The notes beneath the pieces were generated by a model. The model was not told where the DNA came from and ran no database searches. It saw only the letters and a program-made list of their open reading frames with translations. Below, one piece after another: positions 1-64,000 of a stretch of DNA of 64,000 nt. Positions within the stretch are counted from its first letter, which is position 1, and each line of letters starts with the position of its first letter. Origin of the DNA: a virus (taxonomy: Duplodnaviria > Heunggongvirae > Uroviricota > Caudoviricetes). The position numbers and the translations under genes were made by a program. The DNA is taken from IMG/VR virus record IMGVR_UViG_2718217789_000006. One strand, written 5' to 3'.

Positions 1-13684: not shown

Positions 13685-13693
13685 GGGATGTTT

Positions 13694-14026
13694 ATGACGA
13701 GCAAAGAAACCTTTACCCATTACCAGCCGCTGGGCAACAGTGACCCGGCTCATACCGCAACCGCGCCCGGCGGATTGAGTGCGAAAGCGCCTGCAATGAC
13801 CCCGCTGATGCTGGACACCTCCAGCCGTAAGCTGGTTGCGTGGGATGGTACCACCGACGGTGCTGCCGTTGGCATTCTTGCGGTTGCTGCTGACCAGACC
13901 AGCACCACGCTGACGTTCTACAAGTCCGGCACGTTCCGTTATGAGGATGTGCTCTGGCCGGAGGCTGCCAGCGACGAGACGAAAAAACGGACCGCGTTTG
14001 CCGGAACGGCAATCAGCATCGTTTAA
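13694..14026 (+). CDS. D: Head decoration protein D
   Basis: [15 protein letters not shown]… matches lambda gpD. Confidence 0.95.
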
Positions 14027-14081
14027 CCTGACCCTTCATCACTAAAGGCCGCCTGTGCGGCTTTTTTTACGGGATTTTTTT

Positions 14082-15107
14082 ATGTCGATGTACACAACCG
14101 CCCAACTGCTGGCGGCAAATGAGCAGAAATTTAAGTTTGATCCGCTGTTTCTGCGTCTCTTTTTCCGTGAGAGCTATCCCTTCACCACGGAGAAAGTCTA
14201 TCTCTCACAAATTCCGGGACTGGTAAACATGGCGCTGTACGTTTCGCCGATTGTTTCCGGTGAGGTTATCCGTTCCCGTGGCGGCTCCACCTCTGAATTT
14301 ACGCCGGGATATGTCAAGCCGAAGCATGAAGTGAATCCGCAGATGACCCTGCGTCGCCTGCCGGATGAAGATCCGCAGAATCTGGCGGACCCGGCTTACC
14401 GCCGCCGTCGCATCATCATGCAGAACATGCGTGACGAAGAGCTGGCCATTGCTCAGGTCGAAGAGATGCAGGCAGTTTCTGCCGTGCTCAAGGGCAAATA
14501 CACCATGACCGGTGAAGCCTTCGATCCGGTTGAGGTGGATATGGGCCGCAGTGCGGCGAACAACATCACGCAGTCCGGCGGCACGGAGTGGAGCAAGCGT
14601 GACAAGTCCACGTATGACCCGACCGACGATATCGAAGCCTACGCGCTGAACGCCAGCGGCGTGGTGAATATCATCGTGTTTGACCCGAAAGGCTGGGCGC
14701 TGTTCCGTTCCTTCAAAGCCGTCAGGGAGAAGCTGGATACCCGTCGCGGCTCTCATTCCGAACTGGAGACAGCGGTAAAAGACCTGGGCAAAGCGGTGTC
14801 TTATAAGGGAATGTATGGCGATGTGGCCATCGTCGTGTATTCCGGACAGTACGTGGAAAACGGCGTCAAAAAGAACTTCCTGCCGGACAACACGATGGTG
14901 CTGGGGAACACTCAGGCACGCGGTCTGCGCACCTATGGCTGCATTCAGGATGCGGACGCACAGCGCGAAGGCATTAACGCCTCTGCCCGTTACCCGAAAA
15001 ACTGGGTGACCACCGGCGATCCGGCGCGTGAGTTCACCATGATTCAGTCAGCACCGCTGATGCTGCTGGCTGACCCTGATGAGTTCGTGTCCGTACAACT
15101 GGCGTAA
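14082..15107 (+). CDS. E: Major capsid protein E
   Basis: MSMYTTAQLLAANEQ… matches lambda gpE. Confidence 0.95.
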   Translation: MSMYTTAQLLAANEQKFKFDPLFLRLFFRESYPFTTEKVYLSQIPGLVNMALYVSPIVSGEVIRSRGGSTSEFTPGYVKPKHEVNPQMTLRRLPDEDPQNLADPAYRRRRIIMQNMRDEELAIAQVEEMQAVSAVLKGKYTMTGEAFDPVEVDMGRSAANNITQSGGTEWSKRDKSTYDPTDDIEAYALNASGVVNIIVFDPKGWALFRSFKAVREKLDTRRGSHSELETAVKDLGKAVSYKGMYGDVAIVVYSGQYVENGVKKNFLPDNTMVLGNTQARGLRTYGCIQDADAQREGINASARYPKNWVTTGDPAREFTMIQSAPLMLLADPDEFVSVQLA

Positions 15108-15148
15108 TCATGGCCCTTCGGGGCCATTGTTTTTCTGTGGAGGAGTCC

Positions 15149-15547
15149 ATGACGAAAGATGAACTGATTGCCCGTCTCCGCTCGCTGGGTGAACAACTGA
15201 ACCGTGATGTCAGCCTGACGGGGACGAAAGAAGAACTGGCGCTCCGTGTGGCAGAGCTGGAAGAGGAGCTTGATGACACGGATGAAACTGCCGGTCAGGA
15301 CACCCCTCTCAGCCGGGAAAATGTGCTGACCGGACATGAAAATGAGGTGGGATCAGCGCAGCCGGATACCGTGATTCTGGATACGTCTGAACTGGTCACG
15401 GTCGTGGCACTGGTGAAGCTGCATACTGATGCACTTCACGTCACGCGGGATGAACCTGTGGCATTTGTGCTGCCGGGAACGGCGTTTCGTGTCTCTGCCG
15501 GTGTGGCAGCCGAAATGACAGAGCGCGGCCTGGCCAGAATGCAATAA
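15149..15547 (+). CDS. FI: DNA packaging protein FI
   Basis: MTKDELIARLRSLGEQ… matches lambda gpFI. Confidence 0.9.
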   Translation: MTKDELIARLRSLGEQLNRDVSLTGTKEELALRVAELEEELDDTDETAGQDTPLSRENVLTGHENEVGSAQPDTVILDTSELVTVVALVKLHTDALHVTRDEPVAFVLPGTAFRVSAGVAAEMTERGLARMQ

Positions 15548-15558
15548 CGGGAGGCGCT

Positions 15559-15912
15559 GTGGCTGATTTCGATAACCTGTTCGATGCTGCCATTGCCCGC
15601 GCCGATGAAACGATACGCGGGTACATGGGAACGTCAGCCACCATGACATCCGGTGAGCGGTCCGGCGCAGTAATACGTGGTGTTTTTGATGACCCTGAAA
15701 ATATCAGCTATGCCGGACAGGGCGTGCGCGTTGAAGGCTCCAGCCCGTCCCTGTTTGTCCGGACTGATGATGTGCGGCAACTGCGGCGTGGTGACACGCT
15801 GACCATTAACGGCGAGATGTTCTGGGTGGACCGTGTTTCTCCGGATGACGGAGGGAGTTGTTATCTCTGGCTCAACCGTGGGCAACCACCGGCAGTTAAC
15901 CGGCGACGATAA
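15559..15912 (+). CDS. FII: Head-tail joining protein FII
   Basis: Matches lambda gpFII. Confidence 0.9.
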   Translation: MADFDNLFDAAIARADETIRGYMGTSATMTSGERSGAVIRGVFDDPENISYAGQGVRVEGSSPSLFVRTDDVRQLRRGDTLTINGEMFWVDRVSPDDGGSCYLWLNRGQPPAVNRRR

Positions 15913-15926
15913 ACGCAGGGTGAATT

Positions 15927-16460
15927 ATGGCGATAAAAGGGCTTGATCAGGCGATTGAAAATCTGAGCCGGGTTCGTAAAAACGCCATTCCGGCGGCTTC
16001 AGCAATGGCCATTAACCGCGTGGCCACAACGGCGATTAATCAGTCTTCATCACAGGTTGCCCGGGAGACAAAGGTACGCCGGAAACTGGTAAAGGAACGG
16101 TCCAGACTGAAACGGGCCACGGTCAGAAATCCGAATGCCAGAATTATCGTTAAACGCGGTGATCTCCCTGTGATTAAGCTGGGGATCAGGATGCTGGGCC
16201 GTCGTCCGGACAGCATACTTAAAGCTGGTCAGCATCGGTATCAGCGGGCATTTATCCAGCGATTAAAAAATGGTCGCTGGCATGTCATGCAGCGTGTGGC
16301 CGGGAAAAACCGTTACCCCATTGATGTGGTGAAAATCCCGATGGCGGCCCCACTGAAACAGGCGTTTGATGAGAATATTGACCGTATCCGGCGTGAACGT
16401 CTGCCCGGAGAACTGGCATACGCGCTGAAACAACAACTTAGGATTGCGATAAAACGATGA
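15927..16460 (+). CDS. Z: Minor tail protein Z (shorter variant)
   Basis: Lambda gpZ-like N- and C-termini; lacks about 30 aa of the basic central region found in the prophage-2 Z. Confidence 0.85.
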   Translation: MAIKGLDQAIENLSRVRKNAIPAASAMAINRVATTAINQSSSQVARETKVRRKLVKERSRLKRATVRNPNARIIVKRGDLPVIKLGIRMLGRRPDSILKAGQHRYQRAFIQRLKNGRWHVMQRVAGKNRYPIDVVKIPMAAPLKQAFDENIDRIRRERLPGELAYALKQQLRIAIKR

Positions 16461-16852
16461 AACATACTGATATCCGTGCGGCAGTGCTGGATGCACTGGA
16501 GCTGCATGAACACGGGGCGACGCTGTTTGATGGTCGCCCCGTTGTTTTTGACGAAGAGGATTTTCCGGCCGTCGCGGTTTATCTGACGGATGCAGAGTAT
16601 ACCGGTGAAGAGCTGGATGCAGATACCTGGCGGGCCACACTGCATATTGAGGTGTTTTTACCGGCACAGGTACCGGATTCGGAGCTTGATCAGTGGATGG
16701 AAAGCCGGATTTATCCGGCGGTGACTGCGATCCCGGCACTGGCAGACCTGATTACGACGATGGTTACGCAGGGCTATGAGTATCGTCGTGATGACGATAT
16801 GGCGTTATGGAGTTCTGCGGATCTGACTTATTCCATTACATACGAGATGTGA
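16457..16852 (+). CDS. U: Tail terminator protein U
   Basis: Matches lambda gpU. Confidence 0.9.
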
Positions 16853-17691
16853 GGACGATATGGCAACACCAAATCCCCTTGAGCCGGTAAAAGGTGCCGG
16901 TACCACTCTGTGGGTTTACAACGGCAAGGGTGATGCTTATGCAAACCCGTTGTCAGACGATGACTGGCAGCGACTGGCTAAGGTGAAGGATCTGACGCCG
17001 GGCGAGATGACGGCAGAACCCTACGATGATAACTACCTGGATGATGAAGACGCGGACTGGACCGCGACCGGGCAGGGGCAGAAGTCTGCAGGAGATACCA
17101 GTTTTACGCTGGCCTGGAAACCGGGAGAAGAAGGTCAGAAAGGGCTTATAGGCTGGTTTGAAAGCGGGGATGTGCGGGCCTATAAAATCCGTTTCCCAAA
17201 TGGCACGGTGGATGTGTTCCGTGGCTGGGTCAGCAGTATCGGTAAGGCCGTGACGGCGAAAGAAGTGATCACCCGCACGGTGAAAGTCACTAACGTGGGC
17301 AAACCTTCCGTGGCGGAAGAACGCAGCGAAATTACGCCGGCCACTGCAATTAAGGTGACACCGACATCCGGTACGGTGGCAAAAGGGAAAACAACCACCC
17401 TGACTGTTTCTTTTGAGCCGGAAAGTGCAACCGACAAGACGTTCAGAGCGGTTTCCGCCGATCCGTCGAAAGCCACCATTAGTGTGAAAGATATGACAAT
17501 TACGGTAAACGGCGTGGCGACAGGTAAGGTGCAGATCCCTGTGGTGAGCGGAAATGGTCAGTTCGCCGCAGTGGCTGAAGTCACCGTTACTGAAGCGGGC
17601 GCTGCAGGGTAAACGGAGGTAATACATGTTTCTGAAAACAGAACAATTTGAATATAACGGTGTGTCCGTCACGCTTTCCGAATTGTCTGCG
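16840..17691. repeat. Near-identical direct repeat (U end, V, G start), copy 1 of 2
   Basis: Matches 63149..64000 with a single mismatch seen by eye (17406 T vs 63715 G). Confidence 0.85.
16860..17612 (+). CDS. V: Major tail protein V
   Basis: Lambda gpV homolog with C-terminal Ig-like domain; identical protein at 63169..63921. Confidence 0.9.
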
Positions 17692-18048
17692 CTGCAGCGG
17701 TTTGATTATATAAAGTTTGTTTCAGACGCAGAACAACAGGAGACAACGAAGCATGATGTCGTGCACATTAACCAGCGATATCTGGAAACGGCATCCCTGC
17801 TTGTGGCGATGTCGCTATGGCATTCCCATTCCCTCAAAGGCACTCTGGCCTCTCCGGAGACAGAGATGCAGCAGATCCGCCGTGAAGTGATGCTGGGATG
17901 GCCTGCTGATGCACTGAATCAGGCAACGAACCGGGTGCTTTATCTTTCAGGTATGCTGGATAACCGGCACGATGCCGATCCTGAACAAACCGGTAAAGCA
18001 GAAGCGACTGAGTCGGTAACATCAAAAAAGCATTCGAAGGCGAGCTGA
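17626..18048 (+). CDS. G: Tail assembly chaperone G
   Basis: MFLKTEQFE…VTLSELSALQR… matches lambda gpG. Confidence 0.9.
   Translation: MFLKTEQFEYNGVSVTLSELSALQRFDYIKFVSDAEQQETTKHDVVHINQRYLETASLLVAMSLWHSHSLKGTLASPETEMQQIRREVMLGWPADALNQATNRVLYLSGMLDNRHDADPEQTGKAEATESVTSKKHSKAS
18024..18030 (+). other. Programmed -1 ribosomal frameshift slippery heptamer A_AAA_AAG (G to G-T fusion)
   Basis: Heptamer sits in the G frame 18 nt before the G stop; a -1 shift enters the T frame (…AFEGELNFVLKLAREMGRPDW…). Confidence 0.75.
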
Positions 18049-18488
18049 ACTTTGTCCTGAAACTGGCGCGAGAGATGGGGAGACCCGACTGGCGCGCCAT
18101 GCTTGCCGGGATGACATCCACCGAATATGCCGACTGGCGACGTTTTTACTGCACGCATTATTTTCAGGATACCCAACTGGACGCTCATTTTTCCGGGCTG
18201 ATGTACGCCGTACTCAGCCTGTTTTTTGGCGATCCGGATATGCATCCGGCGGATTTCAGTCTGCTTGCTCCAGCGTGTGAGGAAGAGCAGACGGAGATGC
18301 CGGACGAGGAAGAAATGCTGATGCAGAAAGCGACAGGAGTTGCCGGAGGCGTCCGGTTCGGAGGGGACGGAGGGCGCGATATTTCACCTTCTGCGGATGT
18401 GGTGGATGTCAGCGAGGATGATGTTGCATTAATGATGGCTTCAGCGGGGATTTCCGGAGGTGTGAGATATGTCCCAGCCAGCGGGTGA
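18030..18488 (+). CDS. T: Tail assembly protein T, expressed as gpGT fusion via -1 frameshift
   Basis: …GRPDWRAMLAGMTSTEYADW… matches lambda gpT; no independent start needed. Confidence 0.85.
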   Translation, partial: AFEGELNFVLKLAREMGRPDWRAMLAGMTSTEYADWRRFYCTHYFQDTQLDAHFSGLMYAVLSLFFGDPDMHPADFSLLAPACEEEQTEMPDEEEMLMQKATGVAGGVRFGGDGGRDISPSADVVDVSEDDVALMMASAGISGGVRYVPASG

Positions 18489-21081
18489 TCTGGTTATTGA
18501 TTTGAGTCTGGATGCGGCCCGGTTTGATGAACAGATGGCCCGGGTACGCCGTCATTTTTCCAGTCTGGAGGCGGATGCCAGAAAAACCGCCAGTACTGTT
18601 GAACAGGGGCTGAGCCGACAGGCGCTGGCGGCACAAAAAGCCGGGATATCAGTCGGACAGTATAAGGCTGCCATGCGCACACTGCCCGCACAGTTCACGG
18701 ATATTGTCACTCAGCTTGCCGGTGGTCAGAATCCCTTCCTTATCATGCTGCAGCAGGGGGGGCAGATCAGCGATTCATTCGGTGGACCGCTCAGCCTGCT
18801 TACCCTGCTGAAGGAGGAACTTCTCGGGATCAGGGATGCCTCTGAATCATCAGAGGAGTCGCTGTCAGATACGGCAAATGCACTGGCTGAAAATGCCCGG
18901 AATGCCGGTGAGCTGGGACGATTTATGTCGGTGGCCCGTGTGGCGGCAGGTGGCGGGGTTGCCGTACTGGCCGCGCTTGCTGCCGCCGCCTGGCAGGCAG
19001 AGCAGGCTGACCGGGCCTTATTGCGTTCACTGATCCTGACCGGAGGGGCGGCTGCCACCACAACGGCAGAATTGTGGAAAATGGCCGGGGTGATCAGCGA
19101 TGAAGCCGGTGGTGGTATCAGACAGGCGGCAGAAAATCTGGCCCGTCTGGCAGAAAGCGGGAAATATACCGCCGGGCAGCTACGGATCATGGGGGAAACC
19201 TCTCAGAGATGGCTGCAGACGGTGGGGGACGATGCCGGGAAGGTGGAAAAAGCCTTTGAAGGGATTGCAGCAGATCTGGTGAAGGCGCTGGCCTCCCTGA
19301 ATCAGCAGTATAACTTCCTGAGCGTTTCCCAGTTACGCCATATTGATGAGCTTGAGCGCACGAAAGGTAAACAGGTTGCGGTGACGGAGGCGATGTCCCT
19401 GTTTGCGGATGTCATGAATGCACGTCTGGAGCAACTTGATAAAGCGGCCACGCCGGTGGAAAAAATCTGGGACGATGTTAAAACCTGGACTTCTGACGCA
19501 TGGGCATGGATAGGTGATCATACACTGGGGGCACTCAGTCTGATCACTGACGTGGTGGCCGGAACCGTTGAACAAGTGAAGCTGCTGCTTGTGCAGGGGG
19601 ATCTGGCGCTGGCTGAATTTATTCAGTCAGCCTGGGAAACGACAAAGAATGTGCCCGGCGTTGGTGCGTTGTTTGGTGAACTGGCAGAAGAGAACCGCGT
19701 ATTTATTGAGAAAACAAAACGCGATGAACTGGCGCTGAGAAAATCCATTGCGGAACGGGATGCGCGTATACGCCAGGGGGAAATGGGGTACATCAACCGC
19801 TCGCGTGCAACAGGCGTCAGCAAAGGTCCGGGGCAGCAGGAAGCCGTCAGCCGTCTGGCTGAAGAGCTGACAGGTAAAAAGCATACATCACCGAAAACGC
19901 GCTCTGCCGGGGAGAGGGAAGAGGAGCAGGCAAGAGAGGCTCTGCTTGCCCTTGAAGCTGAGCTCAGGACGCTGGAAAAACACAGCGGTGCGAATGAGAA
20001 AATCAGCCGGCAGCGCCGTGATTTATGGAAGGCGGAAAGTCAGTATGCGGTCCTGAAAGAGGCTGCCACGAAACGACAGTTATCTGAGCAGGAAAAATCC
20101 CTGCTGGCGCATAAAGACGAGACGCTGGAGTACAAACGCCAGCTGGCTGAGCTGGGCGACAAGGTTGAATACCAGAAACGCCTGAATGAGCTGGCACAGC
20201 AGGCGGTGCGGTTTGAAGAGCAGCAGAGCGCGAAGCAGGCCGCCATCAGCGCAAAAGCCCGCGGTCTCACTGACCGTCAGGCGCAGCGGGAGTCTGAAGC
20301 GCAGCGTCTTCGGGACGTGTACGGTGATAATCCGGCTGCGCTGGCGAAGGCCACATCGGCACTGAAGAACACCAGGTCTGCGGAGGAGCAGCTTCGTGGA
20401 AGCTGGATGGCCGGGCTGAAGTCCGGCTGGGGCGAGTGGGCGGAAAGTGCGACGGACAGTTTTTCGCAGGTTAAAAGTGCTGCCACGCAGACCTTTGACG
20501 GTATTGCACAGAATATGGCGGCGATGCTGACCGGTGCAGAGGCAGACTGGCGGGGATTCACCCGTTCGGTGCTGTCCATGATGACAGAAATCCTGCTTAA
20601 ACAGGCCATGGTGGGCATTGTCGGGCGTATCGGCAGCGCCATTGGCGGTGCTTTCGGTGGTGGTGCATCTGCTTCCTCGGGGACGGCCATTCAGGCTGCG
20701 GCGGCGAACTTCCATTTCGCGACCGGAGGATTTACGGGGACGGGCGGCAAATATGAGCCTGCGGGGATAGTTCACCGCGGGGAGTTTGTTTTCACGAAAG
20801 AGGCAACCAGCCGGATAGGTGTGGGGAATCTTTACCGTCTGATGCGCGGCTATGCGGAAGGTGGTTATGTGGGTGGTGCCGGAAGTCCGGCGCAGATGCG
20901 GCGGGCGGAAGGTATTAATTTTAATCAGAACAATCACGTGGTGATTCAGAACGACGGCACCAACGGACAGGCGGGGCCGCAGCTGATGAAGGCGGTGTAT
21001 GACATGGCCCGCAAGGGGGCGCAGGATGAGCTCCGGCTGCAGTTGCGTGATGGCGGTATGTTATCGGGGAGCGGGCGATGA
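18469..21081 (+). CDS. H: Tail tape measure protein H
   Basis: 870 aa, lambda gpH N- and C-termini conserved. Confidence 0.95.
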   Translation: MSQPAGDLVIDLSLDAARFDEQMARVRRHFSSLEADARKTASTVEQGLSRQALAAQKAGISVGQYKAAMRTLPAQFTDIVTQLAGGQNPFLIMLQQGGQISDSFGGPLSLLTLLKEELLGIRDASESSEESLSDTANALAENARNAGELGRFMSVARVAAGGGVAVLAALAAAAWQAEQADRALLRSLILTGGAAATTTAELWKMAGVISDEAGGGIRQAAENLARLAESGKYTAGQLRIMGETSQRWLQTVGDDAGKVEKAFEGIAADLVKALASLNQQYNFLSVSQLRHIDELERTKGKQVAVTEAMSLFADVMNARLEQLDKAATPVEKIWDDVKTWTSDAWAWIGDHTLGALSLITDVVAGTVEQVKLLLVQGDLALAEFIQSAWETTKNVPGVGALFGELAEENRVFIEKTKRDELALRKSIAERDARIRQGEMGYINRSRATGVSKGPGQQEAVSRLAEELTGKKHTSPKTRSAGEREEEQAREALLALEAELRTLEKHSGANEKISRQRRDLWKAESQYAVLKEAATKRQLSEQEKSLLAHKDETLEYKRQLAELGDKVEYQKRLNELAQQAVRFEEQQSAKQAAISAKARGLTDRQAQRESEAQRLRDVYGDNPAALAKATSALKNTRSAEEQLRGSWMAGLKSGWGEWAESATDSFSQVKSAATQTFDGIAQNMAAMLTGAEADWRGFTRSVLSMMTEILLKQAMVGIVGRIGSAIGGAFGGGASASSGTAIQAAAANFHFATGGFTGTGGKYEPAGIVHRGEFVFTKEATSRIGVGNLYRLMRGYAEGGYVGGAGSPAQMRRAEGINFNQNNHVVIQNDGTNGQAGPQLMKAVYDMARKGAQDELRLQLRDGGMLSGSGR

Positions 21082-21407
21082 AAACCTTTCGCTGGAAAGT
21101 GAAGCCGGATATGGAGGTGAACTCGCAGCCATCGGTGCGTGAAGTGCGTTTTGGTGACGGGTACTCACAGCGTATGGCGGCAGGGCTGAATGCTGACCTG
21201 AAAACATACCGTGTGACGCTTTCCGTGACCCGGGAGGAGGCCCGGCATCTGGAAGCGTTCCTGGCAGAGCACGGAGGCTGGAAGGCATTTTTGTGGAAGC
21301 CACCCTATGCATACCGGCAGATAAAGGTGACCTGTGCCGGGTGGTCTGCGCGGGTCGGGATGTTGCGCGTTGAGTTCAGCGCGGAGTTTAAGCAGGTGGT
21401 GAACTGA
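21078..21407 (+). CDS. M: Minor tail protein M
   Basis: MKTFRWKVKP… matches lambda gpM. Confidence 0.95.
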   Translation: MKTFRWKVKPDMEVNSQPSVREVRFGDGYSQRMAAGLNADLKTYRVTLSVTREEARHLEAFLAEHGGWKAFLWKPPYAYRQIKVTCAGWSARVGMLRVEFSAEFKQVVN

Positions 21408-22105
21408 TGCAGGATATTCACGGGGAAAGCCTGATCGAGTCGGTTAAATCAGAGCAGTCACCGCGGGTGGTGCTCTGGGAAATCGACCTGACGGTGCAGG
21501 GTGGTGAGCGGTATTTTTTCTGCAATGAGCTGAATGAAAAAGGGGAGGCGGTTACCTGGCAGGGGCGGGAATATCAGGCATACCCGATTGACGGCAGCGG
21601 TTTTGAGATGAACGGGAAGGGCAGCAGTGCCCGCCCGTCGCTGACGGTGTCGAATCTGTTCGGTCTGGTCACCGGAATGGCGGAGGACCTGCAGAGCCTG
21701 GTGGGGGCCACGGTGGTCCGCCGCCGGGTGTATGCCCGTTTTCTGGATGCGGTGAATTTTGTGGCGGGCAATCCGGAAGCGGACCCGGAGCAGGAGCTGA
21801 GCGACCGCTGGGTGGTGGAGCAGATGTCAGAGCTGACGGCCATGACAGCCTCGTTTGTGCTGGCAACACCGACGGAGACGGACGGAGCGCTGTTTCCCGG
21901 TCGCATTATGCTGGCGAATACCTGTATGTGGGATTACCGGGGAGATGAATGCGGGTATAACGGTCCTGCGGTGGCGGATGAGTTCGACAACCCCACCACG
22001 GATATCCGTAAGGACAGATGCAGCAAGTGCATGCGCGGGTGTGAGATGCGCGGCATGGTGGCTAATTTTGGCGGTTTCCTTTCCATCAATAAACTTTCGC
22101 AGTAA
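21407..22105 (+). CDS. L: Minor tail protein L
   Basis: 232 aa, lambda gpL-like. Confidence 0.9.
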   Translation: MQDIHGESLIESVKSEQSPRVVLWEIDLTVQGGERYFFCNELNEKGEAVTWQGREYQAYPIDGSGFEMNGKGSSARPSLTVSNLFGLVTGMAEDLQSLVGATVVRRRVYARFLDAVNFVAGNPEADPEQELSDRWVVEQMSELTAMTASFVLATPTETDGALFPGRIMLANTCMWDYRGDECGYNGPAVADEFDNPTTDIRKDRCSKCMRGCEMRGMVANFGGFLSINKLSQ

Positions 22106-22115
22106 ATCCTGTTTT

Positions 22116-22859
22116 ATGACACAGACTGAATCAGCGATTCTGGTGCATGCCCGGCGGTGTGCGCCTGCGGAGTCGTGCGGCTTCGTGATAGGCACCCCGG
22201 AGGGCGAACGGTACCAGCCCTGCGTGAATATCTCCGCAGAGCCGGAGGCGTATTTTCGTATTGCGCCGGAAGACTGGCTGCAGGCAGAGATGCAGGGGGA
22301 GATTGTGGCGCTGGTTCACAGCCACCCTGGTGGTCTGCCCTGGCTGAGCGAGGCCGACCGGCGGCTGCAGATAAAGAGTGCCCTGCCCTGGTGGCTGGTC
22401 TGCCGGGGGGAAATTCATAAATTCCGCTGTGTGCCGCACCTGACCGGGCGTCGTTTTGAGCACGGGGTGACGGACTGTTACACCCTGTTCCGGGATGCAT
22501 ACCATCTGGCGGGGATAACGCTGCCGGATTTTGAGCGTGAGGATGACTGGTGGCGCAACGGTCAGAACCTTTACCTGGACAATATGGCGGCGACTGGTTT
22601 TTACCGGGTGCCCCTGTCCTCTGCACAGGCGGGCGATATCCTGCTGTGCTGCTTTGGCGCATCGGTGGCCAATCATGCCGCCATATACTGCGGCAACGGT
22701 GAACTGCTTCACCATCTGCCTGAACAACTGAGTAAACGGGAGAGGTATTCTGAAAAATGGCAACGACGAACGCATTCTGTCTGGCGTCACCGCCACTGGC
22801 ACGCATCTGCCTTCACGGGGATTTGCAACGATTTGGCCGCCGCCTCAGCCTGTACGTGA
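22116..22859 (+). CDS. K: Tail assembly protein K
   Basis: MTQTESAIL…HSHPGG… matches lambda gpK; ATG at 22116 chosen over upstream in-frame ORF extension. Confidence 0.9.
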   Translation: MTQTESAILVHARRCAPAESCGFVIGTPEGERYQPCVNISAEPEAYFRIAPEDWLQAEMQGEIVALVHSHPGGLPWLSEADRRLQIKSALPWWLVCRGEIHKFRCVPHLTGRRFEHGVTDCYTLFRDAYHLAGITLPDFEREDDWWRNGQNLYLDNMAATGFYRVPLSSAQAGDILLCCFGASVANHAAIYCGNGELLHHLPEQLSKRERYSEKWQRRTHSVWRHRHWHASAFTGICNDLAAASACT

Positions 22860-23434
22860 ACACGGCAGCGGAAGCCATCCGTGCCCTGTCGCTGCAGATG
22901 CCGGGATTCCGCCGTCAGATGAACGAAGGCTGGTACCAGATACGTATTCGCGGTGAGGACACGGCACCGGAGGCGGTGTACGCCCGTCTTCACGAACCTC
23001 TGGGTGAGGGGGCGGTCATCCATATTGTGCCGCGACTGGCCGGAGCCGGAAAGGGCGGACTGCAGATTGTGCTGGGGGCAGCAGCCATCGTGGGCTCTTT
23101 CTTCACCGCCGGCGCAACGATGGCGTTGTGGGGCGCAGCCCTGAGTGCCGGAGGGCTGACTGCCACCACGATGCTGTTCTCACTGGGTGCCAGCATGATA
23201 CTGGGCGGTGTGGCCCAGATGCTGGCACCGAAGGCAAAAACACCGGAGTACAGGGCGACGGATAACGGTAAACAGAACACGTATTTTTCGTCACTGGATA
23301 ACATGATTGCCCAGGGGAACCCGATGCCGGTGCCTTATGGTGAAATGCTGGTTGGTTCACGACGGATATCCCAGGACATCAGCACCCGTGATGAGGGCGG
23401 AGACGGGAAAGTGGTGGTTATCGGGCGGGGATGA
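22757..23434 (+). CDS. I: Tail assembly protein I
   Basis: Lambda gpI-like; overlaps K 3' end. Confidence 0.9.
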   Translation: MATTNAFCLASPPLARICLHGDLQRFGRRLSLYVNTAAEAIRALSLQMPGFRRQMNEGWYQIRIRGEDTAPEAVYARLHEPLGEGAVIHIVPRLAGAGKGGLQIVLGAAAIVGSFFTAGATMALWGAALSAGGLTATTMLFSLGASMILGGVAQMLAPKAKTPEYRATDNGKQNTYFSSLDNMIAQGNPMPVPYGEMLVGSRRISQDISTRDEGGDGKVVVIGRG

Positions 23435-23674
23435 AAATAAAAAAATCCCGCAGAGTTAGCGGAGCTGCGGGAGAGAACGATGAAGATTAACGTTATGGAG
23501 TTATTTTTCAGGCATCAAAAAAGTAATGCAGCGTCATTATTGCGGCTACAGGCAATTGCCGGAAATGTGAAGAGTTTCAGAAATTTTATTCCGTCATGAC
23601 ACAGGCACCCTCCGGGGTGCCTGTTGTTTTCTGGCATAAACAGATTCAGACATCAGACAGGAGAGGGGGACAGA

Positions 23675-33714: not shown

Positions 33715-36111
33715 TTAAGAATCAGCCTGACTCGGGATCAGTTTTTGCCAGATAACTGAAACGTATTTTGCCTGGTAACGGGCGTCATCAAGTGCATTAT
33801 GGCGCTCACCTTCGAATGGAATAGCCGTTCTGGCATCGAAGTCTATGGCTTTCCCCAGCTCAACGATTGTGCGCACATCGCGATCGTTGTAGTAACGCCA
33901 CGGGCAGGGGATCCCCTGCCGTTCGTATGAACGGCGCAAAATCGTGTTGTCGAAGTTGGCTCCATTTCCCCAGACCTGAACAAAGAATTCACCGGAGTTT
34001 TCGTCGATAAATTCCCGCAATTGTAACAGTGCATCATCTAACGGGATTTCATCGGTCATAATGGCAGATTGCGCTTCGCGTGATTGCTTAAGCCACCATT
34101 TAATGGTGTCCCGATCAATGACTCCGCCAGCAGTTTCCAGATCGATAGTCTTACTAAATTCCGGTCCCATATCTCCGGTTTGCGGATCGAAAAATATTGC
34201 ACCTATTGAGATGATCGGGGCATCAGGATTTTTTCCCATGGTTTCAAGGTCGATCATTAGATGGTCACACGTCCTGCTGGTGGATGTGATAACGTGATGA
34301 CCGTTCACCTTAATTGAGTGATCTGCCGTCTCGCCAGTTTCATTATCGCTATCGTGATGCTGATTGCCGCCAGTGTTCTCCTTGTGTGGATGTTCAGCGC
34401 CTTCCATTTCCTCCGGATCATCTTCCTGAACTTCAACCAGGTTCTTGTCATCGAATGTTTCCTGGTATGTTGCGTCGCCCATCACCGCGCCACAATCAGG
34501 GCAGTTGCCGCCGCCGGTCTGACCGCAGGTGGTGCAGATCTTTTCCGGTTCCTGTTGCACTACTGGTTCAGGTTGTTTCGTTTCTGGCTGATTCTGGTAC
34601 ACAGAATCGCGGGTCTGGATCCCCTTAATCCATTTCGGATCATTCGGGTCGCTAATCCCTTCAACAAATTCTCCGCGAGAGGCAGCCAGTAATTTGTCTG
34701 CATCGACAGGATTTTGGGGCGGAATGTTTTTCCGGGCTTCATGGAGTTCTGCCCGCAGTTTCTGATATTTCGCATCAACAGAATTTACCTGTGACTGAGC
34801 ATCCAGCGGCTGCGTGTCCTGATGATGTTCAGTTGCATCCGGTTCCACTGTTTCAGCCGTTGCCTGTTCATCTGCCATTGCGCAAGATGGTTGCGGTTTT
34901 TCTTCATCATTTTCTTCTTCTGTTTCCTGCTTAGCAGCCAGTTCGCGGTTAACTTCTTCCAGGATATCTTTTTCCGGTGTATGTCGTGCAGCAGTGAGAG
35001 TTTCCTTGCTGGGGTTCTCGTGATCAGTCTCCGTTAAGTAGGCGTTGATATACCCCTGAAGGCGTCCCGGGTAGTGATAAAACTCAGGGTGAGCGCTCCG
35101 GATAAGTGCAAAAATAGCGGCGCGGGAATAGTCCAGAATACCCGGGGTTGCGCGAAGTGCTGCGGACCATTCTTTGAACGGACTTTCTCTTTTCAGGACG
35201 ATTTCTTTTGCGCGACGATAAACGCTGCCCGGAATTTCATAAATATTAAAATCCATCGGAAGTGTGGCTGCTGCAATCTCCACATCCAGCGTATCGAAGG
35301 TGTGTACTAAATTCGGATTGCGATCGGTTTTGTTCCCGCCACCGGCATTTGCACCGGAAGCCGTACGGGTGATACGCGAAACACGATTTCCTTTCATCCA
35401 CTCTTTTGTCAGCAGACCCCGATCAGTGTAGTCAGCGTCCAGGTATGCCTCGAAAAAAGCAGTTATCAGTCCCAGGTCTGAATTACCGGGATTAGGGAAA
35501 ACTTTGTCAGTGTCGCGTGCCAGTTTATGAAGGTCGCGAATCTCCAGCGGGTCGAGCAGCTTTGTGTTGTGGGAAATGGCCAGGGCAGTAACAGCCGGCA
35601 GTTCTTCCGCCCGTGCTATATGTAATGCCTGAAGTTCTTCCCGTGCAACGTGCGTTACTGGTTTTTCGCTGCCGTGTTGCGCAAGCCAGCGAATGGGCAG
35701 CTCCTGACCAGAAACCGGCAGGAGCATATTCTCCTCAATCTCCGTCATGTCTTCGCCGTTGACGTTGGTATTGTCAGTACTGGCTGGTTTCTCCTGCACG
35801 GAGGGAGAGGGCGCGATAAATACCATTGTAATGCCATCTTCCCCGCCTTTTTCGTATCGGTTGCAGAATTCGGTATCAAACACGCCTTCAGGTGGAAGGT
35901 CATTCACAACGGGTAAATGGACGCGAACGGGTTTTTTAAAGTCGTCTTCATCATAATCGTTGTCATCCATTGCGGTAATGCAGCGGGAGATGGCAACAGA
36001 TAATTTTTTTGCTGTAGTCCAGTAAAAACCACCTTTAATTCCCAGACGTTTTCTGACTTTGTCATTTTTTGCTTCGCAATATAGCGCAAATTCTTCTTTA
36101 TCAGTGCTCAT
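33715..36111 (-). CDS. Large early protein with C-terminal DEDDh-type 3'-5' exonuclease domain
   Basis: 798 aa; C-terminal …MIDLETMG…VWGNGANFD…HNALDDARY… (DnaQ-like motifs); acidic central region; CxxC…CxxC zinc-ribbon-like motif [16 protein letters not shown]. Confidence 0.65.
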
Positions 36112-36227
36112 TGATAAACCTCATTACAGATTTAAGGGTGAACAAATCCCTGCCATTGCTGGCATTTTTAATCCGTTGGTATGGTGTTAATATGGCTGGA
36201 GGGTTATCCAGCCGGTGTTTCGTTATT

Positions 36228-36394
36228 CAGGTACAGCGATACTTTTTTTTTACCGGGAGGCATTCACCAGAAATTTTTTGCTCGTCTCTTGCCTGGAGGC
36301 AGGATTCTTTACTGGCATAAATTCCGGTAATCACATTCTGTGATTCACCCGTTATAAGAAAAACCGTCATCATCAGTGCAAATGCTGAAGTCAT
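36228..36394 (-). CDS. Small membrane protein, YdfD-like position (about 55 aa)
   Basis: ATG overlaps the dicB-like stop (ATGA); hydrophobic N-terminus MTSAFALMMTVFLITG…; below ORF-track cut-off. Confidence 0.3.
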
Positions 36395-36579
36395 TGACGT
36401 TCTCCGAAAATACCAAGTTCAAGAAGAGCAATTCGGGAAAGTATGGAATTATCATTGAGCAGATAAGGCTCATATTTCCTCATATTAATGGCATCTTCAG
36501 TAAACTCCCGGTTACTGAGCAGAACACCAATATCAAAACAACCTTCAGACGTATTAACGTTTGGTAATAACGTTTCCAT
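36391..36579 (-). CDS. dicB: Cell-division inhibitor DicB homolog
   Basis: 62 aa, METLLPNVNTSEGCFDIGV…FTEDAIN… closely resembles K-12 DicB. Confidence 0.8.
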   Translation of the reverse strand: METLLPNVNTSEGCFDIGVLLSNREFTEDAINMRKYEPYLLNDNSILSRIALLELGIFGERQ

Positions 36580-36756
36580 TATCGCGTCCTCAACAATGAA
36601 TTTTGTGATGCAGTGCCTGGTGCCTCCAGGTGACGTTAACCAGTTAACAATTAACGCCGGATTAGTTGATGCTCGTTACGCCCGTAAAATACCGCCTTAC
36701 TGCTTTAACTGTTCCGCGTGCGCATAGCCGCATTCACCGCATCACAAAATTCACTT

Positions 36757-36796
36757 TAAAAAGGGCGGATATCCGTTTCCGCCGAATCACCAGAAA
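36757..36796 (-). ncRNA. dicF: DicF-like small RNA candidate upstream of dicB
   Basis: Minus-strand sequence TTTCTGGTGATTC-GGCGGAAACGGATATCCGCC-CTTTTT: DicF-like 5' end plus terminator hairpin and U-run, about 180 nt upstream of dicB. Confidence 0.4.
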
Positions 36797-37098
36797 AGTG
36801 ATAACAGAGGGCGTTGCAGCGGGGTTGTCACTTAAGCGTATGGTCAACCTGACAACCCGGTGTCCTCAGCGGGGAAGGAATAACCCCGCCATACTTACCG
36901 CCGCGCCATTTCGCGGATTGCCACAACCGGAAGCGCACGGTCGAATTAAATTTAACGACTACCTACAGAGAGACGAACTTCGCCGTGCGCTTTCGCGTTA
37001 TGCCCTGACTTTTCAGGGATATATCCTTTTCAGTAAACTGTCAGTGCCGGATTCTTATCCGTGTCCGGCGCACGCACTCTACCTCACCTGTGAATAAA

Positions 37099-37473
37099 TT
37101 AATGATTAATTGATATTTTGTTGTTTGATTCAACTTTCCCATCGGATGTGTGATGCTTTAAATCACAGGAATTAATACTGCTTGCTGTAAAATGATTTTC
37201 AAGGGGAGCTATTCGAATCCCTTTCTTTTTCATTAACAAGCCAAATCCTTTATTAATGATGTTCATTAATTCCAGGAAGTATTTTTCATGTAAATTCTGG
37301 TTATCAGAGAGCTGCTTCTCTTCGCACAGACCGATAAAGGCACGACGCACGTTACCGGATATAGTATCGATGGTTTCTTTTTCTACGGTACTCAGGTCAA
37401 GAGTCGCCAGTTGGGAACGAACTATATTCGCTGCCATTTCCTGGAATTGCATTGGTAAATCTTTAAATTCCAT
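37099..37473 (-). CDS. Hypothetical early-left operon protein (124 aa)
   Basis: ORF co-oriented with neighbours in the early-left operon. Confidence 0.45.
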   Translation of the reverse strand: MEFKDLPMQFQEMAANIVRSQLATLDLSTVEKETIDTISGNVRRAFIGLCEEKQLSDNQNLHEKYFLELMNIINKGFGLLMKKKGIRIAPLENHFTASSINSCDLKHHTSDGKVESNNKISINH

Positions 37474-37495
37474 TATTAGCCTCGTTGGTTAGCTA

Positions 37496-37714
37496 TTAAC
37501 GCGGGTATGTAATCATTCTGGCAATGCTTAATGCCGCTGCTTTTTCCAGATTAGTGATATCCTGCTCCAGAGCGGACAGATTTTCAGCCTGCTTAGCCCT
37601 GGCTTCATTGGCCCATTTCAGATCCTGCGCTGCATTAATTTTCTGGTGCATCCACTCATAAAGTTCATCATCGGTATAGTCTGGCGCGATGATGACGGGT
37701 TCTCGTTTCTGCAT
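37496..37714 (-). CDS. Hypothetical early-left operon protein (72 aa)
   Basis: ORF co-oriented with neighbours in the early-left operon. Confidence 0.4.
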   Translation of the reverse strand: MQKREPVIIAPDYTDDELYEWMHQKINAAQDLKWANEARAKQAENLSALEQDITNLEKAAALSIARMITYPR

Positions 37715-37743
37715 ACTGATTCCTCGCGGTGCTGTTTCGCTTA

Positions 37744-37872
37744 TCAGCCGTTAGATTTTGCCGAACTGGAAAGCGCCTGTTTAAATTCGTTGAAGCTGAG
37801 AGCTTCTTCGCCTTCGGCAAGACCTTCGAAGTATTCTTCGTAAGCCTTTTCCATGATTGTGTCGAAATCCAT
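37744..37872 (-). CDS. YdfA-like small protein (42 aa)
   Basis: Minus-strand translation MDFDTIMEKAYEEYFEGLAEGEEALSFNEFKQALSSSAKSNG; start 1 nt downstream of the preceding gene's stop; below ORF-track cut-off. Confidence 0.4.
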   Translation of the reverse strand: MDFDTIMEKAYEEYFEGLAEGEEALSFNEFKQALSSSAKSNG

Positions 37873-37873
37873 A

Positions 37874-38110
37874 TCACTCACCTGAGTTTCTTTCCAGCCA
37901 GCGACGGGCACCATTTTCGGTTTTAAACGTTTTGCTTTTGGTATACGTCATCGCGGTGAACGTACCGTCCTGGTTGGGGAACACGCCACATACCAGAGAT
38001 TCGCTGTTGCCAAGATCGATAGTATCCATGCTGACCTCATTTCCCCTTAACGCCGGGGTAGCGGAACAAAAACCTGCTGCATAGTTATTAAAGTTGAACC
38101 CTGCCGTCAT
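37874..38110 (-). CDS. Hypothetical early-left operon protein (78 aa), first gene after the left operator region
   Basis: ORF immediately downstream of the OL-like operators. Confidence 0.45.
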   Translation of the reverse strand: MTAGFNFNNYAAGFCSATPALRGNEVSMDTIDLGNSESLVCGVFPNQDGTFTAMTYTKSKTFKTENGARRWLERNSGE

Positions 38111-38215
38111 GTTCTTACGCCTCGGGCTGGCTACTTAACCCCTGACCACTGCCTGGTAACTCGAAGTATTGCCCTGCATTCTGTGGGGCGGGGTGGGTTG
38201 GTATGAAAAGAAGGA

Positions 38216-38252
38216 TACCCATAGGTATTTAAAAAGTAAATACCCATGGGTA
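38216..38252. promoter_or_regulatory. OL-like operator pair (TACCCATAGGTA and TACCCATGGGTA) overlapping a leftward promoter
   Basis: Two 12-bp TACC-N4-GGTA sites 13 bp apart at 38216..38227 and 38241..38252; minus-strand TTTACC-17 nt-TAAATA promoter-like elements overlap them. Confidence 0.5.
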
Positions 38253-38294
38253 AATTTTTGCGGTGTCTTAACTGGTGACTAGTTGTTTGGTGAG

Positions 38295-38714
38295 CTATGA
38301 TGCGTTTTGTGCTTTCTTTTTACGGATTTCTTCGTAGATCATATTGTAATACTGTTTTTTCTCTTCAAGAGTTTTTAATAATTTATCCGCTTCACTTTCT
38401 GGCAGTTCGTCTAAGAGATCTAAAAAAATACGTTGTCGTGGCGTTAGAACCCTTGTTTCATAACTGGAGGCTGTGTTCGTTGATGATGAAACGATACCAT
38501 CCATCCATCCCCGGGGTAACCCAAAGGACTCTTCGATAATCTCCACCATATCATCAGCGATCCGTTTTTTTCCCTTTTTCCCCTCTGGGTACAACATTCT
38601 TGATACATAAGAAGGCTCGCGCCCGATCTTTCTGGCCACGTTAACCGCTTTACCATCGCATTTCTCATCACGAATTTTGATGAGTTGCTGTCGTCTAAAT
38701 TCATATTTGTCCAT
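38295..38714 (-). CDS. Immunity repressor, DicA/RacR-like, lacking a C-terminal peptidase domain
   Basis: 139 aa; HTH …NVARKIGREPSYVSRML…; C-terminal …LTPRQRIFLDLLDELPESEADKLL… resembles the DicA C-terminus; divergent to the cro-like gene. Confidence 0.6.
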   Translation of the reverse strand: MDKYEFRRQQLIKIRDEKCDGKAVNVARKIGREPSYVSRMLYPEGKKGKKRIADDMVEIIEESFGLPRGWMDGIVSSSTNTASSYETRVLTPRQRIFLDLLDELPESEADKLLKTLEEKKQYYNMIYEEIRKKKAQNAS

Positions 38715-38734
38715 AGGTAAATAATAGATGCGAT

Positions 38735-38785
38735 TACCGCAAGGTAAACAACCTGTGGGTATTGGCTTTTGTTTACCTGTGGGTA
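38735..38785. promoter_or_regulatory. OR-like operator cluster between repressor and cro-like genes
   Basis: Three TACC-N4-GGTA-type sites (TACCGCAAGGTA 38735..38746, AACCTGTGGGTA 38750..38761, TACCTGTGGGTA 38774..38785) in the 100-bp divergent intergenic region. Confidence 0.5.
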
Positions 38786-38814
38786 TTCTTTGCTGTGTTT
38801 ACTAAGGAGTAGCT

Positions 38815-39096
38815 ATGGAAGAATTAAGAATATTTCTCAATTCTCTTTCGTCAGATGAACAGCGTATGTTTGCATGCGAGTGTGGTACCAGCATCGGTTA
38901 TCTAAGAAAGGCATTGAGTAAAGGTCAAGTGTTAGGGGCATCGTTATGTGTCCTTATTGAGCGAGCCAGTAATGGTGAAGTTACACGTCAGCAACTAAGG
39001 CCTTTTGATTGGATGAATATTTGGCCCGAGCTGGAAGATACCAAAACGTTAACACAACCACTTTCTAGGAGCTTGATTCATGAAAATCAAGCATGA
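38815..39096 (+). CDS. Cro-like regulator (YdaS/DicC family)
   Basis: 93 aa; …ASNGEVTRQQLRPFDW… resembles YdaS-type proteins; AAGGAG RBS. Confidence 0.55.
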   Translation: MEELRIFLNSLSSDEQRMFACECGTSIGYLRKALSKGQVLGASLCVLIERASNGEVTRQQLRPFDWMNIWPELEDTKTLTQPLSRSLIHENQA

Positions 39097-39505
39097 ACAC
39101 ATCCGCATGGCGATGAATGCCTGGGCGCGTCCTGATGGCGAAAAAGTTCCAGCAGCTGGAATAACCCAGGCTTATTTTGAGTTGGGTATGACGTTCCCAG
39201 AACTGTATGACGACAGCCATCCGGAAGCCCTGGCTCGCAATACCCAGAAAATTTTCCGCTGGGTAGAGAAAGACACCCCTGATGCTGTTGAAAAAATGCA
39301 GGCTCTGTTACCGGCGATCGAAAAGGCGATGCCGCCTTTGCTGGTGGCCCGTATGCGCAGCCACAGTTCTGAATATTACCGTGAGATCGTCGAACGGAGG
39401 GATCGGCTGGTGAAGGATGTCGATGATTTTGTTGCGTCAGCGGTTGTTTTGTATGACCAGATGAATCGCGGCGGCCCGGCAGGGAATGCTGTGGTGATGC
39501 ACTAA
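39080..39505 (+). CDS. YdaT-like (CII-analog) protein
   Basis: 141-aa ORF overlapping the cro-like 3' end, in the position of Rac ydaT. Confidence 0.45.
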   Translation: MKIKHEHIRMAMNAWARPDGEKVPAAGITQAYFELGMTFPELYDDSHPEALARNTQKIFRWVEKDTPDAVEKMQALLPAIEKAMPPLLVARMRSHSSEYYREIVERRDRLVKDVDDFVASAVVLYDQMNRGGPAGNAVVMH

Positions 39506-39527
39506 AAGCACGGTGTTCGGGGGTTTT

Positions 39528-40490
39528 ATGAGCAGCAAGCTTCATGGTCTTGTCTGGGAAGGGTGCGCCTTCACCGGCATGATCTTATCCAGGGTGGCGG
39601 TTATGGCCCGTCTTGCAGACTACAGCAATGACGAGGGCGTGTCATGGCCTGCCATTGAAACTATCCGGCGTCAGATCGGTGCAAGAAGTGAATCCACAGT
39701 GAAATCGGCTATTGCAGAACTGGCGAAAGAGGGCTGGCTGACGAAGGAAGAGCGTAAGGTCGGTGGGCGTAATGTAAGCAATATCTATCGGCTTAATGTG
39801 GAAAAACTCGAAGCAGCTGCGGCGGCGGCGCGTGAGTCATATAAACCGAAAAGAAAAATTAGCCCGGCAAAAAATGACCCGTTAACAGTTGACCCGTCAA
39901 ATATTGACCCCTCAACGGTTGACCCGTCAAATTTTGATGGATCAACTGTTGATAACAAACTGCCGATTAGGGGGGCGATGATTGACCCCGATCCGTCAGT
40001 ATTAAAACCTGATCCGTCAGATAAAAGATCTTCTTGTCCGGACGCTTCGCAACCGGACCCGCAGACGGCTGAACAGGATTTTTTAACCCGACACCCTGAC
40101 GCGGTTGTGTTCAGTGCGAAAAAACGCCAGTGGGGAAGTCAGGAAGATTTGGTGTGCGCACAGTGGATCTGGGGACGAATCGTGAGTCTTTACGAGCAGG
40201 CGGCCAGCTATGATGGCGAGATCACTAGACCGAAAGAACCCAACTGGACAGCATGGGCCAATGACGTTCGCACAATGCGGATGCTGGATGGCAGAACTCA
40301 CAGACAAATTTGTGAAATGTTTGGGCGTCTCCAGCGGGATTCGTTCTGGGTAAAAAACATCATGAGTCCGGCAAAACTCCGGGAAAAATGGGATGAACTG
40401 GTTATCCGCCTGGGGCGTTCGCCTGCGCAGCGTTGCGTGAATCACATTTCTGAACCGGACACTGAAATACCGCCGGGATTCAGGGGGTGA
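39528..40490 (+). CDS. Replication initiator (lambda O-like function)
   Basis: N-terminal winged-helix-like region; direct DNA repeats (iterons) inside the gene; followed by a DnaC-like loader. Confidence 0.65.
   Translation: MSSKLHGLVWEGCAFTGMILSRVAVMARLADYSNDEGVSWPAIETIRRQIGARSESTVKSAIAELAKEGWLTKEERKVGGRNVSNIYRLNVEKLEAAAAAARESYKPKRKISPAKNDPLTVDPSNIDPSTVDPSNFDGSTVDNKLPIRGAMIDPDPSVLKPDPSDKRSSCPDASQPDPQTAEQDFLTRHPDAVVFSAKKRQWGSQEDLVCAQWIWGRIVSLYEQAASYDGEITRPKEPNWTAWANDVRTMRMLDGRTHRQICEMFGRLQRDSFWVKNIMSPAKLREKWDELVIRLGRSPAQRCVNHISEPDTEIPPGFRG
39875..39945. repeat. Origin-like iteron array inside the initiator gene
   Basis: Four to five 12-mers of the form TTGACCCGTCAA / TTGACCCCTCAA at about 15-bp spacing, encoding DP(L/S)TVDPSN peptide repeats. 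Confidence 0.6.
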
Positions 40491-40496
40491 CGTGTC

Positions 40497-41243
40497 ATGA
40501 AAAACATTGCGGCAGTTGGGGTTCTTGAACGTATTCGCAGACTTGCACCACAGGGGCCGGTTCCACCGTACCGGACGGTGGAGGAGTGGCGGGAATGGCA
40601 ACTTGCTGAAGGACGAAAACGCAGCGAGGAGATTAACCGCCAGAATCGCCAGTTGCGGGTGGAAAAAATCCTGAATCGTTCGGGCATCCAGCCTCTGCAC
40701 AGCAAATGCTCGTTTGCAAATTATCAGGTGCAGAACGACGGGCAAAAATACGCGCTGAGCCAGGCCAAATCCATAGCTGACGAACTGATGACCGGGTGCA
40801 CGAATTTTGTGTTCAGCGGTAAAACCGGCACCGGGAAAAATCACCTTGCAGCGGCGATGGGCAACCGGCTGATGGTGAAGGGGCGCAGCGTGATTATCGT
40901 CACCGTGTCTGACGTCATGAGCGTGTTGCATGACAGCTACGACAACGGCAAATCCGGGGAAAAATTTTTACAGGAGCTTTGCGGGGTTGATTTGCTGGTC
41001 CTGGATGAAATAGGCGTTCAGCGGGAGACGAAAAACGAGCAGGTGGTATTGCACCAGATAATTGATCGCCGGACAGCATCACTGTGCAGTGTCGGGATGT
41101 TAACAAACCTGAATCATGCCGCAATGAGTACGCTTCTTGGTGAGAGGATTATGGACCGCATGACCATGAACGGTGGTCGATGGGTGACGTTTAACTGGGA
41201 TAGCTGGCGTCCAAATGTCAGCAATATGAGGGTTGTGAAGTAA
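40497..41243 (+). CDS. DnaC-like helicase loader (AAA+ ATPase)
   Basis: Walker A GKTGTGKNHLA, Walker B LLVLDEIG. Confidence 0.8.
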   Translation: MKNIAAVGVLERIRRLAPQGPVPPYRTVEEWREWQLAEGRKRSEEINRQNRQLRVEKILNRSGIQPLHSKCSFANYQVQNDGQKYALSQAKSIADELMTGCTNFVFSGKTGTGKNHLAAAMGNRLMVKGRSVIIVTVSDVMSVLHDSYDNGKSGEKFLQELCGVDLLVLDEIGVQRETKNEQVVLHQIIDRRTASLCSVGMLTNLNHAAMSTLLGERIMDRMTMNGGRWVTFNWDSWRPNVSNMRVVK

Positions 41244-41264
41244 TTTTGTCCGGAGGAAATTTTA

Positions 41265-42035
41265 ATGGAAACCGTATCTGACGCACTGAAAGCACTGAAA
41301 AAAGCCTCTTCACATGTGGTGGCAGCTCGCCTTGGAATCAGTCGTGAAGAGGCTGTCAACGAGCTGTGGGAACTCAAAAGAAAAGGCGTCGTTGATAAAA
41401 CTGGTCACACCTGGTTTCTGGCTGGCGAAGGTGAATCCCGGGTAACCGAAGAGCGGCCAGTAAAATCTGAAGCACAGGATATGCTGACCGGGGAGGTCGA
41501 ACAAAAAGTTACCGCAGACATGATGATTGAGTTTATCGGTCAGGATGGGGCTAAAACGTGTGAGGAACTGGCGGGTAAGTTCGGTGTCAGTACTCGCAAG
41601 GTTGCTTCCACGCTGGCGGTGGTAACCGCAACGGGGCGGCTGGCACGCGTTAATCAGAACGGTAAATTTCGTTACTGCATGCCGGGCGATAATTTACCAG
41701 CAGAGCCGAAAGCCGCGCTGGTAACGGAAAGTGATGGTAAGGCCTTTCCTCAGCCAGCAGGTGCTGCGTTACCAGTCCGGGAAGCCGCAACACAGGAAGA
41801 AATTAAAACAGAAACTGTGGCGGACATTGTGCAGCCGTTGCCATCGTTTACCGAAACGCAAGCAGATGAGCTGATTTTTCCGTCCCTTCGCAGGGCAAAC
41901 CTGGCGCTGCGCAGGGCGAAAAGTGATGTTCAGAAGTGGGAGCGAGTCTGCGCCGCGCTGCGGGAGCTGAACAAGCACCGGGATATTGTTCGACAGATTA
42001 CTGATTCTTCCCGCCGTGTTGTATCGGAAAAGTGA
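41265..42035 (+). CDS. Hypothetical nin-region protein (256 aa)
   Basis: ORF with AGGA RBS; two N-terminal HTH-like segments by eye. Confidence 0.5.
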   Translation: METVSDALKALKKASSHVVAARLGISREEAVNELWELKRKGVVDKTGHTWFLAGEGESRVTEERPVKSEAQDMLTGEVEQKVTADMMIEFIGQDGAKTCEELAGKFGVSTRKVASTLAVVTATGRLARVNQNGKFRYCMPGDNLPAEPKAALVTESDGKAFPQPAGAALPVREAATQEEIKTETVADIVQPLPSFTETQADELIFPSLRRANLALRRAKSDVQKWERVCAALRELNKHRDIVRQITDSSRRVVSEK

Positions 42036-42476
42036 TTGCCGGAGGCGCTTATGGCAAAAGCATTTACACAAGAAGAGCGGGAAAAAATTAAAGGGCAGGT
42101 TGTTGAACTTGTACGTCTGAGCGGTCGCGAGACGTTGCGGCAACTGGAAGCCAAGACAGGTGCGACAAGATATCTGATGAGTGTTCTCGCCAGAGAGCTG
42201 GTTGCCAGTGGCGATGTATACAACTCTGGTTACGGGTTATTCCCGTCTGAACAGGCGCGTAAGGACTGGCAAAATGCTCGCAAAAAACTCTCAAGGGCAA
42301 AGGTGAAGAAACCTGCAGTGGTTGATCCGGACCTTATCTGGTCGTTACCAGACGGCGAAATACGCCGCTACGACAGGCGCCTGAATATAATCTGTCGCGA
42401 GTGCCGGAAGAGCGAAGCTATGCAGCGTGTACTGGCATTTTATCAAGGAAATGTTAGGTATTTTAGACGTTACTAG
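42036..42476 (+). CDS. Hypothetical nin-region protein (146 aa)
   Basis: ORF directly abutting the previous gene. Confidence 0.45.
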   Translation: MPEALMAKAFTQEEREKIKGQVVELVRLSGRETLRQLEAKTGATRYLMSVLARELVASGDVYNSGYGLFPSEQARKDWQNARKKLSRAKVKKPAVVDPDLIWSLPDGEIRRYDRRLNIICRECRKSEAMQRVLAFYQGNVRYFRRY

Positions 42477-42629
42477 ATTAAAGAGCATTAGTTCAGATGT
42501 GAATTGACATTTTCATGGCGCAGGGTAGAGCCAGCGCGGTTGTCCGCTTTGCGTCAAAACCAGATATTACCAGATTTAGACATATATTCCCGATAGCCCT
42601 GCTCTGATGCTACACTCTGTGCTATTTTC

Positions 42630-43316
42630 ATGACCCCAATAAAAATATTTATGACTATTGCTGATTTCAAACGGCCTAAATTGGAGCTCCCAAACGGGGC
42701 AAACAAACTACTACTGCACTCTTGCTGTGCTCCATGTTCCGGTGAAGTGATGGAGGCGCTTCAGGCCTCGGGAATCGACTACACCATCTTTTTCTACAAC
42801 CCGAACATTCATCCTCAGAAAGAGTATTTAATTCGTAAGGATGAAAATATTCGCTTTGCTGAACAACACGGCGTGCCGTTTATCGATGCTGATTACGACA
42901 CCGACAACTGGTTTGAACGTGCCAAAGGAATGGAATGGGAGCCTGAGAGGGGGATCCGTTGTACCATGTGTTTTGACATGCGTTTTGAGCGGACAGCGTT
43001 GTACGCTGCTGAAAATGGTTTCAGTGTGATCAGCAGTTCACTGGGCATTTCACGCTGGAAAAATATGCAGCAGGTTAACGAGTGTGGGCGGCGAGCTGTT
43101 GCGCATTATCCGGGTATGGTGTACTGGGATTATAACTGGCGCAAGCAGGGCGGCTCGTCCCGTATGATTGAAATCAGCAAGCGCGAAAAATTCTATCAGC
43201 AGGAATATTGTGGCTGTGTGTATTCTCTGCGCGATACCAATCTACACCGCAAATCTCAGGGACGCCCTCTTATCAAAATTGGCCAACTCCACTACGGAAA
43301 AGAAGAGAAGGAGTGA
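42630..43316 (+). CDS. QueH-like (DUF208) epoxyqueuosine-reductase family protein
   Basis: …[14 protein letters not shown]… and downstream Cys motifs ([16 protein letters not shown]) match the remembered DUF208/QueH signature. Confidence 0.6.
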
Positions 43317-43494
43317 TTTTATGGATCACCTTTCTGATTGATTTCATATTGGCGAGGTGACGTGAGTTAAGTAGAATTGCTGCGGGTGCCTGAGGCTGTC
43401 TGCCTCAGGCATGAACACCAAAAGGCAGATAGAGAAAGCCCCAGTTAACATTACGCGTCCTGTAAGACGCTCAACATTAATCTGAGGCATATGG

Positions 43495-44619
43495 ATGCGG
43501 ATGAAAGAATTAAATAAATTCAGAGTGATAGACCTCTTTTGTGGGGCAGGTGGATTATCTTATGGTTTTCTTCATGGAGAGATGTCTGACTACTTTGAAA
43601 GTATCCTTGCTATTGATAATAATGCTGCAGCTATAAATACCTACAATGCCAATTTTGGTTTGCATGGAGTTCAGGCAAATATTGAGGAGTGGGCATCCAG
43701 CAATACTGTTCCTGAGGCTGATGTGGTCATAGGTGGCCCCCCGTGTCAGGGATTCAGTTTATTGAATAAGAATCGTTATGGTGATCACCGAAGAGCATTG
43801 TGGGAGCCTTATATGGATGTCATTGAGCGTTCAAGGGCTTGTATGTTCGTCATGGAAAATGTCCCCGGATTGCTGATAAGCGATGAGTTTGCGGACATTA
43901 CGTTTAGAGCGAAATCCATGGGCTTTATTCTGCTTAATCCAATGGTGTTGAATACTGCTGACTATGGAGTACCTCAGACAAGAAAACGAACGATAGCAAT
44001 CGGTATCAAACGAGAACTCTTCGATGTGCATAGTATTCCGGCGTTCCCGCCAGCACCAACGCATCGTTCCCCTGATAAGGATGTCGCTTTGCCTGAATGG
44101 GTCTGTACGCGTGATGCAATTGGTGACTTACCTGCTCCTGTTGGAACTGATATTCGTAATGAACTTCCTCCGCTGAACTTACATTTTGGGCGTAATCCCA
44201 CACCTGTTTCTCTGGAGCGATATAAAGCGGTTCCACCAGGAGGTAACCGTTTCGATTTACAGAAAAAAAGACCTGATATAACCCCGGCGTGCTGGCTAAA
44301 AAAGAAATCTGGAGGGACCGATTTGTTTGGACGTCTGTGGTGGGACAGACCTTCAGTAACGATTCGTACTGAGTTTTTCAAACCGGAGAAAGGGCGATAT
44401 TTACATCCGGAAGAGGATCGGCCAATAACTCATCGTGAGGCAGCGAGATTAATGTCTTTTCCTGATAATTTCATTTTTACCGGTTCAAAAACTGAGATTG
44501 CAAAGCAGATCGGGAATGCTGTTCCACCGCTATTTGCGGCAAAAATCGCACAATATGTGTATGGAGTTTTGCAGGGACGGTATAAGAATAACATCAGTAA
44601 GAATAGTCAAGCAGCCTGA
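43495..44619 (+). CDS. DNA cytosine-5 methyltransferase
   Basis: Motif I DLFCGAGG, motif IV GGPPCQGFS, motif VI ENVPG; GAGG RBS 7 nt upstream. Confidence 0.85.
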   Translation: MRMKELNKFRVIDLFCGAGGLSYGFLHGEMSDYFESILAIDNNAAAINTYNANFGLHGVQANIEEWASSNTVPEADVVIGGPPCQGFSLLNKNRYGDHRRALWEPYMDVIERSRACMFVMENVPGLLISDEFADITFRAKSMGFILLNPMVLNTADYGVPQTRKRTIAIGIKRELFDVHSIPAFPPAPTHRSPDKDVALPEWVCTRDAIGDLPAPVGTDIRNELPPLNLHFGRNPTPVSLERYKAVPPGGNRFDLQKKRPDITPACWLKKKSGGTDLFGRLWWDRPSVTIRTEFFKPEKGRYLHPEEDRPITHREAARLMSFPDNFIFTGSKTEIAKQIGNAVPPLFAAKIAQYVYGVLQGRYKNNISKNSQAA

Positions 44620-44632
44620 AGGAAATCCAGAA

Positions 44633-45511
44633 ATGAATGGAGATTTGGTTGACAGCATAGTTGGTTTTGCTGAAGCCAGAAAGGAGTTTCATGCCCAATT
44701 GTTACTGAATACGCTCACAATTAATACTGCCGGAGTTGTTAGTAACGCAGATAGCAGTAACAAAAACAGTAAAGCTATAGCAAGAGAAATTGCTCGCTTC
44801 TTGCAGGCTGAAACGATTGGTGAACGTGTTGCAGGGCAAACATCTGGTAATCAGTTTGAGAGTATCTGCGCAGAGTTTATAGAAAAAACCTTTTTTAAAC
44901 TCAGCCACTTACGCCCTGGAAAATGGAATGTACATCAGGTTTCTGGTAGAAACAGATTAGAGATAGCTAAATATGAACAATATGCCCATCTTATAGCATT
45001 GGATAGTGCTGCAAAAAGTAATCCTCAGCTAGCTGCTGCACTGGGGAGTGATTATACGATTTCACCAGATATTATTGTTGAAAGAGAACCTGAATGTGAT
45101 CAAGTTATCAACAGTCCTGAATTACTGGTGGATGATTCTGTTACCCGCATGTCAGCTCTCAGGAGTTCGAATGGTGGGAAACCAATATTACACGCAAGTA
45201 TTTCCTGCAAATGGACAATAAGAAGCGACCGGGCCCAGAATGCTCGTTCTGAGGCATTAAATCTTATTCGCAACCGTAAGGGAAATCTCCCTCATGTAAT
45301 GGTTGTTACTGCTGAGCCTACTCCAAGTCGTCTGGCGTCTATTGCTCTTGGTACTGGTGATATAGATTGCGTGTATCATTTTGCGCTTTATGAACTTATA
45401 TCAGCAGTTGAAATACTGGGGCTCAGCGATGCAGCTGACATGCTTTCCGTGATGGTTAATGGTAAAAGATTAAAGGATATTTCTGATCTTCCCTTGGATC
45501 TTGCAGTCTGA
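44633..45511 (+). CDS. Putative type II restriction endonuclease paired with the methyltransferase
   Basis: 292-aa ORF starting 13 nt after the methyltransferase stop with AAGGA RBS; PD…K-like segment (…SPDIIVERE…ISCKWT…); assignment by context. Confidence 0.45.
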   Translation: MNGDLVDSIVGFAEARKEFHAQLLLNTLTINTAGVVSNADSSNKNSKAIAREIARFLQAETIGERVAGQTSGNQFESICAEFIEKTFFKLSHLRPGKWNVHQVSGRNRLEIAKYEQYAHLIALDSAAKSNPQLAAALGSDYTISPDIIVEREPECDQVINSPELLVDDSVTRMSALRSSNGGKPILHASISCKWTIRSDRAQNARSEALNLIRNRKGNLPHVMVVTAEPTPSRLASIALGTGDIDCVYHFALYELISAVEILGLSDAADMLSVMVNGKRLKDISDLPLDLAV

Positions 45512-45681
45512 CATCTCTACGTAAATAGAGTCTGTCATATTTTAACTGTGATGGCACGTCATTGACTTCAGTACATTTTTACTAACCCGCTTCGCGGGTT
45601 TTGTTTTTTCCTGGCATTCTGGTTTACAATCCACACGCCAGCCTGAACAACTGGCACCTGCTGCGCCAGCAGAGACAACCG

Positions 45682-45954
45682 ATGGCGCACAATACCAAAC
45701 ACCACAATTCTGATGCCGACCCTGCCAGCAGACACGGACGGCGCTCTCACGCATTCAAATATGACTGGTACCAGCATGACCAATGCACTGAAGAACAGGC
45801 CGAGTGGCTGATTCAGAATTACCGCAGACGTGGATACCAGTTTCAGAAAGGCCTCAGTCCTGACTTCCGACGCTGGATAATCTCCGTCAGGCTCCCTTAC
45901 TCCGAACGGCCACCGCGTCCGTCCCGCACATTCCAGCAACGGATCTGGAGGTAA
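45682..45954 (+). CDS. Hypothetical basic protein (90 aa) coupled to the DUF968 gene
   Basis: TAA stop overlaps the downstream start (TAATGTG). Confidence 0.3.
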   Translation: MAHNTKHHNSDADPASRHGRRSHAFKYDWYQHDQCTEEQAEWLIQNYRRRGYQFQKGLSPDFRRWIISVRLPYSERPPRPSRTFQQRIWR

Positions 45955-45955
45955 T

Positions 45956-47005
45956 GTGCGGGTATTACTTCGACCTGTTCTGGTACCGGAACTCGGTCTG
46001 GTTATCGTTAAGCCAGGCCGTGAATCAATGTCAGCATTCCATAACGGCAGAATACTGGTGGAGCCGGAACCAAAAAGCATGCGAGCTCTGCCGTCCGGGG
46101 TTGTACCTGCCGTTCACCAGCCGCTGGCGGAAGATAAATCACTACTGCCATTTTTCAGCGATGAGCGGGTGATCCGTGCTGCGGGTGGCGCTGGTGCACT
46201 GTCTGACTGGTTATTACGTCACGTGAAATCCTGCCAGTGGCTACACGGTGATTATCATCACAGCGAAACCGTCATTCACCGTTACGGTACCGGCGCGATG
46301 GTGTTGTGCTGGCACTGCGACAACCAGCTGCGGGAGCAGACATCTGATTCACTGGATCAACTTGCTCAACAGAATCTGGCCGCCTGGATGATTGACATCA
46401 TCCGTCACGCAATGAATGGCGCACAGGAGCGTGAATTATCTCTGGCTGAATTATCCTGGTGGGCAGTCTGCAATCAGGTGGTGGATGCACTACCTGAGGC
46501 AGTATCGCGTCGCTCTCTGGGATTACCGGCGGAAAAAATCCGCTCCGTATACCGTGAAAGCGACATCATACCGGGAGAACAGACCGCCACCAGCATACTG
46601 AAGCAGCGCACAAAAAATATTGCGCTACCGTCTCACACCCACCAGCAACAGAACCCACCACAGGAAAAGACGGTGGTCAGCATTGCCGTTGATCCGGAGT
46701 CTCCGGAATCCTTCATGAAACGACCTAAACGTCGCCGCTGGGTAAATGAGAAATACACACGCTGGGTAAAGACACAGCCGTGTGCGTGTTGTGGTAAGCC
46801 AGCCGACGATCCCCATCACCTGATTGGTCATGGTCAGGGCGGAATGGGGACAAAATCTCACGATATTTTCACGCTACCGCTGTGTCGGGAGCATCACAAC
46901 GAGCTTCATGCGGATCCGCTGGCGTTCGAAGAAAAGCATGGTTCTCAGGTTGATTTAATTTTTCGTTTTCTTGATCACGCCTTTGCAACTGGCGTGCTCG
47001 GGTAA
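45956..47005 (+). CDS. YdfU-like (DUF968) protein with C-terminal HNH/zinc-binding motif
   Basis: …QPCACCGKPADDPHHLIGHGQGG…LPLCREHHNELH…; directly upstream of rusA. Confidence 0.6.
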   Translation: MRVLLRPVLVPELGLVIVKPGRESMSAFHNGRILVEPEPKSMRALPSGVVPAVHQPLAEDKSLLPFFSDERVIRAAGGAGALSDWLLRHVKSCQWLHGDYHHSETVIHRYGTGAMVLCWHCDNQLREQTSDSLDQLAQQNLAAWMIDIIRHAMNGAQERELSLAELSWWAVCNQVVDALPEAVSRRSLGLPAEKIRSVYRESDIIPGEQTATSILKQRTKNIALPSHTHQQQNPPQEKTVVSIAVDPESPESFMKRPKRRRWVNEKYTRWVKTQPCACCGKPADDPHHLIGHGQGGMGTKSHDIFTLPLCREHHNELHADPLAFEEKHGSQVDLIFRFLDHAFATGVLG

Positions 47006-47017
47006 AAGAGGTGACTG

Positions 47018-47392
47018 ATGCTCATAGATTTGGTTTTACCTTACCCGCCGACGGTGAACACTTACTGGCGACGCCGTGGCAGCACATATTTTGTATCAAA
47101 AGCCGGGAAGCGTTATCGCCGGGCAGTGGCGCTTATTGTTCGCCAGCAGCGACTGAAATTAAGCCTGTCCGGACGGCTGGCAATAAAAATTATTGCAGAG
47201 CCACCGGATAAGCGCCGCCGCGACCTGGACAATATCCTGAAAGCACCGCTGGATGCGCTGACGCACGCGGGGTTGTTAATGGACGATGAGCAGTTTGATG
47301 AAATCAATATTGTACGTGGAAAGCCAGTATCTGGTGGACGTCTGGGGGTGAAGATTTACCCCATAATGCTTGAAGGGCAGGTCAAAAAATGA
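47018..47392 (+). CDS. rusA: Holliday-junction resolvase RusA
   Basis: …RRRDLDN…GGRL… motifs as in E. coli RusA; about 120 aa. Confidence 0.8.
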   Translation: MLIDLVLPYPPTVNTYWRRRGSTYFVSKAGKRYRRAVALIVRQQRLKLSLSGRLAIKIIAEPPDKRRRDLDNILKAPLDALTHAGLLMDDEQFDEINIVRGKPVSGGRLGVKIYPIMLEGQVKK

Positions 47393-48210
47393 AACTGGAA
47401 GATTTACCGAAATACTACTCCCCAAAATCCCCTGGCCTGACCGATGCATCGGCCTCAACGTCAAAAGATGCGCTGAGTATCACTGATGTGATGGCCGCGC
47501 AGGGCATGACACAGAATCGGGCTGAGATGGGGTTTTCTGCGTTCCTTGGGAAAATGGGCATTAGTATGAATGACAGAGAGCGGGCAACAGAATTGCTGAC
47601 AGAATATGCACTCAGTCGGTGTGATCGCGTGGCGGCGTTAAGAAAACTCCCGGCAGAAATAAAACCGGCAGTGATGCGTATTATGGCTTCGTATGCGTTT
47701 GAAGATTATGCCCGTAGCGCGGCGAGCAAAAAACAGTGCCCCTGCTGTCACGGAAAAAAATTTATTGAAAGCGAGGTTTTTACAAACAAGATCCAGTATC
47801 CGGATGGTAAGCCGCCAGTGTGGGCAAAGTGCACAAAAGGCGTGTATCCGTCTTACTGGGAGGAATGGAAAAAAGTCAGGGAGGTGGTAAAAGTTGCCTG
47901 TCCGGAGTGTGGAGGGAAGGGAGAGGTATCCACTGCCTGTAAAGATTGTCGTGGGCGCGGTGTTGCCATTCATCGTGAAGAGTCGGAAAAACAGGGTGTG
48001 CCGGTTTTCAGAAACTGTCAGCGTTGTGGTGGGCGTGGCTATGAAAGATTACCTTCAACGGAGGCATTTAATGCCATATGTAATGTAACCGATGCCATAT
48101 CTCTTGATACATGGAAAAAAACAGTTAAACGTTTTTACGATACGCTGGTGGTGCAGTTTGATATTGAAGAAGCATGGGCAGAACAACAACTGAAAAAGGT
48201 GACCAGATAG
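47389..48210 (+). CDS. Q: Late-gene antiterminator Q (QuuQ-like, Cys-rich)
   Basis: 273 aa with four CxxCxGxG repeats; between rusA and the late region. Confidence 0.6.
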   Translation: MKLEDLPKYYSPKSPGLTDASASTSKDALSITDVMAAQGMTQNRAEMGFSAFLGKMGISMNDRERATELLTEYALSRCDRVAALRKLPAEIKPAVMRIMASYAFEDYARSAASKKQCPCCHGKKFIESEVFTNKIQYPDGKPPVWAKCTKGVYPSYWEEWKKVREVVKVACPECGGKGEVSTACKDCRGRGVAIHREESEKQGVPVFRNCQRCGGRGYERLPSTEAFNAICNVTDAISLDTWKKTVKRFYDTLVVQFDIEEAWAEQQLKKVTR

Positions 48211-48215
48211 CTTTG

Positions 48216-48243
48216 TTGATTTTTCCCGAATCTGTGGTAAATT
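48216..48243 (+). promoter_or_regulatory. Candidate late promoter (pR'-like)
   Basis: TTGATT-16 nt-TAAATT just downstream of Q. Confidence 0.3.
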
Positions 48244-48292
48244 TGCCCTAACGATGGGCGTTTTATGCCTGACGTTAGAAGATTTTTTACAC

Positions 48293-48314
48293 CCCGCCGC
48301 CTGGCGGGTTTTTT
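48293..48314 (+). terminator. Candidate tR'-like intrinsic terminator
   Basis: CCCGCC-GCCT-GGCGGG hairpin plus T6, about 55 nt downstream of the candidate promoter. Confidence 0.4.
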
Positions 48315-48436
48315 ATGACTGAAATCGCGTCAGTACAGTAAACGCGCTGGTGGCGGTGAATACCGGTCTTTCAGCTTGCTGGCTTTTTTGACAAGAGTTA
48401 TTGGTGTGTCACGTTAACCGGAAAAGGGAAAAAAGC

Positions 48437-48634
48437 ATGCTAAAACAGCAGGATATGACAGAAACCGCCAGAGCAGTGTTTAATGAATTAAGCGTCACCG
48501 AACCGGCGACAGTCGGGGAGATTGCGCAGAATACTTACCTTTCACGCGAACGCTGCCAGTTAATACTGACCCAGCTTGTTATGGCGGGTCTGGCAGACTA
48601 TCAGTTCGGTTGTTACAGACGCCTTCAGTCCTGA
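48437..48634 (+). CDS. Small hypothetical protein (65 aa)
   Basis: ATG at 48437 (MLKQQDMTET…) inside the 48401..48634 ORF; no clear SD upstream, so the start is uncertain. Confidence 0.4.
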   Translation: MLKQQDMTETARAVFNELSVTEPATVGEIAQNTYLSRERCQLILTQLVMAGLADYQFGCYRRLQS

Positions 48635-48784
48635 AGGCTTTTTTATTTGTGGTAAATGGGCGGCTGGTGGGTGTTAGGGGCACTCACCAGCCATCTGCTC
48701 ATGCGTCCGGATCACAAGCAAACCTCAGGCCCACTGCTTTGCGCAAAAGCAGAATGAGCCTATCAGAGACAGGCTTAATGATCC

Positions 48785-49843
48785 ATGCTTAATACTGTAA
48801 AAATATCCAGCTGTGAGTTAGTCAACGCCGACTGCCTGGAATTTATCCGGTCGTTACCCGAAAATTCTGTTGACCTGATAGTCACGGACCCGCCGTACTT
48901 TAAAGTGAAGCCCGAGGGCTGGGATAACCAGTGGACGGGTGATGAGGATTACCTGAAATGGCTGGACCAGTGTCTGGCGCAGTTCTGGCGGGTGCTGAAA
49001 CCTGCCGGAAGTCTTTACCTGTTCTGTGGCCATCGCCTGGCATCTGATATCGAAATCATGATGCGTGAACGCTTCAGTGTGCTGAACCATATTATCTGGG
49101 CGAAGCCGTCCGGACGCTGGAACGGGTGCAACAAGGAAAGCCTGAGGGCGTATTTCCCCGCCACAGAGCGCATTCTGTTCGCGGAACATTATCAGGGGCC
49201 GTATCGTCCGAAAGATGCCGGGTATGAGGCGAAGGGCAGGGCACTGAAACAGCATGTGATGGCTCCGCTGATTTCTTACTTTCGTGATGCGCGTGCTGCC
49301 CTGGGGATAACGGCAAAACAGATAGTGGATGCCACAGGAAAGAAAAACATGGTGTCGCACTGGTTCAGTGCCAGTCAGTGGCAGCTACCGAACGAAAGCG
49401 ATTATCTGAAATTACAGGCGCTGTTTGCCCGGGTGGCAGAAGAGAAGCATCAGCGGGGTGAACTGGAGAAGCCCCACCACCAGCTGCTGGAGACGTATAC
49501 TTCACTGAACCGGCAGTATGCGGAACTACAGAGTGAATATAAGCATCTGCGGCGGTATTTTGGCGTGACGGCGCAGGTGCCGTACACGGATGTGTGGACG
49601 CATAAACCGGTGCAGTACTATCCCGGGAAACATCCGTGCGAAAAACCGGCAGAAATGCTGCAGCAGATAATCAGTGCGAGCAGTCGTCCGGGTGACCTGG
49701 TTGCAGATTTCTTCATGGGGTCGGGTTCGACAGTCAAAGCCGCGATGGCGCTGGGGCGTCGTGCAACTGGCGTTGAGCTGGAGACTGAACGTTTTGAGCA
49801 GACGGTCAGGGAAGTACAGGATTTAGTCAGTCAGAACGGATGA
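48785..49843 (+). CDS. Orphan amino-group DNA methyltransferase (N6-adenine or N4-cytosine, DPPY type)
   Basis: N-terminal DPPY motif (…LIVTDPPYF…), C-terminal AdoMet motif (…DFFMGSGST…); no adjacent nuclease. Confidence 0.75.
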   Translation: MLNTVKISSCELVNADCLEFIRSLPENSVDLIVTDPPYFKVKPEGWDNQWTGDEDYLKWLDQCLAQFWRVLKPAGSLYLFCGHRLASDIEIMMRERFSVLNHIIWAKPSGRWNGCNKESLRAYFPATERILFAEHYQGPYRPKDAGYEAKGRALKQHVMAPLISYFRDARAALGITAKQIVDATGKKNMVSHWFSASQWQLPNESDYLKLQALFARVAEEKHQRGELEKPHHQLLETYTSLNRQYAELQSEYKHLRRYFGVTAQVPYTDVWTHKPVQYYPGKHPCEKPAEMLQQIISASSRPGDLVADFFMGSGSTVKAAMALGRRATGVELETERFEQTVREVQDLVSQNG

Positions 49844-49951
49844 TATTGCAGAATTAACCGGGTATCAGGTACGCCCCGAAAATTTTAAATGTCTCACAAT
49901 TCAGACGGTTGACAGTTGTCTGGTTTGCGGGGAGTTTGTTAAAAGAAACTG

Positions 49952-50067
49952 GCATGGTGAATCCCCCTGAGCGGAGGGGCATATCAGCGCAGGTGTTTCT
50001 ACTCTATCCTTTCTGTGCGGGTTCAGGTGCTGATACTGAACTCACCGGGAGGCACCCGGCACCATGC
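49952..50067 (+). ncRNA. Conserved structured non-coding element (candidate sRNA), copy 2
   Basis: Same reverse-complementary outer arms and flank hairpins as copy 1, with a different central segment. Confidence 0.35.
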
Positions 50068-50091
50068 ATATGGTTAACAGACACGTAGCGA

Positions 50092-50117
50092 AGCCCCTCT
50101 CCGGAGGGGCTTTTTTT
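50092..50117 (+). terminator. Intrinsic terminator upstream of nanS-p
   Basis: AGCCCCTC-TCCG-GAGGGGCT hairpin followed by T7. Confidence 0.65.
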
Positions 50118-50346
50118 ATGGGCAAAAAAAGCCCGCGCTGGGAGACGCGGGCGGCAAGGAATAAACAACAAAACGTGAAGTAATATTTCAGCTGGCGAAT
50201 AATACCCCATGGTAATCACTCTGCGCAACTGCGCGGCCTTTTTCGAATTGCGGGCTGTAAGTCTCCCTTCTGCCATTGTCCTGTAACTTCCGAACTTCAG
50301 CCCGCTCTTTATCTGATTCAGTACACTATCCCGGCCGGGAGGATTC

Positions 50347-52293
50347 ATGACATTTAAACATTACGATGTGGTCAGGGCGGCATCGCCGTCAGACCTTGCT
50401 GATGCACTTGCGCAAAAAATTCGTGAAGGATGGCAACCATACGGTGGGCCGTTTTCTTCGTATACGGATGATGGCGCAGCACTTATTCAGGCGATTGTCG
50501 CAGAAGGTGATGTGAGCACACCTGTTGTGGTGAAGCCGACAGGTGGAGAAGGTGCAGTAATCAGTGCCACCAGCGACCCGGAGTATTACTTTGTTGTGGT
50601 TCTGGCAGGGCAGTCAAACGGCATGTCGTATGGTGAAGGTCTTCCGCTGCCGGAGACATATGACCGTCCGGAGCCGCGTATTAAGCAACTGGCGCGTCGC
50701 AGTACGGTGACACCGGGTGGTGTCGCCTGTAAATATAACGACATCATTCCGGCGGACCATTGTCTGCATGATGTGCAGGACATGAGCCGCCTTAACCATC
50801 CGAAAGCGGACCTGTCAAAGGGGCAGTACGGAACCGTGGGGCAGGGGCTGCATATCGCCAAAAAATTGCTGCCGTTTATACCGGCGAATGCGGGCATTCT
50901 GCTGGTTCCGTGCTGTCGTGGTGGTTCAGCGTTCACCACCGGAGCTGATGGCACATACAGTGACGCGAGTGGTGCCTCGGAGAATTCAACCCGCTGGGGT
51001 GTGGACAAGCCGCTGTATAAGGACCTTATCGGTCGAACAAAAGCAGCACTGAAGAAGAATCCGAAAAATGTGCTGTTTGCCGTGGTGTGGATGCAGGGGG
51101 AATTTGATTTTGGCGGTACGCCGGCAAATCACGCAGCACAGTTTGGTGCGCTGGTTGATAAATTCCGTGCAGACCTGGCGGATATGGCAGGTCAGTGCGT
51201 CGGTGGCTCTGCTGGCGGTGTTCCCTGGATATGTGGAGATACGACGTATTTCTGGAAGCAGAAGAACGAATCCACGTACCAGACGGTGTACGGCAGCTAC
51301 AAAAACAAAACGGAAAAGAATATCCATTTCGTACCGTTCATGACGGATGAGAACGGGGTGAATGTGCCGACGAACAAACCGGAAGAAGACCCGGACATTC
51401 CGGGTATCGGATATTACGGTTCGAAATGGCGTGACAGCTCAGCCACCTGGACGTCACAGGACAGGGCGAGCCATTTCAGTTCATGGGCTCGCCGCGGGAT
51501 TATTTCCGACCGTCTGGCAACGGCGATTTTGCGCCATGCGGGAAGAGTGGCGCTAAACGCGGGGGCATCATCGACAGTATCAGAGGTGCGCCCGTCATCG
51601 CCTTCCGGTGCAGAAGCCACAGGCGTCACAACACTGCTCTCTTACCTTGCCAGCGAGTCAGAGGGAAGCCTGAAAGTACAGGGATGGTCAGCCAGTGGCG
51701 GCAAGGCAGAAGTGGTCAGCGATGCGGAGGGAACCGGAGGTAAGGCAGTGAAGCTGACCAAGGAAGCCGGTAAAAGCAGCTGGGTGCTGGAGTACGCCGC
51801 GGGCAACGGTGCGGCTCTGTTACAGAAAGGGGGGCAGATTCGCTGCCGCTTTAAGGTTTCGGGAGCGCTGGCTGCGAACCAGTATGTTATGGCGTTTTAC
51901 TGGCCGGTATCTTCACTGCCACAGGGCGTTGCCCTGACCGGAGACGGGGGGAATAACCTGCTGGCAGCGTTCTACATCCAGACAGATGCAAAAGACCTGA
52001 ATGTGATGTACCACAATGCGAAAGTGGCGACAAACAACCTGAAACTGGGAAGCTTTGGCGCATTTGATAACGAATGGCATACGCTGGCTTTCCGCTTTGC
52101 CGGGAATAACAGCCTTCAGGTGACGCCGGTTATTGATGGTCAGGATGGCACACCGTTCACGCTGACGCAGTCACCGGTCAGTGCCTTTGCGGCGGATAAA
52201 CTGCATGTGACAGACATTACCAGAGGTGCGACTTACCCGGTACTGATAGACAGCATTGCGGTGGAAGTGAACAGCACAGACACTGCGGCATGA
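50347..52293 (+). CDS. NanS-p-like sialate O-acetylesterase (intact copy)
   Basis: 648 aa; first late gene; SGNH-esterase-like core (…VVVLAGQSNGMSYGEG…); paralog of 1773..3623. Confidence 0.7.
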   Translation: MTFKHYDVVRAASPSDLADALAQKIREGWQPYGGPFSSYTDDGAALIQAIVAEGDVSTPVVVKPTGGEGAVISATSDPEYYFVVVLAGQSNGMSYGEGLPLPETYDRPEPRIKQLARRSTVTPGGVACKYNDIIPADHCLHDVQDMSRLNHPKADLSKGQYGTVGQGLHIAKKLLPFIPANAGILLVPCCRGGSAFTTGADGTYSDASGASENSTRWGVDKPLYKDLIGRTKAALKKNPKNVLFAVVWMQGEFDFGGTPANHAAQFGALVDKFRADLADMAGQCVGGSAGGVPWICGDTTYFWKQKNESTYQTVYGSYKNKTEKNIHFVPFMTDENGVNVPTNKPEEDPDIPGIGYYGSKWRDSSATWTSQDRASHFSSWARRGIISDRLATAILRHAGRVALNAGASSTVSEVRPSSPSGAEATGVTTLLSYLASESEGSLKVQGWSASGGKAEVVSDAEGTGGKAVKLTKEAGKSSWVLEYAAGNGAALLQKGGQIRCRFKVSGALAANQYVMAFYWPVSSLPQGVALTGDGGNNLLAAFYIQTDAKDLNVMYHNAKVATNNLKLGSFGAFDNEWHTLAFRFAGNNSLQVTPVIDGQDGTPFTLTQSPVSAFAADKLHVTDITRGATYPVLIDSIAVEVNSTDTAA

Positions 52294-52430
52294 TAAAAAA
52301 AACCGCCAGCGACAGGAATGGACGCTGGCGGTGGTAATACCTATGGAGAAAAAATAAAGGAACGATACTTTCGTGCTCTGGTTTTTTAAATGAAAACAGT
52401 TCTTATTGTCAACAATAACGGAAAGAAATT

Positions 52431-52610
52431 ATGACATTTCTGAACCAGTTAATGCTGTACTTCTGTACGGTGGTCTGTGTGCTGTATCTCCTTTCGGGTG
52501 GGTACAGGGCCATGCGTGACTTCTGGCGCAGACAGATTGACAAAAGGGCCGCTGAGAAAATCAGCGCCAGTCAGTCAGCCGGAAGCAAACCCGAAGAGCC
52601 GCTCATTTAG
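52431..52610 (+). CDS. Small membrane protein (59 aa)
   Basis: MTFLNQLMLYFCTVVCVLYLLSGG… hydrophobic N-terminus; below ORF-track cut-off. Confidence 0.3.
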   Translation: MTFLNQLMLYFCTVVCVLYLLSGGYRAMRDFWRRQIDKRAAEKISASQSAGSKPEEPLI

Positions 52611-52650
52611 CGGCAACTTTCTTAATCACACCTTTCGACGAGAAAATCCC

Positions 52651-52896
52651 ATGTCAGAAATTACATCCCTGGTCACTGCTGAAGCAGTGAAGGAAGTCCT
52701 GCGCTCTGAAGAAGTCCGGAGCGCACTGAAACAGAAACTTCGCCATAACCTGGAAGCGCGTCTTGATGCAGAAGTGGATGCCATTCTGGATGAACTGCTG
52801 GGCGCACCGGCAGCTCCGGAGCCGGAAGGCATCGCGGGTGAGGGGAGTGCTTCAGATAGCGGTGACCCCACACCGGACAGCGACATGATGATGTAA
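52651..52896 (+). CDS. Small acidic protein (81 aa)
   Basis: ATG at 52651 inside the 52477..52896 ORF; acidic C-terminus. Confidence 0.35.
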
Positions 52897-52973
52897 GCAT
52901 GCGTCAGGGACCATCGGTGTGTGCCGGTGGTCTTTTTTATTGTTGTGAGCTTCCGGATTGCGGGAGGCGGGGT

Positions 52974-53189
52974 ATGAACCAGATGGAAAAAATCACAACA
53001 GGTGTGTCATACACCACGTCAGCGGTGGGAACGGGCTACTGGTTCCTGCAGTTGCTGGACAGGGTTTCCCCGTCTCAGTGGGCGGCAATAGGCGTGCTGG
53101 GGAGTCTGCTGTTTGGTCTGCTGACGTACCTGACGAACCTGTATTTCAAAATCAGAGAGGACAGGCGTAAGGCGGCACGGGGAGAGTAA
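52974..53189 (+). CDS. S: Pinholin S21-like with dual start (MNQM…)
   Basis: GGGAGGCGGGG RBS; two in-frame ATGs three codons apart; about 90% nt identity to the prophage-1 holin. Confidence 0.85.
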
Positions 53190-53193
53190 GCTG

Positions 53194-53727
53194 ATGAGCA
53201 GGAAACTCCGCTATGGTTTATCGGCTGCCGTTCTGGCGCTGATTGCCGCAGGTGCTTCTGCGCCTGAAATCCTCGACCAGTTTCTGGATGAAAAGGAAGG
53301 TAACCACACCACGGCATACCGTGATGGTGCGGGTATCTGGACCATCTGCCGAGGCACCATCATGGTGGATGGTAAGCCTGTGATTCCTGGCATGAAGCTG
53401 TCGAAGGAAAAATGCGACCGGGTTAACGCTATCGAACGGGATAAGGCGCTGGCATGGGTGGAGAAAAACATCAAAGTGCCGCTGACCGAACCCCAGAAAG
53501 CGGGGATCGCGTCATTCTGTCCGTACAACATTGGTCCCGGTAAGTGTTTCCCGTCGACGTTTTACAGACGAATTAATGCAGGTGATCGAAAAGGTGCCTG
53601 CGAAGCGATTCGCTGGTGGATTAAGGACGGCGGCAGAGACTGCCGTATTCGCTCAAACAACTGCTACGGTCAGGTATCCCGTCGCGACCAGGAGAGTGCG
53701 CTGGCGTGCTGGGGAATTGACAGATAA
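53194..53727 (+). CDS. R: SAR endolysin
   Basis: Near-identical to the prophage-1 endolysin. Confidence 0.85.
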   Translation: MSRKLRYGLSAAVLALIAAGASAPEILDQFLDEKEGNHTTAYRDGAGIWTICRGTIMVDGKPVIPGMKLSKEKCDRVNAIERDKALAWVEKNIKVPLTEPQKAGIASFCPYNIGPGKCFPSTFYRRINAGDRKGACEAIRWWIKDGGRDCRIRSNNCYGQVSRRDQESALACWGIDR

Positions 53728-54025
53728 GCAGAATATTTTGCTGAAAAATGCGGTTTGCTCACACGGACGGATAACACGAAATCCTGCGAACTGACAAAAA
53801 CTAAGTGAATAAAAGTAAAAACCCCGTTTGTTGGCTGCAAGCGGGGTTTTGTGTTTCCTGACTCTGGAAAAGTCAAAGGAGAAAGTGTGTTTGATTTTAG
53901 CAAACTGATTCGGGAGATTCGAGTGATGGCTGAAAAATTATCCACCTGGAAGTTCATTCTTATCTGGCTGGTGTTTGTGATTATGGCCTCCGGTTATTTC
54001 ATCGGTCAGATACGCTGGTGGTGAA

Positions 54026-54493
54026 ATGAACCGCGTACTGTGCGTGGTCATCATTGCCCTGCTGGTGGCCTGTGGTGCGCTTAGTCTGGGGCTGAATCAT
54101 TACCGTGATAACGCCATAACCTACAAAGAGCAGCGCGATAAAAAAGTCAGTGAGCTGGAGCAGGCAAATGCAACCATTACTGATATGCAGCAGCGCCAGC
54201 GTGATGTTGCTGCACTCGATGCAAAATACTCGAGGGAATTAGCCGATGCGAGAGCTGAAAATGAAACTCTGCGTGCTGATGTTGCCGCTGGTCGTAAGCG
54301 CCTGCGGATCAACGCCACCTGCCCCGGTACCGTGCGTGAAGCCACCGGCACCTCCGGCGTGGATAATGCAACCGGCCCCCGACTGGCAGACACCGCTGAA
54401 CGGGATTATTTCATCCTCAGAGAACGGTTGATGATGATGCAGAAGCAGCTGGAAGGGGCGCAGGAATATATCCGCACTCAGTGTATTAACTAG
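54026..54493 (+). CDS. Rz: Rz i-spanin
   Basis: Paralog of the prophage-1 Rz. Confidence 0.8.
   Translation: MNRVLCVVIIALLVACGALSLGLNHYRDNAITYKEQRDKKVSELEQANATITDMQQRQRDVAALDAKYSRELADARAENETLRADVAAGRKRLRINATCPGTVREATGTSGVDNATGPRLADTAERDYFILRERLMMMQKQLEGAQEYIRTQCIN
54261..54431 (+). CDS. Rz1: Rz1 o-spanin lipoprotein
   Basis: Embedded +1 frame, lipobox LVVSAC. Confidence 0.75.
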   Translation: MKLCVLMLPLVVSACGSTPPAPVPCVKPPAPPAWIMQPAPDWQTPLNGIISSSENG

Positions 54494-54516
54494 TATTTTT
54501 GTTATCCGGAGAATGC

Positions 54517-54741
54517 ATGAAGAAATTACTGGTAACCGTAAAGCCTTTTCAGGGAACAATTCCGTTCCGTATTTTGCAGCGTGGTCGTGTTCTTGTTGAA
54601 GGTTCGTTCAGTGGTAAATGTACGCAATTACACTCCCGGACCTTTCAGGTGAATGCCACGAATGAAGAACTAACCGTGGAGTGTACGATGAATGCCGCTA
54701 AATGCCGCATGGCATCCGCTGCATTACAGCCAGTGTGTTGA
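54517..54741 (+). CDS. Hypothetical small protein downstream of Rz
   Basis: ATG with GGAGA RBS; Cys-containing 74-aa product without signal peptide. Confidence 0.4.
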   Translation: MKKLLVTVKPFQGTIPFRILQRGRVLVEGSFSGKCTQLHSRTFQVNATNEELTVECTMNAAKCRMASAALQPVC

Positions 54742-54949
54742 GCGACCTTATTATCCATGCGCGGTATTGTCGCCGTATTCCTGCATTAACAGAGACCGCA
54801 GCCCGACAGGGAGACTCCTCTGCGCGAGTGTGCGGGGATAATCAAAAACGATACACACCGGGGTTTACCGCGTTAACGGAGCGCGGCGTTGTCCCCTCAT
54901 AGTCGCCAGTCCGGTGCGATGGTGGAAGAAACTGGATTTTGTTGCAAAT

Positions 54950-55015
54950 GATAACCATTATCATTTTGCGGGTCCTCCTGGTGGGGTGGGCCTGAACACG
55001 GGGCGGGCGGCGCGG
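54950..55015 (+). other. Candidate cos/packaging region of prophage 2
   Basis: GATAACCATTATCATTTTGCGGGTCCT matches the prophage-1 cosQ-like motif; followed by GC-rich GGGGCGGGCGGCGCGG, 145 nt upstream of the terminase small subunit. Confidence 0.35.
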
Positions 55016-55159
55016 AAAAAGGCGCATTTTTTGATTTTTATGGCACCATCACCACCAGTGTAAGTTATTGATATATAGAAAAATAAAAATTTTTAGTGTC
55101 GAATCTGGTTGTTTTTTGTTCATCACTGGTGTGTGTTTACATAATTTTCAGGGGGAGTT

Positions 55160-55636
55160 ATGGATCGTGAATTAAAAAATCTGCATCTGAATATTTCCCA
55201 ACTGGCCGCATTATCCGGTGCTCATCGACAGACTGTTGCGGCTCGGGTAAAAAACATAAGCCCAGCCGGTGGTCATGAGAGCAATCTCAAACTGTACCGA
55301 CTGACAGATATCCTTGCCGAGCTGATGAAAGCTCCTCTGCCTGTAGATAACGAGGAAATGGATCCTCATGCGCGTAAAGCATGGTACCAGTCAGAACGTG
55401 ACCGACTGAAATTTGAGCAGGAAACTGGTCAGCTTGTGCCAGTCAGTGATGTCAGGCGGTCCTTTTCTGTCGTGGTGAAAGCGATAGTTCAGGTACTGGA
55501 AACCTGGCCTGACCGGCTGGAGAGGGACAGGGGGTGGACCGCATCACAACTGAATGAAGTACAGATTGTGGTTGATGAGATCCGCGACACACTGGAAAAG
55601 GCAGTCATTGACTGTTGTGATGAGGCCGATATGTGA
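55160..55636 (+). CDS. Terminase small subunit (non-lambda type)
   Basis: 158-aa ORF with N-terminal HTH-like segment, immediately upstream of and overlapping the large subunit. Confidence 0.6.
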   Translation: MDRELKNLHLNISQLAALSGAHRQTVAARVKNISPAGGHESNLKLYRLTDILAELMKAPLPVDNEEMDPHARKAWYQSERDRLKFEQETGQLVPVSDVRRSFSVVVKAIVQVLETWPDRLERDRGWTASQLNEVQIVVDEIRDTLEKAVIDCCDEADM

Positions 55637-57756
55637 ATCAGGTGAACGAGAGCCATAGCCGCGCATCCGATATCTGGCGCGAAGTGGCCTCGCTGTTTCG
55701 CCCACCTGGCCGGTTACCAGTAGCGGAAGCCATCAGGCGTTATATGCGGGTTCCACGGGGAGCCAATACTTCCGGTCCGTGGGAGTCATCGCTGACGCCC
55801 TATATGATTGACCCCATTAATACATTATCAGCCCGTGAATATGACGCGGTGGTGTTTGTGGGACCTGCGCGAACCGGGAAAACCGAAGGGCTGATTGATG
55901 GCTGGATTGTGTACGGCATCATCTGTGATCCGGCGGATATGCTGGTGGTGCAGATGACTGAGACGAAGGCGCGTGAGCATTCCAGAACGCGTCTTTCCAG
56001 GACGTTTCGCCACAGTCCGGAGGTCAGCAAGCGCCTCAGTCCTTCCCGTAATGACAACAACGTCCACGATAAAATGTTTCTTGACGGCTCCTTCCTGAAG
56101 ATTGGCTGGCCGTCGATCACCGTCTTTTCCTCTTCGGATTACCGTCGTGTGGCGCTGACGGATTATGACCGTTTCCCTGAAAACGTGGACGGGGAAGGGG
56201 ATGCCTTCACGCTGGCCTCAAAGCGTACCACCACCTTTATGTCCTCGGGGATGACCCTGGTCGAGAGTTCACCGGGGCGGGATATCACCGATACCAAATG
56301 GCGTTGTGGTGGCGCACATGAGGCACCGCCAACAACGGGGATCCTGTCACTGTATAACCGGGGAGACCGCCGCCGGTGGTACTGGCCGTGTCCGCACTGC
56401 GGGGAATATTTTCAGCCGGTGATGGATAACATGACCGGATACCGGAATAACCCGGATTTTGTGGCTGCCGGTCAGGCTGCCCGTCTGATGTGTCCGCATT
56501 GTCGCGGGCTGATTGCCCCTGAGCAGAAACGCGAACTGAATAACCAGGGGATCTGGCTTCGTGAAGGTGAACGGGCGGCGGCGGACGGCAGTATCACCGG
56601 AACGCCACGAAACTCCCGGATTGCGTCATTTTGGATGGAGGGGCCAGCTGCGGCGTTTCAGACCTGGGAACAACTGATTTTTAAACTGCTGGCGGCAGAA
56701 GAAGAGTATGAGCGAACCGGCAGTGAAGAGACTCTGAAAGCGGTGGTGAACACCGATATCGGACGACCCTATCTGCCCCGTTCAGCCACGGAACAGCGTA
56801 AAAGTGAACTGCTTGAACAGCGTGCCGAGCCGTTTCCCCGGCGATCTGTGCCGGATGGTGTGCGTTTTATTGAGGCAACGGTTGACGTACAGGGCGGTAA
56901 AAATCGCCGTTTTGTTGTGCAGATCACCGGATACGGAGAGCAGGGGGAACGCTGGATTGTTGATCGCTACAACATCCGGCATTCACTGCGCTGCAGTCCC
57001 AACGGTGAAAGTCTGCCGGTTGATCCGGCGGCATATCCGGAGGACTGGGATTTGTTGCTGACGGATGTGTTCCATAAAACATGGCCGCTGGCTTCTGATC
57101 CGGATGTGCGCATGCGTCTGATGGCCATGGCGGTGGATACGGGAGGGGAAGCCGGGGTGACAGATAACGCCTATCGTTTCTGGCGTCGTTGCCGGAGTGA
57201 CGGACTGGGCAACAGGGTGTTTCTGTTCAAGGGGGATGGACTTCGCCGTGACAGGCTGATTAACCGAACCTTCCCGGATAATACCGGCAGAAGTGCCCGC
57301 CGTGCCAGAGCCAGTGGCGATGTCGCGCTGTGGCTGGTTCAGACGGATGCGTTTAAGGATCGTGTAAATAATGCCCTGTGGCGTGACACACCAGGGCCGA
57401 ACTATATCCACTTTCCCGACTGGCTGGGGCGGTGGTTTTACGATGAGCTGACCTATGAAGAGCGCGGCAGTGACGGAAAATGGCGAAAACCGGGCAGGGG
57501 CGCTAACGAAGCGTTTGACCTGCTGGTTTATGCGGATGCGCTTGCCGTTCTGCATGGTTACGAAAAGATCCGCTGGCCCTCCGCACCGGACTGGGCACAG
57601 CGGGAAACGTGGCTCGTCTTCCCGCAGGAGCGTTCTGGTGAAACGGTATCCCCGGAACTGACGGCCGGGGCAGAAAAACGCCGTCGCCGGAAGAAAAAAC
57701 TGTGGACGGAGCGTGCGGAAGATAATCCATGGATAACATCAGGAGGCTGGTTGTGA
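55633..57756 (+). CDS. Terminase large subunit (GTG start)
   Basis: 707 aa; Walker A VGPARTGKT. Confidence 0.8.
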   Translation: MNQVNESHSRASDIWREVASLFRPPGRLPVAEAIRRYMRVPRGANTSGPWESSLTPYMIDPINTLSAREYDAVVFVGPARTGKTEGLIDGWIVYGIICDPADMLVVQMTETKAREHSRTRLSRTFRHSPEVSKRLSPSRNDNNVHDKMFLDGSFLKIGWPSITVFSSSDYRRVALTDYDRFPENVDGEGDAFTLASKRTTTFMSSGMTLVESSPGRDITDTKWRCGGAHEAPPTTGILSLYNRGDRRRWYWPCPHCGEYFQPVMDNMTGYRNNPDFVAAGQAARLMCPHCRGLIAPEQKRELNNQGIWLREGERAAADGSITGTPRNSRIASFWMEGPAAAFQTWEQLIFKLLAAEEEYERTGSEETLKAVVNTDIGRPYLPRSATEQRKSELLEQRAEPFPRRSVPDGVRFIEATVDVQGGKNRRFVVQITGYGEQGERWIVDRYNIRHSLRCSPNGESLPVDPAAYPEDWDLLLTDVFHKTWPLASDPDVRMRLMAMAVDTGGEAGVTDNAYRFWRRCRSDGLGNRVFLFKGDGLRRDRLINRTFPDNTGRSARRARASGDVALWLVQTDAFKDRVNNALWRDTPGPNYIHFPDWLGRWFYDELTYEERGSDGKWRKPGRGANEAFDLLVYADALAVLHGYEKIRWPSAPDWAQRETWLVFPQERSGETVSPELTAGAEKRRRRKKKLWTERAEDNPWITSGGWL

Positions 57757-57965
57757 GCACAGAAGAAGCCAGAGAAATGATACAGCGGTACCGTGAAGCG
57801 GAAATGGCCGTACTGGAGGGAAAGTCTGTCACCTTCAACGGGCAGCAACTGACGCTGGAAAGCCTTTCTCAGATCCGCGCCGGACGTCAGGAGTGGGAAC
57901 GCAGGCTTGCCGCGATGGTGAGCCGCAGGCGGGGAAAACCGGGATTTAAACTGGCGAGGTTTTAA
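57753..57965 (+). CDS. gpW-like head-tail joining protein (GTG start)
   Basis: 70 aa from GTG with AGGAGG RBS; similar size and position to lambda W. Confidence 0.5.
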   Translation: MSTEEAREMIQRYREAEMAVLEGKSVTFNGQQLTLESLSQIRAGRQEWERRLAAMVSRRRGKPGFKLARF

Positions 57966-59467
57966 TGGCAATTATTGATGATGTGATCGGCGTGTTTTCC
58001 CCCGGGTGGAAAGCAGCCAGACTGCGTTCAAGGGCGTTAATCATGGCCTATGAGGCGGTGAAACCGACCCGGACACATAAAGCCCGGCGGGAAAATCGCT
58101 CTGCTGATCAGCTCAGTAAATACGGTGCGGTTTCCCTGCGGGAGCAGGCCCGTTTTCTGGATATCAATCATGACCTGGTGATTGGTGTGTTTGACAAGCT
58201 GGAAGAGCGGGTGATTGGTGCCAGGGGAATTATTGTGGAGCCTCAGCCATTACGAAAAAACGGGGAAATGGCGGCTGAGCTGGCTGCGGATATCCGCCGT
58301 TTGTGGGCTGAATGGTCCGTGAGTCCGGATGTGACAGGGCAGTATACCCGTCCTGTGCTTGAACGTTTACTGCTGCGGACCTGGCTGCGGGATGGTGAAG
58401 TGTTTGCGCAGATGGTCAGTGGTGCGGGAAACGGTCTGGAACGGACGGCGGGAGTGCCATTCTGGCTTGAGGCGATGGAGCCGGATTTTGTTCCCATGCG
58501 CACTGATGAATCCGCCGGACTGAATCAGGGGGTTTTTCTTGATGAGTGGGGAAGACCGAAAAAATATCTGGTTTATAAAAATTATCCGGTCAGCGGCCGG
58601 CAGAGTGATACGAAAGAAATCGCTGCCGGAAAAATGATCCACCTGAAGTTCACTCGTCGTCTGCATCAGACGCGAGGCTCATCCATGTTATCGGGGGTGC
58701 TGATGCGGATCAGTGCCCTTAAGGAGTATGAGGATGCGGAACTGACAGCGGCGCGTATTGCTGCGGCGCTGGGACTGTATATCCGTAAAGGTGACGGACA
58801 GGACTATGAAGATCCGGGGAGCAAAGAGACCGAGCGGGAAGTCCATATCACCCCGGGTATTATTTATGACGATTTGCGCAAGGGCGAGGATATCGGCATG
58901 GTCAAATCTGACCGTCCCAATCCCAACCTTGAAACTTTCCGCAACGGCCAGTTGCGTGCAGTGGCAGCAGGCAGTCGTCTGAGTTTTTCCAGTGCGGCGC
59001 GTAACTATAACGGCACCTACAGCGCCCAGCGGCAGGAGCTGGTCGAGTCCACGGATGGTTACCTGATCCTGCAGGACTGTTTTATTGGCGCGGTAACCCG
59101 CCCGGTGTACCGGACATGGCTGAATATGGTGGTTGCGGCAGGTCTGCTGAAAATTCCGGCGGATGTGGAGATGAAAACGCTATATAACGCGACGTATTCC
59201 GGTCCGGTGATGCCGTGGATCGACCCGGTTAAGGAAGCTGAAGCCTGGAGAATTCAGATCCGGGGTGGTGCAGCGACAGAATCTGACTGGGTGCGTGCTG
59301 GTGGGCGCAATCCGGATGAGGTCAAACGTCGCCGCAAGGCTGAAATTGATGAAAACAGCAGACTGGGGCTGGTCTTTGATACTGACCCCGTCAACGACAA
59401 AGGAGGCAACAGTGCCGGAACTGAACGACAGTATCAGCGCGACACCGAAAGCCAGCATGAAGAATAA
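57965..59467 (+). CDS. Portal protein
   Basis: 500-aa ORF between terminase and protease/capsid. Confidence 0.75.
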   Translation: MAIIDDVIGVFSPGWKAARLRSRALIMAYEAVKPTRTHKARRENRSADQLSKYGAVSLREQARFLDINHDLVIGVFDKLEERVIGARGIIVEPQPLRKNGEMAAELAADIRRLWAEWSVSPDVTGQYTRPVLERLLLRTWLRDGEVFAQMVSGAGNGLERTAGVPFWLEAMEPDFVPMRTDESAGLNQGVFLDEWGRPKKYLVYKNYPVSGRQSDTKEIAAGKMIHLKFTRRLHQTRGSSMLSGVLMRISALKEYEDAELTAARIAAALGLYIRKGDGQDYEDPGSKETEREVHITPGIIYDDLRKGEDIGMVKSDRPNPNLETFRNGQLRAVAAGSRLSFSSAARNYNGTYSAQRQELVESTDGYLILQDCFIGAVTRPVYRTWLNMVVAAGLLKIPADVEMKTLYNATYSGPVMPWIDPVKEAEAWRIQIRGGAATESDWVRAGGRNPDEVKRRRKAEIDENSRLGLVFDTDPVNDKGGNSAGTERQYQRDTESQHEE

Positions 59468-61436
59468 ATCCTGGTTCAGGATGCTGGCGGGTAGTCAGGG
59501 TGAGGCAGATATTTATATTTATGACGAGATTGGTTTCTGGGGAGTTACCGCGAAGCAGTTTGTCAGCGAACTGAATGCACTGGGTGATATCACCCACATT
59601 AATCTCCATATCAATTCACCGGGTGGCGATGTCTTTGAAGGCATCGCCATTTTTAATGCCCTGAAAAATCAGGGGGCGACCATTACCGTGTATGTGGATG
59701 GCGTTGCCGCCTCGATGGCATCTGTGATTGCGATGGCCGGTGATACGGTCATTATGCCGGAAAATGCCTTCATGATGATCCATAAGCCATGGGGATTCAG
59801 TGGCGGGGATGCTGAGGATATGCGCAGTTATGCCGATTTGCTGGATAAAGTCGAATCGGTACTGTTGCCAGCCTATGCGCAGAAAACCGGAAAAACCACC
59901 GATGAAATTGCCGCCATGCTGGCGGATGAAACCTGGATGTCCGGTGCCGAATGTCTGGCACACGGATTTGCTGACCAGGTGACACCCGCTGTTGAGGCAA
60001 TGGCATGTATTCAGTCAAAACGTACAGAGGAATTTAAAAAGATGCCGGAATCCATCCGAAACATGATTACTCCGCCACGCAACAGTGCCCCGCGTGATAC
60101 CACAGTGACAATCCCTGCACCGGAGGTAACAGAACCATCACCGGTACCGGCAGTGTCTGATGAGGCGACCATTCGCGCCCGCGTTATGGCAGAACAGAAA
60201 GCCCGCATGTCAGGCATTAACGATCTGTTTGCCATGTTCGGTGGTCGCTATCAGACGCTTCAGGCACAGTGCGTGGCTGATCCTGACTGTTCGCTGGAAA
60301 TGGCCCGTGAACGACTGCTGAATGAAATGGGCAAGGAGTCCTCGCCGACCAACAAAAATACACCGGCCCATATTTATGCCGGAAACGGCAATTTTGTGGG
60401 GGACGGGATCCGCCAGGCGATGCTGGCCCGTGCCGGATTTGAAAATGTCGAGAAGGATAACGCCTATAACGGGATGACCCTGCGTGAATGGGCTCGCATG
60501 TCACTGACGGAGCGCGGTATTGGGGTGGCCAGTTATAACCCCATGCAGATGGTCGGGCTGGCGCTGACGCACAGCACCTCTGATTTTGGCAATATTCTGC
60601 TGGATGTGTCGAACAAGGGGCTGATCCAGGGCTGGGAGGAATCAGAAGAAACCTTCCAGAAGTGGACCCGTAAGGGACGCCTGTCAGACTTCAAAACAGC
60701 GTATCGCGTGGGGATGGGCGGTTTTGGTTCTCTGCGCCAGGTTCGTGAGGGGGCGGAGTATAAATACATCACCACCTCAGATCGCAAGGAGACCATTGCA
60801 CTGGCCACTTACGGGGAGATTTTCTCCATCACCCGCCAGGCCATTATCAATGATGATCTGAATATGCTGGTGGACGTGCCGATGAAGATGGGGCGTGCGG
60901 CGAAGGCAACGATTGGTGACCTGGTCTACAAGGTGCTGACGGATAACCCGAAACTGTCCGACGGTAAGGCGCTGTTCCATGCCGATCACAAAAATATTGC
61001 CACCGGGGGGATCTCCGTTTCCGGACTGGATGCGGCCCGTCAGATGATGCGCCTGCAGAAAGAAGGCGATCGTGCCCTGAATATCCGTCCGGCCTTTATG
61101 CTGGTACCGGTGGCACTGGAGACGGTGGCGAACCAGACCATCAAATCGGCCAGTGTGAAAGGGGCGGATGCAAACGCCGGTGTCATTAACCCTATCCAGA
61201 ACTTTGCTGAGGTGATTGCAGAAGCGCGTCTTGATGCGGCAGACCCGAAAACCTGGTATCTGGCGGCGGCACAGGGCACTGACACCATTGAAGTGGCCTG
61301 GCTGGATGGTGTGGACACGCCATACATTGATCAGCAGGAAGGTTTCACCACTGACGGCATTGCCACAAAAATCCGTATTGATGCCGGAGTGGCACCACTT
61401 GACTGGCGCGGGCTGGTGCGTTCGTCGGTGGCCTGA
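59412..61436 (+). CDS. Fused ClpP-like prohead protease and major capsid protein
   Basis: N-terminal ClpP-like serine-protease region (…INSPGGDV…VDGVAASMASVIAMAG…), C-terminal capsid-like region; AGGAGG RBS before GTG 59412 (alternative ATG 59457). Confidence 0.65.
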   Translation: MPELNDSISATPKASMKNKSWFRMLAGSQGEADIYIYDEIGFWGVTAKQFVSELNALGDITHINLHINSPGGDVFEGIAIFNALKNQGATITVYVDGVAASMASVIAMAGDTVIMPENAFMMIHKPWGFSGGDAEDMRSYADLLDKVESVLLPAYAQKTGKTTDEIAAMLADETWMSGAECLAHGFADQVTPAVEAMACIQSKRTEEFKKMPESIRNMITPPRNSAPRDTTVTIPAPEVTEPSPVPAVSDEATIRARVMAEQKARMSGINDLFAMFGGRYQTLQAQCVADPDCSLEMARERLLNEMGKESSPTNKNTPAHIYAGNGNFVGDGIRQAMLARAGFENVEKDNAYNGMTLREWARMSLTERGIGVASYNPMQMVGLALTHSTSDFGNILLDVSNKGLIQGWEESEETFQKWTRKGRLSDFKTAYRVGMGGFGSLRQVREGAEYKYITTSDRKETIALATYGEIFSITRQAIINDDLNMLVDVPMKMGRAAKATIGDLVYKVLTDNPKLSDGKALFHADHKNIATGGISVSGLDAARQMMRLQKEGDRALNIRPAFMLVPVALETVANQTIKSASVKGADANAGVINPIQNFAEVIAEARLDAADPKTWYLAAAQGTDTIEVAWLDGVDTPYIDQQEGFTTDGIATKIRIDAGVAPLDWRGLVRSSVA

Positions 61437-61523
61437 TAACCGCGTTATCACAATCACTGCCCGAAAGGGCTTTTTTTATGCCTGAAAAACAGCCCCACAG
61501 GGGCTGTCCGGAGAAACAGCATT

Positions 61524-61850
61524 ATGGCGAAAAATTTTGTACAGGACGGTACCACCATTGAACTGGTGAATGCCGGAGATCAGACCATCCTGAGCGGTGC
61601 TGCGGTGGTGGTCGGCAGTATGGTGGCCGTGGCCATTACCGATATTCCTGCCGGTGAGGCCGGTGACGGTTTTGCCGAAGGCGTGTTCCTGCTGCCCAAA
61701 CAGTCTGCTGACGACATTCAGTCCGGCGCGGTGGTTTATCTGAAGGACGGGGTTGTGCAGCTGGCTGCAGACGGTGCGGTGGCAGCGGGGGTAGCCTGGG
61801 AAAATGCCCCTGCAAACAGCGCCACTGTGGCGGTAAAAATCAATGTCTGA
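61524..61850 (+). CDS. Putative head decoration or completion protein (Gly/Ala-rich, 108 aa)
   Basis: ORF directly downstream of the capsid gene. Confidence 0.45.
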   Translation: MAKNFVQDGTTIELVNAGDQTILSGAAVVVGSMVAVAITDIPAGEAGDGFAEGVFLLPKQSADDIQSGAVVYLKDGVVQLAADGAVAAGVAWENAPANSATVAVKINV

Positions 61851-62124
61851 TCTGTTTACGCGAATGTGTTGCCGGATGGACGTGGCGACCGTTCGGGTGA
61901 TGGGCAAACAGGCGGAGATTAACGGCGTCGTGTACGACGTGATGCCGGAGGAAGAGTCCGCGGAGATGGGGGCGCTTTCGGGCAGCCAGTTGTCACTGGT
62001 GGTGTTTTCAGCCCGGTACCGTCCGGCCCGTCATGATGTTGTTGTGTTTGCGGGGCGCACACTGACGGTGACCCGTTATGACACGTACAACGGTAAACCC
62101 CGGATTTTTGTCGAACAGGAATGA
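61843..62124 (+). CDS. Putative head-tail joining protein
   Basis: 93-aa ORF overlapping neighbours, immediately upstream of Z. Confidence 0.45.
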   Translation: MSDLFTRMCCRMDVATVRVMGKQAEINGVVYDVMPEEESAEMGALSGSQLSLVVFSARYRPARHDVVVFAGRTLTVTRYDTYNGKPRIFVEQE

Positions 62125-62750
62125 GTATGGCAATAAAAGGTCTGGCGCAGGCCATGAAAAATCTGGATGCAATTGATCGCCGTGCCGTTCCCCGGGCCTC
62201 TGCCACGACACTGAACCGCGTGGCGGGGGCCATTATTGCGAAAACGGCCTCTTCAGTTGCCAGGGAGCTGGCCGTTCCCCGTCGTCTTATCCGTGCCCGC
62301 ATCCGGTTAAGTCCGGCACGACCGGATAAGGTTTACGCAAAGGTTTACATCAATACCGGCAACCTGCCCGCCATCAAACTGGGGGAGGCCCGCGTTCGAC
62401 TTTCCCGCAGAAAACGGAGAAAGAAAGGACAGCGTGCGGCCCTGAAAGGGGGCGGCAGTGTGCTGATTGTGGGGAAAAGACGGATCCCGGACGCCTTTAT
62501 CACCCGGCTGGCTAACGGACGCTGGCATGTGATGCAGCGTATGCCGTGGGCATCATCATCCACCGGCGCGGACAGCAAAGGGAGGCCGAAACGCCACCGT
62601 CTGCCGATCGAAGTGGTGAAGATTACGACTGCCGGACCGCTGGCAGAAACCTTTGAACGTGAACGGGACCGGATGTACCGGGAAAAATTACCGGCGCAGA
62701 TGATGAAAGCCATGACGCATCAGTTACGCCTGGTGCTGAAAAGAAAATGA
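62121..62750 (+). CDS. Z: Minor tail protein Z
   Basis: Lambda gpZ-like, including the basic …SRRKRRKKGQRAALKGGGSVL… segment. Confidence 0.85.
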   Translation: MSMAIKGLAQAMKNLDAIDRRAVPRASATTLNRVAGAIIAKTASSVARELAVPRRLIRARIRLSPARPDKVYAKVYINTGNLPAIKLGEARVRLSRRKRRKKGQRAALKGGGSVLIVGKRRIPDAFITRLANGRWHVMQRMPWASSSTGADSKGRPKRHRLPIEVVKITTAGPLAETFERERDRMYREKLPAQMMKAMTHQLRLVLKRK

Positions 62751-62762
62751 CTGGGAGGGTGT

Positions 62763-63161
62763 ATGAAACACCGTGAAATACGGGCGGCAGTTCTGTCTGC
62801 CCTGAAAGAAAATATTTCTGAGAGGGTGAGCTGGTTTGACGGTCGCCCGGTTTTTATTGATGAACAGGAACTGCCTGCTGTTGCTGTTTACCTGACAGAT
62901 GCGTCTGCTGCTGACGAGTTCGTTGATGAGGGAACCTGGGAGGCGACACTGCATATTGAGGTTTTTCTCAGGGCAAAAGAACCGGACTCGGCACTGGATA
63001 TGTGGATGGAAGAAAAAATTCTTCCTGCGCTGGAGGCAGTTCCCGGGCTCAGTGCATTACTGCTGAAGATGAATCTTCAGGGGTATGACTACCGCCGGGA
63101 TGATGAGTTTATGATGTGGGGATCGGCAGATCTCCTGTGGAAAATTACCTACGAGATGTGA
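62763..63161 (+). CDS. U: Tail terminator protein U
   Basis: Lambda gpU-like (…AVAVYLTDA…HIEVFL…). Confidence 0.85.
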
Positions 63162-63168
63162 GGACGAT

Positions 63169-64000: not shown

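Follow-up and report, generated by a model that had tools for sequence, protein, structure and literature searches.

DUF1378 and DUF826, two small late genes between nanS-p and the S21-type holin of a lambdoid prophage: conservation, genomic contexts and possible roles

Introduction

Small proteins that are expressed late, are dispensable, and are encoded in or beside lysis cassettes are known from several phages, including the S21-71 antiholin, T4 RI and RIII, P1 LydB and the Mu releasin gp25, and several of these accessory lysis regulators are single-pass membrane proteins that act on the transmembrane (TM) helices of holins or on signal-anchor-release (SAR) domains. More generally, the small inner-membrane proteins that phages express late are mostly lysis components or regulators. 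Another type of small gene in such regions is the moron, which is defined by a promoter of its own and by expression in the lysogen. The morons of lambdoid phages (e.g., lambda bor and lom, and HK97 gp15) are small genes that some members of a group of related phages have and others lack, that sit at module borders (behind Rz, behind tail fibres, or downstream of Q), and that are bounded by terminators; HK97 gp15, in particular, is a small inner-membrane protein of superinfection exclusion.

Here we describe two small ORFs that lie between nanS-p and the holin gene in the second of two lambdoid prophages, parts of which make up the 64-kb stretch of DNA analysed (hereafter, the window). The initial annotation had not recognised that both ORFs belong to catalogued families, DUF1378 and DUF826. 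Our result therefore re-identifies two known families whose function is unassigned; the one paper that we found to name them lists both as "proteins of unknown function". What is added here is a map of the genomic contexts in which the two genes occur, evidence that they are real late genes, and the description of a conserved terminator that would insulate the holin gene from them.

Results

The two ORFs are on the late-gene strand, downstream of the Q antiterminator gene and nanS-p, and the surrounding features of prophage 2 are as follows (L numbers denote loci of the arrangement survey below):

47389-48210: putative Q-type antiterminator, from its position and an "antitermination protein" annotation at the matching site in L001
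48785-49843: putative DNA methylase, from sequence motifs and an N6_N4_Mtase gene at the equivalent position in L202-L204
49923-50123: STnc100-like RNA in the late region
50347-52293, + strand: nanS-p, sialate O-acetylesterase of 648 aa (Pfam DUF1737, SASA and DUF6645)
52295-52331, - strand: A-run and 9-bp GC-rich hairpin just past the nanS-p stop; leftward, a terminator-like hairpin followed by T8
52431-52610, + strand: DUF1378 gene, 59 aa, ATG start (Pfam PF07125, phrog_494)
52651-52896, + strand: DUF826 gene, 81 aa, ATG start (Pfam PF05696, phrog_311)
52906-52945, + strand: intrinsic-terminator-like hairpin in the DUF826-holin gap, 12-13 bp stem and T-run (fold -20.1 kcal/mol)
52974-53189, + strand: S21-type class II holin (pinholin family), 71 aa (Pfam Phage_holin_2_1, E = 9e-33)
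53194-53727, + strand: R21-type lysozyme with a hydrophobic, SAR-like N-terminal segment (Pfam Phage_lysozyme)
54026-54493, + strand: Rz (i-spanin), from the ORF and a "lysis protein" annotation in the identical locus L001
54246-54431: Rz1, embedded in Rz, with lipobox LVVSAC

The holin gene has two start codons (MNQM...) and a strong Shine-Dalgarno (SD) site, the lysozyme is presumably a SAR endolysin, given its likeness to phage 21 R, and the terminase genes come after Rz/Rz1.

The DUF1378 protein matches its Pfam model from end to end (residues 1-59 to model positions 1-59 of 59; E = 2e-39, 134 bits vs. a gathering cutoff of 25). Its gene is identical to ECs1210 of the Sakai prophage Sp5 (180 of 180 nt), and the protein is identical to vb_24B_23 of phi24B and is represented in RefSeq by WP_000143458.1 ("DUF1378 family protein", PGAP). 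The DUF826 match is similarly complete over the model (residues 1-75 to positions 1-75 of 75; E = 3e-40, 136.6 bits vs. a cutoff of 25), with ECs1211 of Sakai, vb_24B_24 of phi24B and WP_001290230.1 ("DUF826 domain-containing protein", PGAP) as its counterparts. Such full-length matches, together with CDS annotation in about 1000 complete E. coli genomes, place both ORFs far beyond what chance would give. No informative match to either protein emerged from NCBIfam, a PDB sequence search, or Foldseek against PDB and BFVD, and neither is matched at E <= 1 by any family among the defence HMMs of PADLOC-DB.

Both ORFs are genuine genes under purifying selection. Among four alleles sharing 83-100% DNA identity, the variable columns were distributed over codon positions 1/2/3 as 5/2/12 in DUF1378 and as 0/1/12 in the first 51 codons of DUF826. 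The dN/dS ratio (Nei-Gojobori) among close alleles was 0.19 for DUF1378 and 0.04-0.11 for the N-terminal domain of DUF826, the latter reaching 0.4-0.6 against distant relatives; against the 61% identical homologue in L202 the ratios were 0.18 (DUF1378) and 0.41 (DUF826), with synonymous sites near saturation. SD pairing is weak in the window alleles (-3.5 and -3.1 kcal/mol, vs. -8.6 to -11 for most neighbouring late genes), and diverged homologues carry canonical SD sites (e.g., GGGAGGG, AGGAG, AGGAGAA). Translation of DUF1378 is documented by RIBOseq of the identical Sakai gene. That is, ECs1210 showed a transcript RPKM of 40.8, a footprint RPKM of 22.5, a ribosomal coverage value (RCV) of 0.67 and a coverage of 0.85 in LB (Hucker et al. 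2017, PMC5597208, S2 Table), and 35.2, 14.9, 0.51 and 0.82, respectively, in BHI, all above the thresholds of that study (1 RPKM, RCV 0.25 and 0.5 coverage); the cultures were uninduced, and identical copies in several prophages are not distinguishable in these data. The ribosome profiling that had been proposed as a check on the two ORFs thus speaks for translation of the first one, the second (ECs1211) being absent from the same table, and the conservation check that had been proposed alongside it gave a strong result, with annotated CDS in the complete genomes mentioned above.

An alternative that bears directly on gene structure is that the region encodes a single longer protein, i.e., either the 139-aa ORF at 52477-52896 or a DUF1378-DUF826 frameshift fusion, or that it acts as RNA (e.g., as a target of the small RNA 24B_1). 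The DUF826 frame is indeed open upstream into the DUF1378 gene, and forms of 115-148 aa are annotated in some databases and grouped as phrog_8301. However, variation in the overlap falls at third positions of the DUF1378 frame (the 5/2/12 pattern above) and not of the +1 frame, and distant DUF826 proteins begin at an M-x-E-I/M-K motif, most of them with a recognisable SD site; the long "DUF826" proteins result from starts called too far upstream in the overlapping frame rather than from fusion. A programmed +1 frameshift from DUF1378 into DUF826 was rejected, since neither a slippery site nor a stop context is conserved and the codon-position variation is that of separate genes. The few proteins that combine two domains, P0180 (both domains) and P0218 (holin and DUF826), are isolated, scrambled chimeras, and domain fusion was accordingly discarded as evidence of interaction. 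As for RNA, a prediction by Nejman-Falenczyk et al. places a 24B_1 site upstream of vb_24B_23 (PMC4426718), but 24B_1 pairs with the DUF1378 leader at -12.3 kcal/mol at best, which 7% of random windows also attain, and the 64-kb window lacks a 24B_1 gene. A search of Rfam also gave no RNA family within 52294-52973.

The coordinates, hydropathy and charge of the two products agree with the initial description of a membrane-protein ORF and an acidic ORF. DUF1378 has one strongly hydrophobic segment at residues ~3-25 (maximal Kyte-Doolittle mean over 19 residues, 1.98), followed by a basic tail (8 K/R vs. 5 D/E beyond the TM segment; pI 10.3), and its AF2 model is a single long helix over residues 2-50 with a short disordered end. 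The most conserved residues (L9, Y10, F11, V15, L18, Y19, L20, G23, G24 and Y25) all lie in the TM segment, which carries the motif LYFCT.VC.LYL.SGGY. DUF1378 is hence predicted to be a bitopic inner-membrane protein with a basic cytoplasmic helix, the N-out/C-in topology following from the positive-inside rule. S21 pinholins have two TM domains, the first of which is a SAR domain; DUF1378 has a single hydrophobic segment and DUF826 none, no Pfam holin model matches either ORF, and an hhalign comparison of DUF1378 with an alignment of S21 holins returned a probability of 3%, so that DUF1378 was also rejected as a homologue of the second TM helix of the pinholin.

DUF826 (pI 4.2, net charge -11) is predicted from its AF2 model to be an acidic, cytoplasmic two-helix protein, with helices at residues 2-17 and 20-49 (pLDDT ~90 over 20-50) and disorder from residue 56 onward. 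Copies from E. coli hardly vary over the first 51 residues. The disordered tail is acidic, rich in Pro/Glu/Ser/Gly, and ends in MMM; its variation, which is always in frame, gives proteins of 81-101 aa that keep a hydrophobic C-terminus (MMM, MML, TML or TLL). The window allele is the short, 81-aa tail variant and ECs1211 a 90-aa variant. Among K-12 proteins, YnfO was rejected as a homologue because it is annotated as DUF3950 and YbcW because it bears no resemblance, by eye, to either protein; the placement of both near essD/essQ is also unlike that of the pair.

The presence of the pair in prophage 2 and of non-coding hairpins at the same place in prophage 1, as originally noted, was borne out by HMM searches and by alignment of the two intervals. 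In a search of all ORFs of the window, each family matched once only. The corresponding interval of prophage 1, from the nanS-p stop (3623) to the holin start (4071), is ~450 bp of unrelated non-coding hairpins that includes no ORF matching DUF1378 or DUF826, and homology between the two intervals is limited to roughly the 80 bp that precede the holin, a hairpin and T-run among them. Both types of interval are widespread. The 680-bp interval of prophage 2 has 100% DNA identity to many chromosomes of O157:H7 and other STEC, and the pair interval occurs in 1021 of 5426 complete E. coli genomes, 885 of which hold at least 80% of it, vs. 671-699 genomes, at a median of five copies per genome, for the non-coding type. 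The two proteins occur in 309 and 306 of 50,697 phage records, mostly of Stx-converting phages. Beyond these, the DUF826 profile retrieved 53 clusters among 1.84 billion representative proteins, and word-indexed searches with the two proteins retrieved 123 and 106 clusters, all named ones from Escherichia or Shigella; a profile search of genome contigs with the DUF1378 alignment gave no relative, and the initial scan of viral contigs gave near-identical E. coli prophages only. DUF1378 and DUF826 are very small, mobile families that recur at the borders of late modules.

Our survey of IMG/VR loci and public records revealed five arrangements of the two genes:

Arrangement A: nanS-p, DUF1378, DUF826, terminator, S21 holin, (YdfR), lysozyme, Rz
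Arrangement B: S21-like pinholin (43-52% identical), R21-like endolysin (~75%), Rz/Rz1, DUF1378 alone, tailspike-like gene
Arrangement C (Mu-like prophages): baseplate, tail fibre, tail-fibre assembly (Tfa), [DUF826], DUF1378, [acyltransferase, opposite strand], Dam-type methylase
Arrangement D: tail-fibre assembly gene (either strand), Pin-like invertase, NanS-like esterase, DUF1378, DUF826
Arrangement E: holin, endolysin, Rz/Rz1, ~160 nt, DUF826 alone, terminase

Arrangement A, found in the window and in L001-L004, L154-L157 and L202-L204, persists at 61% DUF1378 identity. Arrangement B is represented by 24 IMG/VR contigs and by a record named Stenotrophomonas phage BUCT709; in it, the start codon of DUF1378 overlaps the stop codon of Rz. 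Arrangement C comprises seven loci, three of which have DUF826, and the order of the pair is reversed there. Arrangement D comprises 33 loci with no lysis gene within 4 kb; its esterase, DUF1378 and DUF826 are 52%, 54% and 40% identical, respectively, to the window proteins, and the N-terminal ~100 residues of the esterase differ from those of the window NanS-p. Finally, arrangement E was seen at about 40 loci. The order esterase-DUF1378-DUF826 (L001-L004, L121-L157 and L202-L204) is thus kept together through substantial divergence, each small gene is also able to stand alone, and both are invariably on the late strand and at module borders. That DUF1378 and DUF826 turn up together in three settings, in one of them with their order reversed, speaks for their being functionally linked.

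With respect to regulation, a consensus scan of 52200-53250 revealed no sigma-70-like promoter, and the only promoter listed by Hucker et al. is a weak prediction that lies 174 bp upstream of ECs1210 (PMC5597208). The lack of room for a promoter, given the overlap with Rz in arrangement B and gaps of only ~60-140 nt after the esterase or Tfa gene elsewhere, favors a role in the lytic cycle rather than in the lysogen. The hairpin past the nanS-p stop folds at -20.1 kcal/mol (z = -6.8), and its stem is conserved in L002-L004. A hairpin and U-run before the holin are also present in prophage 1 (3989-4021), L004 and L202, with different stem sequences, and it is this retention of the structure with different stems that makes the pre-holin terminator look selected. 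Under such an organization, Q-modified polymerase would read through the terminator, and Q-independent transcription of nanS-p and the pair would halt before the lysis genes. Transcript and footprint levels of ECs1210 in Sakai are about three times those of the holin gene ECs1212, a ratio confounded by copy number (PMC5597208) and compatible with a terminator that stops Q-independent transcripts. Mitomycin C increases nanS-p transcription by 1-2.4 logs (PMC10462455), and ECs1211 was growth-phase regulated on microarrays (PMC2241611).

Discussion

Our tentative reading of these results is that the pair is a dispensable late accessory at the inner membrane, with lysis timing as its most plausible, and still only possible, target. 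The pair is probably made late, together with nanS-p, from the Q-antiterminated transcript. DUF1378 is predicted to span the inner membrane, its N-terminus on the outer side and its basic helix on the cytoplasmic side, and its highly conserved TM helix, with its Gly and aromatic residues, would pack against itself or another TM helix; the acidic DUF826 would be a cytoplasmic protein that may dock onto the basic DUF1378 tail. Under our hypothesis, the pair would not carry out lysis itself but fine-tune the firing of the pinholin and SAR endolysin in an antiholin- or releasin-like manner. We rank tuning of lysis or of the envelope first because the proteins are of the late, inner-membrane type that mostly serves lysis and because both genes repeatedly abut lysis cassettes (arrangements A, B and E), the pair lying directly before S21 holins and DUF1378 or DUF826 alone lying after Rz/Rz1. 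The hypothesis is weakened by arrangements C and D, which are away from lysis genes, by the terminator between the pair and the holin, by the many S21 cassettes that do without the pair (prophage 1, and the non-coding interval in 699 genomes), and by the lack of similarity to holins; the weak SD sites of the window alleles count against it as well. Further, adjacency alone is weak evidence here, since morons, too, are classically found behind Rz and behind tail fibres.

A more specific form of the lysis-timing hypothesis, which we regard as quite unlikely, is a two-part device in which the conserved, Gly/Tyr-rich TM helix of DUF1378 binds the hole-forming helix of the pinholin or the SAR helix of the endolysin and the acidic DUF826 docks on the basic DUF1378 tail as a short-lived timer or adaptor, a property that would come from its disordered tail and hydrophobic C-terminus. 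If true, such a timer would influence the time of toxin and virion release in Stx phages.

Alternatively, the esterase and the two small genes may form one module in which the pair helps a virion-associated O-acetylesterase to fold, to be processed, to be loaded onto virions or to be handled near the membrane, a hypothesis that we consider unlikely. The order of the trio is kept in two settings, before the lysis cassette and beside tail-fibre/invertase genes, and at ~52%, 54% and 40% identity and with a different N-terminal domain in the esterase, although such linkage could be simple co-inheritance. The NanS-p of phi24B (gp84) decorates the capsid, with its DUF1737 domain binding the hexon, and is later cleaved (bioRxiv 10.64898/2026.04.10.717836), and such decoration and proteolytic maturation make dedicated helpers conceivable. 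However, each small gene also occurs in loci that have no esterase, where it follows Rz or, in Mu-like prophages, Tfa; nanS-p is found without the pair in prophage 1; and it is hard to see what a membrane protein would contribute to the decoration of a capsid that is assembled in the cytoplasm. The pair itself is probably not a virion component, since the text on the phi24B virion proteome, which reports 15 structural proteins and four contaminants, does not name the small proteins among them (bioRxiv 10.64898/2026.04.10.717836), although phi24B encodes both.

It is also conceivable, if unlikely, that the pair is moron cargo of benefit to a lysogen or to an infected cell, for instance by superinfection exclusion at the inner membrane in the manner of HK97 gp15 or by another host-directed effect. 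Several observations agree with this hypothesis: the presence/absence polymorphism at the same site between otherwise similar prophages (885-1021 vs. 671-699 genomes), the occurrence at several classic moron sites, the terminator-like hairpins on both sides (the downstream one at 52906-52945), the tiny and taxonomically narrow family (the 53 clusters above), the ECs1210 mRNA and footprints in uninduced Sakai, with values roughly threefold those of the holin gene downstream, and the growth-phase regulation of ECs1211 (PMC2241611). On the other hand, no promoter-like site precedes the pair, there is no room for one in the group in which the DUF1378 start codon overlaps the Rz stop, no PADLOC defence model matched, and the uninduced signal may stem from cells in which induction was spontaneous and from reads that identical prophage copies have in common. 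Finally, the fusion and RNA readings are largely excluded by the codon-position, start-site and pairing data above, and misannotation of the region is, overall, highly improbable.

The distinction among these hypotheses matters because the pair immediately precedes the lysis genes in most Stx phage records searched, and toxin release in disease depends on lysis timing. If the pair modulates lysis timing or the state of the membrane, the amount and timing of toxin release would be affected; if it serves the NanS-p esterase instead, it would bear on the interaction of Stx phages with mucus.

In comparison with known systems, the pair differs from the described accessory lysis regulators in several respects: neither sequence nor profile comparison relates it to S21 holins, a terminator stands between it and S, and some copies are remote from any lysis gene. 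It may differ from morons in that no promoter was detected (scan of 52200-53250) and in that one DUF1378 subgroup is translationally coupled to Rz; like HK97 gp15, DUF1378 is small and a predicted inner-membrane protein. The closest counterparts are the genes of Sakai and phi24B. DUF826 is of the same family as ECs1211 and vb_24B_24 and occupies the same position, with a tail variant of 81 aa here vs. 90 aa in ECs1211, and DUF1378 is the same gene as ECs1210 and vb_24B_23, in the same position between nanS-p and S, and differs from them in nothing.

Hairpins at either end of the nanS-p–holin interval

In both prophages, the interval between nanS-p (the sialate O-acetylesterase gene) and the S21-type holin gene carries hairpins at each end:

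52906-52945, plus strand: GC-rich hairpin followed by a T-run, directly 5' of the prophage 2 holin
3989-4021, plus strand: GC-rich hairpin followed by a T-run, directly 5' of the prophage 1 holin
52295-52331: A-run followed by a GCCAGCG-type hairpin, directly 3' of the prophage 2 nanS-p stop
3625-3670 and about 3772-3815: A-runs followed by GCCAGCG-type hairpins, directly 3' of the prophage 1 nanS-p stop

The same arrangement directly 5' of an S21-type holin is found in two diverged relatives among the comparison loci (L004, about 4136-4166; L202, about 6521-6553), and across these relatives and both prophages the structure (hairpin plus T-run) is retained while the stem sequences are different. 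The pre-holin element looks like a conserved intrinsic terminator, one that shields the lysis genes from upstream transcription that is independent of Q, the late antiterminator. The elements that follow nanS-p read, on the minus strand, as hairpin-plus-T-run terminators in both prophages, despite the plus-strand orientation of every adjoining gene. Among E. coli genomes, 699 contain the prophage 1 form of the interval, with a median copy number of 5 per genome, and no feature is annotated in it.

Small genes and reading frames of the lysis cassettes

Two further reading frames lie in or next to these cassettes:

52477-52896, plus strand: 139-aa ORF in the DUF826 frame, reaching back into the DUF1378 gene (prophage 2)
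4279-4626, plus strand: extra 115-aa ORF, Pfam DUF1327 ("YdfR family"), between the prophage 1 holin and endolysin

Codon-position variation indicates that the 139-aa long form of DUF826 is an annotation artefact. Over-extended DUF826 annotations also occur in public records (148 aa for vb_24B_24 of phi24B; 115-141 aa for the PGAP forms) and have a PHROG of their own, phrog_8301. The DUF1327 gene, which is absent from prophage 2 and also present in comparison loci L002, L003, L156 and L157, is a further small gene within S21-type lysis cassettes, besides DUF1378 and DUF826.

The holin genes differ as well. That of prophage 2 has two in-frame starts (MNQM..., 52974-52985) without a basic residue in between, some relatives have MYQM or MKM in place of MNQM, and that of prophage 1 (start at 4071) is limited to the short 68-aa form and lacks an in-frame ATG upstream. 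Judging from these start codons, the antiholin arrangement may differ between the two cassettes.

A record named Stenotrophomonas phage vB_SmeS_BUCT709 (OM816835.1) encodes a lysis-cassette endolysin ~75% identical to the endolysin of the E. coli prophage. The Rz-like and DUF1378-like proteins of this record share 100% identity with those of IMG/VR contig L090 and 90-100% with those of the 23 other contigs of that group, in which DUF1378 stands alone after Rz/Rz1.

RNA families and esterase domains

Rfam matches include:

49923-50123, plus strand: STnc100 sRNA, 148 bits, 5' of the prophage 2 nanS-p
1464-1636, plus strand: STnc100 sRNA, 105 bits, 5' of the prophage 1 nanS-p
43384-43564, plus strand: sok antitoxin RNA, 61 bits (gathering threshold 59), prophage 2 early region

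The sok match suggests that prophage 2 carries a hok/sok-type locus in its early region.

The prophage 1 nanS-p (1773-3623) is split by one in-frame TAG (2151-2153), where prophage 2 has CAG (Gln); this split is of interest given a recent report that DUF1737 is the capsid-binding domain (bioRxiv 10.64898/2026.04.10.717836). In comparison loci L121-L153, DUF1378 and then DUF826 follow a NanS-like esterase that has a different N-terminal domain and adjoins genes for a Pin-like invertase and tail-fibre assembly (e.g., L122, 1020-4246). This arrangement suggests that esterases of the NanS-like family attach to virions via interchangeable N-terminal domains.

What the first reader, a model, noticed from the sequence alone, without database searches (positions are those of the whole stretch)
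54517..54741. Small Cys-containing ORF downstream of Rz in prophage 2
This 74-aa ORF has a good RBS and no signal peptide and sits where prophage 1 carries the PerC-like gene and lambda carries accessory genes; it is unassigned.
Basis: seen in the sequence. Interest (0 to 1): 0.3.

Follow-up and report, generated by a model that had tools for sequence, protein, structure and literature searches.

The report
Small conserved prophage cargo gene
This is a real, conserved 74-codon gene that lambda-like prophages of E. coli carry as an optional insert between their cell-lysis genes and their DNA-packaging site; it is already catalogued, nobody has studied it, and its function is unknown.

Summary
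It has an ATG start, a GGAG 5 nt upstream, 74 aa, four Cys and no signal peptide. The window is two tandem lambdoid prophages of E. coli O157:H7. RefSeq already calls the product WP_000735654.1, "hypothetical protein". It matches PHROG family phrog_2571 (unknown function) and nothing in Pfam, NCBIfam or PADLOC.

It is a genuine gene. dN/dS is 0.13-0.37 between diverged copies. It occurs in 1244 of 5426 complete E. coli genomes and in Stx1a/2a/2c phages. Distant relatives of about 80 aa occur in prophages across Enterobacterales.

A sister O157 prophage has the same Rz-cos-terminase backbone without the gene. The gene is therefore a roughly 270-nt, low-GC cassette inserted just after Rz. It sits in the slot that holds bor in lambda and the PerC-family gene in prophage 1. 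I found no promoter or terminator of its own, so it probably rides the late transcript.

AlphaFold gives a confident small all-beta model with no significant structural match. The Cys residues are not conserved across the family.

In other genera the gene is usually paired with a second small gene (phrog_4280), which is absent here. In Salmonella it sits beside an Acb2/Tad1-like gene. My best guess, at low confidence, is a non-enzymatic binding protein used in phage-host conflict. Overall this is an ordinary uncharacterised accessory gene.

The parts
54517..54741 (+). The 74-aa ORF including its stop codon. RefSeq WP_000735654.1, hypothetical protein; member of phrog_2571.
   Evidence: phrog_2571 at E=1.7e-27. 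dN/dS 0.13-0.37. AlphaFold2 pLDDT 88.7, all-beta.
54508..54511 (+). Shine-Dalgarno-like GGAG, 5 nt upstream of the ATG.
   Evidence: Read directly. The same GGAG is kept in the 74%-identical allele, where it lies inside the extended Rz reading frame.
54482..54757 (+). Approximate extent of the inserted cassette: the last Rz codons and spacer, the RBS, the ORF and about 16 nt of 3' flank. It is absent from otherwise collinear prophages. The left edge is only defined to within about 10 nt.
   Evidence: Alignment with VT2-Sakai and with the O157 PA8 prophage, which has the same Rz, tail, cos and DUF1441 terminase but no ORF. ORF GC is 46.7% against 54.5% (Rz) and 55.4% (tail).
54026..54493 (+). 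Rz i-spanin gene, the upstream neighbour, with Rz1 embedded at 54246-54431. The ORF follows 23 nt after its stop.
   Evidence: PF03245 at 6.9e-50 and phrog_13 at 5.4e-77. The Rz1-like lipoprotein ORF appears.
54758..54940 (.). Conserved non-coding block that forms the right-hand flank of the cargo slot. It is present in 398 phage records with or without the ORF.
   Evidence: No RNA-structure signal (z = +0.4 and +0.8) and no Rfam hit.
54946..55012 (.). cos-proximal elements downstream of the slot: palindrome AAATGATAACCATTATCATTT (54946-54966), cosQ-like GGGTCCT (54970-54976) and cosN-like GGGGCGGGCGGCG (55000-55012).
   Evidence: Read. The same layout occurs in prophage 1 (7900-7962) and at the physical right end of a lambda-type phage record. 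The identities of cosQ and cosN come from my recollection of the lambda literature.
55160..55636 (+). Small terminase subunit (DUF1441 type), the downstream neighbour and next gene of the late operon.
   Evidence: PF07278 at 2.3e-49 and phrog_141 at 5.7e-69.

Best explanation
Shown: the ORF is a real protein-coding accessory ('moron'-type) gene of lambdoid prophages. It is a low-GC cassette of about 270 nt inserted immediately after Rz, in the variable cargo slot between the lysis cassette and cos/terminase.

Inferred: it has no promoter or terminator of its own and sits 23 nt behind Rz. In a sister allele its ATG overlaps the Rz stop. It is therefore most likely transcribed and translated as part of the Q-dependent late operon, together with the lysis and packaging genes.

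Predicted: the product is an 8.2-kDa cytoplasmic, single-domain, seven-stranded beta-sandwich with no catalytic motif and no known structural relative.

Most likely mechanism (inferred, low confidence): it acts by binding rather than by catalysis. I take it to be a phage-host or phage-phage conflict factor, most probably a counter-defence or host-takeover inhibitor made during lytic growth. In most other lineages it works alongside a second small protein (phrog_4280), which this prophage lacks.
For: Coding and selected:
- 66 homologues in the 5.8-billion-protein set.
- Present in 1244 of 5426 complete E. coli genomes.
- Found in 26 phage records, including Stx1a/2a/2c phages, and in 198 IMG/VR stretches.
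- Many distinct DNA sequences encode the same protein.
- dN/dS is 0.13-0.37 at dS 0.4-1.2.

An insert in a cargo slot:
- Precise empty sites exist in VT2-Sakai and O157 PA8.
- The same slot holds bor, Rha or PerC elsewhere.
- There is a GC dip.

Late-operon expression:
- No sigma-70-like site on the + strand in 52300-55700, and no terminator between the ORF and the small terminase gene.
- The ATGA overlap with Rz occurs in the 74% allele.

Fold:
- pLDDT 88.7, pTM 0.73, seven strands.

Links to conflict functions:
- Family members move between accessory hot spots regardless of lysis type or terminase type.
- One Yersinia prophage carries a member in its early region, next to a protein kinase, ParDE and ERF. 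This argues against a dedicated lysis or packaging role.
- In Salmonella the gene lies directly next to an Acb2/Tad1-hairpin gene (PF24729 at 6.1e-17). Elsewhere it lies next to HigBA or HicAB modules.
- The ORF is a local island of divergence: 82.7% identity against 95.5% and 96.5% in its flanks.
- It evolves faster than its partner gene, as expected for an arms-race protein.
Against: There is no direct evidence of expression, of a binding partner or of any phenotype.

Neighbourhood association with one Acb2-like gene and with toxin-antitoxin modules is weak evidence, because this slot also carries virulence regulators and lipoproteins.

Foldseek found no similarity to any solved anti-defence protein, with a best E of 0.27 in PDB and 0.075 in BFVD. 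The PDB sequence-profile search was also negative, and PADLOC gave no hit.

dN/dS stays below 1 throughout, so there is no sign of positive selection at the whole-gene level. The promoter scan is a simple consensus search and could miss a weak or non-sigma-70 promoter inside Rz. That would allow expression in the lysogen.
Confidence: 0.35

Rival explanations
1. It is a lysogenic-conversion, exclusion or defence factor. The protein would be made in the lysogen, as bor and Pch/PerC are from the same slot, and would benefit the host or block superinfecting phages.
For: The slot's known occupants, bor and the PerC family, are lysogen-expressed cargo (their expression is from my own knowledge). Distant relatives sit beside toxin-antitoxin modules and other prophage cargo. 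The gene is kept intact in many cryptic or degraded prophages.
Against: There is no promoter-like site upstream, only a 23-nt gap after Rz or an overlap with Rz. The gene is on the same strand as the late operon in every context seen. It has no signal peptide or lipobox, so it cannot act at the envelope where exclusion proteins such as Bor and Cor reside. PADLOC gave no hit.
Confidence: 0.2
2. It is a late-stage helper for lysis or DNA packaging, for example a modulator of spanins or holin timing, or a cos/terminase accessory factor.
For: In 10 of the 11 context types examined, family members lie in the late operon, usually right at the lysis-terminase junction. The start codon overlaps the Rz stop in one allele group.
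Against: The gene is dispensable: collinear prophages and Stx2a phages lack it. It is associated with at least three lysis-cassette types and four terminase types. It sometimes lies upstream of the holin, or in the early region of a Yersinia prophage. It is cytoplasmic, whereas spanins act in the periplasm.
Confidence: 0.12
3. It is a binding module released at lysis or attached to the virion, acting as a lectin-like or tail-associated small beta-sandwich.
For: The best, though non-significant, fold neighbours are small lectins, carbohydrate-binding modules, C1q-like heads and phage tail-fibre tips. One metagenomic protein (P0077) joins a tail-tip-like segment (PF09327 at E=0.0017) to this domain. 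A 238-aa tail-tip-like gene lies two genes downstream in Salmonella.
Against: All structural matches have E of at least 0.07 and TM-scores of about 0.65 or less. P0077 is a single sequence on a 1.9-kb contig and may be a read-through artefact. The gene is never inside a head or tail module.
Confidence: 0.06
4. It is a non-functional conserved ORF. The reading frame would be a by-product of a conserved DNA or RNA element, or a selfish remnant with no product.
For: The protein has never been observed. The adjacent 180-nt non-coding block is as well conserved as the ORF among close relatives.
Against: dN/dS is well below 1 at high dS. The frame stayed intact in 89 of 89 loci where it was found. 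Recognisable homologues persist down to 25-30% identity with a conserved hydrophobic pattern. AlphaFold gives a confident model.
Confidence: 0.04

Closest known systems
PHROG family phrog_2571 (unknown function)
   Same: Full-length HMM match to the window protein (E=1.7e-27) and to all five distant relatives tested. It is a family of proteins from Enterobacterales prophages.
   Different: Nothing differs. This is the family the protein belongs to, but the family has no described function, structure or name.
Lambdoid 'morons' and cargo of the Rz-cos slot: lambda bor, Pch/PerC of O157 prophages, Rha-type genes
   Same: Same insertion slot between Rz and a conserved downstream block. Optional presence, and GC content different from the flanks.
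   Different: No sequence or fold relationship. No promoter or terminator of its own was detected, whereas a moron is classically an independent transcription unit (PMC3594210 abstract). It has no lipoprotein signal, unlike Bor, and no PerC domain.
Small phage anti-defence proteins such as the Acb2/Tad1 sponges (PF24729)
   Same: Small size, no enzymatic motif, phage accessory location. A PF24729 gene is the immediate upstream neighbour of the Salmonella family member.
   Different: No Pfam match for this protein. It is predicted to be all-beta, not a helical hairpin. It has no structural match to any solved anti-defence protein. Ligand or protein binding is untested.
Small jelly-roll or lectin-like beta-sandwiches (LecB/RS-IIL lectins, CBM36/60, C1q heads, phage tail-fibre tips)
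   Same: General all-beta sandwich topology. These are the top-ranked Foldseek neighbours.
   Different: The matches are not significant (E of at least 0.07, TM-scores normalised to the query mostly 0.4-0.6). The targets are 110-130 aa against 74 aa here. No calcium- or sugar-binding motif could be assessed.

Membership tests
phrog_2571 | Significant full-length match to the family HMM. | tested here: met
   E=1.7e-27, residues 1-73. Distant relatives P0099, P0106, P0071, P0113 and P0093 also match at 1e-16 to 1e-20.
Moron (phage cargo unit in the sense of Hendrix and colleagues) | Extra DNA inserted between genes that are adjacent in related phages. | tested here: met
   Empty sites in VT2-Sakai and O157 PA8 have identical flanks.
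Moron (phage cargo unit in the sense of Hendrix and colleagues) | Nucleotide composition different from the neighbouring genes. | tested here: met
   ORF GC is 46.7% against Rz 54.5% and tail 55.4%. GC3 is 0.45 against 0.57.
Moron (phage cargo unit in the sense of Hendrix and colleagues) | An independent transcription unit with its own promoter and terminator (definition as in the PMC3594210 abstract). | tested here: not met
   No promoter-like site on the + strand in 52300-55700 and no terminator between the ORF and the small terminase gene. The test is a consensus scan only, so it is a weak negative.
PerC/Pch family transcriptional regulators (occupant of the same slot in prophage 1) | PerC domain (Pfam/NCBIfam model). 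| tested here: not met
   No Pfam or NCBIfam hit at E of 1 or below.
Bor/Cor-type envelope lipoproteins | N-terminal signal peptide with a lipobox Cys. | tested here: not met
   The maximum hydropathy over 11 residues is 0.79 and the first Cys is at position 35. The N-terminus is modelled as a beta-strand of the fold.
Acb2/Tad1 nucleotide-sponge family (PF24729) | Match to the Acb2_Tad1_hairpin model. | tested here: not met
   No Pfam hit for the window protein. The neighbouring Salmonella gene does match at 6.1e-17.
Known anti-phage defence proteins (PADLOC-DB) | Match to any PADLOC model. | tested here: not met
   No family matched at E of 0.1 or below.
Zinc-binding or disulfide-rich small proteins (implied by 'Cys-containing') | Cys pattern conserved across the family. 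| tested here: not met
   Only C35 and C56 are kept among close relatives. C63 and C74 are allele-specific, and distant members have other residues at all four positions.
Two-gene module phrog_2571 + phrog_4280 | A phrog_4280 gene immediately downstream. | tested here: not met
   Neither tblastn nor hmmsearch finds the partner in the window. The partner is present in E. coli, Salmonella, Citrobacter, Rahnella and Klebsiella loci.

The most novel reading that the evidence does not exclude
The gene is the solo form of the fast-evolving half of an undescribed two-gene phage module (phrog_2571 followed by phrog_4280). Both halves have confidently predicted folds with no known structural relatives. 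The module would neutralise a host immune system, or a parasitic satellite, during the late phase of lambdoid phage infection. That would make it a new anti-defence family, widespread in E. coli and in Shiga-toxin phages.
Probability: 0.2. Interest if true: 0.55.

Novelty: new member of a known kind. Interest (0 to 1): 0.2.

Why it matters
As it stands, this finding mainly tidies annotation. It shows that a very common E. coli prophage ORF is a genuine gene and a discrete cargo cassette with defined insertion boundaries. The ORF is in about 23% of complete genomes, with up to six copies per genome, and is present in Stx1a, Stx2a and Stx2c phages.

If the conflict-factor reading is right, it would add a new small-protein family and a conserved two-gene module to the list of phage counter-defence candidates. 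These sit in a hot spot of medically relevant Shiga-toxin phages and are cheap to test. Nothing here overturns existing knowledge.

Tried and rejected
1. Pfam, NCBIfam and PADLOC scans gave no hits.
2. Foldseek of a confident model against PDB and BFVD gave no match with E below 0.07. The lectin, CBM and C1q resemblance was therefore rejected as evidence of homology.
3. A PDB sequence-profile search returned only chance-level hits, such as alpha-crystallin and RBP2 at E of at least 0.06.
4. The exhaustive HMM search listed two giant proteins (4004 and 2764 aa) with 18-19 matched stretches. These are Big_13 and HYR Ig-like repeat proteins whose weak repeated matches add up, not relatives.
5. 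The scan of one genome per species found no confirmed locus, probably because of the pattern method.
6. I checked whether the conserved 200-nt block after the ORF is an sRNA or a remnant of the partner gene. It shows no structural signal, no Rfam hit and no tblastn match to phrog_4280. It turned out to be the normal sequence downstream of Rz in hundreds of phages.
7. I first took a Fur-box-like palindrome at 54946-54966 for a possible regulator of the ORF. It is part of the cos-proximal region shared with prophage 1 and a lambda-type phage, so it is not tied to this gene.
8. Literature searches for the accession, the PHROG number and the slot found nothing on this protein.
9. The partner protein was modelled at pLDDT 95.2, but its fold has no PDB match either.
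10. I could not retrieve Sakai or EDL933 locus tags to look up published expression data.

Full report
**What is there.** The sequence shows an ATG at 54517 and a TGA ending at 54741, giving 74 codons, with GGAG at 54508-54511 five bases upstream of the start. The product is MKKLLVTVKPFQGTIPFRILQRGRVLVEGSFSGKCTQLHSRTFQVNATNEELTVECTMNAAKCRMASAALQPVC. It is 8.2 kDa with pI 9.7 and Cys at 35, 56, 63 and 74. No stretch is hydrophobic enough for a signal peptide or membrane segment: the highest 11-residue hydropathy mean is 0.79. An ORF of this size is not remarkable on its own, because the window holds 161 ATG ORFs of at least 74 aa. The case for a gene has to rest on comparative evidence.

**Setting.** The window is 100% identical to E. 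coli O157:H7 chromosomes such as strain 9000. It spans two tandem lambdoid prophages. In prophage 2 the gene order is:
- class II holin
- lysozyme (53194-53727)
- a terminator-like hairpin (53818-53850)
- a small membrane ORF (phrog_6632)
- Rz (54026-54493) with Rz1 embedded
- the ORF
- a 418-nt gap
- DUF1441-type small terminase (55160-55636)
- GpA-type large terminase

RefSeq annotates the ORF as WP_000735654.1, hypothetical protein. Prophage 1 has a PerC-family gene between Rz and the terminase, at window 7131-7445.

**It is a real gene.**
- The protein has 66 homologues in the 5.8-billion-protein collection, all named hypothetical.
- The exact sequence occurs on at least 1000 contigs.
- Its DNA is found in 1244 of 5426 complete E. 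coli genomes, with up to six copies per genome.
- It is found in 26 phage records, mostly Stx2c phages but also Stx2a and Stx1a phages and H-19B.
- 198 IMG/VR stretches encode a relative.
- Among 89 fetched loci the frame was intact in all, and many different nucleotide sequences encode the same protein.
- Nei-Gojobori dN/dS is 0.33 against the 74%-identical Stx-phage allele (dS 0.43). It is 0.23-0.29 against 62-64% alleles (dS 0.8-1.1) and 0.13 between those two.

This is purifying selection on a protein.

**Family.** Pfam, NCBIfam and PADLOC give nothing. The only assignment is phrog_2571, unknown function (E=1.7e-27).

An exhaustive HMM search of 1.84 billion cluster representatives found 47 hits. 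These include stand-alone relatives of about 80 aa at 25-40% identity. They come from Salmonella, Citrobacter, Cedecea, Enterobacter, Klebsiella, Raoultella and Yersinia, all unnamed, and all tested ones match phrog_2571. Stable longer forms with C-terminal extensions exist in Klebsiella (145 aa, 204 cluster members) and Citrobacter (about 165 aa). The extensions match no Pfam family.

Two giant proteins in the hit list are Ig-like repeat proteins whose many weak matches add up, and I discount them.

The four cysteines are not a family feature. C35 and C56 are kept only among close relatives, and distant members have other residues at those positions.

**Structure.** AlphaFold2 with a 24-sequence alignment gives a confident model (mean pLDDT 88.7, pTM 0.73) with seven beta-strands and one short helix. 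Foldseek finds nothing significant in PDB (best E 0.27) or BFVD (best E 0.075). The top-ranked neighbours are small lectins, carbohydrate-binding modules, C1q-type heads and tail-fibre tips, with TM-scores normalised to the query mostly 0.4-0.6. I read this as a generic small beta-sandwich with no identifiable relative. A PDB sequence-profile search was also negative.

**It is an inserted cassette.** Homology between this prophage and others with different packaging modules runs from Rz through the ORF and about 200 nt beyond, to about 54940, and then breaks.

That 200-nt block is present in 398 phage records, far more than carry the ORF. Among them is a lambda-type phage, where the block follows bor. 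VT2-Sakai and 933W-type Stx2a phages also have it, directly after Rz.

Alignments with VT2-Sakai and with an O157 PA8 prophage define a clean empty site. The PA8 prophage has the same Rz, block, cos region and DUF1441 terminase. The ORF, its RBS and a few flanking bases, roughly 54482-54757, are simply added between the Rz stop and ATGCGC(G/C)GTAT. Another E. coli prophage with this backbone carries a Rha-family gene in the slot.

The insert has 46.7% GC against 54.5% and 55.4% in its flanks.

The ORF is also a local island of divergence. Against the Stx2_EH1846 phage, Rz is 95.5% identical and the downstream block 96.5%, but the ORF is only 82.7%, falling to 69-80% in its centre. Different alleles have evidently been exchanged between conserved flanks.

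**Expression (inferred).** A consensus scan finds no sigma-70-like promoter on the + strand anywhere in 52300-55700, and no terminator between the ORF and the small terminase gene. The one terminator-like site inside the ORF is a 5-bp stem, at a frequency expected by chance.

The ORF starts 23 nt after the Rz stop. In the 74% and 92% allele groups Rz is nine codons longer and its TGA overlaps the ORF's ATG. The simplest reading is co-transcription with the Q-dependent late operon, with translational coupling to Rz in some alleles. I could not obtain expression data.

**Context of relatives.** Family members lie on the late-gene strand in these positions:
- between the lysis cassette and the terminase in E. 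coli, Citrobacter, Salmonella, Cedecea, Klebsiella and Rahnella
- between the Q antiterminator and the holin in two Salmonella prophage types
- in the early region of a Yersinia prophage, beside a Ser/Thr kinase, ParDE and ERF

The lysis genes alongside them are of at least three types: P21-type holin with lysozyme and Rz, two holins with a GH19 endolysin, and an M15 peptidase. The terminases are of four types: DUF1441/GpA, Nu1/GpA, HNH with Terminase_2, and Terminase_4. This portability argues against a dedicated lysis or packaging role.

Neighbours include a KilA-N antirepressor-like gene and, immediately upstream in Salmonella, an Acb2/Tad1-hairpin gene (PF24729, 6.1e-17). HigBA and HicAB modules lie nearby in other loci.

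**A partner gene, absent here.** In E. coli (64% alleles), Salmonella, Citrobacter, Rahnella and Klebsiella, the gene is followed within about 10-60 nt by a 67-71-aa gene of family phrog_4280, also of unknown function.
- Starting from the partner, three loci were examined. Two have a phrog_2571 gene directly upstream and one (Franconibacter) does not.
- The two genes co-diverge, but the beta-protein changes faster, for example 30-43% against 57-63% identity between the E. coli and the Salmonella or Rahnella pairs.
- The partner is modelled with pLDDT 95.2 and again has no PDB match.
- The window has no trace of it, so the O157/Stx-phage allele is a solo form.

**Interpretation.** Four things are shown: it is a conserved, selected, optional cargo gene; it is inserted in the Rz-cos slot; its product has no signal peptide; and its predicted fold is a novel-looking small beta-sandwich.

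Two things are inferred: late-operon expression, and action by binding rather than catalysis. My preferred mechanism is a phage-host or phage-phage conflict factor, most likely counter-defence. It rests on four observations:
- the gene is dispensable
- it moves between accessory hot spots
- it diverges faster than its flanks and its partner
- it sits next to an Acb2-like gene and toxin-antitoxin cargo

I put this at about 0.35. The rivals are:
- a lysogen-expressed conversion or exclusion factor (0.2; weakened by the lack of a promoter and of an export signal)
- a lysis or packaging helper (0.12; weakened by dispensability and by the variety of partner modules)
- a released or virion-associated binding module (0.06; only weak fold hints and one possibly artefactual fusion)
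- a non-functional ORF (0.04; contradicted by selection)

**Novelty and score.** The gene is already annotated as a hypothetical protein and already clustered in PHROGs. What is added here is the demonstration that it is a discrete cassette, its insertion boundaries, its wider family, its frequent partner gene, and a confident fold prediction without relatives. It is an ordinary uncharacterised phage accessory gene, so interest is 0.2.

The most novel reading not excluded is a new two-gene anti-defence module of lambdoid and Stx phages, at probability about 0.2.

Noticed in passing
window 54758-54940: A non-coding block of about 180 nt directly after the cassette is at least as conserved among close relatives as the ORF: 22 variable columns in about 180, against 24 of 74 third-codon positions. 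It occurs in 398 phage records, including a lambda-type phage, VT2-Sakai and 933W, always downstream of Rz or the cargo. It shows no RNA-structure signal, no Rfam hit and no convincing ORF. Its function is unknown; it may be a recombination linker or a late-transcript element.
   Followed up: partly
window 54946-54966 and 7900-7919: A near-perfect palindrome resembling a Fur box (AAATGATAACCATTATCATTT, 3 mismatches to GATAATGATAATCATTATC, none expected by chance) sits 3-4 nt upstream of a cosQ-like GGGTCCT in both prophages. It also sits at the right end of a lambda-type phage record. It is part of the cos-proximal region, or possibly the promoter region of the leftward YlcI/YnfO gene in prophage 1. 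Whether Fur binds it is unknown.
   Followed up: partly
window 54970-55012: Probable cos site of prophage 2: GGGTCCT (54970-54976) followed 23 nt later by GGGGCGGGCGGCG (55000-55012), the same spacing as in prophage 1 (7921-7927 and 7951-7962). The assignment is by analogy with lambda, from memory.
   Followed up: partly
L083-L088, L094, L095, L099-L101, L117-L119 (for example L086 5305-5508): A conserved 67-71-aa gene (phrog_4280, MFV..GWV.GW.VVR..PWHL.GVYAT...YGSHRLGSDDF) almost always follows phrog_2571 genes in other Enterobacterales prophages. It has a confident AlphaFold model (pLDDT 95.2) and no PDB fold match. This is an undescribed two-gene module; the partner is missing from this window.
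   Followed up: yes
L086 4650-4943 and L088 2310-2603 (Salmonella prophages): An Acb2/Tad1-hairpin family gene (PF24729 at 6.1e-17) lies between the lysis cassette and the terminase, immediately upstream of the family member. This marks the slot as a place where anti-defence cargo is carried.
   Followed up: partly
window 53818-54024: A strong terminator-like hairpin (14 pairs, then a T-run) at 53818-53850 lies between the lysozyme and Rz genes. It is followed by a small ORF with a hydrophobic segment that matches phrog_6632, unknown function (about 53887-54024). RefSeq does not annotate this ORF in strain 9000. There is also a sub-threshold Rfam rimP-leader hit on the minus strand (53794-53883, E=0.019).
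   Followed up: no
window 49923-50123 (+): An Rfam STnc100 sRNA match (148 bits) lies downstream of the antiterminator gene and just upstream of the DUF6645 (NanS-p-like esterase) gene, at the start of the late region of prophage 2.
   Followed up: no
window 42651-45511: Prophage 2 carries a QueH gene, a C5 cytosine methyltransferase and an NgoMIV-family restriction endonuclease. An Rfam sok antitoxin RNA match at 43384-43564 overlaps the start of the methyltransferase gene. This is defence and addiction cargo in the early region.
   Followed up: no
L115 (E. coli O157 PA8) and L116 (E. coli OkiPb01680): There is natural presence/absence polymorphism at the slot in the same prophage backbone: it is empty in PA8 and holds a Rha-family regulator in OkiPb01680. 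This material could serve as natural controls for testing the gene's function.
   Followed up: yes

What the first reader, a model, noticed from the sequence alone, without database searches (positions are those of the whole stretch)
54950..55015. Prophage-2 packaging site shares a cosQ-like motif with lambda but differs at the presumed cosN
The 27-bp motif GATAACCATTATCATTTTGCGGGTCCT matches the prophage-1 cosQ region, but the downstream GC-rich sequence differs from GGGCGGCGACCT and the terminase is non-lambda. This may be a hybrid packaging site.
Basis: seen in the sequence. Interest (0 to 1): 0.35.

Follow-up and report, generated by a model that had tools for sequence, protein, structure and literature searches.

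The report
Ordinary lambda-type cos site, prophage 2
The motif is real and marks the DNA-packaging cut site (cos) of a common E. coli O157 prophage whose large terminase is a distant lambda relative, so it is a normal member of a known family of sites rather than a hybrid.

Summary
GATAACCATTATCATTTTGCGGGTCCT lies at 54950-54976, with a 25/27 copy at 7901-7927 beside prophage 1's lambda cos (none expected by chance).

The 3' seven bases, GGGTCCT, are cosQ. 24 nt downstream is ACG|GGGCGG..., which keeps lambda's left half of cosN and the CG flanks. After it come an A/T-tract segment, a TerS-site-like repeat, an IHF consensus and two more repeat copies, then the terminase genes.

The large terminase is not "non-lambda": it is gpA family, 24% identical to prophage 1's. 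Only the small subunit belongs to another family (DUF1441). Relatives with this terminase pair have records that open at the homologous position (cdtI, LLS, Hafnia yong2). Cr-LKS3 has measured ends there. The cosB repeats co-vary with the TerS N-terminal domain.

So this is the standard pattern of lambda-like cos sites, not a hybrid.

One open detail remains. In this E. coli lineage the stretch between the conserved nick flanks is 10 nt (11 in some), not 12, offset by a 2-nt longer cosQ spacer. The overhang could therefore be 10 or 12 nt. Separately, the two prophages sit in tandem with their cos sites 47,050 bp apart. Interest is low.

The parts
54944..54966 (.). Palindrome AAATGATAA-cca-TTATCATTT just upstream of cosQ. 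It resembles a Fur box and is dispensable for packaging in relatives.
   Evidence: Perfect 9-nt inverted repeat at 54946-54954 / 54958-54966. 54944-54962 matches 16 of 19 bases of the Fur consensus GATAATGATAATCATTATC. The only two window matches with up to 3 mismatches are here and at 7901-7919, with 0 expected. The palindrome is absent from the plaque-forming relatives mEp460 and LLS and from the L063 group.
54970..54976 (+). cosQ heptamer GGGTCCT, the packaging-termination signal.
   Evidence: Identical to the heptamer 23 nt upstream of prophage 1's lambda cosN. It is present at 20-24 nt from the nick flank in 80 of the related loci and in cdtI, LLS and yong2. Cr-LKS3 has GGGTCCC; Gifsy-2, Fels-1, Buttiauxella and Proteus have AGGTACT. 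Feiss 2015 states that the 7-bp cosQ is highly conserved. That lambda's cosQ is GGGTCCT is from my own knowledge.
54977..55000 (+). cosQ-cosN spacer, 24 nt, ending in the conserved CACG.
   Evidence: The spacer is 24 nt here and in all E. coli EHEC-type loci, 22 nt in mEp460, cdtI and LLS, and 23 nt in lambda-type prophage 1.
54999..55015 (+). cosN: CG|GGGCGGGCGG(CG)|CGCGG. The top-strand nick is predicted between 55000 and 55001. The bottom-strand nick is predicted after 55010 (10-nt overhang GGGCGGGCGG) or after 55012 (12-nt overhang GGGCGGGCGGCG).
   Evidence: The left six bases and the CG flanks are identical to lambda. Records of relatives open at the homologous base: cdtI starts GGGCGGGAGCGT|CGCGG, LLS is annotated '5' extended single-strand cohesive site GGGCGGCGCGCT', and yong2 starts at CGCGGG. 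Cr-LKS3 has a measured 9-nt overhang, GGGCTCGCG|CGCGG. The record of the induced phage ASU11 lacks 54994-55037, which spans this element.
55016..55043 (+). I2-like segment with A5 and T6/T5 tracts (AAAAAGGCGCATTTTTTGATTTTTATGG).
   Evidence: Read directly from the sequence. It is conserved as GGAAAAAGGC..TTTTT in relatives. Lambda I2 is an AT-rich segment with poly-dA and poly-dT between cosN and cosB (PMC4856287).
55044..55060 (+). R3-like TerS binding site CACCATCACCACCAGTG, at bp 44-60 from the predicted left end.
   Evidence: Its position matches lambda R3 (bp 50-65) and N15 R3 (bp 48-60). The motif CATCACCAC occurs at this place only in loci whose TerS has the ...GGHESNLKL N-domain. Loci with the ...APGSN(E/S)K N-domain have CATCATCATCAT instead.
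55061..55073 (-). IHF consensus TATCAATAACTTA (I1-like bend site).
   Evidence: It is one of only 3 matches to WATCAANNNNTTR in 64 kb (2.1 expected), so it is not significant on its own. A match sits at the same offset, +50 to +52 from CGCGG, in mEp460, 4F5, L084-87, L090-93, cdtI and the Proteus loci.
55096..55103 (-). R2-like element. GTGTCGAA on the top strand reads TTCGACAC on the bottom strand, i.e. inverted relative to R3 and R1.
   Evidence: GTGTCGA(A/T) is conserved at this place across the family. Assigning it as an inverted R site is my inference, by analogy with lambda's R3-I1-R2-R1 order.
55119..55131 (+). R1-like element TTCATCACTGGTG. CACTGGTG is the inverted repeat of CACCAGTG at 55053-55060.
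   Evidence: Inverted repeat I5. TGTTCATCAC is conserved just upstream of terS in all loci of the GGHESNLKL group.
55160..55636 (+). Small terminase subunit, DUF1441 family, 158 aa.
   Evidence: Pfam DUF1441, 2.3e-49. Annotated as terminase small subunit in ASU11, LLS, mEp460, Gifsy-2 and Fels-1. The N-terminal ~70 aa vary with cosB while the C-terminal 80 aa are 95-100% conserved.
55633..57756 (+). Large terminase subunit, lambda gpA family, 707 aa.
   Evidence: Pfam GpA_ATPase 1.8e-81 and GpA_nuclease 6.2e-84. 24% identity to prophage 1's gpA over 675 aligned columns.
7921..7962 (+). Prophage 1 lambda-type cosQ (7921-7927) and cosN (7951-7962), the comparison site. It has the same orientation, 47,050 bp upstream of the prophage-2 cosN.
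   Evidence: 94.8% identical to the lambda/DE3 'cos site'. Followed by Phage_Nu1 TerS at 8138-8683 and a 641-aa TerL at 8658-10583.

Best explanation
54944-55131 is the complete cos site of prophage 2. Prophage 2 is a lambdoid prophage of E. coli O157:H7 with the Gifsy-2 / Fels-1 / VT1-Sakai / mEp460-type head module. The site works like lambda cos. The small terminase (DUF1441) binds the cosB repeats through its N-terminal DNA-binding domain, probably across an IHF-induced bend (inferred). This places the gpA-family large terminase on cosN. The large terminase nicks the top strand after 55000 (ACG|GGGCGG) and the bottom strand 10 or 12 nt to the right, leaving 5' G+C-rich cohesive ends (inferred). 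DNA is then packaged rightward through terS and terL. At the next cos, the heptamer GGGTCCT (cosQ) together with cosN triggers the terminating cut (inferred from lambda). [quoted passage not shown] The elements read by the unrelated small subunit do not. That is why the site looks 'half lambda'. Shown here: the sequence elements, their order and spacing, the protein families, the co-variation of cosB with TerS, and that public records of relatives open at the homologous base. Not shown: the actual virion DNA ends of this prophage, and whether this copy is active.
For: Position: the site lies in the Rz-terS intergenic region of a late operon running Q, holin, lysozyme, Rz, cos, terS, terL, portal, ClpP-capsid fusion. 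The composite cosQ-spacer-cosN pattern occurs only at the two prophage cos sites, with 0 expected. TerL belongs to the gpA family. Records of relatives with the same TerS family open at the homologous base: cdtI, LLS and yong2. The cyanophage Cr-LKS3 has experimentally determined 5' cohesive ends there. For LLS and mEp213 the authors and M. Feiss infer the same kind of cos (PMC12315714). The record of the mitomycin-induced phage ASU11 (TerS 99% identical) lacks exactly 44 bp spanning the predicted cosN, and the mEp460_4F5 record breaks 5 nt from it. Both are as expected for physical ends. cosB repeats change together with the TerS N-domain. The natural chimera L041 has an mEp460-type N-domain and mEp460-type cosB but this lineage's C-domain and TerL. 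The pattern agrees with published rules: cosQ and the CG nick flanks are conserved, while cohesive-end bp 7-12 and cosB are variable (PMC4669245). The core is conserved in 86 loci and partly present in 1896 of 5426 complete E. coli genomes.
Against: No virion-end data exist for this prophage or for any phage with exactly this cosN allele. The segment between the conserved nick flanks is 10 nt rather than the canonical 12, so the overhang length and one nick position are uncertain. The LLS and mEp213 ends are inferred, not measured. I could not check how the cdtI and yong2 record starts were chosen. The IHF consensus alone is not statistically significant. In strain Sakai the apparently equivalent tandem pair Sp11/Sp12 was not packaged (PMC2669165), so this copy may be idle. 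The equivalence with Sp11/Sp12 is my inference.
Confidence: 0.85

Rival explanations
1. Hybrid site: a lambda cosQ block was recombined onto the cosN/cosB of an unrelated, non-lambda terminase.
For: The 25/27 identity extends 20 nt beyond the 7-bp cosQ into a palindrome that relatives can lack. Similarity to prophage 1 stops abruptly on both sides. Mosaic exchange does happen in this region: TerS chimeras such as L041, and two TerS N-domain/cosB types on one TerL.
Against: TerL belongs to the gpA family. cosQ, a 20-26 nt spacer and CG|GGG.. occur together in all lineages of the DUF1441/gpA group, including distant hosts. cosQ is therefore an ancestral part of this kind of cos. The left half of cosN is also lambda-like, so there is no lambda/non-lambda junction between cosQ and cosN.
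Confidence: 0.08
2. The site is a decayed or unused relic. The 2-bp shorter cosN is a defect, and the prophage can no longer be cut and packaged.
For: The interval is 10 nt instead of 12. [quoted passage not shown] The Sakai tandem prophages Sp11 and Sp12 showed no circularisation, replication or packaging.
Against: The 10-nt allele is the majority form (54 of 86 loci), found with two different cosB/TerS types and many different flanks. It is offset by a +2 change in the cosQ spacer, so cosQ-to-CGCGG stays at 34 nt as in mEp460 and cdtI. The 11-nt allele is in VT1-Sakai (Sp15), which is packaged and transferred. terS, terL, portal and capsid ORFs are intact here.
Confidence: 0.1
3. The conserved part of the 27-mer upstream of cosQ (54944-54966) is a regulatory protein-binding palindrome, for example a Fur box, and not part of the packaging signal. 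This is not exclusive of the main explanation.
For: 16 of 19 bases match the Fur consensus. The only two such matches in 64 kb are the two sites next to cosQ, with 0 expected. It contains a perfect 9-nt inverted repeat. It is kept in lambda-type, EHEC-type, cdtI and other lineages.
Against: No promoter or gene start is known next to it. It is absent from viable relatives (mEp460, LLS) and from the L063 group. No binding data exist, and I found no literature on it. Conservation could instead reflect a recombination linker or an accessory terminase contact.
Confidence: 0.15

Closest known systems
Bacteriophage lambda cos (cosQ-cosN-I2-cosB with R3-I1-R2-R1); a copy is in this window at 7921-8137
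   Same: The cosQ heptamer is identical and the spacer is 24 nt against 23. ACG|GGGCGG and the CG flanks at the nick sites are kept. An A/T-tract I2 follows. An R-like site lies 44-60 bp from the end, followed by an IHF consensus and further repeats. The site is upstream of terS-terL, and TerL belongs to the gpA family.
   Different: [quoted passage not shown] The cosB repeats are unrelated (CATCAC type, against lambda's R sequence). TerS is DUF1441, not Nu1 (no detectable similarity). TerL is only 24% identical.
cos of the DUF1441-TerS / gpA-TerL lambdoid phages: mEp213/LLS (inferred GGGCGGCGCGCT), cdtI, mEp460, Fels-1, Gifsy-2, VT1-Sakai
   Same: Same TerS and TerL families and the same ClpP-capsid head module. 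The layout is the same: cosQ, spacer, CG|GGGCGG..., CGCGG(A/G)AA, then I2 and cosB. The IHF site has the same offset, and GTGTCGAA and TGTTCATCAC precede terS.
   Different: Those phages have a 22-nt spacer plus a 12-nt interval. This lineage has 24 + 10 (or 24 + 11, as in VT1-Sakai). cosB follows the TerS N-domain type.
Cyanophage Cr-LKS3 cos (measured 9-nt 5' overhang GGGCTCGCG)
   Same: DUF1441-like TerS. It has the cosQ-like heptamer GGGTCCC, CG|GGGC at the left nick and CGCGGAA directly right of the overhang. The distance from cosQ to CGCGG is 35 nt, as here (34).
   Different: The spacer is 26 nt with a 9-nt overhang. The host is distant and the genome is G+C-rich. There is no obvious shared cosB.

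Membership tests
[quoted passage not shown] | 12-base 5' single-stranded cohesive ends on virion DNA | not testable with these tools
   This needs virion DNA. The sequence allows 12 nt (55001-55012) or 10 nt (55001-55010). Indirect support for ends at this place comes from the ASU11 record gap and the record starts of relatives.
lambda-like cos sites | Cohesive-end sequence with significant identity to GGGCGGCGACCT, especially bp 1-6, and CG flanking both nicks | tested here: met
   Bp 1-6 are identical and 7 of 12 bases match overall. CG precedes 55001, and CG follows both 55010 and 55012. Variation in bp 7-12 is described as common.
lambda-like cos sites | Conserved 7-bp cosQ about two helical turns upstream of cosN | tested here: met
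   GGGTCCT at 54970-54976, 24 nt from the nick flank against 23 in prophage 1.
lambda-like cos sites | cosB: TerS-binding R repeats with an IHF site between cosN and terS | tested here: inconclusive
   R3-like 55044-55060, IHF consensus 55061-55073, R2-like 55096-55103 and R1-like 55119-55131. Co-variation with the TerS N-domain supports the assignment. Binding was not tested.
lambda-like cos sites | Terminase large subunit of the gpA family | tested here: met
   Pfam GpA_ATPase 1.8e-81 and GpA_nuclease 6.2e-84.
lambda packaging-specificity group (Nu1-type TerS; lambda, 21, phi80, N15) | Small subunit of the Phage_Nu1 family recognising lambda-, 21- or N15-type R sequences | tested here: not met
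   TerS is DUF1441. There is no BLASTP similarity to prophage 1's Nu1, and no Phage_Nu1 hit even at E<=10. The cosB repeats are unrelated.
Gifsy-2 / Fels-1 / mEp213 / VT1-Sakai-type packaging and head module | DUF1441 TerS, gpA-type TerL of about 700 aa, lambda-family portal, fused ClpP protease-major capsid protein | tested here: met
   Pfam hits. tblastn of TerS gives 78% identity to VT1-Sakai, 65% to mEp460, about 50% to LLS, mEp213 and Fels-1, and 42% to Gifsy-2. RefSeq names the capsid gene 'ClpP-like prohead protease/major capsid protein fusion protein'.
Fur box (considered for 54944-54962 only) | Match to the 19-bp consensus GATAATGATAATCATTATC, and Fur binding | tested here: inconclusive
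   16 of 19 bases match, with 0 expected by chance. Binding and regulatory context cannot be tested here.

The most novel reading that the evidence does not exclude
Phages of this E. coli lineage may carry cohesive ends shorter than lambda's: 10 nt with this allele and 11 nt with the VT1-Sakai allele. Near-identical large terminases (98.5-100% over the first 400 aa) also serve a canonical 12-nt allele in L041. If so, one gpA-type enzyme places its two nicks by local flank sequence (CG|...|CGCGG) rather than by a fixed 12-bp stagger. The +2/-2 compensation that keeps cosQ-to-flank at 34-35 nt would then point to cosQ-to-cosB distance, not overhang length, as the constrained quantity. A second, less likely reading: because cos1 and cos2 lie 47,050 bp apart in the same orientation on tandem prophages, prophage 1's terminase could start at cos1 and terminate at cos2. 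That would package a chimeric but gene-complete lambdoid genome.
Probability: 0.3. Interest if true: 0.45.

Novelty: new member of a known kind. Interest (0 to 1): 0.2.

Why it matters
The main value is for annotation. The site is unannotated in RefSeq, yet part of the 1.2-kb query around it (54500-55700) matches 1896 of 5426 complete E. coli genomes, up to ten times per genome. Knowing it fixes the virion genome ends of a large class of EHEC prophages, including Stx1 phages of the VT1-Sakai type. [quoted passage not shown] That bears on how the 'defective prophage pool' of O157 moves virulence genes. The 10/11/12-nt length polymorphism of cosN on one TerL background is a small natural experiment on how gpA-type terminases choose their nick sites.

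Tried and rejected
1. Structure of TerS. Single-sequence AlphaFold2 gave mean pLDDT 54 with the N-terminal 39 residues below 50. That is too poor to compare with the Nu1 winged helix-turn-helix, so I ran no fold search.
2. PDB sequence searches with TerS and TerL found nothing useful.
3. I looked for virome contigs that end at the site, which would give physical ends. An exact scan of IMG/VR with CGGAAAAAGGCGCATTTTT gave 99 stretches, none at a contig end.
4. Literature. Vahanian et al. 2017 (cosN natural history) and Asakura et al. 2007 (cdtI phage) are not held. I therefore could not check whether the 10/11-nt alleles are already described, or how the cdtI record start was set. A text search for the cohesive-end strings found only the LLS paper. 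DUF1441 papers only name it as TerS in other phages.
5. The 61-aa ORF on the minus strand (54842-55027), annotated as hypothetical in CP-1639, was rejected as a gene. Natural 1-nt and 3-nt indels fall inside it in close relatives, and RefSeq does not call it.
6. The IHF consensus is not significant as stand-alone evidence, with 3 hits against 2.1 expected. I kept it only because its offset is conserved across lineages.
7. A weak terminator-like reading of GCGC-loop-GCGC-T6 at 55010-55032 was rejected. The stem is only 4 bp and relatives do not keep it.

Full report
OBSERVATION. The 27-mer GATAACCATTATCATTTTGCGGGTCCT is at 54950-54976 on the + strand. Its only relative in the window is at 7901-7927, with 2 mismatches, and none is expected by chance. 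The exact lambda cohesive end GGGCGGCGACCT occurs once, at 7951-7962. It lies 23 nt after the GGGTCCT of the first copy. That region is 94.8% identical to the lambda/DE3 'cos site'.

Downstream of the second copy the sequence reads GGGTCCT-CCTGGTGGGGTGGGCCTGAACACG-GGGCGGGCGGCG-CGGAAAAAGGCGCATTTTTT. The composite pattern GGGTCCT-N20-26-CGGGGCGG matches only these two places, with 0 expected. The sequence after the motif therefore differs from lambda's cosN only in part. ACG|GGGCGG is kept, one base further from cosQ, and only the right half differs.

CONTEXT. The window is 100% identical to E. coli O157:H7 genomes such as strain 9000. RefSeq annotation gives the gene order Q antiterminator, methylase, DUF6645, holin, lysozyme, Rz, a small hypothetical gene, then an unannotated 418-bp gap. 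After the gap come a DUF1441 protein, the large terminase, the portal, a ClpP-capsid fusion and tail genes.

Pfam gives these assignments:
- 55160-55636 is DUF1441 (2.3e-49).
- 55633-57756 is GpA_ATPase (1.8e-81) plus GpA_nuclease (6.2e-84).
- 57965-59467 is a lambda-family portal.
- 59265-61436 is ClpP plus capsid.

The large subunit aligns end to end with prophage 1's 641-aa gpA at 24% identity, E 4e-19. The two small subunits share nothing detectable; prophage 1's is Phage_Nu1. The statement 'the terminase is non-lambda' therefore holds only for the small subunit.

RELATIVES AND THEIR ENDS. The TerS has relatives at several distances:
- 99-100% identity in CP-1639, 1720a-02 and ASU11.
- 78% in VT1-Sakai and several Stx2 phages.
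- about 65% in mEp460.
- about 50% in LLS, mEp043/213 and Fels-1.
- 42% in Gifsy-2 and 35% in cdtI.

Several records open at the position homologous to 55001 or to the right-hand flank:
- LLS begins with an annotated '5' extended single-strand cohesive site GGGCGGCGCGCT' and ends ...GGGTCCTCCCGGCAGGGTGTCCTGCCACG.
- cdtI begins GGGCGGGAGCGT|CGCGGAAAAAGGC and ends ...GGGTCCTTCCGGTGGGGTGGCCTGCCACG.
- Hafnia phage yong2 begins at CGCGGGAAACGG, directly after the cohesive segment.

The LLS authors state that their end is inferred from TerL grouping and from the putative mEp213 cos analysed by M. Feiss (PMC12315714). It is supporting opinion, not a measurement. A measurement does exist for the cyanophage Cr-LKS3, which has a DUF1441-like TerS. 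Its 5' overhang is 9 nt, GGGCTCGCG (PMC9303873). The record ends ...GGGTCCCTCCAGACCCCCTTGAAGGCCGACGCG and begins GGGCTCGCG|CGCGGAAG.

Two virion-derived records add weak evidence. The mitomycin-induced phage ASU11 lacks exactly 54994-55037, 44 bp spanning the predicted cosN. The mEp460_4F5 record is broken 5 nt left of the predicted nick and has a 3-nt deletion inside the cohesive segment. Both are what assemblies do at physical ends.

ANATOMY. Numbering 55001 as bp 1, the elements are as follows:
- cosQ at 54970-54976.
- A 24-nt spacer.
- cosN at 54999-55015.
- An I2-like segment with A5 and T6/T5 tracts, to about 55043.
- CACCATCACCACCAGTG at bp 44-60. Lambda R3 is at bp 50-65 and N15 R3 at bp 48-60.
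- An IHF consensus on the minus strand at bp 61-73.
- GTGTCGAA at bp 96-103, which reads TTCGACAC on the other strand.
- TTCATCACTGGTG at bp 119-131, whose CACTGGTG is the inverse of CACCAGTG in the first repeat.
- terS starting at bp 160.

This order matches lambda's R3-I1-R2(inverted)-R1. Naming the individual R sites is my inference.

CO-VARIATION. I compared 89 loci fetched with the TerS and the phage records. The repeats follow the TerS N-terminal domain. Proteins with ...GGHESNLKL carry CATCACCAC and TTCATCAC repeats, mostly with an IHF consensus at +50/51 from CGCGG. This group includes the window, mEp460, L084-93 and Buttiauxella. Proteins with ...APGSN(E/S)K carry CATCATCATCAT and an inverted GATGATGAT. 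This group includes VT1-Sakai, LLS, yong2, Fels-1 and Atlantibacter. cdtI and the Proteus loci have a third type.

Between the window and the VT1-Sakai type, TerS identity per 20-residue block is 69, 75, 42 and 26% over the first 80 alignment columns. It is 95-100% over the last 80 aa. Their TerL is 99.4% identical over the 337 aa the locus covers. L041 is a natural chimera: it has the mEp460-type N-domain and cosB, but this lineage's C-domain and TerL (98.5% over 400 aa). This is the behaviour expected if the N-domain reads cosB and the C-domain holds TerL, as in lambda and phage 21.

WHY IT LOOKS HALF LAMBDA. Feiss et al. report that among lambda-like cos sites the 7-bp cosQ and the CG pairs flanking the nicks are highly conserved. 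Cohesive-end bp 7-12 vary freely, and cosB differs with packaging specificity (PMC4669245). Termination needs cosQ, cosN and I2 but is not cosB-specific. The prophage-2 site follows these rules, so 'hybrid' is not needed. The same combination is found in Hafnia, Atlantibacter, Buttiauxella, Proteus and Salmonella phages and a cyanophage, some with the cosQ variants AGGTACT or GGGTCCC.

THE OPEN DETAIL. In 86 loci I measured the interval between ACG| and the conserved right flank CGCGG(A/G)AA. It is 12 nt with a 22-23 nt cosQ spacer in mEp460, cdtI, LLS, Proteus and other lineages. In the E. coli EHEC lineage the spacer is always 24 nt, and the interval is 10 nt in 54 loci (including this window), 11 nt in 16, and 7 nt in one. 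VT1-Sakai has 24 + 11, and it is packaged and transferred in Sakai (PMC2669165).

The distance from cosQ to the right flank is therefore 34-35 nt everywhere. Lambda has 23 + 12 and Cr-LKS3 has 26 + 9. Near-identical TerL proteins go with 10-, 11- and 12-nt alleles.

Two readings fit. In the first, nicks follow the flanks, giving a 10-nt overhang GGGCGGGCGG here. The measured 9-nt Cr-LKS3 case is a precedent. In the second, the enzyme keeps a 12-nt stagger, giving GGGCGGGCGGCG at 55001-55012, which also has CG on both sides. The sequence cannot decide between them. I put them at roughly even odds.

STATUS OF THIS COPY. The packaging and head genes are intact ORFs, but activity is unknown. The arrangement matches the description of the Sakai tandem pair Sp11 (lambda-type heads) and Sp12 (the other head type). 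Those two were not excised, replicated or packaged. The identification with Sp11/Sp12 is my inference.

SIDE OBSERVATIONS. The two prophages are in tandem and in the same orientation. The order is cos1, prophage 1 head and tail genes, NleG-like effectors, then prophage 2 int/xis, early genes and lysis genes, then cos2. The cos sites are 47,050 bp apart. This is the cos-to-cos layout used in helper-packaging experiments. Cross-termination is therefore conceivable, though the cohesive ends would mismatch at 5 of 12 positions.

The part of the 27-mer upstream of cosQ is a perfect 9-nt palindrome matching the Fur-box consensus at 16 of 19 positions, at both cos sites. It is missing from viable relatives, so it is not required for packaging. 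Its role is unknown.

VERDICT. It is wrong on the 'non-lambda terminase' and the 'hybrid'. The site is a new, unannotated member of a known kind of site, with a minor unresolved variation in cosN length.

Noticed in passing
window 7951 to 55012 (junction of the two prophages near 31.9-32.1 kb): The two prophages are integrated in tandem in the same orientation. cos1 to cos2 is 47,050 bp and contains a gene-complete lambdoid genome in virion order: prophage 1 head, tail and effector genes, then prophage 2 int, early genes and lysis genes. Since termination in lambda-like phages is not cosB-specific, prophage 1's terminase might start at cos1 and terminate at cos2. In Sakai, Sp11 and Sp12 were not packaged, which argues against this.
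   Followed up: partly
window 54944-54966 and 7901-7923: A palindrome of the type AAATGATAA-N3-TTATCATTT sits directly upstream of cosQ at both cos sites. It matches the 19-bp Fur-box consensus at 16 of 19 positions. These are the only two such matches in 64 kb, with 0 expected. It is present in many lambda-like cos regions but absent from mEp460, LLS and the L063 group.
   Followed up: partly
L041 (IMGVR_UViG_2667528074_000002), locus 900-2873: A natural TerS chimera. The N-terminal domain and cosB are of mEp460 type with a canonical 22 + 12 cos. The C-terminal domain and TerL are of this window's type (TerL 98.5% over 400 aa). This points to a recombination joint inside terS between the DNA-binding and TerL-binding domains.
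   Followed up: partly
L205 (ASU11, ON416862.2) and L001/L003 (mEp460_4F5, LR595868.1): Public 'complete genome' records of virion-derived phages are damaged at cos. ASU11 lacks 44 bp (window 54994-55037). 4F5 is broken 5 nt left of the nick and lacks 3 nt of the cohesive segment. These are probably assembly artefacts at the physical ends.
   Followed up: yes
L059 (IMGVR_UViG_2541047125_000017), upstream of terS: One locus has only 7 nt (GGGCGGG) between the nick flanks, a 3-nt deletion relative to the common allele. It could be a sequencing error or a defective cos.
   Followed up: no
L202 (Gifsy-2), L203 (Fels-1), L089, L090, L096-L098: Salmonella, Buttiauxella and Proteus relatives, and one relative of unknown host (L089), carry AGGTACT instead of GGGTCCT at the cosQ position. 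This suggests a second cosQ allele, GGTNCT, in this terminase group.
   Followed up: no
window 54842-55027 (-): A 61-aa ORF overlaps cosQ and cosN and is annotated as a hypothetical protein in the CP-1639 record. Natural 1- and 3-nt indels fall inside it in close relatives, and RefSeq does not call it. It is probably not a gene.
   Followed up: yes
window 43501-45511 (-): An NgoMIV-family type II restriction endonuclease and a DNA cytosine methyltransferase sit in prophage 2's early region between the replication genes and DUF968/RusA/Q. This is a restriction-modification cassette carried as a prophage moron.
   Followed up: no
window 1773-3623 and 50347-52293: The DUF6645 gene downstream of Q is a pseudogene with an internal stop in prophage 1 but an intact 648 aa in prophage 2.
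   Followed up: no
window 32054-32066 (-): One of the only three IHF-consensus matches in the window lies about 10 bp from the end of prophage 2's integrase gene, at the prophage 1 / prophage 2 junction. It may be an att-arm IHF site.
   Followed up: no

What the first reader, a model, noticed from the sequence alone, without database searches (positions are those of the whole stretch)
59412..61436. Single ORF fusing a ClpP-like prohead protease to the major capsid protein
A 675 to 723-aa ORF has an N-terminal ClpP-like protease region and a C-terminal capsid-like region, so the capsid protein must be released by autoproteolysis. The start is ambiguous between GTG 59412 (strong AGGAGG RBS) and ATG 59457.
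Basis: partly seen in the sequence, partly recalled or inferred. Interest (0 to 1): 0.4.

Follow-up and report, generated by a model that had tools for sequence, protein, structure and literature searches.

The report
Fused phage protease–scaffold–capsid gene (known type)
This is a real single gene in an E. coli O157 prophage that encodes the head-maturation protease, a scaffold-like segment and the major capsid protein as one polypeptide, but it is an ordinary member of a family already described in Salmonella phage Gifsy-2 and named in NCBI annotation.

Summary
An uninterrupted ORF (maximal 59265..61436) carries an N-terminal ClpP-like serine protease and a C-terminal HK97-fold major capsid protein. 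They are separated by a disordered linker and a helical, scaffold-like segment.

The window is 100% identical to the E. coli strain 9000 chromosome, where RefSeq names the gene [quoted passage not shown]. It scores 1004 bits against NCBIfam NF045540 (cut-off 475). It is 60% identical end to end to the Gifsy-2 "tripartite capsid gene" product (Effantin et al. 2010).

The fusion is intact in about 2,000 complete E. coli genomes, in isolated phages, and in prophages of alpha-, beta- and gammaproteobacteria. That rules out a sequencing artefact.

Comparative data favour GTG 59412 with its AGGAGG over the RefSeq start ATG 59457. Self-processing is inferred, not shown. Novelty: already known. Interest: low.

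The parts
59412..61436 (+). Fusion gene (674 codons plus TGA): ClpP-like prohead protease, scaffold-like segment and major capsid protein. This is the preferred start.
   Evidence: ORF. NF045540 at 1004 bits. 60% identity to the Gifsy-2 protein. Start-site comparison.
59401..59406 (+). Shine-Dalgarno AGGAGG, 5 nt upstream of GTG 59412.
   Evidence: Sequence. AAAGGAGGCA-N4-GTG is invariant in all 26 distinct enterobacterial start regions, while neighbouring synonymous positions of the overlapping portal frame vary. Mean predicted SD/anti-SD pairing is -11.5 kcal/mol.
59457..59459 (+). Alternative start ATG, the RefSeq-annotated start (659 aa). It lies 8 nt before the portal stop codon.
   Evidence: RefSeq CDS. 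This Met is replaced by Pro, Leu, Ala or Val in diverged relatives and has no SD.
59469..60077 (+). ClpP-like serine protease module (aa 20-222). Ser101 is at 59712-59714, His124 at 59781-59783 and Glu173 at 59928-59930.
60084..60155 (+). Hypervariable Pro/Thr/Ala-rich disordered linker (aa 225-248).
   Evidence: pLDDT below 50. It is the least conserved, indel-rich block in alignments A1 and A4.
60159..60341 (+). Three-helix scaffold-like module (aa 250-310). The scaffolding role is inferred.
   Evidence: AF2 helices 251-274, 281-289 and 295-308 with pLDDT 88-97. No Pfam domain covers it. It sits between protease and capsid as in Gifsy-2.
60342..60392 (+). Second, lower-confidence linker (aa 311-327). 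Gifsy-2 has an 8-residue insertion here.
   Evidence: pLDDT 59-70. Indel in the alignment.
60393..61433 (+). Major capsid protein module (aa 328-674). Pfam Phage_capsid_4 core is aa 381-671 (60552-61424). The mature N-terminus is undetermined.
60042..60044 (+). In-frame ATG (Met211) just after the protease module, with (G/C)AGGA 10-11 nt upstream. It is a candidate internal start only.
   Evidence: Conserved with its SD-like motif in the enterobacterial, Gifsy-2 and Pseudomonas variants. It is not conserved across the wider family, which has V/A/I/P/T at this position.
61459..61477 (+). Hairpin GCCC-GAAA-GGGC followed by T7, 23 nt after the stop. It resembles an intrinsic terminator.
   Evidence: Sequence. 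The mEp460 record annotates a rho-independent terminator at the same position. The 4-bp stem is below the scan threshold used.
57965..59467 (+). Portal gene (lambda family). Its last 56 nt overlap the fusion gene.
   Evidence: Pfam Phage_portal_2 and TIGR01539. 64% identity to the Gifsy-2 portal.
61524..61850 (+). Head decoration (cement) protein gene immediately downstream.
   Evidence: Pfam Phage_cement_2 and PHROG 122 'head decoration'. 54% identity to the Gifsy-2 neighbour.
55160..57756 (+). DUF1441 gene and gpA-type large terminase gene, upstream members of the same head module.
   Evidence: Pfam. RefSeq annotation.

Best explanation
The ORF is the single head-shell gene of a Gifsy-2-type lambdoid prophage of E. 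coli O157. Most likely from GTG 59412, it is translated into a 73-kDa polyprotein with three parts. These are a ClpP-fold serine protease (about aa 20-222), a flexible linker plus a helical scaffold-like segment (about aa 225-330, possibly extending further), and an HK97-fold major capsid protein at the C-terminus.

The inferred mechanism is as follows. The C-terminal parts co-assemble on the portal into a T=7 procapsid, with the protease and scaffold parts facing inward. This brings one protease per shell subunit into the cavity. The proteases then cut away and degrade the N-terminal two thirds. The fragments leave, the shell expands during DNA packaging, and the downstream decoration protein cements it.

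Shown here: the domain architecture, the intact active site, family membership, the gene context and the wide conservation of the fusion. Inferred from the Gifsy-2 precedent and general HK97/lambda knowledge: self-cleavage, the scaffolding role of the middle part, the T number and the order of events.
For: The ORF is uninterrupted. Pfam finds CLP_protease plus Phage_capsid_4. NCBIfam NF045540 scores 1004 bits against a cut-off of 475, end to end. PHROG 133 matches at full length.

RefSeq names the identical gene 'ClpP-like prohead protease/major capsid protein fusion protein'. It is 60% identical over all three parts to the Gifsy-2 gene, which Effantin et al. 2010 described as a tripartite capsid gene with fused protease and coat protein genes (cited in PMC12315714).

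The portal and decoration neighbours are 64% and 54% identical to those of Gifsy-2. The next gene downstream matches Pfam family 'Gifsy-2' PF13856. No other protease, scaffold or capsid gene lies between the portal and the tail genes.

The fusion is kept in viable phages such as mEp460, Ayreon, cdtI and Pseudomonas BR204a. It is also kept in 75 of 75 full-length relatives from other species.
Against: No experimental data exist for this copy. Processing, the mature N-terminus and particle formation are untested.

The full text of the Gifsy-2 paper could not be read, so its details rest on citing papers and on memory.

The ClpP catalytic Asp position holds Glu here, so catalytic competence is inferred from conservation only.

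The host prophage may be defective. RefSeq marks its tail assembly protein T gene as a pseudogene just beyond the window. A 1:1 protease-to-capsid ratio is unusual and might be modulated by alternative starts.
Confidence: 0.9

Rival explanations
1. Nested expression. Besides the full-length polyprotein, translation also starts internally at ATG 60042 (Met211), just after the protease module. This would give an HK97-gp5-like scaffold-capsid protein without protease. The protease-bearing form would then be a minority species, by analogy with lambda Nu3 nested in gene C.
For: Met211 and a (G/C)AGGA motif 10-11 nt upstream are kept in all enterobacterial, Gifsy-2 and Pseudomonas variants. The Glu206 codon is always GAG although other codons nearby vary synonymously. 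Met211 lies at the protease-linker boundary.
Against: Across 94 diverse fusions position 211 is V/A/I/P/T/L, whereas Pro212 is conserved. This points to a protein-level motif rather than a start site. The SD-like motif is weak (about -6 kcal/mol) and the spacing is long. The variants compared are phylogenetically correlated.
Confidence: 0.06
2. The ORF encodes only a protease/scaffold protein, as many phage records label it, and the true major capsid protein is encoded elsewhere.
For: Deposited annotations of homologues read 'protease/scaffold protein', 'head maturation protease' or 'Clp protease'.
Against: The C-terminal 290 residues match capsid families at E 1e-55 and fold as an HK97-type capsid protein. 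No other capsid gene exists in this prophage's head module. The lambda-type gpE gene at 14082-15107 belongs to the neighbouring prophage.
Confidence: 0.02
3. Two originally separate genes appear joined through a sequencing or assembly error, or through a recent pseudogenising mutation.
For: Public databases do hold sporadic mis-joined ORFs in this region, including about ten 1159-aa portal+fusion singletons.
Against: A match is present in 2070 of 5426 complete E. coli genomes, and 403 records are at least 99% identical. The same single frame is kept at 36-78% identity in phages and prophages of many genera. A curated HMM exists for the full-length fusion.
Confidence: 0.01

Closest known systems
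[quoted passage not shown] 2010, Virology 402:355)
   Same: The order is the same: ClpP-like protease, central segment, then capsid protein, all in one ORF. Identity is 60% over the full length. The head-module synteny is the same, with homologous portal, decoration protein and PF13856 gene. The start position is equivalent (ATG in Gifsy-2, GTG here).
   Different: The linker is shorter and different. Gifsy-2 has 10-residue and 8-residue insertions. At the residue preceding the conserved Glu173, the window protein has Asp and Gifsy-2 has Lys. No particle or processing data exist for the E. coli copy.
NCBIfam NF045540, 'ClpP-like prohead protease/major capsid protein fusion protein'
   Same: The protein scores 1004 bits against a cut-off of 475 and covers model positions 2-651 of 652. 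RefSeq uses this name for the identical gene.
   Different: Nothing substantive differs. The RefSeq protein starts 15 codons later than the start favoured here.
HK97 gp4 protease plus gp5 (delta domain fused to the capsid protein)
   Same: The scaffold function is carried on the capsid polypeptide and removed by a prohead protease. The shell protein has the HK97 fold. The HK97 pathway itself is stated from established knowledge.
   Different: In HK97 the protease is a separate gene of a different fold family (herpesvirus-assemblin-like, not ClpP), and there is no decoration protein. Here the protease is fused as well.
Lambda gpC (S49 protease) with nested Nu3 scaffold, plus separate gpD and gpE
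   Same: It is a lambdoid head module with a lambda-family portal, a gpA terminase and a decoration protein. The protease and scaffold share one reading frame.
   Different: Lambda uses an SppA-like S49 protease and a separate capsid gene. That arrangement is present in the neighbouring prophage of this same window (12365-15107). The fusion protein does not reach S49/SppA thresholds.
NCBIfam NF045541, 'prohead protease/major capsid protein fusion protein' (second fusion family)
   Same: It shares the scaffold-plus-capsid portion, matching aa 217-671 at 418 bits.
   Different: The score is below the cut-off of 525, and the N-terminal protease part does not align. The window protein is not a member.
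Cellular ClpP (MEROPS S14)
   Different: The protein scores far below the ClpP equivalog cut-offs (62 against 309 bits). Glu replaces the catalytic Asp. No partner ATPase is implied, and the domain is tethered to a capsid protein.

Membership tests
NF045540 ClpP-like prohead protease/MCP fusion protein | Whole-protein HMM score above the curated cut-off, with end-to-end model coverage | tested here: met
   1004.3 bits against a cut-off of 475. Residues 32-672 match model positions 2-651 of 652.
Gifsy-2-type tripartite capsid gene | N-terminal ClpP-fold protease with an intact nucleophile and general base | tested here: met
   Pfam CLP_protease at E 9e-37. Ser101 and His124 are invariant in 94/94 sequences. 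Fold match to ClpP.
Gifsy-2-type tripartite capsid gene | Central non-catalytic segment between protease and capsid parts, with a putative scaffold role | tested here: inconclusive
   The segment is present: a disordered linker at 225-248 and a three-helix module at 250-310, homologous to the Gifsy-2 segment. A scaffolding function cannot be tested in silico.
Gifsy-2-type tripartite capsid gene | C-terminal HK97-fold major capsid protein in the same reading frame | tested here: met
Gifsy-2-type tripartite capsid gene | Full-length sequence homology and conserved head-module synteny with Gifsy-2 | tested here: met
   60% identity over 696 aligned columns. Portal 64% and decoration protein 54% identical. 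Same gene order.
Gifsy-2-type tripartite capsid gene | Proteolytic release of a mature capsid protein that forms the virion shell | not testable with these tools
   This needs virion proteomics or N-terminal sequencing.
ClpP / MEROPS S14 peptidases | Ser-His-Asp catalytic triad | tested here: inconclusive
   Ser and His are met. The residue aligned to the ClpP catalytic Asp is Glu173. That position is E in 77 and D in 13 of 94 relatives.
ClpP / MEROPS S14 peptidases | Equivalog-level similarity to cellular ClpP, implying a tetradecameric barrel working with Clp ATPases | tested here: not met
   TIGR00493 scores 61.6 bits against a cut-off of 308.6, and the other ClpP models are likewise below cut-off. 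Oligomeric state was not tested.
Lambda gpC-type S49 prohead protease | Peptidase_S49 / SppA domain above threshold | tested here: not met
   Only weak SppA hits were found (27 bits against 155). There is no Peptidase_S49 hit in Pfam. The neighbouring prophage's gpC does match S49.
NF045541 second protease/MCP fusion family | Score above the curated cut-off | tested here: not met
   418 bits against a cut-off of 525, matching only residues 217-671.

The most novel reading that the evidence does not exclude
The 1:1 protease-to-capsid stoichiometry implied by the fusion could be tuned by alternative initiation. Starts at GTG 59412 and ATG 59457 would give full-length polyprotein. A conserved internal start at ATG 60042 (Met211, preceded by a conserved GAGGA) would give a protease-less scaffold-capsid protein. 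That would be a lambda C/Nu3-like nested-gene strategy hidden inside the Gifsy-2-type tripartite gene of the enterobacterial and pseudomonad clade.
Probability: 0.06. Interest if true: 0.3.

Novelty: already known. Interest (0 to 1): 0.1.

Why it matters
There is little new biology here. The arrangement was described for Gifsy-2 in 2010, has a curated NCBIfam model, and is annotated as such in RefSeq for this exact sequence.

It remains a neat natural example of an all-in-one head gene. It is very common: a homologue is present in about 38% of complete E. coli genomes and in prophages across the Proteobacteria.

It is still mislabelled as 'Clp protease ClpP', 'protease/scaffold' or 'head maturation protease' in many records. 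That can hide the capsid gene from automated phage annotation and from capsid-based analyses. One study failed to recover an HK97-fold MCP for Gifsy-2 (PMC8814770).

The one practical correction offered here is the probable start codon: GTG 59412 rather than the annotated ATG 59457.

Tried and rejected
1. A first AlphaFold run used 30 close homologues (at least 75% identity). It gave an unusable model with mean pLDDT 36. A second run with 94 diverse representatives succeeded.

3. I looked for natural unfused relatives. P0211 sits on a 1.5-kb contig and is probably a fragment. P0163 is a frameshifted copy in a scrambled prophage remnant. P0269 lies next to early genes after a deletion. None can be claimed as a genuine split arrangement.

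4. The 1159-aa portal-protease-capsid ORFs in the protein database looked like a four-part polyprotein. Their junctions lie at different positions. They are therefore sporadic single-base indels in the ~256-nt stretch (59211-59467) where both frames are open.

5. The internal start at Met211 is conserved in the close clade but not family-wide. It is kept only as a low-probability rival.

6. I first assumed that Asp172 was the third triad residue. The HMMER alignment instead places Glu173 at the ClpP Asp position, and Asp172 is not conserved (Lys in Gifsy-2).

7. The full text of Effantin et al. 2010 is not held. Ten literature searches found no further experimental paper on this fusion in E. 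coli phages.
Full report
**Origin of the window.** The 64-kb window is identical, with 0 mismatches, to the reverse complement of E. coli strain 9000 chromosome NZ_CP018252.2, positions 2800492-2864491. Identical copies of the query occur in many bovine and human O157:H7 isolates. The window holds two tandem lambdoid prophages. The finding lies in the head module of the second one.

**Check of the observation.** One reading frame on the + strand is open from 59211, with its first possible start at GTG 59265. It runs without a stop to the TGA at 61434-61436.
- From GTG 59412 the product is 674 aa (73.2 kDa).
- From ATG 59457 it is 659 aa.
- The maximal ORF is 723 aa.
- AGGAGG sits at 59401-59406, five bases before GTG 59412.

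In 674-aa numbering, Pfam finds CLP_protease at aa 31-191 (E 9e-37) and Phage_capsid_4 at aa 381-671 (E 1e-55), with a weaker Mu-like_gpT hit.

**Family assignment.** NCBIfam NF045540, 'ClpP-like prohead protease/major capsid protein fusion protein', matches end to end. Residues 32-672 cover model positions 2-651 of 652, at 1004 bits against a curated cut-off of 475. The domain model NF045542, 'head maturation protease, ClpP-related', covers aa 32-190. PHROG 133 also matches over the full length.

RefSeq annotates the identical sequence under exactly the NF045540 name, as WP_265346341.1 starting at ATG 59457. The protein is 60% identical, and 76% similar, over all three parts to the product of Gifsy-2 gene STM1034.3n. 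[quoted passage not shown] I could not read the 2010 paper itself. From memory only, its abstract describes three parts. These are a ClpP-like protease at the N-terminus, a central domain of about 200 residues of possible scaffolding function, and the capsid protein at the C-terminus. It also reports T=7 capsids fitted with the HK97 capsid protein and lambda gpD.

**Gene context.** The neighbours form a Gifsy-2-type head module:

| Window coordinates | Gene | Evidence |
|---|---|---|
| 55160-55636 | DUF1441 protein | |
| 55633-57756 | gpA-type large terminase | |
| 57753-57965 | small ORF | |
| 57965-59467 | lambda-family portal, 64% identical to Gifsy-2's | |
| 59412-61436 | the fusion gene | |
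| 61524-61850 | decoration/cement protein, 54% identical to Gifsy-2's | |
| 61843-62124 | gene matching Pfam family 'Gifsy-2' PF13856 | |

No separate protease, scaffold or capsid gene lies between the portal and the tail genes. The fusion is therefore the only candidate shell protein of this prophage. The lambda-type gpE gene at 14082-15107 belongs to the neighbouring prophage.

**Anatomy of the protein.** A first AlphaFold run with 30 close homologues failed, with mean pLDDT 36. With 94 diverse full-length representatives (35-53% identity, alignment A4) the model reached mean pLDDT 89.1. It shows:
- a disordered N-terminal tail (aa 1-16);
- a compact alpha/beta module (about aa 20-222);
- a disordered linker (aa 225-248), which is also the least conserved and most indel-rich stretch;
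- a confident three-helix module (aa 250-310);
- a lower-confidence stretch (aa 311-327), where Gifsy-2 has an 8-residue insertion;
- a large C-terminal module (aa 328-674).

These alignments cover 217-241 residues. A sequence profile of the C-terminal part also hits the solved 'Mu GpT domain' capsid 8rkc at E 2.7e-7.

**Active site.** In the HMMER alignment to ClpP, the motifs GxAASMA and MIHxPxG align. Across the 94 diverse fusions Ser101 and His124 are invariant. The position aligned with the ClpP catalytic Asp is Glu173 here. It is acidic in 90 of 94 sequences (E 77, D 13). The neighbouring Asp172 is not conserved. The protease part is thus under selection as an enzyme, with a Ser-His-Glu/Asp arrangement. 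Activity itself is inferred.

**Is the fusion real and maintained?**
- DNA matches occur in 2070 of 5426 complete E. coli genomes. In 2011 of these the match covers at least 80% of the query, and 403 records are at least 99% identical.
- 28 phage records match at the DNA level.
- 82 phage records cover at least 80% of the protein. They include the isolated phages mEp460, Ayreon, cdtI and Pseudomonas phage BR204a at 58% identity.
- In the representative library, 8251 clusters at 50% identity match at E <= 1e-30. Most of the best 150 are 640-700-aa proteins aligned end to end. The two-stretch hits that I checked also carry both domains.
These span gamma-, beta- and alphaproteobacteria.
- In all 75 full-length matches the frame is uninterrupted.

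Exceptions are sporadic damage. The VT1-Sakai copy is split by IS629. One Vibrio-like remnant is frameshifted.

**Start codon.** RefSeq uses ATG 59457. The comparison favours GTG 59412.
- The string AAAGGAGGCA-N4-GTG is invariant in all 26 distinct enterobacterial start regions. Flanking synonymous positions of the overlapping portal frame vary over the same set.
- Gifsy-2 has an ATG at the homologous codon.
- The Met at 59457 is replaced by Pro, Leu, Ala or Val in diverged relatives and has no SD.
- The next Met (59481), which mEp460 uses as its annotated start, is absent in Gifsy-2.

ATG 59457 lies 8 nt before the portal stop, so reinitiation there cannot be excluded in this particular phage. 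The 15 residues at stake are predicted to be disordered and are missing from most relatives. The choice therefore has little functional weight. My estimate is about 0.75-0.8 for GTG 59412.

**Mechanism.** The steps shown are the architecture, the conserved active site, the absence of other shell genes, and homology to a phage whose capsids have been imaged. The steps inferred are these:
1. The C-terminal modules assemble on the portal into a procapsid, with the N-terminal two thirds inside.
2. This delivers one protease per subunit.
3. The protease domains cut at exposed sites. The two flexible stretches (225-248 and 311-327) are the obvious candidates.
4. The protease and scaffold parts are degraded, and the fragments leave.
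5. The shell expands on packaging and is stabilised by the downstream decoration protein.

**Rivals.**
- An internal start at ATG 60042 (Met211) would give an HK97-gp5-like scaffold-capsid protein. Met211 and an upstream (G/C)AGGA are conserved in the close clade. The position is not Met in the wider family, and Pro212 is conserved, which suggests a peptide motif instead. I give this about 0.06.
- The reading 'protease/scaffold only', found in many phage annotations, is contradicted by the capsid domain and the gene context.
- An assembly artefact is excluded by the comparative data.

**Comparison and verdict.** The gene works like a combination of HK97 and lambda. In HK97 the scaffold is fused to the capsid protein. 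In lambda the protease and scaffold share one frame and the head carries a decoration protein. That is exactly how the Gifsy-2 gene was characterised. The window gene is a member of that family by every testable criterion.

It is not a cellular ClpP, since it falls below all ClpP equivalog cut-offs. It is not a lambda gpC-type S49 protease, and it is not a member of the second fusion family NF045541.

Novelty: already known. Interest is low. The added value is confirmation, a domain map in window coordinates, the Glu-for-Asp detail, and a probable correction of the annotated start.

Noticed in passing
window 10783-15107 (+): The neighbouring prophage in the same window has the classic lambda head arrangement as separate genes. 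These are the portal (10783-12384), S49 gpC protease (12365-13684), gpD decoration protein (13694-14026) and gpE capsid protein (14082-15107). The window therefore offers a side-by-side contrast with the fused gene.
   Followed up: partly
protein database entries P0073, P0075, P0082 and about 7 others (relatives of window 57965-61436): Singleton 1159-aa ORFs join the portal to the protease-capsid fusion. The junctions fall at different positions, so they look like sporadic 1-nt indels in the ~256-nt stretch (window 59211-59467) where both frames are open. They do not look like a conserved four-part polyprotein.
   Followed up: partly
window 61459-61477 (+): A short hairpin GCCC-GAAA-GGGC followed by T7 lies 23 nt after the fusion gene stop, and a second hairpin lies at about 61490-61506. 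The mEp460 record annotates a rho-independent terminator at the same spot. It may be a partial terminator that sets the capsid-to-decoration-protein expression ratio.
   Followed up: no
window 43501-45511 (+): The second prophage carries a cargo restriction-modification pair: a DNA cytosine methyltransferase (43501-44619) and an NgoMIV-family restriction endonuclease (44633-45511). It also carries QueH at 42651-43316 and a further DNA methyltransferase. All are RefSeq annotations.
   Followed up: no
window 54026-54493 and 54246-54431 (+): A 61-aa ORF in another frame inside the Rz-like lysis gene begins MRELKMKLCVLMLPLVVSAC..., which contains a lipobox-like motif. It is presumably the embedded Rz1 o-spanin. 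RefSeq annotates only the outer gene.
   Followed up: no
phage record AP000400.1 (VT1-Sakai), homologue of window 59265-61436: The VT1-Sakai copy of the fusion gene, 99.3% identical, is interrupted by IS629, and its halves are annotated as 'scaffolding protein' and hypothetical proteins.
   Followed up: no
window 61843-62124 (+): RefSeq calls this 93-aa product a 'DNA breaking-rejoining protein', and Pfam's description of the matching family PF13856 'Gifsy-2' is 'ATP-binding sugar transporter from pro-phage'. Its position, between the decoration gene and tail gene Z, suggests a head-completion or connector protein. Both names look misleading.
   Followed up: no
window 442-517 and 618-694 (+): Two prophage-borne tRNA genes are present. 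ARAGORN calls the first tRNA-Met (anticodon CAT), whereas RefSeq calls it tRNA-Ile, consistent with a lysidine-modified tRNA-Ile2. The second is tRNA-Arg (TCT).
   Followed up: partly
window 1773-3623 (+), and just beyond the window end: There are signs of prophage decay. A DUF6645 gene in the first prophage has an internal stop. RefSeq marks the tail assembly protein T gene of the second prophage as truncated, just past position 64000. This copy may therefore not make particles on its own.
   Followed up: no
L088:2411-4386 (GCA_000755365.1 contig BBMQ01000056.1): This relative has the protease (201 aa) and scaffold-capsid (443 aa) parts called as separate genes. They are joined by a frameshift just before the conserved F-x-x-M-P motif, and the second call starts at the Met211-equivalent ATG. 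The context looks like a degraded prophage.
   Followed up: partly

Follow-up and report, generated by a model that had tools for sequence, protein, structure and literature searches.

Two lambdoid prophages in tandem in E. coli O157:H7 carry different heads and share a V-G patch joined at the U/V boundary

Lambdoid phage genomes are put together from exchangeable parts, as the modular theory of lambdoid mosaicism has it, and the HK97-HK022 comparisons of Juhala and Hendrix are reportedly the classical case. Relaxed homologous recombination by Rad52-like recombinases is said to be a source of phage mosaicism, and the lambdoid prophage pool of O157:H7 Sakai (Sp3-Sp15) was reportedly laid out by Hayashi and Ohnishi in 2001. 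Recombination among O157 and other lambdoid prophages is already documented (PMC2669165, PMC9836094). In lambdoid phages the head and tail genes co-transfer as modules (PMC9836094), and the prophages of O157 Sakai have nearly identical segments in common and recombine (PMC2669165, Asadulghani et al. 2009). Some of the Sakai prophages have lambda-like head regions, and others are organised differently (PMC2669165). For the FII-Z-U-V junction of lambda, it is known that gpU has two contact faces, one for gpFII and one for gpV (PMC10721106). Another described layout is that of Gifsy-2 and mEp460, in which the genes run in the same order from a DUF1441 small terminase through lambda-type Z, U, V, G, T and H. 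Here we describe a locus in which a prophage with a lambda head and a prophage with a head of the Gifsy-2 type stand side by side.

The window, by which we mean the whole 64,000-nt stretch of DNA that was analysed, consists of two lambdoid prophages of E. coli O157:H7 in tandem. Positions 39000-64000 (25,001 nt) recur with 0 mismatches in the chromosome sequence (NZ_CP062771.1) of O157:H7 strain Z570, and positions 1-32038 are 99.62% identical over 32 kb to prophage Sp11 of O157:H7 Sakai. For all sequence past 64000 we use NZ_CP062771.1, given its exact match to the window over 25 kb, and not the window itself. Prophage 1 is Sakai-Sp11-like and has a true lambda head; prophage 2, an stx-negative relative of VT1-Sakai and the Stx2a phages, has a Gifsy-2/cdtI/mEp460-type head. 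The latter is an additional tandem prophage, because in Sakai Sp11 adjoins ydfJ directly, whereas here prophage 2 lies between the Sp11-like prophage and ydfJ. With the Sakai pool the locus has in common that prophage 1 is 99.6% identical to Sp11, and that the region of prophage 2 from the decoration gene to V is 100% identical to Sp15 (VT1-Sakai). The features of both prophages that we refer to are collected in Table 1.

Table 1. Features of the two tandem prophages, in positions of the window.
Feature	Position	Strand	Details
Prophage 1	up to ~32000		Virion module Nu1-A-W-B-C-D-E-FI-FII-Z-U-V-G-T-H-M-L-K-I-J-Lom-Stf, then three NleG genes
Divergent Z-U cassette, prophage 1	15792-16840	+	Left edge 15792-15807, common to the lambda and Stx1_9793 comparisons
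Partner of the near-identical block, prophage 1	16841-17691	+	V 16860-17612; G start 17626
K-I-J-Lom-Stf tract, prophage 1	22239-28686	+	0 mismatches to the prophage 2 tail (read from NZ_CP062771.1)
Prophage 2	begins with integrase, 32076-33371	- (integrase)	Extends beyond the window end to ydfJ
Intact 798-aa ORF, prophage 2	33715-36111	-	RefSeq name 'exonuclease'
ClpP-like prohead protease/major capsid fusion, prophage 2	59457-61436 (longest ORF from 59265)	+	Pfam CLP_protease 1e-36, Phage_capsid_4 9e-56
GCCC-GAAA-GGGC hairpin + T7, capsid/decoration spacer	61459-61477	+	Read by eye; present in the fold, overall z = -1.8 (weak)
Head decoration ('cement') protein, DUF2190	61524-61850	+	Pfam Phage_cement_2 6.6e-19; PHROG 122 head decoration 4e-39
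FII-like head-tail joining (head closure) protein, 93 aa, Gifsy-2 STM1035 family	61843-62124	+	Pfam Gifsy-2 6.7e-14
Tail completion protein Z, prophage 2	62127-62750	+	Pfam Minor_tail_Z 2.4e-54; BLASTP against prophage 1 Z 40%, E = 2e-43
Tail terminator U, prophage 2	62763-63161	+	Pfam Phage_tail_U 2.6e-52; 58% aa and ~63% nt identity to prophage 1 U
Identity breakpoint, prophage 2 against prophage 1	63144-63150 (prophage 1: 16835-16841)		12-18 nt before the U stop
Near-identical V-G block, part in the window	63150-64000	+	Contains V (63169-63921) and the G start
ATGTGAGGACG: last U codon, stop, V Shine-Dalgarno	63156-63166	+	Alignment columns 117-127, invariant in 6/6 U/V variants
V, prophage 2	63169-63921	+	Pfam Phage_TTP_12; 100% aa identity to prophage 1 V
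G start, prophage 2	63935-	+	Within the near-identical block

The original prediction for this DNA described prophage 2 as a non-lambda head, with a different terminase, a different portal and a fused protease/capsid gene, joined to a lambda-type tail whose Z differs from that of prophage 1. The parts list holds up. Over 54487-62833, blastn detects no similarity between the DNA of the two prophages, and a uniformly high identity across the heads, which would have spoken against a mosaic, is not seen. By BLASTP against prophage 1, the large terminase of prophage 2 is 24% identical to A (8e-19) and its portal is 22% identical to B (9e-7); the W-like protein has a marginal match to W (0.03), and the protease/capsid and FII-like proteins have no match. 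For the protease/capsid fusion in particular, neither blastn nor BLASTP finds similarity to C/E of prophage 1; the gene falls in PHROG 133, and RefSeq also annotates it as such a fusion in the identical genome. For the FII-like protein there is a match to PDB 2PP6, a Gifsy-2 structure (3.3e-13), and one to Phage_attach below threshold (0.0043). The protein is in PHROG 153, which is also matched by the lambda-type FII of prophage 1 (2e-6), and its kinship to FII is visible at the profile level only. Downstream of it, Z, U and V of both prophages are in the lambda families, with Pfam scores of 184.5 bits for Z (cut-off 23.9), 176.9 bits for U (cut-off 25) and 229.9 bits for V (cut-off 26.1).

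The label 'non-lambda head' nevertheless seems to overstate the difference, because three proteins of prophage 2 are distant lambda homologues, namely its large terminase with GpA domains, its portal of the lambda family and its W-like adaptor. The small terminase, protease, capsid and decoration protein are of families different from those of lambda. Judged from these proteins, the divergence between the two heads would be graded, with no seam. Prophage 2 has the order DUF1441 TerS, GpA TerL, W-like, portal, ClpP-MCP, decoration, FII-like, Z, U, V, G, and its head is assigned to the Gifsy-2/cdtI/mEp460 type by the Pfam and PHROG matches, by PDB 2PP6, and by synteny with Gifsy-2 and mEp460. 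The FII-like gene is found in Fels-1 and cdtI too. The likeness has its bounds, as the FII-like proteins of Gifsy-2, Fels-1, cdtI and mEp460 are just 39-58% identical to that of prophage 2, and the V-G patch of prophage 2 is of the O157/Sp11 type, unlike theirs. The combination of a Gifsy-type head with a lambda-type tail is a standard and widespread layout that is already known, and it is not a fresh joint, because Gifsy-2 and mEp460 have the same gene order.

What remains to be placed is the point at which the two prophages become nearly identical. We compared them ungapped at an offset of 46,309. Mismatches follow one another closely as far as 63143. A further one stands at 63149, and from there to 64000 the only one is at 63714, which leaves the part of the block inside the window identical to its partner in prophage 1 at 850 of 851 positions (99.88%). 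The maximum chi-square break falls after 63143, with mismatches at 115 of 310 positions on the left (37%) and at 2 of 857 on the right (0.23%). The value obtained, chi2 = 343, is attained in 0 of 2000 permutations, for which the maximum is 25.6. The abrupt switch that an identity comparison of the two prophages was expected to reveal is confirmed, but it is not where it had been put. The prediction had 99.9% identity from Z onward and a breakpoint inside or just past Z, assigned to 61437-62124. DNA identity is ~50% in Z and ~63% in U, and the joint lies in the last 18 nt of U, ~400 nt past the end of Z and ~1 kb past the end of 61437-62124. That interval opens at the stop codon of the protease/capsid fusion, continues with an 87-nt spacer, and contains the decoration and FII-like genes without Z. 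We looked for a breakpoint within it and found none, either against prophage 1, where blastn gives no similarity on either side, or against the relatives of prophage 2, where identity is continuous at 97-100%. The result thus gives the true position of the joint and a standard, widespread head/tail architecture around it, and amounts to little beyond bookkeeping.

The near-identical block is short. Followed into the identical genome, the full run is 63150-64295, with 1 mismatch in 1,146 nt. From 64296 on, the identity between the two prophages decays through the 3' end of G and then T. In the T/H-5' region, at 186 mismatches per 500 columns, the two are unrelated, and identity comes back in patches through H, M and L. 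The shared block is a V-G patch, that is V and most of G, and falls short of a whole tail module, because divergence sets in again in T and at the 5' end of H. Of the tail-module exchange that had been proposed, it stands that tail DNA has been exchanged between lambdoid prophages with different heads; the extent does not, since the exchanged piece is this patch only (~1.15 kb).

The joint between the prophage 2 type of U and this V is found well outside the present strain. VT1-Sakai (Sp15) carries the segment 61437-64000 (2,564 nt) at 100% identity, and several Stx2a/Stx2d phages and phage ASU11 carry it at 99.5-99.8%. Of 5,426 complete E. coli genomes, 527 contain the full length of a 401-nt probe over the U/V joint of prophage 2; O55:H7 CB9615 and O111:H8 are among them. 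The equivalent probe for prophage 1, which joins the prophage 1 type of U to the same V, is present at full length in 1,740 genomes of very diverse lineages. A query of 59000-64000 is covered to at least 80% by 530 of the 5,426 genomes, and it returns 376 records at 99% identity or more, a number that includes V-only matches. The edge at 63144 (query position 1708) recurs in phage matches that cover only the V end, in ~115 of 127 records (28 of 40 among the matches listed), and it recurs in E. coli genomes as well. The V allele is joined to at least three types of U, which are those of prophage 1 and prophage 2 and the lambda-type U of Stx1a phages, as in Stx1_9793. The U/V joint is old and widespread and predates this strain, because it is present in so many genomes and, unchanged, in VT1-Sakai.

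If V had been copied from one prophage to the other in this chromosome, the two paralogues should be identical and their orthologues different. For the V-G block this is not what we find, as Sakai Sp11 and VT1-Sakai already have the same sequence (0-1 mismatches), and Sp11 in Sakai is a prophage without the prophage 2 neighbour. From V to H, prophage 1 follows Sakai Sp11 with 0-1 mismatches per 500 nt. From V to T/H-5' (to ~19700 in prophage 1 positions), prophage 2 follows VT1-Sakai and Stx2_12E129_yecE with 0-3 mismatches per 500 nt; its mismatches to these relatives, which themselves differ in patches, become more numerous in the 3' half of H. The identity of V is therefore a property of two phage lineages and not of conversion within this chromosome, because each prophage agrees with its own relatives across the block. 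The V allele is about equidistant (~75%) from the V of lambda and that of Stx2_14040, with an identity of ~76% to the first and of 67-84% to the second. We tried to polarise the V-G transfer with lambda, Stx2_14040 and 1720a-02, and V is about equally distant from all of them and gives no direction. The one hint of direction is the wider spread of the prophage 1 type of joint (1,740 against 527 genomes), by which V may be native to the lambda-head lineage.

A recent event is found in the distal tail. The K-to-Stf tract (~6.4 kb) has 0 mismatches between prophage 1 and prophage 2, and Sakai Sp11 differs from it at 72 sites; these distal-tail substitutions distinguish the Sp11-like prophage from the Sakai pool, and they match the neighbouring prophage. 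Over 16400-32000, prophage 1 has 103 substitutions relative to Sakai Sp11, and at 83 of them it agrees with prophage 2. The C-terminal part of J in prophage 2 is Sp11-like, with 129-247 mismatches per 500 nt to the relatives of prophage 2 itself. Only for the K-to-Stf tract are the paralogues identical and the orthologue different. This tract is the footprint of a recent gene conversion between the tandem prophages, and at least part of the conversion seems to have gone from the Sp11-like prophage into prophage 2. The recent conversion that had been proposed therefore survives for K to Stf, and is set aside for the U/V joint. Identical direct repeats of ~6.4 kb between tandem prophages are substrates for deletions and hybrid phages, and for large rearrangements of the kind known in O157, and such repeats can confound SNP-based outbreak typing as well as assembly.

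Joints with other phages fall nearby, at other positions. Between C and FII, prophage 1 and lambda are 95-100% identical, until ~15790 at the 3' end of FII; past the left edge of its divergent Z-U cassette, the identity to lambda is 70-85% in Z and U and ~76% in V. The Stx1a phage Stx1_9793 has the head and the V-onward tail of prophage 1 at 99-100%, and between them a lambda-type Z-U cassette with its edges at 15792-15807 and 16756-16819. Stx2_14040 has the head and Z of prophage 2, and everything from G onward, at 99-100%, with a different U-V cassette bounded at 62707-62742 (the 3' end of Z) and ~64068 (the 5' part of G). A joint on the Z side, as had been predicted, is thus absent between the two prophages and present at the Z/U boundary against Stx2_14040-type relatives. 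The joints cluster near gene ends, but at no single nucleotide. We also considered a single crossover hotspot, which is rejected because the edges differ between comparisons.

In each of the six phages compared, the type of U tracks the type of head and FII, and V is exchangeable. In the complete genomes, the number with the prophage 2 type of U/V joint (527) is about the number that covers 59000-64000 (530). From these six phages and the two similar counts we infer that FII-Z-U travel with the head and that V is interchangeable, which fits the contacts of lambda gpU. For the loops of U, the expectation was that the V-contact loop would be the better conserved; between U types, the O-loop (FII contact) is identical at 9 of 14 residues and the E-loop (V contact) at 7 of 14, and the comparison gives no signal. 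The split between FII-Z-U and V is a small refinement of the functional module borders in lambda-like virions.

The explanation that we consider very probable is the usual lambdoid mosaic, in which an old joint at the U/V boundary arose by homologous recombination and the K-to-Stf conversion is separate and recent. The locus has an abrupt and well supported identity switch, a diverged flank that can still be aligned, and a block that has different neighbours in other phages. U is alignable without gaps right up to the edge, at the identities given in Table 1, and there is homeologous sequence on the diverged side. Step-like transitions near gene boundaries and one block with different neighbours are also the marks of classical lambdoid mosaicism, from which this case differs in nothing essential; here the functional split is at U/V, and not between the last head gene and Z. 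Under this explanation, lambdoid phages and prophages would recombine by homologous or 'relaxed' homologous recombination, with RecA or with phage Rad52/RecET-type functions, the crossover would be resolved at the U/V boundary, and selection for functional protein interfaces would keep FII-Z-U with the head and leave V interchangeable. Homologous or relaxed recombination is the likeliest pathway, because the U-side flanks are homologous (~37% diverged) and the edge abuts a conserved stretch. By analogy, the 'exonuclease' of prophage 2 may be a gene of the RecE/Exo VIII type. Exo VIII-type systems have been described for Sakai Sp4, Sp6, Sp9-Sp12 and Sp14 (PMC2669165).

The conserved stretch could be given a more active part. 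The 11 nt of ATGTGAGGACG are the invariant core of a ~30-nt stretch that is conserved in six otherwise diverged U/V variants, the edge between prophage 1 and prophage 2 abuts it, and one V allele occurs with at least three types of U. On that basis the junction motif ATTAC.TA..A.ATGTGAGGACG.TATG would be a preferred crossover 'linker', as opposed to a place where random crossovers pass the filter of selection; the stretch from the U stop to the V start would be a recurrent linker, U/V would be the preferred reassortment point, and FII-Z-U would be a head-linked adaptor set. We regard this as doubtful. A U/V hotspot is not favoured because the edges are scattered: that between prophage 1 and Stx1_9793 is ~80-100 nt further upstream in U (16756-16819), and the cassette of Stx2_14040 spans both U and V, with its edges elsewhere. 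The conservation of a stop codon, a ribosome binding site and a start codon is moreover expected from translation alone. If the linker reading were true, FII-Z-U would allow heads of quite different kinds to be fitted to a single exchangeable tail tube.

It is distinctly unlikely that the co-resident prophages recently exchanged or converted the whole lambda-type tail, with a break in or just past Z. V at 99.9% identity, the many tail proteins that have the same RefSeq accession in both prophages, the 6.4 kb of distal tail without mismatches, and the joint at the Z/U boundary against Stx2_14040 are what such an exchange would offer. Against it, the edge is at 63144-63150 and the U before it is 37% diverged, the V block is already in orthologues elsewhere (Sakai Sp11, VT1-Sakai and Stx2 phages), T/H-5' is unrelated between the prophages, and the joint is in 527 genomes. 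An assembly artefact, in which repeated prophage tails were collapsed or cross-polished, has a very small probability still. O157 prophage repeats are notoriously hard to assemble, and the tract with 0 mismatches is long; yet the window is identical to a complete genome, and the query of 59000-64000 is covered to 80% or more in 530 of the 5,426 complete genomes. An artefact is unlikely because the joint is in hundreds of genomes and in independently sequenced phages, VT1-Sakai included, and because lineage-specific differences persist in G, T and H. Finally, strong purifying selection on the tail tube protein can be dismissed as the cause of the near-identity of V, for although V is structural, has many contacts, and has an N-terminal domain conserved across phages (Pfam match), it is excluded because the identity extends to synonymous positions (1 difference in 1,146 nt) while V is only ~76% identical to that of lambda and 67-84% to that of Stx2_14040, and the transition is a step and not a gradient.

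A last observation concerns the spacer between the capsid and decoration genes. A consensus scan of 61000-64000 for promoters and terminators gives sites no more numerous than in shuffled sequence, and it does not pick up the hairpin of Table 1. The hairpin may be a leaky terminator, and mEp460 has an annotated rho-independent terminator at the equivalent place.

The tail regions of the two tandem prophages share a direct repeat of ~6.4 kb with 0 mismatches, at 22239-28686 of the window in prophage 1 and at about 29236-35700 of L001 in prophage 2 (L001 is numbered separately from the window; where the tail of prophage 2 runs past the end of the window, it was read from NZ_CP062771.1). The two copies are spaced about 46 kb apart, and this stretch of perfect identity is the footprint of gene conversion. 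It is also a ready substrate for deletion or for the formation of hybrid phages. The right ends of both prophages have in common about 400 nt of DinI-region sequence (window 31658-32000, L001 38560-38959). Since Sp11, the orthologue of prophage 1 in the E. coli O157:H7 strain Sakai, directly adjoins ydfJ there, it seems that prophage 2 inserted as a second element into one and the same site.

In relation to lambda, prophage 1, too, is a mosaic. Its head genes from C to FII are 95-100% identical to those of lambda, identity breaks sharply at 15792-15807, within the 3' end of FII, and its Z is without 45 nt that the lambda Z has.

Where the Stx2 phage Stx2_12E129_yecE has a 1,651-nt cassette with three tRNAs and stx2A/stx2B, prophage 2 has 33 nt, and the flanks of this replacement are 96-98% identical between the two. 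ARAGORN finds no tRNA genes in prophage 2, an stx-negative twin of an Stx2a phage. The positions of this replacement and of other features are collected in the table.

Selected features of the two prophages
Feature	Window position	Context	Annotation
tRNA-Arg (TCT)	618-694	next after the tRNA at 442-517	
Type II restriction-modification pair	43495-45511	prophage 2	DNA cytosine methyltransferase and NgoMIV-family endonuclease (RefSeq)
33-nt replacement	49857-49889	between DNA methylase gene 48785-49843 and 648-aa gene 50347-52293	
GCCC-GAAA-GGGC hairpin, then seven T's	61459-61477	just 3' of prophage 2 capsid gene	

At the position of the hairpin, phage mEp460, which has the same type of head gene order, carries an annotated rho-independent terminator; a consensus terminator scan did not detect the prophage 2 hairpin. 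The tRNA at 442-517 is called tRNA-Met with a CAT anticodon by ARAGORN, whereas RefSeq gives an ileZ-type tRNA-Ile, which presumably would be lysidine-modified. In prophage 1, an internal stop splits the DUF6645 gene (1773-3623, a pseudogene in RefSeq) into ORFs 1773-2153 and 2157-3623; its ~71% identical counterpart in prophage 2 (50347-52293) is uninterrupted.
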